Of a stretch of 64,000 nt of DNA, positions 1-64,000 are shown in pieces; position 1 is the first letter of the stretch; every line of letters begins with the position of its first letter. Location of the stretch: NCBI GenBank assembly GCA_046563655.1, contig CM102290.1, positions 12,958,001 to 13,022,000 of the forward strand, written 5' to 3'. Both the position numbers and the translations under genes were made by a program. The notes under the pieces are model-generated. The model had not been told where the DNA came from and did no database searches. It worked only from the letters and a program-made list of their open reading frames with translations. Source of the stretch: Yuukianura sp. NJ FZ-2021. Taxonomy: Eukaryota.

Positions 1-2046
1 TCAGTATGGACGTTCTAGTGGAGGAGCTGGAAGTTCTGCGTTTGGAGTTAAAAGGAAGGAACCACGACATCAGTGTGGACAGCGACATGAAAGAAGTCGT
101 TAACCATGCGGTAAGGCAACTACGAGGCAATTTTGATGTGTATTTTTCGAATTTGAAGCTAAGCTTTTAAAATTTTAAATCAATCTGTGTTCAAGGTTCA
201 TTGACAACCGAATTGTATTTCCTACATCAGGTTGTCCAATAACTCGAGGGTTTCAAAAGTCTAGTTTCAAACAATTTTTTCCCAATTTTGTTTAGGAATG
301 GAGGTGAAATTTAAGGGTTTTCGCCTTGCAAAATTTTTTCACAAAATTGAAAAACCCGAATTATTGGACAACCTGTTGTAGAAAAAAAACCTTTTCCTTG
401 TTCATGAACCTTAATTTGTGTAAATCTTGTGGAATTTAATCAGCTAACCATCCTGGGTCCTGGTCTTGTGCGTCGCGAGTTAATCCGAGTGGAATCTGCG
501 GGAATGAAGTCTACGCAGATAATGCTTAAACCGGTATCCTCTCTGCCAAATGTGCTGGAACTAGCCTATTATTCTACTTGTCTATCTCCAATCTATGCCA
601 TGGAGGCCGTCATTGGTATTCAATTTTCAAAATTTGGAAATTTCAGCAAATGCAACAACAAATTTCGTTTTTTGTAGTTTTTACACCACGTTTTTCAAAT
701 ATTTTCAACATTGTTTTTAGCAACCAGTATACTCGTGCTCAAGGGTGGAGAGCTGGAGGACCTCAGAAATCAGGCAGGTTATGTTTGTCATGTGACCGAC
801 ATTGAACTCGTTGCAACTTGCTTGGAACTGTGCGGAATTCTGCAAAACGAGTTCATCTTCCATCCACCTTGCCAAACACTGGAATTCTCCATTCGGAAAT
901 CCCTAGATGACCTTAAAGCCCAAGGAATTCTCAATTGTGGTCGCGTAAGTGTAAATCAAAGCTACAATGATTTTTTTTCTATATTTTACGAGAATGCTCA
1001 CCATGTTCGCTGGGGCTCCGCCTCAAACTCGTTCAGCCGTCCCAAGGTTACTTTAGCACCCAATGATACAAATGCGCTAAGAAAAAACACAAAATTTTGA
1101 TTTAAACAACCTTGAGCCGCCCATAATTTCAATTCCGCAATATGGCAGTTTTTTTAAACATTTATTAAAGTACCTTTCAAAATTTCTTAATTTTGTCTCC
1201 AAATTAGCAGGTTTCATAAAAGTCTCACTCACACCCAAAAATGTTCATCGTACAGACAGACAAACAAATCCCACATTTCTTTAATGTTATAATCGATATA
1301 AAATTAATAGTATTATACTTTTAATTATTCCAGGCAAGAATAAATTCAGAGAGCAACGACAAGGACGATGGAAGGCTGAGTTTACGAAATGTAAATTTGG
1401 TTTACGTACACACGGACGAGGAATCGCTTCGGAGGCTCAAATTTTTACACCGTTTGATTACACCGATTTTGGACACTTATGCCGTTTCATCCCTTGTGCT
1501 GAAACGTATCGTAGGATGTGAAGCCATAGAGAAGCATTTGCAACTGGACATGCTGGCTGAAGTCAAATGTCACCTCCAACAAGATTTAATTAATTACGGT
1601 AAATTGGGTACAGAAAAGCCTCTCTTACAGCAACTACATGTTGCAGTAAATTTTGTGATTACATGGTACCAAAGGCATTTGGTCACTCGATCCCTCACGT
1701 AATTTACTAAAAGTTGAGTTCCCTCTCAAAACCTAGATTTGAATGTATTCCGCTGAAAAAAAAATGTTGCCATAAGAGAGGTTTTGCTGTATTTTTTGAA
1801 TTTTGTGTCTAACTTAGTTTTTGTGAAGATTCGGGCTGTGATGTCTAATTTTTGGTTTGAATTTTTTTTAAAGGTGAAAGCCTTGCTCTGGACCCTATTC
1901 GAAATTTCATCAAACTCCTAGTAGGATGGGAAGTTTTGGAAAGTTTCACTCAAAATTATTTGACAAAATATGTTCTGACAGAGGCGTTTGACCTGGACGA
2001 CTCCGTGGACGCTGTAATTCGACGGGTAAAACGGTTCCAGATTTGA
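1..2046 (+). CDS. GPAM: 3' part of a mitochondrial-type glycerol-3-phosphate acyltransferase (GPAT1/GPAM/mino-like), multi-exon, 5'-truncated by the window
   Basis: GT-AG exons at about 1-110, 444-616, 721-944, 1335-1598 and 1874-2046. Peptides LELAYYS, LCGILQNEFIFHPPCQ, LKFLHRLITPILDTY and GESLALDPIRNFIKLL resemble the GPAT1 C-terminal half. TGA at 2044-2046. Confidence 0.75.
192..413. mobile_element. P-element-like MITE in a GPAT intron
   Basis: caaggttcattgacaaccga..caggttgtccaataact ... ttattggacaacctgtt..catgaacctta; same family as 40662 and 54904. Confidence 0.75.
1611..1789. mobile_element. MITE with CAGAAAAGCCTCTCTTA-type terminal inverted repeats (Tc1/mariner-pogo-like), intronic in GPAT
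   Basis: ta|cagaaaagcctctctta ... taagagaggttttgctg|ta, with TA flanks. A related copy lies at 39731-39912. Confidence 0.65.
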
Positions 2047-2746
2047 AACTTCCCGCAATGGGATTACTGTTATGCTATTAGCTGTAACTCTTTAAACGCT
2101 TTCTGTCCGTTGCCACTTTTCCATGACCAATATTTTATATTTTGTTGACGTTATTTTAAGAAATATGCATGTATAAAGTATAAGTTAGTATTTTTTAAGT
2201 AAAACTTTTTACAATGACTGGAAACAAAAGAATCGCAATGAATTCATTAAATAAACACTACACAAGTGAAATTTAATTCATTTGACTCGTTTTCCTCCAA
2301 ACTCAAGTTGAAAATTCTCAAAATTTTTATAAAGTTGGCAATTCTGCACCATCACTTTCCGTTTTCCTAAAAAAAAGGAAGCCTTCATAATTTAGCATCT
2401 GCGAAGTTTGATTCGTAAATATCAAGCGAAGTTAGAACAAAATTTTGAAAAAAGTTTGTATTGGTTTCTGTCATGGCTTTTTTTTATTCATGAGCTTTCT
2501 CTAAGTTCTTCCCTCATTTGAAAAAAACACGTTCTCAAAATATTCTAAAAATCGAAAAGACTGCAAAAGTGAGCATTAAAGTACAAATTCATTCACTCTT
2601 TTACATTTTAGTTAATAAATTATGCTACAATTATCAAGTATTTTTGATTTCATTGCAGAAAACATTTTGTCAACTAGCAAATAAATTACTAATCCTCGCA
2701 TTCCATAAAAAAGATTTTTTTTTTAAACAAAAAAATCAGTTTCCAA

Positions 2747-5700
2747 TTATTGCTCCCCGTCAAGAATCAAGTTTCGTCGAAACGAGCCAAATTCAGCGGA
2801 AAACTCGCTGAGTTCTTCATACTGTAAAAAGTCCAGGTCGTTGGTAATACAGCGACTGATTACATGCGCTACACCATTCCCCACTGGAATATCCGCTTTC
2901 AACACATTTATGTTGCCGTTCAAAGCTGTCAGAGTTCCTGAAGATTAAAAATGACACAATTTAAACTTAATAGCACCGTCAGTCCCGAATAATACAGTTT
3001 TACTTGCTACTTACTGCTGAGTCCATCCGAACAAACCGAGACCTTGATTTCCTTAAAATAGTTTGTCAGCAGAAATTGACCTTGGAGAAGTCCAGCGCTA
3101 AAGTGCGTACCGTTGACAATATGGTAGTTGACAAAATCTGAGTAAAAATATGCATTTTAGCAATACGTGAAAGGTTAAGGGCTTACATGGCTTGAGAGAC
3201 AAAGAATGAGAATATAAAGATTAAAGAACTGTGTGGGATTCGAACCCACTTCACTTCAATCCTGGAAGACCTCTTACGCCCACTGTACAAGAGAATCTTA
3301 AACTATTGAATTAATTTTGTAACTTACTTGTTAGAGTGTTCAAGTTGTACGCAAGTTTGTCATACTGCAGAGATTCGAAACAGGAATTGATTGGGATGAA
3401 TATTGTGTATGGCGTTTCTTGGTCCAGGTAGAAAAGCATATTGGAGTCCGTTACAGCTTGTAGAAAGACTGGAATCAAAGTGACACAAATTAGGCGGCAA
3501 ACAAAAATTTTAAAATGGCAAAAAATGTTGAGTACTTACAGGAAAAGTCAGGAATCTCTGCCAGGTATTGGGCAATACTTCTTCTGGGGATTGGAACGAT
3601 CACTTTGTCGACAACGTGTAGAAGTCCTGTCGTAGAATGTATACCGCCTTGAAGTACACGTGACCCGTCAATTGTGTATGTACTCTAAAAAAACACAAAA
3701 TTTTTAATTTTTGTGGTTACAGTTTTCTAATTGCTGAATATTTGTTGTTGTGGGCGTTACATAATCTGTGCCTGGGTTGTAAACATTAATACGAAGTCGA
3801 CTTCCGCGAAAATTGACAACTTCAAACTCATTTCCAACAGTATCGAAAGGAAGATTGACCTTGATGATATGGTTTGTTATAAAAGCAGTGAGCAGATTTA
3901 CGTCTGTCCGCAAGCTCTGAAGGAACCATGCTGGCAAAAGTTCAAAGGCACTGTCCACTGGCGCAAAAAATGTATAGTTATCTAGAAGAAAAAAATAATT
4001 TCAAAATTTTGACAAAAATATGAAGAAACATTAAATGTTGTAAAAAAAAGCGTACTTGACAGAGAGAAAAGAGGTTCAAGGCCTGCGTCCAAGATCATCC
4101 CGTAAATAATTCTGAGCTCAAGTTGAGCAATGACCTGCTCCATTGTGCAATCCACGGCTGTCACAGGCGTCAACCCACATTGATCCAAGCTTCGACGTTG
4201 CTGAACAGCGACGTCTACCGGAAAATAGCCGGGAGGTACAAACGGTCCTGGGGGAAGACCTGAACAGGTCTCAACGCTGGGAACTTCCTCCCCAGCAATG
4301 AACTCGCCAGGGATTACTTCACCGCCTTCTCCAGCTTGGTTGCATAAAGTGTTATCAAACTCAGCATTTGGGCCTAGCTGTGTACATTCGGGAACTACTT
4401 CCGGCTGCACTGGGACCTCCACTGCTACGGGATAGACTGGCAGTCCAGACTCCACCGGCACTTCAACAGGAACTTGGGCCAAGGCAGCGTGTTGTGCTTC
4501 TTCTGCTGCAAGTTGTGCTGCTTGGAAACTTTCTGCTTCGTATTGACTTTGAGCGGCTTCATAGCTTTGACTGGCTTGCTGTTGGTTGTACTGGAATTGG
4601 TTTTCTGCCGCAAGCTGTGATTCAATGGGAACAACGGGTTGCTGTACAGGAAGCTGTTCTGTGCCCAGAAGTTGTTGCTGTGCTGCTGCTGCTGCTGCTG
4701 CAATTTGTGCTGCTTGGAAGCTTTCTGCTTCGTATTGACTTTGAGCGGCTTCATAGCTTTGACTGGCTTGCTGTTGGTTATACTGGAATTGGTTTTCTGC
4801 AGCAAGCTGCGATTCAATTGGAACTATTGGTTGCTGTACAGGAAGCTGCTCTGTGCCCAGAAGTTGTTGCTGTGCTGCTGCCATTTGTGCTGCTTGGAAA
4901 CTTTCTGCTTCGTATTGACTTTGAGCGGCTTCATAGCTTTGACTGGCTTGCTGTTGGTTATACTGGAATTGGTTTTCTGCCGCAAGCTGTGATTCAATTT
5001 GAACAACGGGTTGCTGTACAGGAAGCTGCTCTGTGCCCAGAAGTTGTTGCTGTGCTGCTGCTGCTGCCATTTGTGCTGCTTGGAAGCTTTCTGCTTCGTA
5101 TTGACTTTGAGCGGCTTCATAGCTTTGACTGGCTTGCTGTTGGTTGTACTGGAATTGGTTTTCTGCCGCAAGTTGCGATTCAATTGGAACTATTGGTTGC
5201 TGTACAGGAAGCTGCTCTGTGCCCAGAAGTTGTTGCTGTGCTGCTGCTGCTGCCATTTGTGCTGCTTGGAAGCTTTCTGCTTCGTATTGACTTTGAGCGG
5301 CTTCATAGCTTTGACTGGCTTGCTGTTGGTTGTACTGGAATTGGTTTTCTGCCGCAAGCTGTGATTCAATTGGAACTATTGGTTGCTGTACAGGAAGCTG
5401 CTCTGTGCCCAGAAGTTGTTGCTGTGCTGCTTCTGCTGCTGCAATTTGTGCTGCTTGGAAACTTTCTGCTTCGTATTGACTTTGAGCGGCTTCATAGCTT
5501 TGACTGGCTTGTTGTTGGTTATACTGGAATTGGTTTTCTGCCGCAAGTTGCGATTCAATTGGAACTATTGGTTGCTGTACAGGAAGCTGTTCTGTGGCCG
5601 GAATTTGCTGCTGTGCTGCTGCAGCCGCTGCAAGTTGTGCTGCTTGGAAGCTTTCTGCTTCGTATTGACTTTGAGCGGCTTCATAGCTTTGACTGGCTTG

Positions 5701-8700
5701 TTGTTGGTTGTACTGGAATTGGTTTTCTGCCGCAAGTTGCGATTCAATTGGAACTATTGGTTGCTGTACAGGAATCTGCTCTGTGCCTAGAAGTTGTTGC
5801 TGTGCTGCTGCTTCTGCTGCTGCAATTTGTGCTGCTTGGAAACTTTCTGCTTCGTATTGACTTTGAGCGGCTTCATAGCTTTGACTGGCTTGCTGTTGGT
5901 TGTACTGGAATTGGTTTTCTGCCGCAAGCTGTGATTCAATGGGAACTACGGGTTGCTGTACAGGAAGCTGCTCTGTGCCCAGAAGTTGTTGCTGTGCTGC
6001 TGCTGCTGCCATTTGTGCTGCTTGGAAGCTTTCTGCTTCGTATTGACTTTGAGCGGCTTCATAGCTTTGACTGGCTTGCTGTTGGTTATACTGGAATTGG
6101 TTTTCTGCCGCAAGCTGTGATTCAATGGGAACTACGGGTTGCTGTACAGGAAGCTGCTCTGTGCCCAGAAGTTGTTGCTGTGCTGCTGCTTCTGCTGCTG
6201 CAATTTGTGCTGCTTGGAAACTTTCTGCTTCGTATTGACTTTGAGCGGCTTCATAGCTTTGACTGGCTTGCTGTTGGTTATACTGGAATTGGTTTTCTGC
6301 CGCAAGCTGTGATTCAATGGGAACAACGGGTTGCTGTACAGGAAGCTGCTCTGTGGCCGGAAGTTGTTGCTGTGCTGCTGCAGCCGCTGCAAGTTGTGCT
6401 GCTTGGAAGCTTTCTGCTTCGTATTGACTTTGAGCGGCTTCATAGCTTTGACTGGCTTGTTGTTGGTTGTACTGGAATTGGTTTTCTGCCGCAAGTTGCG
6501 ATTCAATTGGAACTATTGGTTGCTGTACAGGAAGCTGCTCTGTGCCGGGAAGTTGTTGCTGTGCTGCTGCTTCTGCTGCTGCAATTTGTGCTGCTTGGAA
6601 ACTTTCTGCTTCGTATTGACTTTGAGCGGCTTCATAGCTTTGACTGGCTTGCTGTTGGTTATACTGGAATTGGTTTTCTGCCGCAAGCTGTGATTCAATG
6701 GGAACAACGGGTTGCTGTACAGGAAGCTGCTCTGTGCCCAGAAGTTGTTGCTGTGCTGCTGCTGCTGCCATTTGTGCTGCTTGGAAGCTTTCTGCTTCGT
6801 ATTGACTTTGAGCGGCTTCATAGCTTTGACTGGCTTGCTGTTGGTTATACTGGAATTGGTTTTCTGCAGCAAGCTGTGATTCAATGGGAACTACGGGTTG
6901 CTGTACAGGAAGCTGCTCTGTGCCCAGAAGTTGTTGCTGTGCTGCTGCTGCTGCCATTTGTGCTGCTTGGAAGCTTTCTGCTTCGTATTGACTTTGAGCG
7001 GCTTCATAGCTTTGACTGGCTTGCTGTTGGTTATACTGGAATTGGTTTTCTGCCGCAAGCTGTGATTCAATTGGAACTATTGGTTGCTGTACAGGAATCT
7101 GCTCTGTGCCTAGAAGTTGTTGCTGTGCTGCTGCTTCTGCTGCTGCAATTTGTGCTGCTTGGAAACTTTCTGCTTCGTATTGACTTTGAGCGGCTTCATA
7201 GCTTTGACTGGCTTGCTGTTGGTTGTACTGGAATTGGTTTTCTGCCGCAAGCTGTGATTCAATTGGAACTATTGGTTGCTGTACAGGAATCTGCTCTGTG
7301 ATTAGAAGTTGTTGCTGTGCTGCTGCTGCAATTTGTGCTGCTTGGAAACTTTCTGCTTCGTATTGACTTTGAGCGGCTTCATAGCTTTGACTGGCTTGCT
7401 GTTGGTTGTACTGGAACTGGTTTTCTGCCGCAAGCTGTGATTCAATTGGAACTATTGGTTGCTGTACAGGAATCTGCTCTGTGCCTAGAAGTTGTTGCTG
7501 TGCTGCTGCTTCTGCTGCTGCAATTTGTGCTGCTTGGAAACTTTCTGCTTCGTATTGACTTTGAGCGGCTTCATAGCTTTGACTGGCTTGCTGTTGGTTA
7601 TACTGGAATTGGTTTTCTGCCGCAAGCTGTGATTCAATTGGGAACTACGGGTTGCTGTACAGGAAGCTGCTCTGTGCCCAGAAGTTGTTGCTGTGCTGCT
7701 GCTGCTGCCATTTGTGCTGCTTGGAAGCTTTCTGCTTCGTATTGACTTTGAGCGGCTTCATAGCTTTGACTGGCTTGCTGTTGGTTATACTGGAATTGGT
7801 TTTCTGCAGCAAGCTGTGATTCAATGGGAACTACGGGTTGCTGTACAGGAAGCTGCTCTGTGCCCAGAAGTTGTTGCTGTGCTGCTGCCATTTGTGCTGC
7901 TTGGAAGCTTTCTGCTTCGTATTGACTTTGAGCGGCTTCATAGCTTTGACTGGCTTGCTGTTGGTTATACTGGAATTGGTTTTCTGCAGCAACCTGCGAT
8001 TCAATTGGAACTATTGGTTGCTGTACAGGAAGCTGCTCTGTGCCCAGAAGTTGTTGCTGTGCTGCTGCTGCCATTTGTGCTGCTTGGAAACTTTCTGCTT
8101 CGTATTGACTTTGAGCGGCTTCGTAGCTTTGACTGGCTTGCTGTTGGTTATACTGGAACTGGTTTTCTGCCGCAAGCTGTGATTCAATTGGAACTATTGG
8201 TTGCTGTACAGGAAGCTGCTCTGTGCCCAGAAGTTGTTGCTGTGCTGCTGCTTCTGCTGCTGCAATTTGTGCTGCTTGGAAACTTTCTGCTTCGTATTGA
8301 CTTTGAGCGGCTTCATAGCTTTGACTGGCTTGCTGTTGGTTATACTGGAATTGGTTTTCTGCAGCAAGCTGTGATTAAATGGGAACAACGGGTTGCTGTA
8401 CAGGAAGCTGCTCTGTGCCCAGAAGTTGTTGCTGTGCTGCTGCTGCTGCCATTTGTGCTGCTTGGAAGCTTTCTGCTTCGTATTGACTTTGAGCGGCTTC
8501 ATAGCTTTGACTGGCTTGCTGTTGGTTATACTGGAATTGGTTTTCTGCCGCAAGCTGTGATTCAATGGGAACAACGGGTTGCTGTACAGGAAGCTGCTCT
8601 GTGCCCAGAAGTTGTTGCTGTGCTGCTGCCATTTGTGCTGCTTGGAAGCTTTCTGCTTCGTATTGACTTTGAGCGGCTTCATAGCTTTGACTGGCTTGCT

Positions 8701-11700
8701 GTTGGTTATACTGGAATTGGTTTTCTGCCGCAAGTTGCGATTCAATTGGAACTATTGGTTGCTGTACAGGAAGTTGCTCTGTGCCTGGAAGTTGTTGGGC
8801 TGCTGCAGCCGCTGCAAGTTGTGCTGCTTGGAAGCTTTCTGCTTCGTATTGACTTTGAGCGGCTTCATAGCTTTGACTGGCTTGCTGTTGGTTATACTGG
8901 AACTGGTTTTCTGCAGCAACCTGCGATTCAATTGGAACTATTGGTTGCTGTACAGGAAGCTGCTCTGTGCCCAGAAGTTGTTGCTGTGCTGCTGCTTCTG
9001 CTGCCATTTGTGCTGCTTGGAAACTTTCTGCTTCGTATTGACTTTGAGCGGCTTCATAGCTTTGACTGGCTTGCTGTTGGTTATACTGGAACTGGTTTTC
9101 TGCAGCAACCTGCGATTCAATTGGAACTATTGGTTGCTGTACAGGAAGCTGCTCTGTGCCCAGAAGTTGTTGCTGTGCTGCTGCCATTTGTGCTGCTTGG
9201 AAGCTTTCTGCTTCGTATTGACTTTGAGCGGCTTCATAGCTTTGACTGGCTTGCTGTTGGTTATACTGGAATTGGTTTTCTGCCGCAAGCTGTGATTCAA
9301 TTGGAACAACGGGTTGCTGTACAGGAAGCTGCTCTGTGCCCAGAAGTTGTTGCTGTGCTGCTGCCATTTGTGCTGCTTGGAAGCTTTCTGCTTCGTATTG
9401 ACTTTGAGCGGCTTCATAGCTTTGACTGGCTTGCTGTTGGTTATACTGGAATTGGTTTTCTGCAGCAACCTGCGATTCAATTGGAACTATTGGTTGCTGT
9501 ACAGGAAGCTGCTCTGTGCCCAGAAGTTGTTGCTGTGCTGCTGCTTCTGCTGCCATTTGTGCTGCTTGGAAACTTTCTGCTTCGTATTGACTTTGAGCGG
9601 CTTCGTAGCTTTGACTGGCTTGCTGTTGGTTATACTGGAACTGGTTTTCTGCAGCAACCTGCGATTCAATTGGAACTATTGGTTGCTGTACAGGAAGCTG
9701 CTCTGTGCCCAGAAGTTGTTGCTGTGCTGCTGCTGCTGCCATTTGTGCTGCTTGGAAGCTTTCTGCTTCGTATTGACTTTGAGCGGCTTCATAGCTTTGA
9801 CTGGCTTGCTGTTGGTTATACTGGAATTGGTTTTCTGCCGCAAGCTGTGATTCAATTGGAACTATTGGTTGCTGTACAGGAAGCTGCTCTGTGCCCGGAA
9901 GTTGTTGCTGTGCTGCTGCTGCTGCCATTTGTGCTGCTTGGAAGCTTTCTGCTTCGTATTGACTTTGAGCGGCTTCATAGCTTTGACTGGCTTGCTGTTG
10001 GTTATACTGGAATTGGTTTTCTGCAGCAAGCTGTGATTCAATGGGAACAACGGGTTGCTGTACAGGAAGCTGCTCTGTGCCCAGAAGTTGTTGCTGTGCT
10101 GCTGCTGCTGCCATTTGTGCTGCTTGGAAGCTTTCTGCTTCGTATTGACTTTGAGCGGCTTCATAGCTTTGACTGGCTTGCTGTTGGTTATACTGGAATT
10201 GGTTTTCTGCAGCAAGCTGTGATTCAATGGGAACAACGGGTTGCTGTACAGGAAGCTGCTCTGTGCCCAGAAGTTGTTGCTGTGCTGCGGCTGCTGCCAT
10301 TTGTGCTGCTTGGAAGCTTTCTGCTTCGTATTGACTTTGAGCGGCTTCATAGCTTTGACTGGCTTGCTGTTGGTTATACTGGAATTGGTTTTCTGCCGCA
10401 AGCTGTGATTCAATTGGAACTATTGGTTGCTGTACAGGAAGCTGCTCTGTGCCTAGAAGTTGTTGCTGTGCTGCTGCTTCTGCTGCTGCAATTTGTGCTG
10501 CTTGGAAACTTTCTGCTTCGTATTGACTTTGAGCGGCTTCATAGCTTTGACTGGCTTGCTGTTGGTTATACTGGAACTGGTTTTCTGCAGCAAGCTGCGA
10601 TTCAATTGGAACTATTGGTTGCTGTACAGGAAGCTGCTCTGTGCCCAGAAGTTGTTGCTGTGCTGCTGCCATTTGTGCTGCTTGGAAGCTTTCTGCTTCG
10701 TATTGACTTTGAGCGGCTTCATAGCTTTGACTGGCTTGCTGTTGGTTATACTGGAATTGGTTTTCTGCCGCAAGCTGTGATTCAATGGGAACAACGGGTT
10801 GCTGTACAGGAAGCTGCTCTGTGCCCAGAAGTTGTTGCTGTGCTGCTGCCATTTGTGCTGCTTGGAAGCTTTCTGCTTCGTATTGACTTTGAGCGGCTTC
10901 ATAGCTTTGACTGGCTTGCTGTTGGTTATACTGGAATTGGTTTTCTGCCGCAAGCTGTGATTCAATTGGAACTATTGGTTGCTGTACAGGAAGCTGTTCT
11001 CCTCCTAGGGAGACTGGAAGTCCAGACTCCACCGGCACTTCAATAGGAACTTGTGCTGCGGCAGCAAGTTGAGCTGCTTGGAAACTTTCTGCTTCGTATT
11101 GACTTTGAGAGGCTTCATAGCTTTGACTGCCTTGCTGTTGATTGTACTGGAATTGGTTTTCGGATCCAATTGGAACTAACGGTGGTTGTACCGGAACCTG
11201 TTCTGCTCCCGGATATGCTGGTACTTTATACTCGACCTGAAAGCTGCTTTCAACGGGATTAGCGCTCATTCCAAGTTCTCCTACTGTTAATGTTGGACTC
11301 AATATCAAATTTTCGGGGTAATTTTCTTCGTTTGGTTCCATAATATTCTCTGGAGTCATTCCAAGAGGAAGGGCCTCTGGTTTACTTTGCATTTCCGGTG
11401 ACAATTCGTTTTGTGCTACGTTGTATTCCCTGTCAGTACTTACTGCATTTTGGAACTCTGGAGCACCCTGTTGTATTGGGGAAAGCTCTGGAGCTGCGTT
11501 TGCCGTGGGCGTGAACTGATCCGGTCCAAATCCTTGACCTGGAATTTGATTTACTGTAGTTGGCCATCCTTGTTGATCTAAATTTCCAACGTTTTCTTGC
11601 AAATCGGTTACTGGAATAGATGCAACTCCTTCTGGAAGAGGAACCTGATTTACATTACCTGGCGATGGAATTGCTGTAAAGCATGGGCCTTCCGGTGTTT

Positions 11701-11884
11701 CGTGATACTCGTAAATTTTCTCCGGTTGTGATTGCAATTCCTGTTGTGCTGCGGATCCAAATCCGAAAAGCGTCTCCCAAAAAGTCAAAGTATTTGGATT
11801 CCAAGATACATCTGTGTCCAATGTTGAAGCCGCGGAACACAGTGACGCAATGTAAAAAAGTGCACTACACCGAATTAAGTTCAT
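2747..11884 (-). CDS. Secreted fasciclin (2x FAS1) protein with a giant Gln/Ala/Glu-rich tandem repeat; reading frame interrupted in this sequence (stop 8375-8377, frameshift ~7640)
   Basis: ATG at 11884 begins a signal-peptide-like sequence (MNLIRCSALFYIASLCSA). One large exon runs to ~4057. Short exons then encode DNYTFFAPVDSAF..HII..RLRINVYNP, TIDGSRV..GLLHVVDKVI, PYTIFIP, FVNYHIVNG and ADIPVGNGVAHVI, which are FAS1 H1/YH/H2 motifs twice over. Stop at 2747-2749. Confidence 0.8.
3228..3287 (-). repeat. Degenerate tRNA-derived (SINE-head-like) fragment in an intron
   Basis: Minus-strand GTGGGTTCGAATCCCAC forms a T-arm/B-box hairpin, with a weak A-box-like TACAGTGG upstream. No full cloverleaf. 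Confidence 0.35.
4490..11200 (-). repeat. Coding tandem array of ~35 units of 180-192 bp plus one degenerate unit
   Basis: Unit QQQLLGTEQLPVQQP(I/V)VPIESQLAAENQFQYNQQQASQSYEAAQSQYEAESFQAAQ(M/I/L)A(n). Units are near-identical at DNA level and vary in length through the GCA poly-Ala tract. Confidence 0.98.
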
Positions 11885-14566
11885 AATGAAAGTTCAAAAT
11901 GTCACTTTGATGCTTTCGGTCCTTCTTATTGTAAAAAATGGAACTGATTGTTACTACAATGCAAACGTGTGATGTTTTCGCAACAATCTGTGAAAAAACT
12001 ACTGCTTTCCCATGCGCCCTATTGTACTGTTCTAAAAGTATTTAAAATTTACAAAACCGATATTGTCGATTTTCGTCGCAGTTGTACTCACTGAATTGCC
12101 GCAGGTAAATACTTGTGATCTTTAGAAAAGTGACGCTTTTATTCCGAGTTTGTTAGAAAGCAGGAATGTTCGAAGAGCAACTGGAATGGAGACTTTTAGC
12201 ATACCGCGGAAAATGAGGCTCGTCCGGCTTTTGAGGTGATTGAAACATGGGTTTATGGCGAATTCTGCTAAAATCACGGAAGATAGTAAAACAGCAAGCA
12301 ATGATAAAGGTATTTATTATAATTGAGATAAACTAACTAATGTATTGTTAACTCATTAACTAAATCTGTCTAGAGAGGTGAGTTAGGTGTTTAAGAAGAG
12401 AATGTATGTTTTATTCCAAAATTCTCGTATTACTTTGTACAATAAGTGCGTCCTATGTTCTTGTATTAGTAAAATGAAGTCACTTGCGGATTTTGCGGAC
12501 GTTGTTCGCTAGTTTGCATCGAAAATTTATTAAAAAAAAAAAAATCAAAAATTTCTGGAGTGTATTAAACGAGAAGAGAGAATAAAGTGCATACTACAGA
12601 AATAACACATTCGGTTTGGATATTCGATCGGAAGAAAACTATAACCATGTCCTTATCCGCGGTGGTTTGAGGGATCAACAGCCAAGACTTTTACCTTTTA
12701 CTTTTACCTTACCTTGACTTTTCACCTGAGTTTCAATATGAAATCCACAAAAATGGAACAAATGTTCCTCTCTTTATCAAAAGTATTGTTGTTTATCAAA
12801 ATGATCTTGATCCACAATTTTATAATTTAATAATTTAAATTTTGATAAACGTTTTACTGAATTTAATAAATTTTTTAATAGCGCTATTAATACTAAAAGT
12901 ATAGTTTGAATTTTTCACCTTTTATGCAAGTAATGTGTATTTTGTTACGGGTGTGTCCAATTAAGTTTTAATTCAGAACATGAAGTTTTATTCTGTATGT
13001 ATTATTACTTTGTATATATTATAATATTATTTATATTATATAATATACTTTTGATTCGATTCAAGTAACGCCAGAAGAGGGACCTTGAAAAACCTTAACC
13101 GTTGCCTCACCTTAGCCGTAACCTTCACCGTTTTCAATGCAAAACATCGACCTAACTGTAGACAATTGGTTTTGATCAAAGTTCAAGGATGACCTCTGTT
13201 CTCTCCAAATGGAATTTGTATACAATTTGAAAGGTCGGGTCAAAATTGACAAGGTCATTCTTATGCCCCACTTCATTTGTCCCAATGTTCAACATTTTCC
13301 TTCAAACAGCTAATTTGACACCGTAACTTCAAGGTTTTCAGCAGAACTTTGATTCTCACCATTTTAAAACGAAGTAGGTAAAGTATTTTTTTTTTTTTGT
13401 AAAACATAGATGCCATGAAAGCATATGCTGTGTTGACACTTCTGGGTCAGAGGTCGACATTCTACTAACAACTGCCACAATCCCCAGTTCAATTTGAGTA
13501 AACATCATTTCTTGGTTCTAAGGTTTCCAAGTGATTAACATTTCAAGCTTAATTTCCGGGTAGGCGTGAACATTTAATAAAAGTGTTTTGTGTAAAGTCT
13601 AACCTCAAACCTAACGTAATTTTTATTGGGGGATTGACCAACTCTTTAGTAAATGGGGAATAAGATGTTATGCAGAAAAACGATTGTGCAAAACGTAACT
13701 GGTTACAGTTACAACAGTTTCCTACAAAATGTCATGTCACATCGATGTGTCCAATTCTTTTTCCAATAACAAAATAAGTAAGTACACTTGGCGTCTTTTT
13801 GTGTAAATACTTACTAAAAGCAAAATTAAAAGAAAGAGTTGCACTGCATCGGAATTGCAATAAAGCAGATGAAGTCACTTTGTATACACGTAGTAGCATC
13901 CAATCCATTTTTAGGCTTTGTTTTGGTCGATTTTTGCACTCTTTTGTGCTGTTCCTTCCCTTTGGACTTTTAAGTGGTCCGGGACATTCAACTTATACTT
14001 ACAAGTACATCTACTATCCCATTCAACTCATCCTGGACCAAACCCGGCTAGTTGTGTCAAGTGACTATCAATTAGTACTTCCTGCGACTGATTAACTTCA
14101 ACGGACACCATTAGCTAAGGCCGAGAAACAACGGAAGAGCGTATCCAAGTTAACGCTGAGAAGATAAAATGTCGTCAAGAGTAGCCTAACTGTAACTCTC
14201 AGCTGGGTCATCCTGGTCCAGGTCCAGTCCACGTTAAATTATCGTGTCAAACTCAAAGTCAAGAGGTTTGACTTAAAACAGTGTCACTATGTAATATCTG
14301 CCATGTCAACTCTTCTTTGGTTAGTCCAGTTCAATAGGTCTCTGTATTATGCATCATAAGGTCTTCTGCGTAAATTTAAGATAACAGTTCCAGATTAAGA
14401 CCGCAAAGTAGAAGAGAGAGGCTGTTATTCTTAAAAAGCTGAACCTATTTGTTCTTGATCTATCTTTAGAAGTTCATTTTCAATGGGCCAACACGACTGC
14501 CGCTGCTAGTACGTCAACTTTTGGACCTAACTCAAAAAAATTGCTATTTGAGTCCTCCGAAACCAA

Positions 14567-17357
14567 ATGTCTTCCACGGGACGGTACTCCGAAATTCCTC
14601 GGGAGAAGCATCTCTTCATGTCCACCGCTGCTTGCGTAAGTCACTATACTAATTACTTGGTGTACGTCGGCCCATTCATATCCGGTTGGGTGTTCATGTC
14701 ATTCACGTAGTTATGTGTGCTATTTAGTATCATTTTGTGGTCGGAGGAAAGGGAAAGGAAGTGGCAAGGGAATTCCGTCAGATCCAGAGGCTCTGTACTG
14801 CATCAACTTCACGGAACTCTGAAAACTCCAGGAGCAGAGTGCATTGTCAATGTAGATTTAAGTCCTGGAACATCATCCAGTGTAGGTTGTGCAAGTTTAC
14901 AACAGATCGAACGCTTCTAACATAGGAAGTAGGTTGAAAAAGTTGGTTTCCCTTCGGGTCATGGCCAGAGTACAGCAATGTGAGAAAGTAATTTGACGAC
15001 GAAGATCAGTTTTTCGTAAGTTTTGGAGAAAAAGCTACTCGCGAGTGACGTAAATTCATCGATATGTGATGAGCAGCATTGTGTCTTGTCGATATTTCTA
15101 TTTGATCTCCGGGATCAGTTCAGTCTTAACGAAGACAGATTTTTGGAATTTGTCGTGAACTGAACGTGATGAAGCTTCTTGTGATACGTCGGATCCATTT
15201 TTTCTGAAAAAGTAATCTTCATTTTCTTTGTCTTTTTCACAGGCAAAATCCATACGAAAGATGTCCTGTTTTGAATCTCACGATGAAGATCATCCCAAGA
15301 TTGCCAAGAAGAACTTCAGCACTAAGTGAGTGATTGTGATAGCTTCTTTTTCACCTTTAGTGTTCGTGTTCAGACAACTCTGATCACGATAACATCCTTG
15401 AATTTGCAAATTTTGCAGTTAAGTTATTCTGCATATTCATTTTGATTCAGCTCACTCCCACGCTCAGGAAGAAATGCGCAAGTTTTCGATGTACTTCGAG
15501 TTCCAGCAGATGAATTGGCGGCACAGCTGACCCTAATTGACTTTGAACTATTTGCACAAATTGATCTAGATGAACTAATATCCTGCGGATGGATTAAGAA
15601 AAATAAGCAACAAATTGCTCCACATACTGTTGCTTACACACGACGCTTTAATCATGTACGATTTTAACTAAATTTTATTTAGTTCAATAGTATTTTATTT
15701 ATTTATATGTATAAATGTATTTATTATCTATTTTTTTCCAGGTTAGCTATTGGGTCGTAGAAGAAATACTTAAACATGAGTCGCGCAAACTCAGAGCTGA
15801 AGTGATCTCGTACTTCATAAGAGTCGCCAAAAGTCTCTATGAGGTCAACAATCTCCATTCTCTAATGGCTATAATATCAGCTTTAAGAAGCGCCTCTATA
15901 TATAGGTAAAACTAAACTTAAACTAACTTTGAAAGTAAAATAACGAATGTTGTATTTTTACTAAAATTGTAATTGGATATATTGCTTATAGGCTATCAAA
16001 TACTTGGCCACTAGTTCCAAAGAAGGAGAAACAAACTCTAGAGAAGTACACAGAGCTTTTGTCCGAGAAGGACAACTGGTCAAAGCTTCGAGAGCATATG
16101 GACACACTAGGTAAAAATTTTTGAAGTCATGTACAGAATGATGTTACGAGTTTCCAATTCTAAATTATAATACTATTTCTGAATTACAGTTTTCCCGTGC
16201 GTTCCATACATTGGTAATTTTTTGTTGAAAACTTTTGTTGAATTTTTAACTTTTCTGAAAATTCTACAACTAATTGTATTTATTTCTTGTAGGCGTTTAT
16301 CTGACTGACTTAGTTTATCTGAGCATGGCCAACCCATCTTGTAGTCTCAAGGAAAGTGTAGCTGCCAATAACATTTTTCGGATTGTGACGGCGTATCAAG
16401 CGGGGTCTAACTATTCTCATCTCCCTGTGAACTATACACTTCAGGCCCAACTCAAATACGTCCGATACATTGACGAACTTTTAAAATTCGTAGAAGACGA
16501 TAATTTCAAGAAATCTCTGCAACTGGAACCTCCAGGAGTCGAGAGCTCTCCTAGCCAATCCTTGTCACCACTAAAATTTATTCCAGGACACAAGAAAACT
16601 AATAGTTGGGGAAGCAAGTACGGAAAGCACAACAAGAAAAAAATCAAGTAGCATCTAACTGTTTTTATTGTTTTCAAAAGGCCAAAGTTGACTGAAGGTG
16701 ACTCGAATAGTGCCGAGAGCTTACGCCATTTGCTCGACGACTCGTTACTGGAGAAAACGGAAGACGGATTGACCGAGTTACGACTTAGTACGCCTGGAGA
16801 AACTGAAAAAATCGTCGGCCCGAGTGACATTTCACTGGAAGGTTGCTTGAGGCGTAAAACGCTGCTCAAAAACGGGAAGAAACCGCCAATGGCTTCGTGG
16901 CAACGGTACTGGGTCCAAGTGTGGGGTCCAGTTCTGCTTTATTACTCAGCCAAGGCGTTGACAGGGTGAGAAACCGAGTGTGGCATGCGTGTCATTTGCT
17001 TTAGAAAAGCAGTTTTACAGGATACAAGTTACTTATGTTTTGTGTTTGCAGTTCTGAGAGATCTGACTTTAAAACGGAGCCATGCAAGATGAAATCCATT
17101 ACGGGTTGCCTAGTCCAAATGGCAGATGATCCGCTTCATGGAGATTCATTTCACTTGGCCGATCCACAATCAGGTATCTGGACAGCATAACATTAAAGAC
17201 TAATTGGTTTGTGATTTTAAACGTTCATTTGTCTGTGCTAGGTAACTACTACAAGTTCAGAGCAGGAAGTACAGCAAGAGCTTTAGTCTGGTGTCGAAAA
17301 CTTCGGGATTCCCAGAAACAGCCAAATCGTTCCACGAATTTGATAAAGTTTGACTAA
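14567..17357 (+). CDS. RalGPS: Ral guanine-nucleotide exchange factor with CDC25/RasGEF and PH domains (RalGPS)
   Basis: Start MSSTGRYSEIPRE. RasGEF motifs FDVLRVPADELAAQLTLID, RRFNHVSYWV, NNLHSLMAIISALRSASIYRL, PCVPYIGVYLTDL and EDDNFKKSLQLEP. PH domain EGCLRRKTLLKNGKKPPMASWQRYWV. About 10 GT-AG exons; stop at 17355-17357. Confidence 0.93.
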
Positions 17358-18418
17358 TAGGATAATTTTCCTCGCTTTTCTGCAAGTATTAGTCAGTCCG
17401 CGTTAAGCCTAAAGCTACTACTTACGATTAGTGGTGCTAGTCACCAGTTCTGGCTTCCCTTTGGCAGTAGTTGGAAAGCCATTCAACCTAAAAATGGCTT
17501 TGAAAACAGTTTTCCATGCGTAGACTGGAACTCAACTTACCGTAAAACTTCTAGTACACGTCCGTTTATTCAAAATTCCAACTTTTACCTCCGGAGGTTG
17601 CCAAAGACCGGCGTTTATTACAAGTTTTACGGTACTCAACTTGACTCTTGTAGTTGTCGTCAACCGAGTCATTGTGTTCATTAGTACAAAAGGCATCTCT
17701 CTCTGTAAACTTAAGTTCCCGCCGCAATATTTTTCGTTCGTAATTAATCATGTCGTAGACTCTAAGGTTGTGCTTACACATGACACGTTTCGTACTACTT
17801 TTACATACTAGCTCCATTTGAGCCATTCAATTAAAAAATAATAGTCGTTCATCGCCAGAAGTCTAATATAAGTTAGAACAGGAATAGCTTTGGTAAATCA
17901 AATGCTTGGGAAATTGACAAAACTGTGTCATTTGACATCTAACCTTGTCATCCCTCTTATATATTCAGAATAATAAATGTAACTAATAGAGCTCAAGCTC
18001 ACTTAAGTATTGTTCTCGGCTTGAGGAAGGGAAAGACATCCGTTTATTTTGACTAGAAGTGAGTTATTACAATTACTTCTGTTTTAGTAATACATGTTTA
18101 TGAATCCGCAGACCAAAACGTAACCGGTATTTGAAATGTGACAAGTAAAAAAACAACAACAAAGTGACACAAAACACAAAGGGAACATATAATACGTTGA
18201 GGACAGGAATGGGGCATTAAAAAGGAATAATCGCAGGAGTTTAATTAAACTACTTAAGTTTAATTAAAGTATTTCGAATAACCCTAAATACTCTTATTAG
18301 TACATCTTACTGCGGGGGAGGTGGGGGGTATTCGGATGATTTACATTTAGTAAATGCGCTTCTACTCATTTCCGGATTAACTCGGTAGAAGATGGAAGAA
18401 TCTGACTGGTTACACTTC

Positions 18419-21400
18419 TTAGATTTTGCTTTCCATTGAAATTGGAGGAGGAAGCTCTTGGTTCCGTGAAACAATCGTAACAGATGACACTCTTGCCTGT
18501 TGGTAAGCAGCGATGGTGTTCTGGCTCAGAAACCTTAACGAAAAGATAAAATTAAAACCCAATTACCGTTAACTAATTCAAAAATAGTGGTAAAGTATTT
18601 CTCTTACTTTAGAATTACGTAGACAGCAACCACGGAGATGCCGATGACTAAAACTTTATACGCCGGTTGCGGAAGAATGTGACATGCTGCCCATGCACAC
18701 AAGAAAATAGCAGCAATGGCCGCCACCATGAGACTCAGTTTCAGCCAATGAGCGGCAGAAACGTCTGAACATGACGACCAGCGAAAACGAGATTCAACTT
18801 GTAATTTGTATGGAGATTTGCACACGGCGCATGACAAAGGATTCCCTCGGGAGGCGAGCTAAATAGTCAAAACTCAATTACTTTAAACCATATTCGTTTC
18901 TTCTCAAGAAATCAAATTCAAATGAAATAGGAACCTCTTGGAGCCAGATCCGGAGACAATCGTGATGAGAACTTGCCACATCTCCCCGGCAATCGCACGG
19001 TTGAATTAAGGGACCCATTGTAGAATCATTCGACGGGTCACAACAAATAAAACAAATGACATCTCCGCTCTGCGCCGAGTCATCAGAAACTACACAAAAG
19101 TGGCAGAAAACTATAAAAATCTTGCAATAGTGCCTGTGTCAGCGTGGACATATGTGTTCTCGTGCACTCTACTTTAAGTAGATGTCCATCATAACGATAA
19201 CACCCACTTAAAGTCGAGTGCAGACTACTTTGTGATGTTATGTGCTTAGAGATGAGTTACTATTCACAATTACCTATAGTATTAACGCTGGCTACTTCCT
19301 CTTGCTCATTGACTTTAAGTAACTTCTTGGGATTGAGAATCCACAGCTGATCGGGGCGGTTCACATTCCACAAAACACATGGAAACCATAACACAACTCC
19401 GATCTCAACAGCTCGAAAAACGATGTCGTGATAGTTTCTCTTTTCGACGTCCACTCTATAGAAAGATACAAACATAAATATCAAAACCAAAAAAATCAAT
19501 AGTAATGTTCCCTTACTTATTTTTCCAGAATTCGCCAAGGATATCCGACAGAATAAAGACGATTGTAATCAAGATCATGGAGGCTTGAGACACCAACCCA
19601 AGACGCGATTGGTTCAGTTGAGAAATATTCACTGGCTGCGAGTTATCCACCTATAAAAGTCAAATTAATAATTATTACATACCAAAAAATTAATAAGCTC
19701 CAGCCTACATTGAGAAGCAAGCGGTTAACCAAACCAGTACTTAAAAATGAGCAACTACTTGGGCACAGAACAAATATAAAAAAGCTGCCATGCCTGATTT
19801 CCACTAACTAAAGATAATGTGTCTCCTTTCTTGCAAGATGGATCCTGTTGAAGATGTCTGCTTGGACTTAGAAGCAGAAAGCCTCCTCTGACCTACGTAC
19901 AAATAGTTCGTTGTGACTTAAAAGTTTGCAATTCGAGAATGTCGAATGTCAAGGAAAGGATGTAGGATGGATTGAAATTCGCTGTTCGACATGTGAATTT
20001 TTGGGGACTAAAAAGTAAAGTGAGGTATGGAATATTCATAGCAACCTAACCTGAAAAAAACAGCGGAGTTTTTCTAGTACGATCAGCGAAAAAAACGAAC
20101 GTTTTTACAAATACATGAAATTTGAAGATGAATTGAAGTTAAATGACTTGAATTGAAAGATTTTTAAAAACGAGGTTCGTTCATAATTGACATTTAAATG
20201 TTATTTCTTAAATTAATTTGAAATGTTTTAAACTTTGTTAATTATATTGTTCAACAAGTTCGAATGTAGTTTGGGGTGACTTGAGATTTTTGCAAAAACG
20301 TTCGTTTTTTTCGCTGAACGCTCAGTAGAAAAACTCTACTGTTTTTTCAGGTTATAGTTCATGTACAAATACTTACAGTGCATTACTGTATAAACATTTA
20401 GGTAACCGGGATGAGAGGTGAGAATACGAACATATATATACTGTTATCATTTTATAATTTAGTACCTAATTAATTAGCTAGTCTTACCTTGAAGTAGACT
20501 TCTACGCCGTATATTAGGAAGAAAATGACCACAACTAGTAAAAGAACTGCATAACACCCGTTAAATATGTTGAAATAGTAACCCTGCAAAGGAAATACCT
20601 GGTACAGACTCCATAGCATGACAGCGTTAACTTAACAGTGTATAATTTGCATAATGCACAATCGATTACCCGTTCTGTCTCGTTATTGTTAGCCAGCACA
20701 AGTAGCAATTGCACTAGTAGGATTGAATAAGTAAGGATGTTGAAAGCCAAAAATCCGAGGAAGGATTTGGACAGGAAGCGATGAGATTCAAAACAAACGT
20801 TCCTCAGATGAAATCTCTACAAAAAAAAATTAGTTTGTTATTGAACAATCAATCCCGCTGTGTAATGAACAACAGTGGAACATAAAAAACGTACCTCCGC
20901 CCAGAAGCAGACAATCAATGACGAACCAGTAAGTAGTAGGGGGTAGTACGCACTAAGCAGACTCAGCAGCCAATCTGATGTCCATGTTGCCTGAAACCGA
21001 AAAATTAACAATCCATTGAGATACTGAGAACACAATACCTAGCAAGAATATCATAGTTCTACTAGAGCTATTCGGTTCCAATTGTGCTTGAAATACTACT
21101 TTTTCTCCTTACCGACACCGCATAGTACGCAGTCCGCAACGATGAAGCTAAGAATACAATTGCATATATAGCTTTCGGAGTGGTTGGGCTGAACGCGTCA
21201 CGGAAGCAACTTCCTTTGTCCGCACTATTTCGACATGACATCACCATGGCGATGAGAAGCTGTATGAAAGACACCAACGCAACGACAAAGTATGTTGCAG
21301 CAAGCCCTACGTAATAATTGAGATTCATCCCTCCGCATTCGCTCCCAGCAAACTTAATCTGAAATTGGAAATCCAATTTCATTGCTTATTATCAACATAT

Positions 21401-21562
21401 GATAGGTCATAGTTCATTGTCATACTGAAACCTACCTCACAAAAGCAAGTGCCATTGAGGCAGTCGCCGTGTCCAGAACAGTTGCCGGTACACATTCCTC
21501 GGAAAATGTCGGAGTAGATTTCACGTAGATAGCTGTCGATGGACATGACCGTTGGTGTAACC
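18419..21562 (-). CDS. Membrane protein with N-terminal EGF-like module, multiple TM helices and a C-terminal RING-variant (C4HC3) domain followed by two TMs; putative membrane E3 ligase; 5' exons unresolved
   Basis: CTGNCSGHGDCLNGTCFCE (EGF-like). TM exons YYPLLLTGSSLIVCFWAE, FKVRGGF and VEIGVVLWFPCVLWN. CFICCDP..LIQPCDCRGDVASSHHDCLRIWLQE..CAVCKSPY (RINGv). Stop at 18419-18421. Confidence 0.85.
20049..20352. mobile_element. MITE with ~65-bp imperfect terminal inverted repeats, intronic
   Basis: ta|acctgaaaaaaacagcggagtttttcta..cagcgaaaaaaacgaacgttttt ... aaaaacgttcgtttttttcgctg..tagaaaaactctactgttttttcaggt|ta. Confidence 0.75.
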
Positions 21563-24500
21563 TGGAAAGGACATAGAATAAATTCCATTAGCATTGACAT
21601 TACATTCCCGTTGTTATTTCTCACAACAATGTTCTAACAACAACATATGTAACATAGTAAATATAAGTCTACTCTCATAACATTAGACAATTCAGTTTTG
21701 TTTACAAACTGACTAAGTGCAATGGAAAAGTCCATAATCTGATTTGTGAACGCGTGAACCTTTTCGCAGCAGCTGAGCTACCAGACCTTGAGGCCTTTTG
21801 CAATAACGTCGCATTCCCACCCAGTATGTTATACGCCAGTATTTCCTAACCTAATCATTGACGATTGACCATTAGGGCTTACCCATTTTACATTATCGAG
21901 TACGTTCAAATTATCGTTTCAGTTGTTTTGTCGTGCACTTTGTACAGAAAAGATACAGATAAGTTCTGAAATGTCATTGAAAAGTTCTGAAAGTTCTGAA
22001 ATGTCCTTGAAAAGGAAGCTCAATGTCAATCCAATTCAAAATTTAAACGAGTTGTCCAAAGCTCCCAAGTACTGATGACCTCTGCCTGTGTTTCTAGTGG
22101 TCTCTGGCCTGGCTGCTGTCTGGTGCTCTCTGGGCAGGAAGCAACTAATTAAGAAGGAAATGGAACAGTTATGAAAACAAATGATCGATGCTGACTCGTT
22201 AAGGGTTTAATCGTTATGTATTTTTTAGTACAGAGTAGGTATGTCAGTGTTAGGACATACAGAATTGGTTAATTACCATGTTGGTATGAACCAACATACA
22301 ATAAATTCTTAATTAACGAACCAAAGTCCCTCCGTCGTTCGTAAGAACTACGACGTATACGATCACAGAGACTAAACTTGCGGAAGTGTGGAGGTCAGCC
22401 AATTGTGGATAAACCGCAACTTATTTCTTAACGGAAAGAAACTAGAAAGTACAAGGTCGACTTACGGAAGAAGAGGAACCGATGATGGGGGTCAAGTAGT
22501 GGGAGTGTGACTCCCTCAGCTAGTTGTAAGGTTTTGAGTGTATGGATACTAACTGGCAACTGTAACCACAAATTCCAGAGATAAGTTGAATTATTCCTAA
22601 ATGTTAATTAATACTGAACAGAACAATGAGATGAGATGCACTGGCTGATTGACAAGGAGTTGGGAGGCAGTTGAGAGCTATGAAGTGCATGACCATATCT
22701 TTTACTCTGCTGATATACATATATCCACGTTGGTGCAAATTGTTGGGTTGAAGTAAGGACTGAGTTGCCTAATTGCAACTACACAATTTCCCTCTGCAGT
22801 CATCTTCTGTGGCTACGATATATGACTATGCCAGACTGTAGAATGTAGAAATTTGCTACCACATTAGCAAAAACCTAATCTGGAGCGGTAACATAATTGC
22901 CGTAAGGTGTAGCCAGTCTTTGTTGCCAGTGATTGGCCAAGCTCTATGTGTAGATTTACTGTCGCTAAGCCTTACTCCAACCAGCAGTTGCTATTCCTAC
23001 CATGTGGTTTTTATTACCCTCGGCCTCCGTCCGTTTGCCGTCGTAGGCTAATACCGAATACCGCAAGCACAAGCGAAAGTTGTCTAGCGCACAACTAAAA
23101 CTCCGAACTTCTATGACTGCAGTTCGTCCCGTTGTCGGAGTCAAGCTATTACGTCGAAAAGCAATTAAGCGAACATTCTATTCTTGCAATTTGACTTCAT
23201 GACATTAAAAACGCGAATCTTTGAAAAAACATACAAAGGGGGACCCTTCCCTTCAAAGAATTTCTTTTGCGGAAAACGATCCGTAACCGTAACTATGTAG
23301 TGGCGGACTTACATCTCCGCATTAGTATCAAAATATATTTAAAGTTTTAATGAAGACGCGTTAAATCATGTAACACGTATTCATTTTGTATTTTGCAAAA
23401 TCCATTACATAATCCGAATTTACAACCACCGCCTTCCTATTTAAACTTAATGGTCTATTAAAATTAAGGCCAAAAACAGCACTTTACAGTTTAGTATTGT
23501 GTTTCACGTGTCCTCAATTTTGGTTCCGTCAGAGGGTGGTTTAAAATTTCTCTCTCTATAAAACGTATGGAAGTATTGTTTAACTCGGGAGAAATAACAA
23601 TGGATTTGGTTTCAAAACTACCGCCGTCTGGTTCCATGCTTTTTTTTATAGAGAAATGGATTGATTGCTGTCTGTTTTGAACATATCTATTTTTCTTGTC
23701 TATAACATTTCTATACGCTTTGCAACATTTTAGGTTCAAACCGGTTTTTTGCAACTCAGCGTCACAAATAATTCTTAACTGTGGTTCTCCGTTGCCAATT
23801 TCCAGTTTAGAACGGCTTGAATTTAAAGAAACTTTTTAAAATCTACCCAACAAAAGGAAATAAATTCCACAAAGATTCTCAGAATAGAAGCGGTAGGACG
23901 GAACTGTTGTTGTTAAAAATCTCAATTACTTTGTTCATTAGATTCCAGTTGATGTTTCCTTGTCAGAGATGTTTTAATTTCCACTCTTACGAATGTGGAG
24001 GACGCCGACGTTAAATTTGCACTCACTAGTGTTATATTATTCGACAAGGAAGATACATAGTGCAAGAATATATCACGGCAGTTTTTGCTTTTTTTTTTGC
24101 GCTGATGACGATCAACACAAAAAAAAAAGTTTGCAAAAAAGTTGCATTTTTTCACACTCCAAACCAGTAATTTCTGAGTTTCATCTGCAGTCGCTGGGTA
24201 AATCTGAAGATTTCCAAACTCCAGGGAAACTTTCTCTATTCGTTTTTTTTTGAATGAAGACATAAAATTTTACAAGGTCCACCGACCTCGACGTCGAGGA
24301 TTTGAATGTTTACTATAACCGTGGGAAAATTTAAAACAAAAAAGTGTGAATGGCAGAAAAACAAAGTTGGTTTTAATGAGTAAGCAACTACGAAGGCACT
24401 GGAAATTGAAATACGCCGCTGCTAGAAAACTCCATTGACGTGATCAAACGCTGTGTAATGAACCTGACTGATTGCGTCAATTGGATAGTATCTGTTTGCT

Positions 24501-25283
24501 GGGAAAATTTTTGCAACAATAATAAAACGTTTACCTTTCTCCATTTTTGGAAACAATGTCAAAATCTGCTGAAAATGGCTCTATCTCTTTTTTTGAATCT
24601 TGAACAAACACAAGTTCACGCCGTTAGTGTTTGAAATCTTACGCTAAAAGTACTAATACAAACAAGCCCGTTCGGATTGAATTTAGGGTGACAAATGATC
24701 AGGACAAATCAAGAACACACTTGCACATACACCGCATTATGGCATCAGTAACTAGAAACTTTAATCCAGAGGTGGTTTTGTGTTTTCTTGTGGTGATAGT
24801 GTGAATATAGAATGAACATTATTTCAACAAATCGACCTTGTGAGCAAAAACTCGTATAAAAATGCACATGACGAAGAAAGCATTTATATAATTTAAATGG
24901 ATGACTCGCTGCCATTTACATACTAGATTTTGACGAAGCATTGACTGTTGAGCCTTGTGCTGCCCATGGCCTTGGATATACTTCCGCGCCTTTGTGGATT
25001 CTTAATTTAACAATTTTTAATAATTAAATAGCTTCCGGAATTAGATTAATTAATTGTTATAATACGGTATATCTCCCACAGTGCTGCCTTTTTCACAACA
25101 TTAGAACCAAACATAAACGCTCGAATAAGTCGCAAGATTTGTGGTAATAGTTGTATTGCAGTGTCGTAATATTATAATATTTTGTTAGCATAAGATGTTA
25201 ATGTGGTGTGTACGGTGTTCAAATGCTGTATGCTGTATACTGTATGTATTTTTTGACTTGCGCAGTAGAATAGCATGTACTGT

Positions 25284-28200
25284 TTACTCGTGACACCAAG
25301 TTCCCTGCTTTGTCCTTGATCGTATCCAGTCATTCAATTCTAAAAATGAAATGGATTTGGAAAAATAATCATAACAATATTTAGAATTTAGGGTGAACAA
25401 CGAATACCGGTCACTCGGGCGTAAACTCCTGGTTTTCCTTGTCGAGCACATCCTGCAACAGAGAGAAAGTCTGCACTTTCCGAACGAATTAGTAACGTTG
25501 AAGTTGTTTAAATATTTACCTTCTCCAAACGATACGACGCCGATCTGCATGAATGCGCCATCATCTCGCTTCAGAACAAATGGACCACCAGAATCACCCT
25601 AATACAAACAATTTCTATTAAACAAAGGTGAAGAGTAATAATAAAATTAAGTATAAAAATTCATGTCGTTCTTGGCAGGCGTCGGTCCCTCCCGTTTCGT
25701 ATGCAGCGCAAACCATTCTACCAAAACAAAACTTTAGTTAAAACCACATTACATTCTTATATACGCTGACAATAGAAACATCATTCATAATTTCCAAAGG
25801 TAGGCTACAGTTTTAGCCTAACCTTGAGAATTATGAAATACGTTTCATATGAAGTGCCAAGCAGAATAGCGACATTACCTGTCCGTAATCGTCAAACCTG
25901 CGGTTTTGTTCCTCTTGTAGCTGTTTCCACATTCTTCATTGGAAATAATAGGAATATCAGCCTCTTTTAGTATCATGGACTGTTTTCCTCCTTCGGCTAT
26001 TTAAGACACAATCAAAATCAATGGCAACTAAAAGTAGCTAGAATTAAATTTGAATGTAAAAAAAAATAATTTGAATGTAAAATTAAATGTAAAAAATGGC
26101 TTAAAATGTCCAGAGACCGGTAACTCCCCATCCTAGAACAAATGAAAACAATAAAGTCGTGTTAGAGATATTTTTAAAAGATTGTACAGTGGAACCCTAC
26201 ATTGCGGAACTTTTAGCTCCGCCCCCCAGAATGGCGGGATATCGCAAAACTTAAGCTTTTAGAAGGATTTTGTTTGCAAACCAAGAAAGAACTGCAAACA
26301 AATATTTAAGAAAAGTCATTATTTGAAGTTTACCGGTAACAGTTCCTATCTTGCCAACGAACATGTCCCACATATCCCTCGGCGGCAGGCATACCGTGCG
26401 GACACTGGGTTCACCAGATGAGACCAAGCTGACTGGCTCATTCAGTTCAACTATACTGATGTCGTAATCTTGACTCACAGGACTAAGAACCAAAATGTCG
26501 CTTTTATAGAACTCAATGAAAATAGAACATAGTAGCCAAGGTTTGTTGACTCTGATTTTCTTTAACAGGTTGGGCAAAACCTCATGTTTTTATGATTTCG
26601 CAACAAAAAAAAAGTCCTTTCATTTCAGCTTACTCATAAAATGGGTGCGGATGAATTGAGGCTATTCCACGGCGTATTACCGGTTCTGACGTATCCTTGA
26701 TATTGTAGGCATTGAGAATCACGTCTCCAGCTTGAGGTAGTGCAACCAACCTTAAAAGTTTTACCTAACTTTACATCGCTTCCGACATCACACAACCTTC
26801 ATCTGCTTTAACCCGGACTTACCCAGTTGTAATGACACAGTGAGCAGCAGTTACCTGCAGTAGTACAGAAGAACCTCTCTTTTAGCAACTCTATTTTTCT
26901 TGGCGGGATACCGTAAAACCTAAGTTTTTGGCCTTACAACATAGCGGTCGTTGACTAAGGATCCGCCACAGAATGCATTGCTTCTTGTTTTCGGAACGAG
27001 GGCGACTTGCCACTTCCAGTAATGTGGAGGAGCTTCTTTGCCACCGACTATGCGATGTGCTGGAGAGCTTTGATTATCTTTAGCAGAATTGTCGGCTCCA
27101 GGAATACCGCATGCTTTACAAAAAAAAAATACTAAATATATAGCTTTAAGAATCTGCTAGCAAAAATTTCGTGTTTGTTTGTCGGATGGGAACACGGTTG
27201 TTTGAATTGTTGTTTGTTTTTTCTTAACAGGTTATACCATAACTCCATTTTTCAAATTTTCAAATTCTTCAGAGAACAGAAGAAATGAGCAGAGAAAGTC
27301 CGTACTTACAACAATTTGCAACTGCAGGAGATGGTAGTGTCTTGGTGATCACATCAAGTCCAGTAGTACTGGCAGCACATGAAACCAAGCAACTGAATCC
27401 TTTTCTGGGAATAGCAATGGACCGAGAAAATGTGGCAACAAGAATTGTGGAGCCGGTTGCTGTATTTTTCGGTCCATTGTTGCCACAAAACCTAAAACAT
27501 ATATTGTATGTGCAAGCATTCCCGTTAGTACACTGTGCTAAATCACTTACCTTTTGGATACCGAGAACTCGTCAGTGATCTCCAAACGAGCACTGGAGCA
27601 GTCAGTAGATTCAGCGAGTTCAAAGAGGTCACAGGAAATTACTGGGTAACATCTAGACCCCTACATAAGTTTACCATTTTTAAAGTAATTTTCTCAACTT
27701 ACCCCAGTTTGACACTTAGAATAAAAATGTTACATAAAACTTCCAAGTACAGTCAAGACCCGTTTGAAAGAAGGGCTGAAATTGTTGAAATGTTGTTTGT
27801 ATTTTGTAAGTGGTGTTCATGTTGATGGGGTAAGAGCCGCACATAACATCTTTAAAAGCGAAAAACGACCTGATATTATTTTTGATGAAAATGTATTTAA
27901 GAATTAAGATTGCCTTCTGACACAGTTAGGGGTGTAAATCCGTCACTGCTTTTTAGAAGTCCGGATTTCGGAATTTGACGGTTTTTATTAAGAAGTTCGG
28001 ATTTCCGAATACCTAGGATTTACCATAATTTTTTTTCTTCTAGTTTTTCAAAATTATTAACGCTGATTTCAAGTTAAGCAACAAAAAAAAGTTGATAACG
28101 GACAACGGACCTCACGAATGTTCATTTTTCATTAACTTGAATTAACTTCGAGGTATTCGGCCACCTGGTGTAGAAATATTTCAATTTTTGGATTTTCGTG

Positions 28201-28521
28201 GCCAATTTTCCAATTGTCCATACTCTGAAATGGAACGAAAAATCCGGATTTGGTTTTTCTGAAACCCGAATCCGAATGAATCCGAATCCGTCAAAAATCC
28301 GGATTTACACCCATAGACCCCGTACATAGTAGTACCTCTGGGCTCATCTGCTCTCTGACCTCCGCCACTCCAGAAATTGCTATCACGCCAATCTCGTGAC
28401 TGTGAAACAGCACAACCAAATCAGTGTTTTACTTTGAAATTTTCAATTAGTATTGGCTTACTGCACAAAAAAGTTTTGGCGTAGCGATGAGCGTCAAGAA
28501 AACAACACCGTAGTAGAACAT
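25284..28521 (-). CDS. Secreted CUB-domain trypsin-like (S1A) serine protease
   Basis: Signal peptide MFYYGVVFLTLIATPKLFCA. CUB-like DCTWKFY..ISCDLFEL..DCSSARLEI..FCGNNG..KGFSCLV. Activation site R|IVGG. Catalytic triad VTAAHC, DYDISIVEL and DACQ|GDSGGP, with Asp at S1 (trypsin specificity). Stop at 25284-25286. Confidence 0.9.
27927..28315. mobile_element. hAT-like non-autonomous element in a protease intron
   Basis: TIRs taggggtgtaaatccg / cggatttacacccata, subterminal CCGAAT/CGGATT repeats, and an imperfect 8-bp flank gacacagt / gaccccgt. Confidence 0.65.
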
Positions 28522-29404
28522 TATCTATTTGCAAAGTAGTTTGAATTCCTTCAGATGCAGGAAAGGAGTTAATGAAAATAAGTTTAGTCTAAAATATGTA
28601 AACTCTGCCAATGAAAGTGAGAAACTCCCAATTATTTATAGACATTAAGGTCAAATTTCTGGGGTTGACGACAGTTTGAACTATAAGCTAGTGAACTTTA
28701 AGTTCAGACTAAAGGCTGAACGGGGTTGACAGACAAAACAATGGAAGTTGGAAAATTTAACAAAGGTATTCTGCACTTTTAATTCGAAACGTGTTGGGGT
28801 AAGCAAAAATTGTTTCTTATGCAAAGAAACTGCAAAGCCTTAATATTCTAACTTCATTTTATTATTGGGACTGAAAAATATAAAAAATTTTGTTCAAAAT
28901 ATGAAATAACGCTATTTTTTTTTTGTACTAGACCTTACGACCTCTACTCAATTAGCCCTGTCAGGACGTCGAAAGAAAAATTGTTGAACTTACATAAAGG
29001 TAGATGGCGAAACCAATCCAGCACAAAATTTTGAACCTCTGAAATTCAGACTCTGCATGCAAAGGCTAACATCCAAAGTAAAAAATTTCTCACAACTACA
29101 AAAGCTGTGTAACTAAAAATTGAATCTTTTTTTTGCAAAATTCTTCAATAGAATGAACTGTTTTACAATGCAGTAAATCAATGGGAATTGTATCCAAATG
29201 CCTGGTTGAGGTTAGCATTAAAACAAGCGTAGTTACGTGAAGTTGCTAAGTTTACGTTTGGTTCGCAAATTTTGAACACTGCACTACTTGTAAATTGGTT
29301 TTAAAATGACGCCTTTCTCTGTTTGTTGACATTGTAGAAACCGAAAGCTGCGTAAACCGTGACAGGTCAAGTGGATTTTGTTGATGCTACCAACTACGTA
29401 ACTC

Positions 29405-29566
29405 CAAGGTTCTTTGACAACCATTTAGTACTTTTTAGCAGGTTGCATTCGTTTAAAATGTTATGCTTACGCTTACCTGGAACGAAAGTTAACTTTTTTA
29501 TGAAATCTTAAAAAAAACACGAGTTATTATGCAACCTGTTAAAGAAAATTAAGTCAAAAAACCTTG
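29405..29566. mobile_element. P-element-like MITE
   Basis: caaggtt..caggttgcat ... atgcaacctgtt..aaccttg. Confidence 0.65.
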
Positions 29567-30441
29567 ATGCAACTTATTTGTCCCGTTTTTTATTTCTTTA
29601 AAGGAAACATTGTTACTCCCAAGAAAGGAGATGTTCTGTACAAGGAGTATCCAAAGAAACAATACGAGGGTGCTGGTTTACATTGGTAGCTCCATCCACA
29701 AAGGCCGGTCTTTGGTCCAATTGGATATTTGCAACTGTTTGGCAGTGCAATTCCCAAAATGTTGCAAAAAAAAGCAACAGTTTCACAAAAGTTTAAGCAA
29801 CACAATTAGGAAATTTTGTCAGTCTACCTCAAAATTTATTTCCTTTACCCAAATATCTGTGCACATTTCTAAAATATGTCAAATTTGTAATAAATTTAGA
29901 CATTTCTTGTTTTGAAAACTTGACTTTTGACACAATATCATCAGGTTTATCCGAAGTATTGTTTTGGCCATTCCTCATCTCCAGTACAAACTCATGGCTT
30001 CCTGACATGTCCCGGCTATGCGTCCGTGTTGAGAGCTTATAGTTCCCGCAAACACTATGACTTTCTTTTCCCGTGAGCTTTTAAATCATTTATAGGGTTG
30101 CAGAGGAAGGACGTTACTACACCTCGTACATCGTATCCCAACAGCATCTTGTGTTGCTCCACAAGGAGCCCATTCATTTCCGTCCGCCAAATCACGGCAA
30201 GGCAGGAGCACACGAGAGCACCGGAGGCTTCTGGATCGATATTTGTGAATGGAGAAAGTAGGACGTCAGCAGAGGAGAGCCTGCTGGAACGAACTGTTGT
30301 TCTGTCCTGGATATTTGGACAGCACTACATGGATATGCAGGTTCTTATAGGCGTAATGCCGTGCTGCTGGAAATAGAGCAAATTCCCTTTGGATTTCCTC
30401 ACCGTTTCTTGAATTTCCCTAGAATTTGTTCAAGATTTCCT

Positions 30442-30705
30442 CAAGGTTGCTATATCGCCCATTTATACAGGTTGTGCCATAATTTCGATTTAAAAAGATA
30501 CACAAAGAACAACTTTTGGACCGATTTTGGACCAATAATGTTTTGAAATTTTTAATTTTCACGTTGCTGAGTTATAGTTTTGATTTCGAATTGCTAACGC
30601 AACAGAGCCGCGTCGGATGTGCGGTTCAAAAAATTTGATAATTTGGAAAAGTGAGTTATGGTGTAACCTGTTAATGAAAAAAAAATTTTGTTTTACACAA
30701 CCTTG
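30442..30705. mobile_element. P-element-like MITE
   Basis: caaggttg..acaggtt ... aacctgtt..caaccttg, with gatttcct on both sides (one-base offset). Confidence 0.75.
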
Positions 30706-31443
30706 GGATTTCCTAGAATTTCCTTTCACCCAAGATGGAAAATTTTAGTGCTTTTATGGACACGTTCAAGTCAAAACCAAAATGGAAAGTGAAAGTAAAT
30801 TTTTTAAATCTAAAAATAAATTTTGTCTTCTGTTTTCGTCATTCTTTCAATCCATGGCTTATTTTGGGTGACTCCTGGCGCGTGTGTAAGTCTCAAAAAC
30901 ATGAAAACTGATACAAGTACATACACTAGTTGCTTTCAAAAACTTTCAAAAATGGCAACAATCCTATTTTCCGAGAAAAGTGTTTGACGACAGAAGAGGA
31001 TACTATATGTTTGCCTCGAGATCCAATGTGTGGCTATGGTTAAGGTTTCGTCTGCAGATTGAAGTTTTGGAACTCTTCCCCTTGCGTCACCGAATCATGA
31101 TCCTACAAAACTATTTCAGAGAAAGCAGAGAAAATAGAAACCGAATTCGTGCTTTCTCTCTCTATGATATTCTATAAGTAAGCATGGGCTAGGAATGAAT
31201 GAATGAATGAACATACACACAGTAGAGTCAAGTTCGCTTTGTGCCTATTTTTAATGTCTCCGCACTCTTTCACTAATAAGCAAACAATTACAGAGAATAT
31301 GAGATGCCTCATTACGTCAAATCCCGTAAGCGCATGTAAACCTAATGGAAAGCCGTCAGAGAGTGAAAGCAAAATCAGAAAGTGCTGAAGTAACAGGTGG
31401 GATAGTATGCATACGCAGCACCACTTCAACAGCATTTCTGGTA

Positions 31444-31791
31444 CCGTAAATTTCCAAATAGTGCTCCCGGGGTACTAATTCTTCCGTTAACCTCCGGAAG
31501 AGGAGCACTTTAATTGTATATATCATATATTATATTATTATATTAATCTTTTTTATAATTTAGTTTTAGGTACGTATAAGGCACTGGTTATTACTATTAG
31601 GGCACTCCTGGGTTCATAGGTACTAGCAAGGTTGCTATAGCAACCGATTGAATTTTCTACAATAGGTTGTCCTATAACCCAGGGTTTTTGAAAAATGTTG
31701 CTTCAAACCACTTTTAGCACCAATTTAGCACCAATCCCATTTGTCTTTAGCAAATGAGTGTACGGTAGGAGCGCTATTTGAAAATTTACGG
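31444..31791. mobile_element. CCGTA-terminated MITE (Tc1/mariner-pogo-like, TA TSD) containing a CAAGG-type element fragment
   Basis: ta|ccgtaaatttccaaatagtgc ... gcgctatttgaaaatttacgg|ta. Confidence 0.7.
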
Positions 31792-32330
31792 TAATCATGA
31801 CCTAACAACATTTCATACGGAGACTCCAGATATTTTTGGCCTCATTGTCGGAAGCACTCACGTCACAAGTCCCAAATTCAATTCACAACAACAAATTTTT
31901 TTGAGTTTACAAATGGACACAGGTAGCCAGGCGTGTCGGACGAAGTTGAAAATAGCACAAGTTAAAAGTTAAAATCAAGTTAAATTAAAAGCAACAACAA
32001 CGCTACAACCAAAGTTCAAATCTTGACTTTGCCTTTACATTAAAATCCAAATCAAGAGTTATCCCGTGCACAATTAATTAGTACTCTCTAAATAGAATTT
32101 AATTAATCTTACAACACTCTTGACTAATTTGGAACATTTTCATTAGCACGTGTAGTTCCGAAGTCAGTACACGTGAAAAACTAACAAATACTGGCAGTAT
32201 TGAGGATTCACATGGGAGAAAGGCGTTTTCCCACATCGTGTCCTTGGTTACCGTTCTTCCTACATTTTAGCCTTCAAGTGTGCAACAAATTCTTGTATCC
32301 AATTTAAGTCCTATTGACTCTAATGGATTA

Positions 32331-32440
32331 CCGTAAAAATTCTAATAAAGGCCCGGCTCCTATTTCCTTTTTGCCCACCAGACACGGTCTAGAAGACACG
32401 GGCTTTTATTAGTGAACGGCTATTACTAGAAGTTTTACGG
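32331..32440. mobile_element. Short CCGTA-terminated MITE
   Basis: ta|ccgtaaaaattctaataa ... tattactagaagttttacgg|ta. Confidence 0.6.
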
Positions 32441-35400
32441 TAGTTTTAAAAAAGGACTAAACTTATCTCCCTCCCAATTTAAAACCTTCCTACAGTAGAA
32501 TTTGAAATCCAATTTTAGTTGGTGCCAAATTTAACAGTTTTTAAATATTAGCGACTGGACATTGGGCTAGGTTAGGGTTGATGAATTGTATGTTCTATTC
32601 AGGAATAAATCGAAGGTCAGAGAACGGATTTGTGTTTTATTATTCATAAATGTCAGAGTGGATATGAGAGGTGTAGCGTGCCATTTTGAGTTTAAGAATG
32701 AACTTTATGATTTCCAATCCACATTTTCCCAATACTTTATTAATAGTGAGGGCGTGGAGGGGGGAAGCCTACTTAAATTGAAGTTCTTGCACAAATATAG
32801 TTTCCTTTTTGTAATGAATGGAGTCTATTTTTTCCATGACCTTTTCTAGAAGAATGAATTTGAACTCTGGTGACCTTCCTGAACAGGAGAAAAGAAATAA
32901 GGCGGAAATGAACATGTCTAGAAGTTGGTGACATAAGAAGCATTACTTTCGGATGAACAAAAGTGAAGTATTTTTTGCCTCTGTTTTTAGGAAAAGTTCA
33001 CACAACTGAAAATTTTGAATGAATTTATCCCAAATCTAATTATTACATAAAGCAGTTACTGATTTGTTGCAAATTTTGAAGACGTACCTAAGTAACCACC
33101 GAACCTGAGGTGAAACAAGGCTCCTGTTTTTGTTGAATGGGGCTTGTGGGCGTACAGAGAATTGAATTACTGACACTGGGAACGTGGCTTTCCTACCACC
33201 AGTGTCCCCTTACAAATCATGTGTGTCAGGGAGGACTATCTTCAGTCGGAAACTTAATGGGTGCGGAATTTAGTCAAGATGAGAGCATCATGTGACTTAA
33301 AGGTGGGCGAATGACTCTAAGCCTGAAATATTCGTCTTCCTGGTTTCTAGCCCCCCACCGGAAGAAAAAGTTCAAACACGGTAAGGCCATTCTCAAGGGC
33401 TGAGCACAGCAGTTCTGTTGAAAGAGTTCACAAATGATATGGCTAATAGCCTACTGCGCGCCAATGTTGCTGGTTATTCACTTTTTCGACATTTCATCCA
33501 CGGCTGGATATCCAGTGGAAGAAATGGACGAAATAGATTAATGCAAAGGGGCGGAGCTTTGCCAACGGGATTTGAATTATTTAAATACAAAAAAGTTAAA
33601 AAATGGAAAATATAGTACAAAAACTAAGTAAACATTGTTTTTAAATAAGTTTTAAATAACTAATTAATTTTAACCTTCCTGATATCGTTTTGTAATTTTT
33701 ATTTTTTTTAAAATTTTGTGCTAAAGATAAGTTTTTGATTTTTCTATCCACTTATAGTTCCACTTTTAGTAGTTATCCTAAAAATCTGACAGACAGACGG
33801 ACAAAGTCGTATCAATAGTTTCCTTGAGCAAGTATACCGTAGACATGCATCTTCAGAAACCTAAAACAGAACTTAAATTCAAATCTACATAGATTAAAAA
33901 AATTTAACGTAAAAGTAGAAATCGTGAAGGTAAATCCTGGAAGTCTGGAGCGTTTCCGATTTGAATTTCCTTACAACAAGGGACCTAGTGTGTAGCAGCA
34001 GCAGGGGGGAAATGAGATTTGCTACAACCTTTATAAAACATATTTAAAGTGACTGACTCCGACAGGTATTTATTCCATTTTTAGAAAAAGTGTTATGCGT
34101 AGGTAGCAAAGTTGCTGTTTGAACTCAAAGTTCGATTAAATTCCTCATTTGAACTTACTTCCTCAAAGTTTTGATTAAAAATTAAAAAAAGAAAATTTTG
34201 TTAAAGTATAATTTTAGATTCTCGGTCAAAATGTCACGCTGAGTTGGACTGGAAGGAAGATTAGCCAATGGAGGTAGGAAAAATTTGAAAATTTTTGCAA
34301 AAATTTGCCATTTTTTTTTTCATATCGCAGATAAACCACAGAAAGTTAGCATACATTTGCCTCAATCTTTCCATTGTGTCTCTTTTTTCTCAATGTCAAA
34401 GCACAAATTTTGCACATTTTAGCCTGCGAATATTATCCGGAAGAGATCAAATCTTCGTTTCAACTTTCAAGCGGAAGTTTGTGGACTGGAGTTTGAATGG
34501 AGGTTGACCTGGTGGGACTTGGATGTTTTTGCTGCTCTAACTTCCTATACCGTGCTTTTGGAGCATAGAGTTCCACTTTCCTTGACTTTGAGACTCCGGA
34601 GAAAGTCCTATTGATTTTCCCATGTCGTCCTAGCCTAATACACGAACCGTTGTGACGTCCGCCAGCCGACGTCACAGTCCTATTACGTCAAGTACAAGCA
34701 CCGAAAGTGTCCTATCGATCCCATACTGCCCTGTCTTCCGCAATCTCCATTGCCCATTGAGACTTCATTCAGATTCAGACATGTTCACACTGGACACAAT
34801 CTAGACCAAGGTTGTTTGAATAGAAATTTTGCTTATTTTTTCTTAACAGGTTATACCTTACCTCCTTTTTTCATTTTTTCAAATTTTTCGAAACGCACAT
34901 ATGACGCAGTTCCGTTAGCAATTCGAAATCAAAACTCGAGTCAGAAACGTCGAAATTAAAAAATTACAAAAAATTATTGTGAAAATAAACAAATCTGGTA
35001 TAAAATTCGTACAAAAATTGTTTTCTCTATTTTTTTTAAAGAGAAGGAGTTATGTCATAACCTGGCATTTGACCTTTATTTAATTCCGTCTAAGGCATTC
35101 ACCTTGCTCCTTCAAATGTCATTTTGAATACGGCTATTTTTAGCGCCAAAAGCAGAATTGCCTGTGACCTTGCGTAATTTATTGGGAGAGGACCAGACTA
35201 TAATTTTGACGGTCTTGTGTGTTACTGGAAATAGACGCCCTTATTACTTATGGATGGAAACACGATCGAGGGAAAGTGGGCTCTTCTGATTGACGTATGA
35301 AATATCTATTTTCTGTAGGTCTATACTAGTATTTCAATAGTCTCAGTTGCACGCTAAGGCTATAAGAGTCTCGTGTCTTTTCTAGTATAGAAACGTTCCA

Positions 35401-35605
35401 GGTTAGAAATTACCGCTTACGTAGAATTTTGGGTATAGTTTGGACAATAAAACATGCAAAAGTCCAGAAATAGGCTCACCGCAACCTTATTTTTGGAACT
35501 AACGCGAGCCTAATAATTTCTAAATTAAAGAAATTACGCGGTCATTCTTTTCTGTGACTAAACCTTGCGAATGCTAATCCCTTCTGTACTTGGATTTTGC
35601 AAATA

Positions 35606-36075
35606 CCGTAGATTTCCAAATAGTATCCCCCCGAGATACTAAATTAGGGTGTGGGGTACTAAATTTGGGTGCAGGGTACTAAATTTGTGTTCATGCACTA
35701 ATTTTTTTGTCTACCATTGAGCAAGGTTGCTATAGCACTGAAATAATTTTCCTTTAACAGGTTAGGCAATAAGTCCTGTTTTCGAAAAATCTTGAGTCAA
35801 TTTCTTCTATCTCTTTTGTTTTTACTACCTTTTACTCCTTTTCCAATTTGCCAATTCAGAAGCCATCTCTCAGAATTTTTTAATTCCGTTTACCATTCCA
35901 AACCGCGATTGAAACTAGGTGAATTCAGTTTTGAAAATATTTCGCAAAAAAAACTTAAAACTCGAGTTATTGCCTGATCTGTTAAAGAAAAAGTATTTAA
36001 AGAAAAGGGGAAAGGGAAATATAAAAGTGAGATTGGGTATTATTTCGGGAGGAGGTGCTAGTTGGAAATCTACGG
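35606..36075. mobile_element. CCGTA-terminated MITE with a nested CAAGG-type element
   Basis: ta|ccgtagatttccaaatagta ... ctagttggaaatctacgg|ta, with internal caaggttgctatagca..aacaggtt at ~35722. Confidence 0.7.
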
Positions 36076-39000
36076 TAATTCAAAACTTCTCCAGAGAGCA
36101 CATTGGAATTGTATAGTGTTGAACTACAATTGTTTGTAACTAAGGAATGTTTTGATTCAATTTTGTGTAAGTTTGAATGAAATCGTCCTGCAGGATAATT
36201 GACAGAGGGTGGAGGGTTCCGGAATCTTTGATTCCAGAACCGATTTTCCCAGGATTTTTTCTGTTTTCGAAAAGTCATTTTGCGTAGAGATGAAAGATGA
36301 CCTGCGTGGCTTAGATTTGTAATTGGAAGAGGCTCAAATTAATCAAAAATGTCAGCAGATGTTGGTTGATTACGCTTTTTGGTCCATGTTGTGACGTCAT
36401 GCGGAAGATGCACTTGAAAAAAAAACCAAAGTCCTTAGGAAGAAACAGTTTAGAAAGTAAAGAAAAGACTGAGGCCTCTTCTTCTTTTGCATCCATAATC
36501 TGATTCACCTCGCTGTCTTCTGCCCTCCTGAGGTCCAACCCTACAAAAACTCCAGTCTTCTTAAGTTCAAAGTGGATCTTAAGCAAAAACCATTGTTGAA
36601 AAGAACATAAATACAATGAGCATACTGCTGGACTTAAGTTTTTCAGGGTTTACAAAAGGGAATCCTTCGATTCTGGGGCCCAAGCACCGATTTTCTCGAA
36701 AACTTTAAAGTTTAAGGGCCCCTTTTTTCTTTTTTTTTTCTACAAAAATTATAATGATGAGCTCTGCAGATATTTTGTGGATGAAAAACAGTTTACTAAA
36801 ATCATGGAAACGAATTTATTTTTTAGTCAAAATTTTCGAAATACGTAGTTTTTTTTTAAATAGTAAAAAGATACTTGTTCCGCGAAGTTTGTACAATGAT
36901 GTTCAGTAAAACTTAGTAGACACAGACACCAAGAAAAACAAAAATATGTACATTTTTAAAACTATGGGGGGAAATGAGCACCAACTTAAACATTTATTGC
37001 AAATTACAAAAATTGAAAATTTCTTTAAATTTAAATTTGCAAAGCTGGCATCGACTCCCTCCATAGTTTCCGAAATCAAACGAAAATTCAGTAACAATAA
37101 TTTTGAGGCGCCTACTTTTCGCAGAAAACTAACTTTAGCAATTCCAGTTTATCTTTTTTTATTTTTTGCAAAAGTTCAATTTTTGTATTTGGGAACATTT
37201 TTTTTGAAATGGAAACTTATTTTGTTTAGTAAAATAAAAATTTGAAAAGTAGAGATGCAACTGGTTGAAATTTTTTTTGAAAGTATGAATACCTGCAGAT
37301 TAGATTTTAAGTAATGTTTACATTAGGTGTAGTGTATTCTAATTTCTGAGAATTAAGTATGGCTTTATACTGTTGAGGATCGAGTGTGAGATGCATTGTA
37401 GTTTGTATTAAATTGAAAAAGAAAGGCAAAGAGAAGATCGTTGAAAGATTGATGTGCAAAGGAGAGAAATGTCAAAACACTGGCACTTCAAGGGCTCAGT
37501 CCCTCAGGGGGTCCTTGGCCCTACCGAAGTGTAAATTGCTAAACAATTTCTGAAAGATCAAGGCATACAGCAAAAAGGCGCCCATGACTAACCTCTACAT
37601 TTTTTCCAACAATCTGACCATGCAGTTTCAGCAGCTCACCGATTTTTTATAGAAAAATTCAAAACTGTTCAACTTCAACAAAATTCAATTTTTTTTAAAA
37701 TGTCAAAAACCAAAATTTGTTATGTAAATTGTCTGCTACCAAGAAATTTTTTTATACTGTTTTGATTTGTTGATGGCAAAAGCTAATACTACAATGCATG
37801 TATCTTATCTCAAATTTAATGTTGTTAAAATATTTGAAAGTTTCAAAAAATTTAAAATTCGATTTCATCCACATTCTGAAACCATTAAAATTAAAATCAC
37901 TTTTGACGAAGTAAAGTCCAGCAAATAATTTTCACGTCCAGCAAATTAGTTGTAACATAAATGAAATTAAATTAATTAATTAAAATTATACTTTAATTAC
38001 ACTAAATTAATTGAAAACTTGAGACTGGTCGGCGGAATTCAAAAACAGGACAAAAGCATAATCCTCCTTATTAGGCATAATGCTGCTGATAGGCATCACA
38101 CAGCGTAATACGGAAGAGCCCAGCAGCAACCATAAATGTCAAAAATATAAAATTGCATTTAAAAATGAAATTGAACAGCACAGATTGCACAAATTTTGAA
38201 GTTCATGTTTATCTCCTCTACAGAAAAAACGAACACAATTTGAAAGAGTTCGTTTGTTTAGATATGATGATGTTTCCAGGTCCATAATGTTTTTGAATGG
38301 TTTTGTCCTTATACATAGGGTTACGTCATCTAATTTGAATACAGGTTAAGGTTCTTCCACCAGGCGTTGTCAGGCTAAAGATTCAAAAAAAACACTCAAA
38401 AAAATCTTTGTAGCATCATAAAGGAAGCGAGAGGCAAGTCCTTTGGAAAACGCCCTTGTTGCATGAACTCCAAAAAAAAGTGACCCCATTATTAACCAAC
38501 AACACACGAAAACTTAAACTTTCCCTACACTAAATGCCGTCTGTTCAAAAAACTCCGATTTTTTGGTTTTAGAATTCAGATTTTTAGAAAAACGATTAGT
38601 AGAGGTGATTCGTCTTGGACAAAAGACGCGTTTCGGTCTAAAATCAATCGACAATTCTCACTGTGTGGATGTTGAAACTAAATTTGATGAAATGAACGTT
38701 ACTAATGAATGAACGCAGCCAATGGTGAAGATGAGAAACTGAAGGGAGTAACTATGCACAAGTCGTTTGAGTCATTTTTATTTCCAACACATTTTCAGAA
38801 TTGGTTTTTTATATTATTTCACTTTTAACATTCAGTAAATCCTTGACCTTGTTATACGTACTTGCTAGAGCCCTTCATAAATTTAACTCACACTATAATA
38901 AGATTAATACAATAGGTACATCAAAATAAAAATCACAAAATGAATAATTGTTCCAAATATGCTTAAAATCAATAGTTTTTTTTAAATCCCTCCACGCCTC

Positions 39001-39730
39001 ATCGTATAGCAGGTACATTGCGTCTGATAGTCATTAAAATAACAGTATAGTCGTAATTTTAAGTTTAGTTTTAGCACGTTTTGTTTTAAGAGGCAAGGGG
39101 AGAGAAGGCTTTTGGTTTTATACGTGAGGCTGTTCTTAGAATTATAATTTAAAACAAACATTTTACAATTTTAAAAGAGGTTAACATTGTTCCGAAAACA
39201 GTAAAAGAATTTTAGTGTTTAATTAGAACTCAATTTCCTTCTCGGAATTGATATACTTTTGTTAAACCGATTTTCGTCTTCTGTCAATCAAATTCTGTGT
39301 GTGCGAAATTTAAAAGTCATATAAGAAATACATGGTTTGTCAATTCTGTAAACGCTCAGCGCTTCTTCCCATGCCTATCCAATTTTAAGTTTCAGATTTT
39401 AGGTTTTACGTCACGTTAGGCCAAAAAAATGTTTCAAGTTTGAGCTTTTTGATTTTTGTTTGTTTGTTAAAATGTGGTGAAAGTCACTTTATGTTTCATT
39501 TTTTTCATAGCGTAAATTTGGATTTCTTTTTCTTATACCTTTCATCATCTGAGTCATTTTGATTTCTAAAAAAGTTTTTTTTTTGGTAGTAGTAAAATTA
39601 TGTTTTGGAGGAAGAAAAAGTTTCGTTTCATATGTTCAGTCACGCTATTTACTTTTTCCAGGTATCCATTGAACGGCATTCAAGTTTCAAAATTTCACAA
39701 TCCTTTGGCTCTATTTTTAAAAGTTTGTTA

Positions 39731-39912
39731 CAGAAAAACCTCTTTTATGGGAACTCTTGTTTTTTTTTAAACGTGAACCTGCGAAACGTAAGTTTCTCTA
39801 AAAGTTTAACTTTAAAAAAATCGACTATAGATTTTGGATGCTCATACTCTGGTGTGACGTCACCATAGAGTTTCGCGTATAGGAAAAAGTTGATCTAAGA
39901 GAGGCTTTTCTG
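39731..39912. mobile_element. MITE related to the 1611-1789 copy
   Basis: ta|cagaaaaacctctttta ... taagagaggcttttctg|ta. Confidence 0.65.
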
Positions 39913-40198
39913 TAAATCCTTAAACTCCGGAATTTTAAAATTTTCAGAGATTTTTAAAAATTTAATAAATAAGAGCAACTTTTTTCCTCCAAATGTCACC
40001 TTGATTACTGCATTATGTACCTCTCAATTCATGTATAATACTGTCAGTTTAGTTGTTTTACAAGTTAATTACTACTATAAGTTAAGTGCGTAGTTAAGTG
40101 AAAAGTTTGTTTTTGGTAAAGTGAAAAGAGACAAGGTATATGCAATAATTGGTAATTTGATAAAGCTAATGTACGCCATTAGGTTACCATTGGTTCCA

Positions 40199-40327
40199 GG
40201 CCATTAGCACGAAAACAGTAAGCGCGAATTCCACAGGTTGGCAACACTGTAACTATGTTTTACCAATGAAACATAACCCACCCTTTTAAAAGCCTATTCG
40301 CGCTTATTGTTTTCGCACTAATGACCG
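40199..40327. mobile_element. Small inverted-repeat element (~30-bp TIRs)
   Basis: ggccattagcacgaaaacagtaagcgcgaat ... attcgcgcttattgttttcgcactaatgacc. Confidence 0.6.
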
Positions 40328-40661
40328 TAGCTAACGTTACCATTTTGTTACCAATTAAAAATTTTTTTTTCTAAATATTTTAAAATACAGCGTTAAGATA
40401 ATGTCGCTGCAAAGTTTTGCTAACCACCGGAACTTTAGCACATTTGACACATATTTAGACCTAACTTATTAATTAAAATATTCAACCACACTTAAGTACA
40501 TATGACTACTGTTTGTGCTTTCGACAGAGATGAATATTAGTGAACACATCAAGTCAAAACAGACAGACAATAGAGAGTGAGAGCAAAACAGGCTACGAGC
40601 CCTGACAGCTGTTTCAAAGTGTTTTAAATTTCGAACTTTTTCTGGAAAAGTCCGTTTCTCC

Positions 40662-40853
40662 CAAGGTTCCTTGACAACCGATTTGCATTTCCTGCAACAG
40701 GTTATTCAATAACTCTTCAAACACCTTTTGGCGCCAATCCCATTTACATTACGTGCAAGAAAGGCAGATTTGCTACTTTCAAACAAATTTTAAAACTACG
40801 AGTTATTGGATAACCTGGTGTAGAAAAAGTTTTTTTTTTGTTTACGAACCTTG
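40662..40853. mobile_element. P-element-like MITE (CAAGG...CCTTG)
   Basis: Perfect 8-bp TSD GTTTCTCC and subterminal AACAGGTT/AACCTGGT motifs. Confidence 0.85.
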
Positions 40854-41682
40854 GTTTCTCCGCATCTTTTTTTTTAACGGCGGAAGACTCGTACGGTTCT
40901 CTTTGGCTTTTCAATTTCTGAAACTCACGCTGCTCTCTACTCGTCTGCACAACATGAGCAGATATTGCAATAATTTAAAATCGTAGTGTTAATTGTCCTA
41001 ATTAATTAAAGTTGTACTTAAAGCATTTTAGCACCAAATCGAGACTCAAGGGGACAAAGTTGGAGGAATCACAGCAATGTAAAACCAGAAGCCTTTTTGT
41101 TACTCAACTTTGGCATCATCAGCATAATGCTTGATATGGCTTTTAAAAAACGCTTTTGAGAAAGTTGGTTTTTGCATACTGGCGTTATGTTTGCCAATTC
41201 CAATACTAATTTAAGGTGGAATGTCAAGGAGTGGTGCTTTCACTGACTCGCAAGTGCAAAGTGCAACACACGAAATCAAAAGTTTCTCTCACCTCTCACA
41301 AAATCTTAAGTTTGGATTCAATTTGAATTTTAGCGGTGAAGAAACGGGACTCGTTATAAATTAAAATAGTATCAATTTGAATTTGAAACTCCGCTCTAAA
41401 AATTTTCTAATCATTCTCCGAATCCATAAAATTTTTTTACAATCGAACCGAATTGATGATAATTTTTTTTCTTCCTGCTTCCTGGTTTGAAAGTGTTGCG
41501 GTGCAGAGTTATATTTGAAACTCATGCTGGTTTGACGCTCCATTTTGAAAGCATTTCCAATCAGCATTGCAAATTGTTCAATTTTGGCGGCACAACAGGT
41601 AGAACTTCCGTGATTGGTGAGCTACTGTTATGACCCGGCTAGGTTTGGGTTAACCTTGTTTGGTTCCTTAGCCGGTAGAGGA

Positions 41683-45740
<4,058 letters not shown>

Positions 45741-46704
45741 TTCGTCTAGAGTGGAGATGTCTTCGGGTGAACTTTGACCTCTGGACTCCTCGACTGGAGC
45801 TGGAGAAGAGAGAGCAATGGTGAGTGGTGGGGTCACTGGCCTGGAGCCTGTTACTGCAGTAAGCTTCTCCACAGTTTGGCCCCGGAGAAAGTACTCTACT
45901 GCCCCAAAACTGCGAATTCCTACAACCGCGTCCAGCTTTTCAAGTCGACTGCTTAACTTTATAAGTGGCCTCAAAATGCTATTGTTTCAGCCTGTTCTGG
46001 AGGACTTCATGAACCTCCGACTCACTCTGACTAATAACTGACTGTGTTTCTGAAGAAGCCGAGAGTTAAGCGTTGCAGTCGGCTGCTCAGAACGTACTGA
46101 CCGTGAGGAGAGCAGTGTACTCAAATTTTATGAATGGAGAAGAGTCCTCCCCTTTACTACTACGACCAAGAGGGGGTGATGACGACAGTTGAGAATGACG
46201 TCGTTCTCTCCTTGTGTGCTCTCTCCAGAGAATCAATTTTCCCGCACTTGCTCTGTCTGAACTTGACCCTCTCCTTACCTCAGTCACTTTCTCTGCAGTG
46301 GCCTATGTTGGTCTAACCTAACTTTCTCCTTCACTCTCACTCTCTTCCTCTCCTTCAACCACAATTTAAGCACAGCACGAGATGCAATACTAGGCTCAAT
46401 AGGTGGAAAGACCATAGGATGTATACTGAAACATAAACAGACCAAGATGACCTCACACGCTACTGCACTGGATTGACTCAGTTTTCATCTTAACGTTAGT
46501 AGTAAAGGCGGGGCTGTAAGGTTACTACATCTTAGCTAAAAATATCTCTACAAATTTCCGTTCCTAACGTACCATAACGTAACATTTTGTATTTGTAATT
46601 GAGATATTTTTGAACAGATATTTTTAGTCGAGATGTTTTTGAAAAAGTATTTTTTAAGAATTTCAGCCATCCGGTAAAAGTCGGCGTGAAATAATACCGA
46701 CAGC

Positions 46705-46981
46705 CAAGGTATGTTGATTTTCATTTTCTTTAACAGGTTGGGTAATATCTCATGTTTTTTTTTGATTTTGCAAAAGTGTATTTTCATTTCAGGGCATCGT
46801 ATAGTCATAACAATACAAGCGAATTTTTTACATATTGCATACGAATTGGTAGCAATATTTTTCGGATTGGTACTAAAATTGGTACCAATGTCAATTTTTG
46901 TTTTTTCTTTCGTTTTTCTATCAACAAGCGAAGTAGTGCCCAACCTGTTAAAGAAAATCTTTTAGTTGTCAAGGAACCTTG
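46705..46981. mobile_element. P-element-like MITE upstream of EGR
   Basis: CAAGGT...ACCTTG; TSD ccgacagc/gtgacagc. Internally similar, in inverted orientation, to 50626-50894. Confidence 0.8.
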
Positions 46982-49469
46982 GTGACAGCCGACAGAAAAG
47001 AGGAGACTGGAAATCAAAAATTAAAAACGACGAACAAGAGAAAAGTTTTATTTTTATTTAAAAACGAGTTTAAAAAAACAAAAACTGAGTCAGAAAAAAT
47101 AAGTCTTACAAAATCGCCTACTTTATAACATCATTGTAAAGCTCGCGTAACGGGCACAAGGAGTTAAAATTCAGCTTTTACCTCGATTCCAAGCTGCAAA
47201 AGCCCAAAATTTTGAAAAAAAAAAGTGGAATGGGTAACCACACTTATACAAATATTGTCCAATTTTTTTCTGACCTACACTACACCGCCCTCTATTTCAA
47301 AATTCAAATAGAAATCGCTCCTGATTTTGTGACCCCGGAGATTACACAACTCAAGGTGAAAACAAATGGCAGTTGACATTTTGTCCAAATAAGAAACCTG
47401 GTTAATAATTTATGTGAACCGAGCACAAATTTCATGCCAGTGGACTCTGTAATTTAGACGAGACAAATTTGGGGCTTGCTTTCTTTTTTCTCAAGAGAAA
47501 GGTCAAGTTCAACTTATTTTTTCAAAACTTATTTCTAGGTTCAGGAGTATTTTTGGACATTGGAAAGCTAAATGTCAGGGAACCGCCTGCCAGTGGCACA
47601 TTTGGTTCCGCCTTTGGTTGGCTCCCAATAAAACTTTCTCCAAATGCAATTTCTCATGCACTTTGTTGAAGCAAAGTCTCACCTTGTCCCAATACATATG
47701 AGAATGTCAGAGTTCAATGACCGGCGGGAAGAGGTTGGTCGATAGTTATTCACAAAATGGGACTTGAACAATGTCCGAATCTCTCCTAATATTCTATCAA
47801 TTTTTTAGATTTTTTCGGTGTCTAAATCCAAGAAATTGATAGAATTTTGATGTACGCACGCGTTTTTCGGTTTGAAATTGAATTATTGGAGTCATTATAG
47901 GCTTTTCATTGGGTTTAGACTATTGTGCGTAGATTTTAATTGATTATGGCGAAGAGAGAGACAAGAGATGACCACGATATTATAAAGTTAGGGCCAACAG
48001 GAGTACTAAATGCAGACTTTTTTTTGCTGGAAAACTATATTGAATTTGAAATTCACCGATTTCGGTCAAGTGGGAAAAGAAAGCTGGAAGATCAACACAA
48101 TGCCCGCAGATCCAATTTTTTTTTAAATTTCAGTAAAAAGAAAAATTGTGGCAGAAAATCGAATAGGAGTTGAGTCAAAAATATCTTTGAACTTTGGTTA
48201 CGTTTTTGCTTAATTTTTTTTTACTTCATTTAACTTGCGTAATTTTCTAATTGTAAAAGTATTTGAGCTGGGATTCTGCAGTCGTAAGTTGAAATGTTTT
48301 AGATGGAGAAGAGAAAGTTACTCTTGTCAACTGCCATGTTAAAAGTCGGCTGTGATAATTGGTTTACGGAGTAGGAAAAAAAGATCTTGTTAATTAGCCT
48401 AATTTGTTCATTAACACTTTTTCTTTAGCAGTAACTGCAAACAAACACTAAAAACCTTTGAACCAAGCAAGTTCGTAGAAAAAAGAAAAAAAAAAGAAGC
48501 AAGAGTGTAAAGAATTTCAAATCGAACGGTGACTAGGCTATTTTTAGGACAAAATTTATATTTAAAAAAAGTTTCTTTACACAATAAAACCTAAAATTTT
48601 GGGAGGTGCTTAAAATTTGAATTTTCTCCCGTTGGATCCAACCGGCGCTAAGTTTTAGCACACTGCTAGAAATTCGGTTTTAAACAACTAGAAATAGAAA
48701 GAAAGTTTCTTTAATTTCCTGAACATTTCTCACCTTAACTATTTAAAACAATAATTCTGCAAAACTAGCTAAAAAATGCTATTTAAAAAAAAATTTAACA
48801 TGAAATTTTGGAATTGAAAACTTGAAAATTCTGCTGCTTTTTTTCCAACATATAAGTTTATGGCCTCATGAAAATGGTTTGGACCAAAAGTGGCCCCCTG
48901 TGACTTGCATTGTCCAAACCACTGCCCCTTGGCGTCCACCTCGTTCTGAACTGAAAGTGTCTCCGGGGTCTCTTCATAAACTTTGAGCTCAATTATTTTC
49001 ATCTGAAGGAAACCTTAAAAGGAGACACGATTTGAGCCGATGAAAACCGACAAGATGACTTTTGAGAGATGCAAAGGGGGTTACGTCACCTCCCTAAATA
49101 ACAATAAGTTTCACGAGACTCCGACCAAAATGCAACACACGCTAAACTTCTTTTGAATTCTTCCTTTTTCAATTCCCTATCCACCACTTGACTCTACAAT
49201 ATTTACACCTTGTCTGTTTCTCCCAACTTCAATTCGACAAATAAGATGAGCCACTCCTCCTTTGATCAACGTCAAAATAAGAACAAAACCAACCATTGTA
49301 AAAAGGCCTTACAGAAGTAGCGAAATGAACATGAATAGAAGTGTGTGTGGCATACATACGATCAAAGCAGCAGGTCAAAGGTCACCAACACGAGCACAAG
49401 TATATCTACACTCTATGTACTAGTGAATAACTTTTCAGAGGTAATTTTTTTCCATTGCCTTAAAAAAAT

Positions 49470-49652
49470 GTGACCTTTGACCCGGAGGTTGTCCACTTTC
49501 GGTCAAACCTTAAACCGATTAATCAAGCTCCTACCTTGAGTAATTTTAGTGTGAAGACAGAATCAAAATCGGTCCATTGATTCCAAGGTTCTAGTGAAGT
49601 ACAGACAGACAGACAGACAAACTCGGGAAAAGCATAAAGTAGCGAACTCGTT
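49470..49652 (-). mobile_element. Helentron/DINE-1-like non-autonomous repeat fragment
   Basis: (GACA)n microsatellite adjoining ..aaagtagcgaa.. and tgacctttgacccgga. It is the reverse-complement relative of 52795-53220. Confidence 0.5.
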
Positions 49653-50625
49653 TTTTCTAATTAATAGAATGTTTACACTTCGAGTCATGCCAAAACTTTA
49701 TTTTAAACCGCTGCCTCATCGCCATCTTCCGTGTCATCTCTTCCTAACGTAAGTATTCTGCCAATAGCTCAAAAACTGCCTGGAGATTATGTGACAACTT
49801 TACTGTTAAAAAAAACTCTGTTCGAAAAACTAAAAAAATCTAAAAACTTCTTTGAAATTTAACACAACTTTTAATTTGGAAATGAAAGAAGAGGAAATGA
49901 AGAATTGGAATGAAATCTGTGTTGCGTGGGAGTAAAAAAAACTGCGTGGCTTTGAAACCTGAAGAGAAAGTCCACTTTCTCCTTGCAGCTTTCCAGGTAA
50001 AAGGAAAGTTCATGTAAAGCTTTTGAGATTATTGGAACTCGTTTCCAGTTTTATTCTAAAAATATCATTTAATCAATCAATACCAAGAATAATACGGTGA
50101 CTTTTGTCATTTGAACAGCTTTTGATTCATAACGTTACAATAATTTCTGAAGTAAAAGTGAAAATGAGCTGGAAATGTTAGATTTTTTGTGTTTTTTGCA
50201 AAGGCAGTGGAAAACTACTAAAAATTATTTGCGACTCGGAGAGAACAAGAACAAAAGGCATGGGTTTGTGCAAAAGAGTTGCGTTGAAACGCATACTTTG
50301 CTAAGGTTTCATTTCCAAAACTGTTTTTTTTCTTGAAAACCTCTCCGCAGATCTTTTGAGCAAAGAAAAAATTTGTTTTCCGGTTCCCTCTTTTAGGGTT
50401 GTAGTAGTGGCATTTCAGTTTTGAAAAAAAAAACCGGCTCTCGCACTTGTTCTTGGTCTAAAAATAGTTGGCGAATCATCCTCATATGAGCTAATTTTAG
50501 CCAGTTTTTCGCCCACCAATTTTGGGTTTGCTATTTTTTCGGTAGTCATCTAAAATTAGGCTCTCGACTATTTATATTACTAACAAAATATCGAACGGAA
50601 TTTGCATTTCCTAGGCCGCTTTTCC

Positions 50626-50894
50626 CAAGCTTCCTTGACAAGGAAAAGTTGATTTTCTTTAACAGGTTGAGCACTACCTCGCTTGTAGACAAAAAAAAAT
50701 TAAAAAAAAAGTCAGTATCAATTGGAACTAACTTCCGAAAAACTGGTACCAATTCGTATACAATACTTAAAAGATTCGGCTGTATTTGTTATGACTACGA
50801 TGTTCGGAAAAGAAAAGACACTTTTTCTTGTAAAATCGGAAAAACATGAGGTATTACCCAACCTATTAAAGAAAACCAAATTTAAAAAACCTTG
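50626..50894. mobile_element. P-element-like MITE
   Basis: CAAGCTT...AACCTTG with perfect 8-bp TSD GCTTTTCC. Confidence 0.85.
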
Positions 50895-51447
50895 GCTTTT
50901 CCCCACTATGTCTTTTTTAGACTCCCACCACTACCAAATAGTGTCTAAGAATCACACGTGGAGTTGCATAACGTGAAGGAAACCTAATCCAATTCTAATA
51001 TAATACATAATATAATATATTAAATGTACAAACTGAATTCCGGAGTTGGAGAATCAAGTGTCCCTGGCCTCTTAAGGCTCTTAAGTGAAGTGGCTCTGTA
51101 TGGTCTGACATTTGGGTCTTACCTGGGAGATTCAGGAGTGGACTGACTTCTTGCGCCTCTTGATGACAGACATCTTGCCATCCGTAAATGCCTTGAGACT
51201 ATAAATGTGCACAAGGAAAATATAAATTATGACCGAGTCACAAGGGAAACAATGAATTAGTCCTTAGCATTTGACTAAAAGCTCTTTTCAGAAATTGTCA
51301 ACTTTCTGTCTCTCCTGGGACTTAGGTGTTTAAGCCATACACAATTGCTTTCCTTTCTAAATGTCTCCAACTGGAACCAAATCCTCATCTGCTTTGTGTC
51401 ACGAACAATCGGACTTCTTTTAAAACTCAATTAAATCAAAATCAAAT

Positions 51448-51578
51448 CTCAAAAACTTTCTATATGCTCAAAAAACTCTGAATGCTTAAAAATTTCCTAA
51501 ATGCTCAAAAATTTTCTAAAGACCCAAAAAATTTCTGAATGTCCAACAATTTTGTTCTAAATACTCAAAAATTTTCTA
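51448..51578. repeat. Degenerate ~20-bp minisatellite
   Basis: About 6-7 copies of a ctcaaaaa(t)tttctaaatg-like unit. Confidence 0.6.
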
Positions 51579-52794
51579 TTGTTGTAAGTGGTTTGTAGAA
51601 TTCCGGCTTACCCGTTATGTCAATCCGAAACATTTCACCATTATAGTCACCGGAGTATCTTGACTCCAATTGACTTTTAGGTAACTTTTGAGTAATTCAC
51701 CAACTTTTACTTTCACTTTTTCACTCTTTTGCTTCAAAATGTCAACTTTTCGCGTGTCGTCCACCTCACACTATGAAGTTAAACGATGCTTGTGCTCCTG
51801 TCACTGTTGCCTCAATAAGTTCACATAACCTGACCACCTTATTGTCCAAGTCTCAACAGGTTTCCTTTCTCCTAGTGTGCAGAGGTGCTCTTAGCCTGAA
51901 GTGTGGAGAAAGTATGAAGTTATGAGCGGGAGATGGAGTGTGGAAGACGGTGGAAAGTGCGTGGGGTGGCAGGGGAGTGCGGTGGATGTCGATTCAGAGG
52001 AATTAACAAGTGGGTTCTGATCTTGGAACAGACTTGCTAATTGCTTCCCAATTCCAAGACAACGGTCCTCACTGAACAATCTGTGGTGTGTATAGAACGT
52101 TGTTGCCTCGGAACTGTGCTCCGGAGAGGAGTATTGCTTAAAAGAAATGGAGGGGCCAACATTTATATAAGTGGAGACTCGAGAGTAAAGGCGTGGGTTT
52201 GGGCATCCTTGCCTTTGGCTTTTCTTCCCAGTTGTAGCACGGCAACCGCCTTGGCGTATGTCAATGAAAAAAAGAATCCCGGCATTCATACTACTTTTCA
52301 TAATAAACTTATTCCACCTCAAGCTTTCTCAACTTTGGAAAACATTTCTCCACCACTCTTTTACTTGAAAAAGTGAAGTCAGCGAGCAGTGACCTTTGAC
52401 ACAACAACAAGAAATGAATGGGATTCAAACTTGTTGTTTTCGGAGTGTTTTGTATTAACTTCTGAGTACTCTCAGCATGGTCAGTGTCATCGAAATTACT
52501 CCGCGCTGGCAATTCAGTTTGAACGAAACACAGTTTTGAAAAAAAAATTGTTGAGAATAAAAAAAAAAGTCGTTTTTTAAAAAGAAAACTTTACAATTCA
52601 GTTTGTATCCCTTCGATGAACCACGGGGAACCAATGAATGAATCGCAACTTGTCAGCTTTCCTTGTGAAAGCCTTCATCTCCATGTTAAAATCAGCGATT
52701 CTTCGAAAATAGAAATTTACCACTAACTGTACATTGAATTACTCTGATTGTGAGTAGCTTTCACTTTGAAGGACTCAGCGCGAGAGTTTAAGTT

Positions 52795-53220
52795 ATTAGC
52801 GAAAGTAGCTACTTTGTGCATCTACTTTGTTTGTGTGTCTGTCCGTCCGTCCGTCGACGTCAACCATTTCAGAAACGGCTCAACATTCCGAGTTTTGTTT
52901 ACACTGGTAAACATCTATTAACCCGGGAATGTTCTGTTTGCTATTGAATATCATTCCTACTGGTCAACTCCTTCCGGGTCAAAGGTCAAGGTCAACCGGT
53001 TTGCACGCTGATAACATGAAAAATGACTGCTACAAAAGTTGCTCATCTCATCGAGACTAACATCTACTATGTATATCACATGACCCCACGTGACCCTCTT
53101 CCGGGTCAAAGGTCAACTTGTGCTTTTTACCGTTACGACTATAGTCCACTATGATTTATCGCATGGTGTGCCGTTAAGAGCATTTACAACTGCAGCGTGA
53201 TTTTTCGCTACTTCCTGTTT
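52795..53220 (+). mobile_element. Helentron/DINE-1-like non-autonomous element
   Basis: Subterminal inverted pair tagcgaaa / tttcgcta, (GTCY)n microsatellite near the 5' end, T-rich ends, and two internal ccgggtcaaaggtca repeats. Confidence 0.55.
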
Positions 53221-53811
53221 ACAACCGTTTATTGAATTAAAGTATGTAGCTTAGTAAAAAAAAATTTTTCTCTCATTAATTATTTAGAATCATTAATAAT
53301 TAAATGTAATGGATGATATTACTCCTGTTAATTATATCACATTTAATTCACAAAGCAAAAATTACGTTTGTGTTTTAGGGATCGCAGAGCGGAGAAAGCC
53401 TGATTTGCTTTAAAAACACAAATTTCGTAGGGTTTGAGGACTACAAAAAAACCACACGTTTCACGTACCTAAAAACCAGCACTTTCCCTTTTCTTCTGTC
53501 ATTCAGCTTTTTTTGTGTCTTCACAGTATGCCTATGCTAGTTACATAAGTCAATGCATCACTAGCATCCATTTTACGTCAAAGTAGAAAGAGAAAATTAT
53601 CTAACCAAGTTCCCCAGCGTCGCAAATTTCTCCGAAATTTTTGAGCAGAGAGAAATTTTGCTCCAAACTCTCAGCCCCAAAGCAGTGCAAATACAAGGTA
53701 AATGTAAAATAGGAGAGATGTTTCTTCTATTGGCTGTTTTTGTTACTCTGACATTTAGATTTTGGACACTACTGTTGAAATGGAATCAAAATGAACGCCC
53801 ACATACATATA

Positions 53812-54222
53812 CCAAGTGTTTTTTAATTTGTGTCCAAGCCATGTATAAGAGCGTAACGGAGTTGGCCGGAGTTTGGATGGCGGGAACCGAAAATTTGAAC
53901 GGTTGACTATTCAGCTGAGGTGACAAAGGTGTTCACACCAGGTCTTGTTTATTCTCATCCTTTTACTCATTCTTTTATTTAACTTATTCTTATTGTTAAT
54001 TGTTTTAAAGTATTTATTAATGACGTTAATTGTTAAAACAATTGACTAAAGTTAAGTAAAAGAATGAGTAAAAGGATGAGAATAAACAACACCTGGTGTG
54101 AACACCTTTGTCACCTCAGCTGAATAGTCAACCGTTCAAATTTTCGGTTCCCGCCATCCAAACTCCGCCCAACTCCGTTACGCTCTTATACATGGCTTGG
54201 ACACAAATTAAAAAACACTTGG
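53812..54222. mobile_element. Foldback-type MITE with ~170-bp near-perfect inverted arms and TA TSD
   Basis: ta|ccaagtgttttttaatttgtgtccaagccatg...cttttactcattctttta is mirrored by taaaagaatgagtaaaag...catggcttggacacaaattaaaaaacacttgg|ta. Confidence 0.92.
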
Positions 54223-54903
54223 TACACTACAGCCTGTTGCTCATTCACAGAACTCAGACTTTAGTACAAGGCTCTTCGTATGGAATACCTTGCCCATTAT
54301 GAAAAAAAGGAAATTGCGTGGGCAGCAAAGTAGCGTTACTACCAAAAATGGATGGTCTCCGGGATAAGGCATGGAGCAACGCTTATTCTTCTTCCTTCGA
54401 CGGAATCCAGTATATTTTTATTTTCCGCAAAAATTTGCGTTTTTGAATGGTTAATTGGAGCCTTATAAGCACAAAACCCCCTCCAGACACCGCCGATACT
54501 TTCATTCACTTTTTTCAAACTCAAAATTCAATGAAATCAACTGAAAAAAAAAGTTGTTTAAGATGTTTCCAAAATTAGCCTCGCGAGATCATCTCTTTAT
54601 TGTAGGATCTGCACTTTTTAGCGGAAATGAGGAAAAAGTAAGAAAGAATAGGAAATGTGGAGTGGATTTTCTTATGTCATCACACCTTTATTCCTGGCCA
54701 TCTTTGGACAGAACCTAATTAAATCTCCTCGCAGAGCAAAAGATGAAGTCAGATCTCAAAATACTATTCGGATGCTAAAACTTCCTTAATAAAAAAAAAT
54801 TTGAATGACCAGTGGATCGCCATAGCAAATGCAAAGGAGATCAACACAAAAAAAATTAAGAGACAAAAAGCTTCAAAAATATAAACCTAATCTCGGTACT
54901 ATT

Positions 54904-55214
54904 CAAGGTTCGTAAACAAAGAAAATGTTTTTCTACACCAGGTTGTCCAATAACTCAGGTTTTTCAATTTTTTGCCAAAATTTTCAAAAACCAAACGGGT
55001 TAAATTTCGCTTCAATTTCTGTGACTTTTTGAATTTTTTCCCCACTTTTATTTTATTCCTATGCGATTTCAAGTGTTCAAAGTTTGAAAAAAAAATGGGG
55101 AAAATGTATAAAACAAAATTGGTGCTAAAAGTTGTTTGAAGCTAGATTTTTGAAAACCCTGAGTTATTGGACAACCTGTTGTAGGAAATACAATTCCGTT
55201 GTCAAGGAACCTTG
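54904..55214. mobile_element. P-element-like MITE
   Basis: CAAGGTTC...GAACCTTG; TSD gtactatt/gtactgtt. Related to 192-413, 40662-40853 and 45127-45327. Confidence 0.8.
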
Positions 55215-55535
55215 GTACTGTTTTCAGAGCACTTTTCAAAAAAAAAATTAAAACTGAGATGAAGTGATTTAAAACAGTCAAAAAGTGTTTGGACTGAAAC
55301 AACAATGCGTGAAGTTTGGACATTATGTGCTTGAAAGGAGATGAATGGCAGAGCGGGAGTTTCCCATGGCCATTTAAAGCGTTACAATTTGTCGAATGAC
55401 GGGGTCAAAGGATGGCACGGGAGAGTCACTGTTTTCCACCCACACTAGACCCAAACCATGAATTGCACATACAGTACAGTAGATGAGAAAAGAAGAGCAT
55501 CCCGGAAGGAAAATAATGCGATTTGGAAGGTAATA

Positions 55536-55652
55536 CCGTAAAATTTCAAATAGTACACTTAGAGTATACTAATTCTTTCTGATGGCATGAGGATGCACTA
55601 ATAGGAAGATGATTTATTATTTGGAATTAGGGTACTATTTGGAAATTTACGC
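55536..55652. mobile_element. Short CCGTA-type MITE (degenerate)
   Basis: ta|ccgtaaaatttcaaatagtac ... gtactatttggaaatttacgc|ta. Confidence 0.55.
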
Positions 55653-56439
55653 TAAGTTCCAAGTCAATCTTTAATCCAAAGATTGCGTGAACAAAACTCG
55701 TAGCACCAACATCAACAATGACGGAAACTCAAAACTTGATTTAATCTTACTTTGTAGTAAATTCAATACATAAATTTGTGTAATTTTTTTCGTCAAAGTC
55801 TAACTAATTTTATAAATATTTAAGGCCAAAAGTTGAGATATTTGATAATAAAAAAATTCATACAAAAAATATATTCTTCCTGTTTAATAACTAGTTCTGG
55901 CAACTCTGGTGACAATGATGAGTTTGATACATGGGAATTTGACTTTGTCTTTAAAAATTGTCAATCCCACATTGCAGCATAGGCGCCACCTTTTGCCAAT
56001 AATTCTCTGTGCCTGAAAGTTAAATTCATAATACATGCTAGAATTTGAAAATACATGTTTGGATTTTGAAAATACAGCGAGTTACATAATCCACGATTTT
56101 TTAAAATTTCTGTCCTCATGAAATGAGTTTTCGGAAGCTCAAATCCACGGAAATTCTTTCGCGATTTCAATTTTCGTGAATCAACTTTTTTTTCATTAAA
56201 AATTGTCGTAAATAATTATAGTAATATATTTAATTTGTACCAACTTTTCTATTTCAATGGTGGCTGAATAATTTTTGTTTACGCATGCGCGCAACATAAC
56301 CTCGGGTTTCAAAACCTGGTTGACGTTGATCTAAAACACGCGTGTAAACGTCAAAATTCCTTTATTTATTTTTTTTAAACTTGGGTTTTACTGCAATAAA
56401 AAATTAAATAAATAAATTTATTTAGTTAAATAAATAAAT

Positions 56440-56900
56440 TTAATAAAAACTTAATTTACTTAAGTTGGATTTAATCATTTTATGAAAAAAAGTAATAGTA
56501 AGTCCTCCTTTGGAGTTCTTTCGGCTTCCGGATCCTGAGGTCAAAGGTCAAGTTTTTTTAAAATTTTGAAAATCTGGAAAATGGACAATTTGAAAACTTA
56601 CGTCGGCCTCCTTTTCGTCCGCCTTTCGGAGTGCAACCGCCTCCCTTTGAACGTTTCCTGCTTTTGCTTCGTCGCACTTTCTTGCCAGGAGAACAGGAGA
56701 CTTTGCTGGACTTGCGCTTGCGCTGCTTCTTCGTTGGCGAGCAGGAGCCCTTCGTTTTTCTCGGTTTCTTCCCCTGGTTTGTAGGTGAGCAGGAGGCCTT
56801 GGTCGTTTGAGGCTTCTCTTCCGGTGGACAAGCCGAAGCCGACTTCCGACTTTGGCGCTCTTCGCTGCTTCCACCTTCAGCGTTGTTGGCCAACGCAGCC
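56440..56900 (-). CDS. Putative small Lys/Arg/Ser-rich basic protein (protamine-like or H1-tail-like); first exon not resolved
   Basis: Exon 56900-56602 is bounded by ttgcAG and GTAAGT and encodes ..KASCSPTNQGKKPRKTKGSCSPTKKQRKRKSSKVSCSPGKKVRRSKSRKRSKGGGCTPKGGRKGGR. The next acceptor at ~56535 continues RSGSRKNSKGG. Confidence 0.55.
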
Positions 56901-57942
56901 TGCAAATTACTATTACAAAGTAATAGTAATCATAGTAACTAAACATCCCTTCCTTCTGCTTGTAGTATAAGCCGGTTTAAAAAAAGAGGCGTTTAACAAT
57001 ATCAAACGAGACCAGCAACAGTTTAATGCGGAAATCGAATCCGTTGTACACCGCACGGCCTGCTACAATCTGTTTTGCGGTTTCAACCTCATCCGCATGT
57101 TCCGAGTTATCAGTGTAGTAGGCACATATAACCGCGCGGCGCTGTGGGTGATCAATTACGATCGGTTAACGTTGAGGAAAATTGTATTTATTGTTACCAC
57201 CACCGGCTTAGTTACAACAAAAAAGGTTTTGCAATTACCAGAAAATCAAAAACTTAACTGGTGTTGAGATATGTTGCCAAAAATTTGTATCATATTGTAA
57301 ACCTTCGGCATTGCGGCAACAGAACTACACTTTGTGACTACAATTGGCATCGTTCAACCTTACCGCAACCGTGCAAGATGATGTAAAGTTAATCTATCGG
57401 ACTATGGGACGTACCGGCTGATTTGTGGCTTGTAGGGAATTCTTGTAGTTAGGTATTTTCTGTTCACTGTTTTTCAGTCTATAATTCGCTCGCATCGACA
57501 AATTAACTACCTCAATCAGCTGTTTCACTCAGGTACTAACTATTCAGTATTCGTATGCAGAAAGAAGAAAGCGAAATTCGTTGCTAAGACGTGCAGTGCT
57601 CAGGCAGGTAACATTACATAAAACCACCCATAAGTCGAGAATTGGCAAATTCGTGCCGGTTCGGGTAACTGTGCTCTGGGTTTGACTGGCCTTCGATTTT
57701 GTGCCATAAAAATCTGTAAGTTCTGGTGCTTTCCCGTGGAAAGCCACATAAAGAGATTCAATGTCATTTTATACGCTGTAGAGTATTTGAACAAGCCGTA
57801 CGGTATAGTTAATGATTGTTTGTATTTTTGTTTTTAAACTTACCAGTTGATATGAATCTAAACTTAGCAAAGTTCGGATGATCTGTATCTATACAGTACA
57901 TGCTTTCCTTTTATCTTAAATAGTTAACATCGTGGAGTCTGA

Positions 57943-60900
57943 ATGGCTTTATTGACGCGAGCGTTAAGTCGTTGTTACAAACAAGTAACACCACTTTTAT
58001 TCAGGTGAACTTATAGAGCACAATTTACTTAACCGGAAATGGGTCCTTCATAGTTGCTGAAAGTATGTGAAAACATTGTGGTCTATTTTTGAATCTACAG
58101 ATCTCTTCGCAGTGTTTCCTACAAGCCTGGTTTAAACATAACCACAACAATGCCGCCTACTGCGCCTTCCGTTGCAAGCGTCATATCGAACATTGTCAAG
58201 TCTCCTCGAGATGCCCGAGAGTATCGAGGGTAAGCCTAAGCTTTTGTAAACAGTTACTGTGAGTACTAGGAGAGAATTTTCAGTTGAATTTCCTTTCTTT
58301 TTACAGCCTTGTCATGGAAAACAAAATGAAAGTATTGCTGATTAGCGACCCAGTCACAGATATTTCCGCTGCAGGATTGTGCGTAGCTGCAGGTAACAAC
58401 TACCTGTATTCATTACATTCTAACTAAACTAAAACAAATAATTATTTTATAGTACATATATCTGTAATCTTCATTTATGGTTGTGGTTTTAATACCTTGG
58501 TTTGATTTAATACAGGCAGTATGCATGATCCGAAGGAATTGCCAGGTAAGAAACCGAAACATTATTAATTATAAGGCATAGTGCGGGAGACAAGTATTGA
58601 TTTACACACCAGCAGGATTCCAGCTAACTTTCGAATTTGATTTTGCAGGACTGGCTCACTTTCTGGAGCATCTATTGTTTTTGGGAACTGATTTCTCGAG
58701 CGAAGTTAACGAGTACAGTCGGTTTCTATCAGAACACGGCGGATACAGCAATGCATACACGGCACAGGACCACACTTGCTACTACTTTGATGTAGCACCC
58801 GAAGCGCTTCAAGGTGCTTTATTGAGGTAAGAAGACACCGAAAATGACTGACGCCAGTCATATCCAAGGTTTCAATAACATTCGAATACCATTTGCAGGT
58901 TCTCGAGATTCTTTATCCATCCTTTGTTTCTGGAAGAAATGACCGAGCGCGAAGTAAATGCAGTAAATTCTGAACACGAGAAGAACATCCCCAGCGATAG
59001 CTGGCGGATGCATCAACTAGAAGTGTCTTTGGCGAATCCAAACCATCCCTACTGCAACTTTGCTACTGGTACTACTGTTATTTCAGACGTGACTGACAAA
59101 ATGACATTATTTTGTACTCCTAATGTTTGAACTTAAGGAAATCGTGATACTTTATGGACCTTACCACGCGAAAAATCAGTCAACGTCCGACGGGCTGTCA
59201 TGGACTATTACGAATCAAAATACTCTGCAAACCTCATGAATCTCATTGTACTTGGGAAGGAAGGATTAGATGACCTTCAGAACATGGCTGAGGGCTTATT
59301 CCATGAAGTTGTCAATCGGAAACTTGAAATGCCGCGATGGCCGGAAAATCCTTATGGACCAAATGAAGTTCAACACCGTGTGGACGTGGTTCCTATCAAA
59401 GACATTCGCCAACTTCGCCTTATATTTCCGGTTATTGACGTTAGCGAAGACTACAAATCGTTGGTGAGCAATCTCATTCTTACGATTAGTTAAAGGATTT
59501 ACGTAGCAGTCAACCTTCCGAAATCATTTCGCCTATTTCATCAATTTCAGTCTGACGGGTATCTGTCGCATCTTATTGGCCATGAAGGAACTGGTTCTCT
59601 GTTGTCGTTGCTGAAAAAGCGGTCACTTGTGAACAACTTGTCAGCCGGCTCAACCGTTCTTTCTCGCGGGAACGCAGTGTTTAAGATTGACATGGAGTTG
59701 ACAGTAGAAGGATTGGAACGGGTCAATGAAATTGTTCTTCACGTCTTTCAGGTAACTGCTTAATACTAATTAGCAATAGGACTTCATTTACGACTTGGTT
59801 ATCTTGCAGTATTTGAAGCTCCTGCGGACCGCAAAACCACAAGAGTGGATTTGGAATGAAATTGTCCAACTTCATAAAATAAGCTTCGAGTACCAGGAGA
59901 AAGTGCGTCCACAGATGTACGTAGCGGGCCTTTCATCGGAATTACACGTAAGTTTACCGAAGTTTCTCTTAATAGTACAGCATTTTGGAAATAACTTTTT
60001 CGTCTTGTTTTTAGCGTTTGGACATGCCGGATGTTCTTTCACATGGCCTTTATTCGACGGAGTTTAAGCCATCGCAAATTACCGAGATTCTGGACAAAAT
60101 GACACCAGACAACTGCTTGTAAGTTCCAATAACGTCGATAACTTATTATAATGGCGTTATATGTACTTTGTAAACGAATCTTGTTAGCGTACTAATTCGT
60201 TTTTGTTGCGATTTCGTTCCATTCAGGCTCCTTGTGTCGGCTCAAGAATTTAAAAATAAAACTGAGAATGTTTTGACGGAACAGTACTACGGAATCCAAT
60301 ACACGAAGAGCAAGTTGGAGCCGACATTGATCAAAGTATGTCACAGCTTAAAGTCACTACGCTTAACACTAAACACATGTAACTTTTTAGGAATGGGAGA
60401 ACTGCGATATTCATGAGGAATTTAAGCTTCCTCTTCCAAATGCGTATATTCCAAACAAGTTGGAACTGAAGGAGAGAGACATTAAACAGGTGAAGTAATT
60501 AACTAAAATGGATGAAACAGGCAAGTAACTTCTAAAATTTTCTCTAGACTGGTGTAATTCCTCGGTTGCTAAAAGATGAAGGTCTATCTCGTGTCTGGTT
60601 TCTACAAGACAATGAGTTTAAACTTCCAAGAGGAGTCATTCGCGTGGAATTCTTCAGGTATGCCTACTGGAAGCATTTGATAAGAAATTGGCAAATTAAC
60701 TTTTGAAGCTGATTTGTATCGATTTGTTTCAGCCCTCTTGCTTATGCTGATGCACATCACGCCAACTTGAACTCAATGCTTGCAAGTGCAATAAAAGATG
60801 CTTTGACAGAAGAAGTGTATCCAGCTGCCCTGGCTGACTTACAATTCACAATTAGAAACACACATAACGGACTTGAGTTGCTGTTGAAAGGCTACGACGA

Positions 60901-62619
60901 CAAAATCTCAACGTTGATGGAAATCGTGCTGAAGAAAATCACTAACTTCACATTGACTCAAGAGCGGTTTGATGTACTCAAGGACTACATGGTCCGTGCT
61001 TTGAGAAACTGGGCTGACGAACAAGTTAGTAAAGTTCTAAATTCGTTGAAATAACTTTTTGTAAATATGCACAGACTAATTCTGGTTCCAGCCCTACATG
61101 CACGCTGTTTTCTACATCGACTATTTACTCCACAAAGAGAAGATTTCCCACACAGAGCGCTTGGAGAAGGCTCTTGAAGGTATGTCCTGGAACTTAATTT
61201 TTGTAGATTTGTGTACAATGGTAATAGATGACCTTCTTGCGTTTATATAGAAAACAAATTGACCTTGGAAGCTCTAAAGGAGTACGTTCAACAGTTTTTA
61301 GCTAAGCTAAAGTTCGAAATGCTCTTTTGCGGAAATTTCACTGAGCAGGTCAGTCCTTTTACTATTGTGCTTTTGATTTTCTACTGAGAGTTACGCTGAT
61401 TTTCATTACAGGATTCACTGGAACTAGTCAAGTCCTTTGAGAAATTCTTTGAAAACATCTCTACCCCACTTCCAAGCTCCGAGATTTTTCGAAACGTTGA
61501 AGTCAAGTTACCGGAAAGTAAGTCTAATCTAAAACGTAAACTGTTAGGCTAATGACACGACTAAAAACTAATTAATTTCATTCTATCTCTTAGATGCCAA
61601 CTTTTTGCTAACAACGGACCATAAAACGTCAGTTTCTTCGTGTGCTGCTGTCTACTTTCAGACAGGATTACAAAGCGATTTGGACAATGTGATCTTGGAG
61701 CTCATTGAATGTTAGTTGCAGAAAATTGACGGAATTTTAAGTATCTGAATGTACTAACTCATGTTCTGTTGTGGTTTTTGTAGCAATTGCAAGTGAACCC
61801 TGCTATAACCAACTTCGTACTAATGAGCAACTGGGGTACATCGTAGCTTCGCAAGTACGCAGATCTCATGGGACACAAGGACTCAAAGTTCTGGTTCAAA
61901 GTAATTTTCACCCAGCTCATGTGGATTCCAGGATTCATGCATTCCTAGAACAGTTTCGGGTAAGTTCAGAAACGTAAAAGCGGAATTGTGTCCGTTGTAA
62001 CCGCACTGTGTAGCTAATACATGCGTTCTTACTCTTTAGGTAGCGCTGGTAGAAATGACAGCTGAGCAATTCGAGAAGCATGTGAACAGCCTTTGTGTGA
62101 AGAAGTCGGAGAAGCCTAAGAAAATCAGTGAACGCGCTTTGCGCCTGTGGAACGAAATTAGTGCCCAGCATTACTACTTTGATCGTCAGGAGGTTGAGTT
62201 GGCTGTACTCAAGAACATCACCAAGGCTGATGTCATCGCATTCTACGAGGTAATTGTAGCAGTTCACGTTAACATTATTTCAGTTCAAATTTGAGTTTTT
62301 AACAAAACTTGGTTTCCCTAGAAACACATTCTGCAGGGAGGTGAGGGGAGAAAGCGGCTGGGAGTGCACGTAAAGTCCAGTCAGACTGAAAACAGTCTAC
62401 CATTGAGTGACGAGAGTGAAGCGGTCAGTGGCATTGAATTGTTCTCGAATGTTAAACTGTGTTACTGTTGTTACCTAATTTTTGTTACTGTGGTTTCATT
62501 TTTAGCATGTTTCTTCGGCAAAACCAATGGAAGTTCAAGACATCCCAGGATGGAAAAGTGCACAGGAGTTTTATCCCCCGGTGGATTCAAGTGCCGCACT
62601 ACTCAAGGCTAAATTGTAA
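57943..62619 (+). CDS. IDE: Insulin-degrading enzyme (insulysin, peptidase M16A)
   Basis: [26 protein letters not shown] (inverted HxxEH zinc motif), [34 protein letters not shown] and [12 protein letters not shown]. More than 20 GT-AG exons; C-terminus AKL-stop at 62617-62619. Confidence 0.97.
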
Positions 62620-63104
62620 AGAAAAACAAAATTCAATATAAATTCATATTCAAAGCGATATATATTGTTGTTTGTGGCCAATATAAGAATATAATATGTG
62701 CATAATGCATAATGTATTCATGTACTATAATGTAATGTGGTTTACATTGTTAAGTTTTTAGATCATTTTATTCAGATAGACATCAACCTTAATTCTTTAT
62801 TGTTGCACCTATTAAACCAGTGGTAATACTCACAACTTTTTAATACCAACGCTGGAGTGAAGACAGACATTTGGTTGTTCCGTGTATTCCGTATCAAAGT
62901 TTTGTTGAAATTACCAACGTAAAACGAACGTCCAGTGTTACATTGAATGCATAGATTTCATCCCAATGGTTGACTAGACGCGGACCTCAAATCTGAAAAA
63001 GCTACAGCCATCCTGACATCCGGAAAAAGTGCAATCAATGCTTCTCTGGAAACCTTCCGTTCTGGTTTTCGGAACAAGTGGAGACTGTGAAGATGTAAGA
63101 AAAG

Positions 63105-63338
63105 CAAGGTTCCTATAGTAACGAAATAGTTTTCCTTTAACAGGTTTGGCAATAAGTCATGTTTACGAAAAATCCCGACCCGAACAATTTTTTCCGCCAA
63201 TCCCATTTGATTACATATAAATAAATCACTGCCCTAGGAAGGCACGGTGAAGCAAGTATTGCTAATTTTTTAACAAAATTTAAAAAGGTATTGCCTAACC
63301 TGTTGAAGGAAAAACTATTTTCTTGTTTACGAACCTTG
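63105..63338. mobile_element. P-element-like MITE between the IDE and ST7 3' ends
   Basis: CAAGGTTC..aacaggtt ... aacctgtt..GAACCTTG; TSD not recognisable. Confidence 0.7.
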
Positions 63339-63703
63339 TTTCCCGCCAAGACCATTACGTTGGAACAGTGGAATTTTAGATGAATTTAATGAGGGTATTC
63401 ATTGGTATAAAAGAGTACGTGTCCGTAAAAGAGTTCCACATGAGTAAGCACTAATACTCATCCTGTGGTGACAGGGAAAGGGATGTCAAAGTTCGTTACG
63501 TTTTATAGATTCCGTTCATAAATATAACTCAATACACGCATAAAGCATAATACCGGAAACGTAATAAGGAAATGCTCGTTTAAGCTCCGATTACGTCGAC
63601 AGCATACCACTTACTGTAATACAACCTCGGAATGCTTAGCAGAATTATATTGGCCTATGATAAGCTAGGTCAGGATGTTGTTGAAACTGGAGACGCCGTG
63701 GAT

Positions 63704-64000
63704 TTAAACACGGGATAGCAAGTGTGTCAAACTTGATGGCAACACGGCTTCAGCTTTGTCCAGCATGTAAACAATTGGTAAGGACAGCCACCCCACACCC
63801 TATCGTATGAAAAACAATATGAAACCGGAGTAACACAAAAATAATGTGTAGTATTACAAAAATAGTTGCAGAAACTTACTGTTTTCGCAATGATCGCCAT
63901 ATGATCCGGGTACTGATGAGTAAGAAAAGCGATAATTGCAGTGAAAGTACACAAACCTGCAGTGAACATAATGAAGAATGGAGTCTCTCGCTCAGGGAAC
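63704..64000 (-). CDS. ST7: C-terminal two exons of a suppressor of tumorigenicity 7 homolog
   Basis: [40 protein letters not shown] | [31 protein letters not shown] matches the recalled ST7 C-terminus (ELPFFILFTAGLC..LLTHQFP..LPSSLW). Intron ~63801-63879. Confidence 0.88.

Follow-up and report, generated by a model that had tools for sequence, protein, structure and literature searches.

A fasciclin-domain matrix protein gene of Yuukianura sp. with a variable middle expanded into about 35 near-identical acidic units

Introduction

In periostin and TGFBI, fasciclin (FAS1) domains anchor the protein to cells or to matrix components. Both are secreted proteins with four tandem FAS1 domains, preceded by an N-terminal Cys-rich EMI/CROPT domain. 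The FAS1 domain itself is recognized by conserved blocks, namely T-x-F-x-P near the start, a YH block, and N-G-V-x-H-x-I near the end. Plant fasciclin-like arabinogalactan proteins combine a signal peptide and FAS1 domains with Pro-rich low-complexity stretches. Fibroins, spidroins and insect glue proteins are encoded by genes with a giant repetitive central exon between non-repetitive ends and start with a signal peptide. FAS1 proteins are also secreted alongside biomaterials: fasciclin was among the most abundant annotated transcripts in black widow major ampullate glands (PMC3879032), it has been reported from the tubuliform gland, dope and egg case (PMC8399404), and it occurs in barnacle adhesive proteomes (PMC8371367).

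Here we describe a locus on contig CM102290.1 of Yuukianura sp. NJ FZ-2021, located in a window of 64,000 nucleotides, by which we mean the whole stretch of DNA that was analysed. The locus holds a genuine animal gene; it encodes a secreted matrix protein with fasciclin domains, in which the variable middle is expanded to ~35 near-identical acidic units of 62 residues. Like periostin and TGFBI, the protein is secreted and has its FAS1 domains in tandem, but there are only two of them instead of four, and the EMI/CROPT domain is absent by Pfam. Also unlike periostin and TGFBI, the region upstream of the FAS1 pair is an array of ~2,100 aa, or a Pro-rich spacer in the relatives of the protein (P0001, P0002 and P0004). 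These relatives may be likened to the plant fasciclin-like arabinogalactan proteins in layout only, and across kingdoms; the FAS1 domains of the locus, in contrast, are closest to those of animal periostin and TGFBI. With the spider silk and barnacle fasciclins the likeness is one of description; these are reported to go along with the material, and giant repeats are not part of their description (PMC3879032, PMC8399404, PMC8371367). The gene resembles those of fibroins, spidroins and insect glue proteins in its giant repetitive central exon, non-repetitive ends and signal peptide, but by Pfam there is no sequence or domain relation, the composition is different and the repeat has no packing periodicity.

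Results

The gene is on the reverse strand, and its whole coding span (2747..11884) comprises six exons with a conceptual product of ~2,884 aa when two breaks in the reading frame are read through as X. Exon 1 (4056..11884, 7,829 nt) encodes the signal-like peptide, the leader, the repeat array, the Cys linker and the start of FAS1 domain 1; it ends at the donor GTACGC, and the junction is colinear with P0002. The signal peptide of the original prediction corresponds to a signal-like start at 11884, MNLIRCSALFYIASLCSAAS (11825..11884), which was judged by inspection only and which aligns with the N-terminus of P0001. It is followed by a leader of 235 residues that is Pro/Glu-rich as predicted (P 12.8%, Q 10.6%, E 10.2%) and that contains the conserved N-terminal motif LTFWETLFGFG...PEKIYEYHETPEGPCFT (11669..11788), identified by BLASTP to P0001 and by alignment A1. 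Downstream of the array, a conserved Cys-containing linker, ETCSGLPPGPFVPPGYFPVD...QCGLTPVTAVDC (4140..4272), was located by its match to P0001.

The remaining exons encode the FAS1 pair. Exon 2 (3761..3981) carries the core of FAS1 domain 1 (NYTFFAPVDSAFE...), found with Pfam PF02469. Exon 3 (3540..3684) carries the end of domain 1 (GLLHVVDKVIVP) and the start of domain 2, as indicated by Pfam and by an insertion in P0004 at the same junction. The N-terminal part of domain 2 (YTIFIPINSCFE) is on exon 4 (3328..3468), with a Pfam match below the cut-off and colinearity with P0002. Its middle (FVNYHIVNGTHFSAGL) is on exon 5 (3015..3137), which aligns to NFVNYHIVNGTYYSAGL of P0002, and its end (KADIPVGNGVAHVIS) is on exon 6 (2747..2937) together with an acidic tail, aligning to the end of P0002; exon 6 is closed by the stop codon TAA at 2747-2749. 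Introns 1 to 5 are 74, 76, 71, 190 and 77 nt long and all five are GT..AG. The neighbouring genes encode GPAT, a MARCH-type RING protein, trypsin, an insulinase-like M16 protein and ST7; together with introns of 71-190 nt they only indicate an animal with a compact genome. Rfam gave no matches over the whole window and ARAGORN detected no tRNAs.

The FAS1 assignment was made with the Pfam Fasciclin profile PF02469 (curated cut-off 22 bits), with the exon fragments scanned separately. Exon 2 matched profile positions 25-92 (E 4.2e-09, 37.1 bits) and exon 3 positions 94-123 (E 1.9e-04, 22.1 bits). Exon 4 (positions 6-45, E 1.2e-03, 19.4 bits) and exon 6 (positions 99-121, E 0.13, 13.0 bits) stayed below the cut-off as fragments alone, and the exon 5 fragment alone had no Pfam match. 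Domain 1 therefore passes the cut-off, whereas the fragments of domain 2 each fall below it. The characteristic blocks were present in both domains, as YTFFAPVDSAFE and GLLHVVDKV in domain 1 and as YTIFIPINSCFE, NYHIVNG and NGVAHVIS in domain 2. The two FAS1 domains had been predicted to lie on small exons; PF02469 was found on exons 2, 3, 4 and 6, but the first ~30 residues of domain 1 are encoded on the giant exon. No further FAS1 domain was found among 117 other ORFs of at least 75 aa in the window.

The spliced C-terminus (421 aa, assembled by script from the exon coordinates) aligned with P0002 colinearly over all five junctions, with 47% identity over 362 aa (E 2e-117). P0002 itself matched PF02469 in two stretches with 132.2 bits. 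Its best matches among proteins of solved structure were periostin (5yjh, 1.5e-28) and TGFBI (beta-ig-h3; 5nv6, 6.1e-23). In these alignments the YH and D-I...NGVxH positions of P0002 coincide with those of periostin and TGFBI, and they are also present in domain 2 of the window protein; via P0002, the FAS1 blocks of the window protein align to the periostin blocks. Judged from these alignments, the FAS1 pair belongs to the periostin/TGFBI type. Among named proteins, the FAS1 pair of P0002 came closest to a Lingula anatina TGFBI-like protein (P0005, 936 aa; 30% identity, E 1.7e-89), which carries six FAS1 domains and was compared via the P0002 FAS1 region only.

P0002 is a protein of 640 aa encoded by a single uninterrupted ORF on a contig of 2,702 nt (L001), and an upstream ATG adds a signal peptide. 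As the ORF is uninterrupted, a single transcript-like sequence without introns carries the N-terminal motif, the spacer and the two FAS1 domains of this relative. P0001 (729 aa) and P0004 (617 aa) are truncated or intron-read-through gene calls. In P0004, insertions of 26, 25 and 24 aa coincide exactly with window introns 1, 2 and 3, and the two genes thus have three intron positions in common. The N-terminal motif matched P0001 by BLASTP with 34% identity over 79 aa (E 3e-12); in alignment A1 the elements FW..L.G.G and GPC[FY] were found in the window protein and P0001, with partial matches in P0002 and P0004. The Cys linker was matched by phmmer in P0001 (E 1.5e-21; 64% identity over 78 aa) and P0002 (E 3.1e-08). 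All three relatives have the N-terminal motif, the Cys linker and the FAS1 pair in common with the window protein, and from their sequences they are taken to be orthologs or close paralogs in other organisms. They differ from it in the spacer, which in the relatives is short (roughly 200-500 aa), Pro-rich and rich in Pro, Gly, Thr or Glu, with the Q/A/E unit in none of them; in the window protein its place is taken by a Q/A/E/S array of 2,125 aa. The P[LM]CPL motif of the relatives, in turn, has no counterpart in the leader of the window protein.

A word search with P0002 over its whole length returned only P0002 and P0004 among 7,997 candidates, where Pro-rich words probably crowded out relatives. 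The search with its FAS1 region returned 11 of 6,146 candidates including P0002, mostly bacterial fasciclin proteins, and a metagenome scan with P0002 found only its own contig. The claim that the architecture is not recognizable from any described gene was not upheld, as P0001, P0002 and P0004 share parts of the scaffold, with short Pro-rich spacers, and the FAS1 pair is of the periostin/TGFBI type. The more general proposal of a secreted protein in which a lineage-specific acidic repeat precedes two FAS1 domains agreed with both the Pfam matches and the colinear alignment to P0002.

The tandem array of 186-bp units spans 4493..11000 on the reverse strand, with 34.9 copies and 93% matches according to Tandem Repeats Finder, in agreement with the ~35 near-identical units of ~62 aa that had been predicted. 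A 15-nt anchor occurs 36 times. Units are 180 to 192 nt long and encode ~62 aa (60-64) each, with Q, A, E and S being abundant. Mean DNA identity among the 34 inner units is 96.0%, and the diverged first unit, which starts near 11146, is 86.6% identical to them. Contigs from four DNA runs in two studies lie on the repeat unit; in runs X1, X3 and X4 they link a unit end to a unit start via 19 or 31 letters, so that the unit lengths come to 180, 189 and 192 nt.

The repeat region of 2,125 residues is composed of 14 residue types only: Q (27.3%), A (20.8%), E (10.1%) and S (8.1%), followed by L, P, Y, V, F, I, N, T, G and M, with 5.0% P and 1.5% G. As the original prediction had it, K, R, D, C, W and H do not occur in this region. 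Each unit has ~6 Glu, no basic residues and a Ser-Tyr-Glu triplet. Variation among 34 units comprised 18 synonymous, 13 non-synonymous and 1 stop variant alleles, so that in the gene frame it is mostly synonymous (pN/pS 0.2, Fisher p = 4.5e-07). The antisense frame that shares its codon register was the only other one with a pN/pS close to 0.2; the remaining four frames gave 0.95-6.3. At the level of sequence, the variation between units shows coding constraint in the array. In addition, 34 of the 35 unit spacings are divisible by three, which is weak evidence for selection because the length variation sits in a GCA trinucleotide run.

Searches of 1.84 billion representative proteins and of Pfam yielded no relative of the repeat, and neither did PDB sequences, which gave only a chance-level match (E 0.06). 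A bacterial cadherin-like repeat protein (P0003) was considered as a relative of the repeat and rejected as spurious, with a BLASTP E of 4.4 for the single unit. With Pfam, the N-terminal 328 aa (leader), the repeat and the 148-aa linker piece all had no family match and showed none of the terminal domains or repeat motifs of fibroins or spidroins. The N-terminus had no match among PDB sequences, and none of 7,179 candidates scored when the N-terminal 328 aa were compared with longer proteins, which counts as weak evidence. Full-text searches of the literature turned up no FAS1 protein with a repeat of this kind, which does not in itself show its absence.

Three units were modelled with AlphaFold2 from single-sequence input (pTM 0.24). 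The model had a mean pLDDT of 64.7, with helices at 40-88 and 102-147 and hinges with a pLDDT <50. It suggests with modest confidence that each unit forms a helix of ~47 residues and a Pro linker. The hydrophobic moment at 100 degrees was 0.22, compared to 0.36 +/- 0.18 in shuffled sequences, and was reached by 76% of the shuffles; no heptad register concentrated hydrophobic residues in the unit helix. The unit thus lacks the heptad or amphipathic helix periodicity of coiled-coil fibrous proteins. The AlphaFold2 model of P0002 with alignment A1 had a mean pLDDT of 40.7, too low to use.

The single ~7.8-kb repeat exon was confirmed in its extent (7,829 nt), but in this assembly it is not open. 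An in-frame TAA is found in unit 15 (8375..8377, reverse strand), where all other aligned units have GAA, and one extra base is found in unit 19 (7638..7642, reverse strand) within GTTCCCAATT, which shifts the frame by +1 and makes this unit 187 nt long. Consequently, the giant exon reads as three ORFs (8375-11893, 7634-8374 and 3982-7644); the assembled frame ends at codon 1170 (TAA) and then shifts once. Taken literally, the assembly would give a product without FAS1 domains. The two broken units are central ones (15 and 19 of 35), and GTTCCCAATT is a blend of the CCAATT and CCCATT unit variants. Over 8265-8425 the contigs from the DNA runs are just 47-61 nt long, with dense variants, and position 8377 is not among the alternative letters in either direction. 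The same short contigs list no inserted or deleted letters in any of the four runs, an absence that proves nothing.

Discussion

We consider the product of this locus to be a periostin/TGFBI-like secreted extracellular-matrix protein of a small metazoan family, with a lineage-specific polyanionic spacer, a reading to which we give about even odds (a probability of roughly 0.5). The layout of the family would be a signal peptide, the N-terminal motif FWxxLxGxG...GPC[FY], a fast-evolving low-complexity spacer, the Cys linker and two periostin/TGFBI-like FAS1 domains. In the present lineage the spacer would have become an array of ~35 Q/A/E/S-rich units of 60-64 aa. Unequal exchange may have homogenised this array, and for that reason the middle units would be alike and the array edges diverged. 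By analogy with periostin and TGFBI, the C-terminal FAS1 pair, which keeps the YH and D-I/NGVxH positions, may anchor the protein to cells or other matrix components; this function is borrowed from distant vertebrate FAS1 proteins. The array would act as a very long, strongly acidic and hydrated spacer or brush and not as a self-packing fibre; according to the model, each unit would contribute a helix of ~47 residues, with Pro-rich hinges between the units. The Gln, Tyr and Ser-x-Glu sites could allow cross-linking, sulfation or phosphorylation; we infer these modifications, as we do the binding partners and the tissue of expression.

A different use of the array would be as bulk structural or adhesive material like that of fibroins, spidroins and glues, in which the array self-assembles into a fibre, cement or egg coat and the FAS1 pair is a terminal accessory. 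The gene layout speaks for this, in that non-repetitive ends flank a single giant repetitive exon and the start is signal-like, as does the near identity of the units (96.0%), which is found in many silk and glue genes, and FAS1 proteins are reported in secreted arthropod materials (PMC3879032, PMC8399404, PMC8371367). However, the composition (Q 27.3%, A 20.8%, E 10.1%, G 1.5%, no K, C or H) is unlike that of known fibre formers, the moment of 0.22 against 0.36 +/- 0.18 in shuffles and the missing heptad register give no basis for packing, and Pfam matches to silk or glue families are absent. With ~6 acidic and no basic residues per unit, the chains would repel each other unless cations were present or the pH was low. 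Moreover, the spacers of the relatives are short and Pro-rich (~200-500 aa), and bulk material is therefore unlikely as the ancestral role of the family. The composition (1.5% G, neither K nor C), the missing amphipathic or heptad pattern and the two breaks in the frame thus weaken the case for a fibroin, glue or cement function; a silk- or glue-like role is speculative, and we regard self-assembly into bulk material as unlikely. The array might instead belong to an acidic matrix protein that binds calcium in a structure hardened by mineral or ions; its Glu-rich units would bind Ca2+ or mineral, and the FAS1 pair would tie the protein to the secreting epithelium. The strong net negative charge without basic residues would suit this role, and so would the Ser-Tyr-Glu triplet of each unit, with possible phosphorylation at Ser-x-Glu; the triplet presumably fits the consensus of a secretory-pathway kinase. 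Known acidic mineral-matrix proteins, however, are typically Asp-rich, and there is no Asp anywhere in the array, nor does the repeat match known families, which leaves this role very improbable.

The frame breaks could also be real, in which case the gene would be recently inactivated or a null allele and the full protein no longer made. The assembled sequence does contain two independent disruptions, and the library of 1.84 billion proteins has no self match for the locus protein. On the other hand, 7.8 kb of sequence contain just two lesions, neither of which recurs in another unit, and both are central in the array, the part for which a consensus is most difficult to build. The inserted base mixes the CCAATT and CCCATT variants and looks like a polishing artefact, none of the five introns has lost its GT..AG ends, and the FAS1 exons are undamaged, with 47% identity to P0002. 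The constraint across units also argues against inactivation, although it could predate a very recent event. We therefore think it more likely that the two breaks are consensus errors in a near-identical array than that they reflect decay, and rate the loss of the gene as rather unlikely. If the breaks were real, the locus would be merely a recently dead gene.

Returning to the matrix protein with a polyanionic spacer, if the frame is intact in the animal it would be among the largest FAS1 proteins, with a repeat that has no relatives in very large protein collections. A bolder and unlikely reading is that the locus encodes the first representative of a new kind of secreted biomaterial protein: a polyanion of >2,000 residues without Lys, Arg or Asp, built of helix-hinge units and tethered by a FAS1 pair, which would form a hydrated gel, coat or cation-set cement in a lineage-specific structure. 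Its animal family would be an undescribed one, with a spacer that changes at the pace of silk and glue genes. As the array lacks Lys and Arg, tryptic peptides would be confined to the leader and the FAS1 end and tryptic proteomics would miss >2,000 of the ~2,900 residues, and such a protein could be abundant yet overlooked. The locus offers a clean case in which the low-complexity spacer of a conserved matrix protein was replaced and expanded in one lineage, and the array is a candidate for an unusual acidic biopolymer.

Repeat array and coding potential

The minus-strand gene at 2747-11884 is real and largely as described in the original prediction. Tandem Repeats Finder identified one array at 4493-11000, with a period of 186 bp, 34.9 copies and 93% matches. 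G+C was 0.46-0.48 in this region compared to 0.33-0.40 around it, and the strand skew was strong. The 34 inner units had a mean DNA identity of 96.0%, in agreement with the predicted array of about 35 near-identical units, and the first unit was 86.6% identical to these inner units. A 15-nt anchor occurred 36 times in the array, with 34 of the 35 spacings being multiples of three (180-216) and the remaining one being 187. The first and last units (about 11146-10893 and 4553-4400, minus strand) share the tail AQVP[IV]EVPVESGLPV, which replaces QQQLLGTEQLPVQQP of the inner units and suggests that the array grew through duplication within one ancestral unit. Diverged edges with a homogenised centre are the pattern expected from unequal exchange. 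Contigs matching the unit at ≥90% were found in four runs, all DNA and none RNA, from two studies with two coded organism labels (85, 38, 15 and 16 contigs); three of these runs are of one sample, possibly the source of the assembly, and only the fourth is independent. Some of the contigs link unit end to unit start via 19 or 31 letters, reproducing the 180-, 189- and 192-nt unit classes.

The minus-strand frame opens with MNLIRCSALFYIASLCSAAS (ATG at 11884), followed by a leader of 235 residues (P 12.8%, Q 10.6%, E 10.2%) and then by units of the type PIESQLAAENQFQYNQQQASQSYEAAQSQYEAESFQAAQMAAAAAQQQLLGTEQLPVQQPVV. Only 14 residue types were found among the 2,125 array residues, and the predicted lack of K, R, D, C, W and H holds across all of them. 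Each unit has approximately six Glu and no basic residues. The leader, repeat and linker had no family match in Pfam.

Two plus-strand ORFs of 999 aa (4302-7301) and 1,137 aa (7633-11046) also run through the repeat, but a unit without a stop in that frame is the sole reason why they stay open. The multiple-of-three spacings are weak coding evidence, as the length variation sits in a GCA run. Alleles between units, counted without the diverged first unit, comprised 18 synonymous, 13 non-synonymous and one stop in the Q/A/E frame, with 37 synonymous and 146 non-synonymous sites (pN/pS 0.2, Fisher p = 4.5e-07). The non-synonymous changes were mostly conservative (M/I/L, I/V, L/V, G/A). Only the antisense frame in the same register was similar (0.25), the other four ranging from 0.95 to 6.3; the plus-strand ORFs showed no synonymous excess (3.55 and 0.95).

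Exon 1 (11884-4056) is 7,829 nt long, in agreement with the predicted repeat exon of about 7.8 kb, but it is not a single open frame in this assembly. Unit 15 carries a TAA stop codon (8375-8377, minus strand) in place of the GAA present in every other aligned unit, and unit 19 has one extra base (7638-7642, minus strand) giving GTTCCCAATT, a mix of the variants CCAATT and CCCATT seen among the units. Each lesion occurs in one unit only, and both are in the middle of the array (units 15 and 19 of 35). Errors in consensus building or polishing would be the more probable explanation for the two frame breaks.

Downstream exons and genomic context

Five introns of 74, 76, 71, 190 and 77 nt were placed from the sequence, all with GT..AG and a pyrimidine tract, and the gene ends with TAA at 2747-2749. 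The Pfam profile search confirmed the proposed FAS1 domains: Fasciclin (PF02469) was found on four exon fragments, namely exon 2 (profile 25-92, E 4.2e-09), exon 3 (94-123, E 1.9e-04), exon 4 (6-45, E 1.2e-03) and exon 6 (99-121, E 0.13), and exon 5 scanned alone gave no family match. Profile coordinates are continuous between exons 2 and 3, in support of the GTAACG donor chosen at this junction. Domain 2 carries NYHIVNG and KADIPVGNGVAHVI. The sole long intron, intron 4 (3138-3327, 190 nt), contains a tRNA T-arm-like fragment (GGGTTCGAATCCCACAC, 3231-3247, minus strand) occurring once in the window. ARAGORN called no tRNA in the window, and the fragment may be what is left of a tRNA-derived element.

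Elsewhere in the window, exon-sized ORFs matched GPAT_C (678-1097, plus), RINGv of the MARCH type (18881-19138, minus), teneurin-type EGF (21382-21633, minus), trypsin (26923-27156, minus), insulinase-like Peptidase_M16 with middle and C-terminal domains (58582-61974, plus) and ST7 (63730-63999, minus). This is an animal gene set with a density of about one gene per 7 kb, and the neighbour matches together with the short introns point to an animal with a compact genome. The 42-46 kb region, with raised G+C and GC skew, holds two Q/P/S/T-rich minus-strand ORFs of 324 aa (43184-44158) and 257 aa (45213-45986) with poly-Gln and His runs. They matched no Pfam family and probably represent exons encoding a nuclear protein of low complexity. 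A 19-nt tandem repeat at 51444-51578 (7.1 copies, 70% matches) is unrelated to the FAS1 gene.

Relatives and family placement

A phmmer search with 2.7 units plus linker against 1,835,955,588 representative proteins gave three matches at E ≤0.001. The linker and FAS1 start accounted for the matches to P0001 (E 1.5e-21) and to P0002 (E 3.1e-08). The third, P0003, was rejected as a relative, being a bacterial cadherin-like repeat protein (Cadherin_4 in Pfam) with a BLASTP E of 4.4 against a single unit. No repeat-bearing protein or self match was found in this set. A further relative, P0004, was gained by a word-based search with P0002.

The window C-terminus, spliced by coordinates with a script, was compared with the three relatives. 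It was 47% identical to P0002 over 362 aa (E 2e-117) and colinear across the five junctions as far as the C-terminal tail. In P0004, segments of 26, 25 and 24 aa are inserted at the exact sites of window introns 1-3, and this protein is evidently a gene call reading through introns. P0001 was 64% identical to the window linker over 78 aa, and also matched the window N-terminus (FWxTLxGxG ... GPCF; E 3e-12). The alignment of all four proteins has a common plan of signal peptide, N-terminal motif, non-alignable low-complexity stretch, Cys linker and FAS1. The low-complexity stretch is approximately 200-500 aa and Pro-, Gly-, Thr- or Glu-rich in the relatives, whereas in the window protein it is the giant acidic repeat. 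Thus, of the architecture that the original prediction could not recognise, the repeat still has no relative in the phmmer search, but the scaffold is shared.

P0002 is encoded on a 2,702-nt contig, where a single uninterrupted ORF without introns covers the whole two-FAS1 protein. FAS1-region introns are present both in the window gene and in P0004, so the contig resembles a spliced transcript. The start called for P0002 is too far downstream: an ATG in frame with it, 21 nt upstream (136-138 of contig L001; 136-156), adds MRWLGVL to give MRWLGVLVGVFSLACLALG, a classical signal peptide. Presence of the N-terminal motif, spacer and FAS1 domains on one mRNA is thus indirectly supported, from this relative and not from the window locus.

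The best solved-sequence matches of P0002 were periostin (1.5e-28) and TGFBI (6.1e-23). FAS1 pairs 1-2 and 3-4 of periostin align with the P0002 pair, and both the YH and the D-I...NGVxH blocks fall within the alignment. The nearest named protein, at 30% identity, was a TGFBI-like protein of Lingula anatina with six FAS1 domains. The window protein has only two FAS1 domains, and no N-terminal domain of the EMI type was found in it, which sets it apart from periostin and TGFBI proper; by sequence it groups with P0001, P0002 and P0004, none of which is named in the sources searched. No description of a protein with FAS1 and a giant repeat was found in the literature searched.

Predicted structure and possible role

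AlphaFold2 was run on three units with single-sequence input (mean pLDDT 64.7, pTM 0.24). Each unit was modelled as one helix of 46-49 residues (pLDDT ~80), with hinges of 13-18 residues (pLDDT <50). The helix showed neither amphipathicity (moment 0.22 compared to 0.36 ± 0.18 in shuffles) nor a heptad register, and we therefore make no claim of self-association of the units. Gln/Tyr cross-linking, Tyr sulfation and Ser-x-Glu phosphorylation of the array are possibilities suggested by its composition.

A fibroin- or glue-type role is possible, and FAS1 proteins have been found together with spider silk and barnacle adhesive (PMC3879032, PMC8399404, PMC8371367). However, the sequence gives this role no preference over that of a matrix spacer. 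The relatives, with their short spacers, speak against bulk material as the original job of the family. We take the gene, as judged from homology, to encode a FAS1 matrix protein of periostin/TGFBI-like type whose giant acidic repeat is lineage-specific, and in which the array would form an extended, hydrated polyanion and the FAS1 pair would be its tether.
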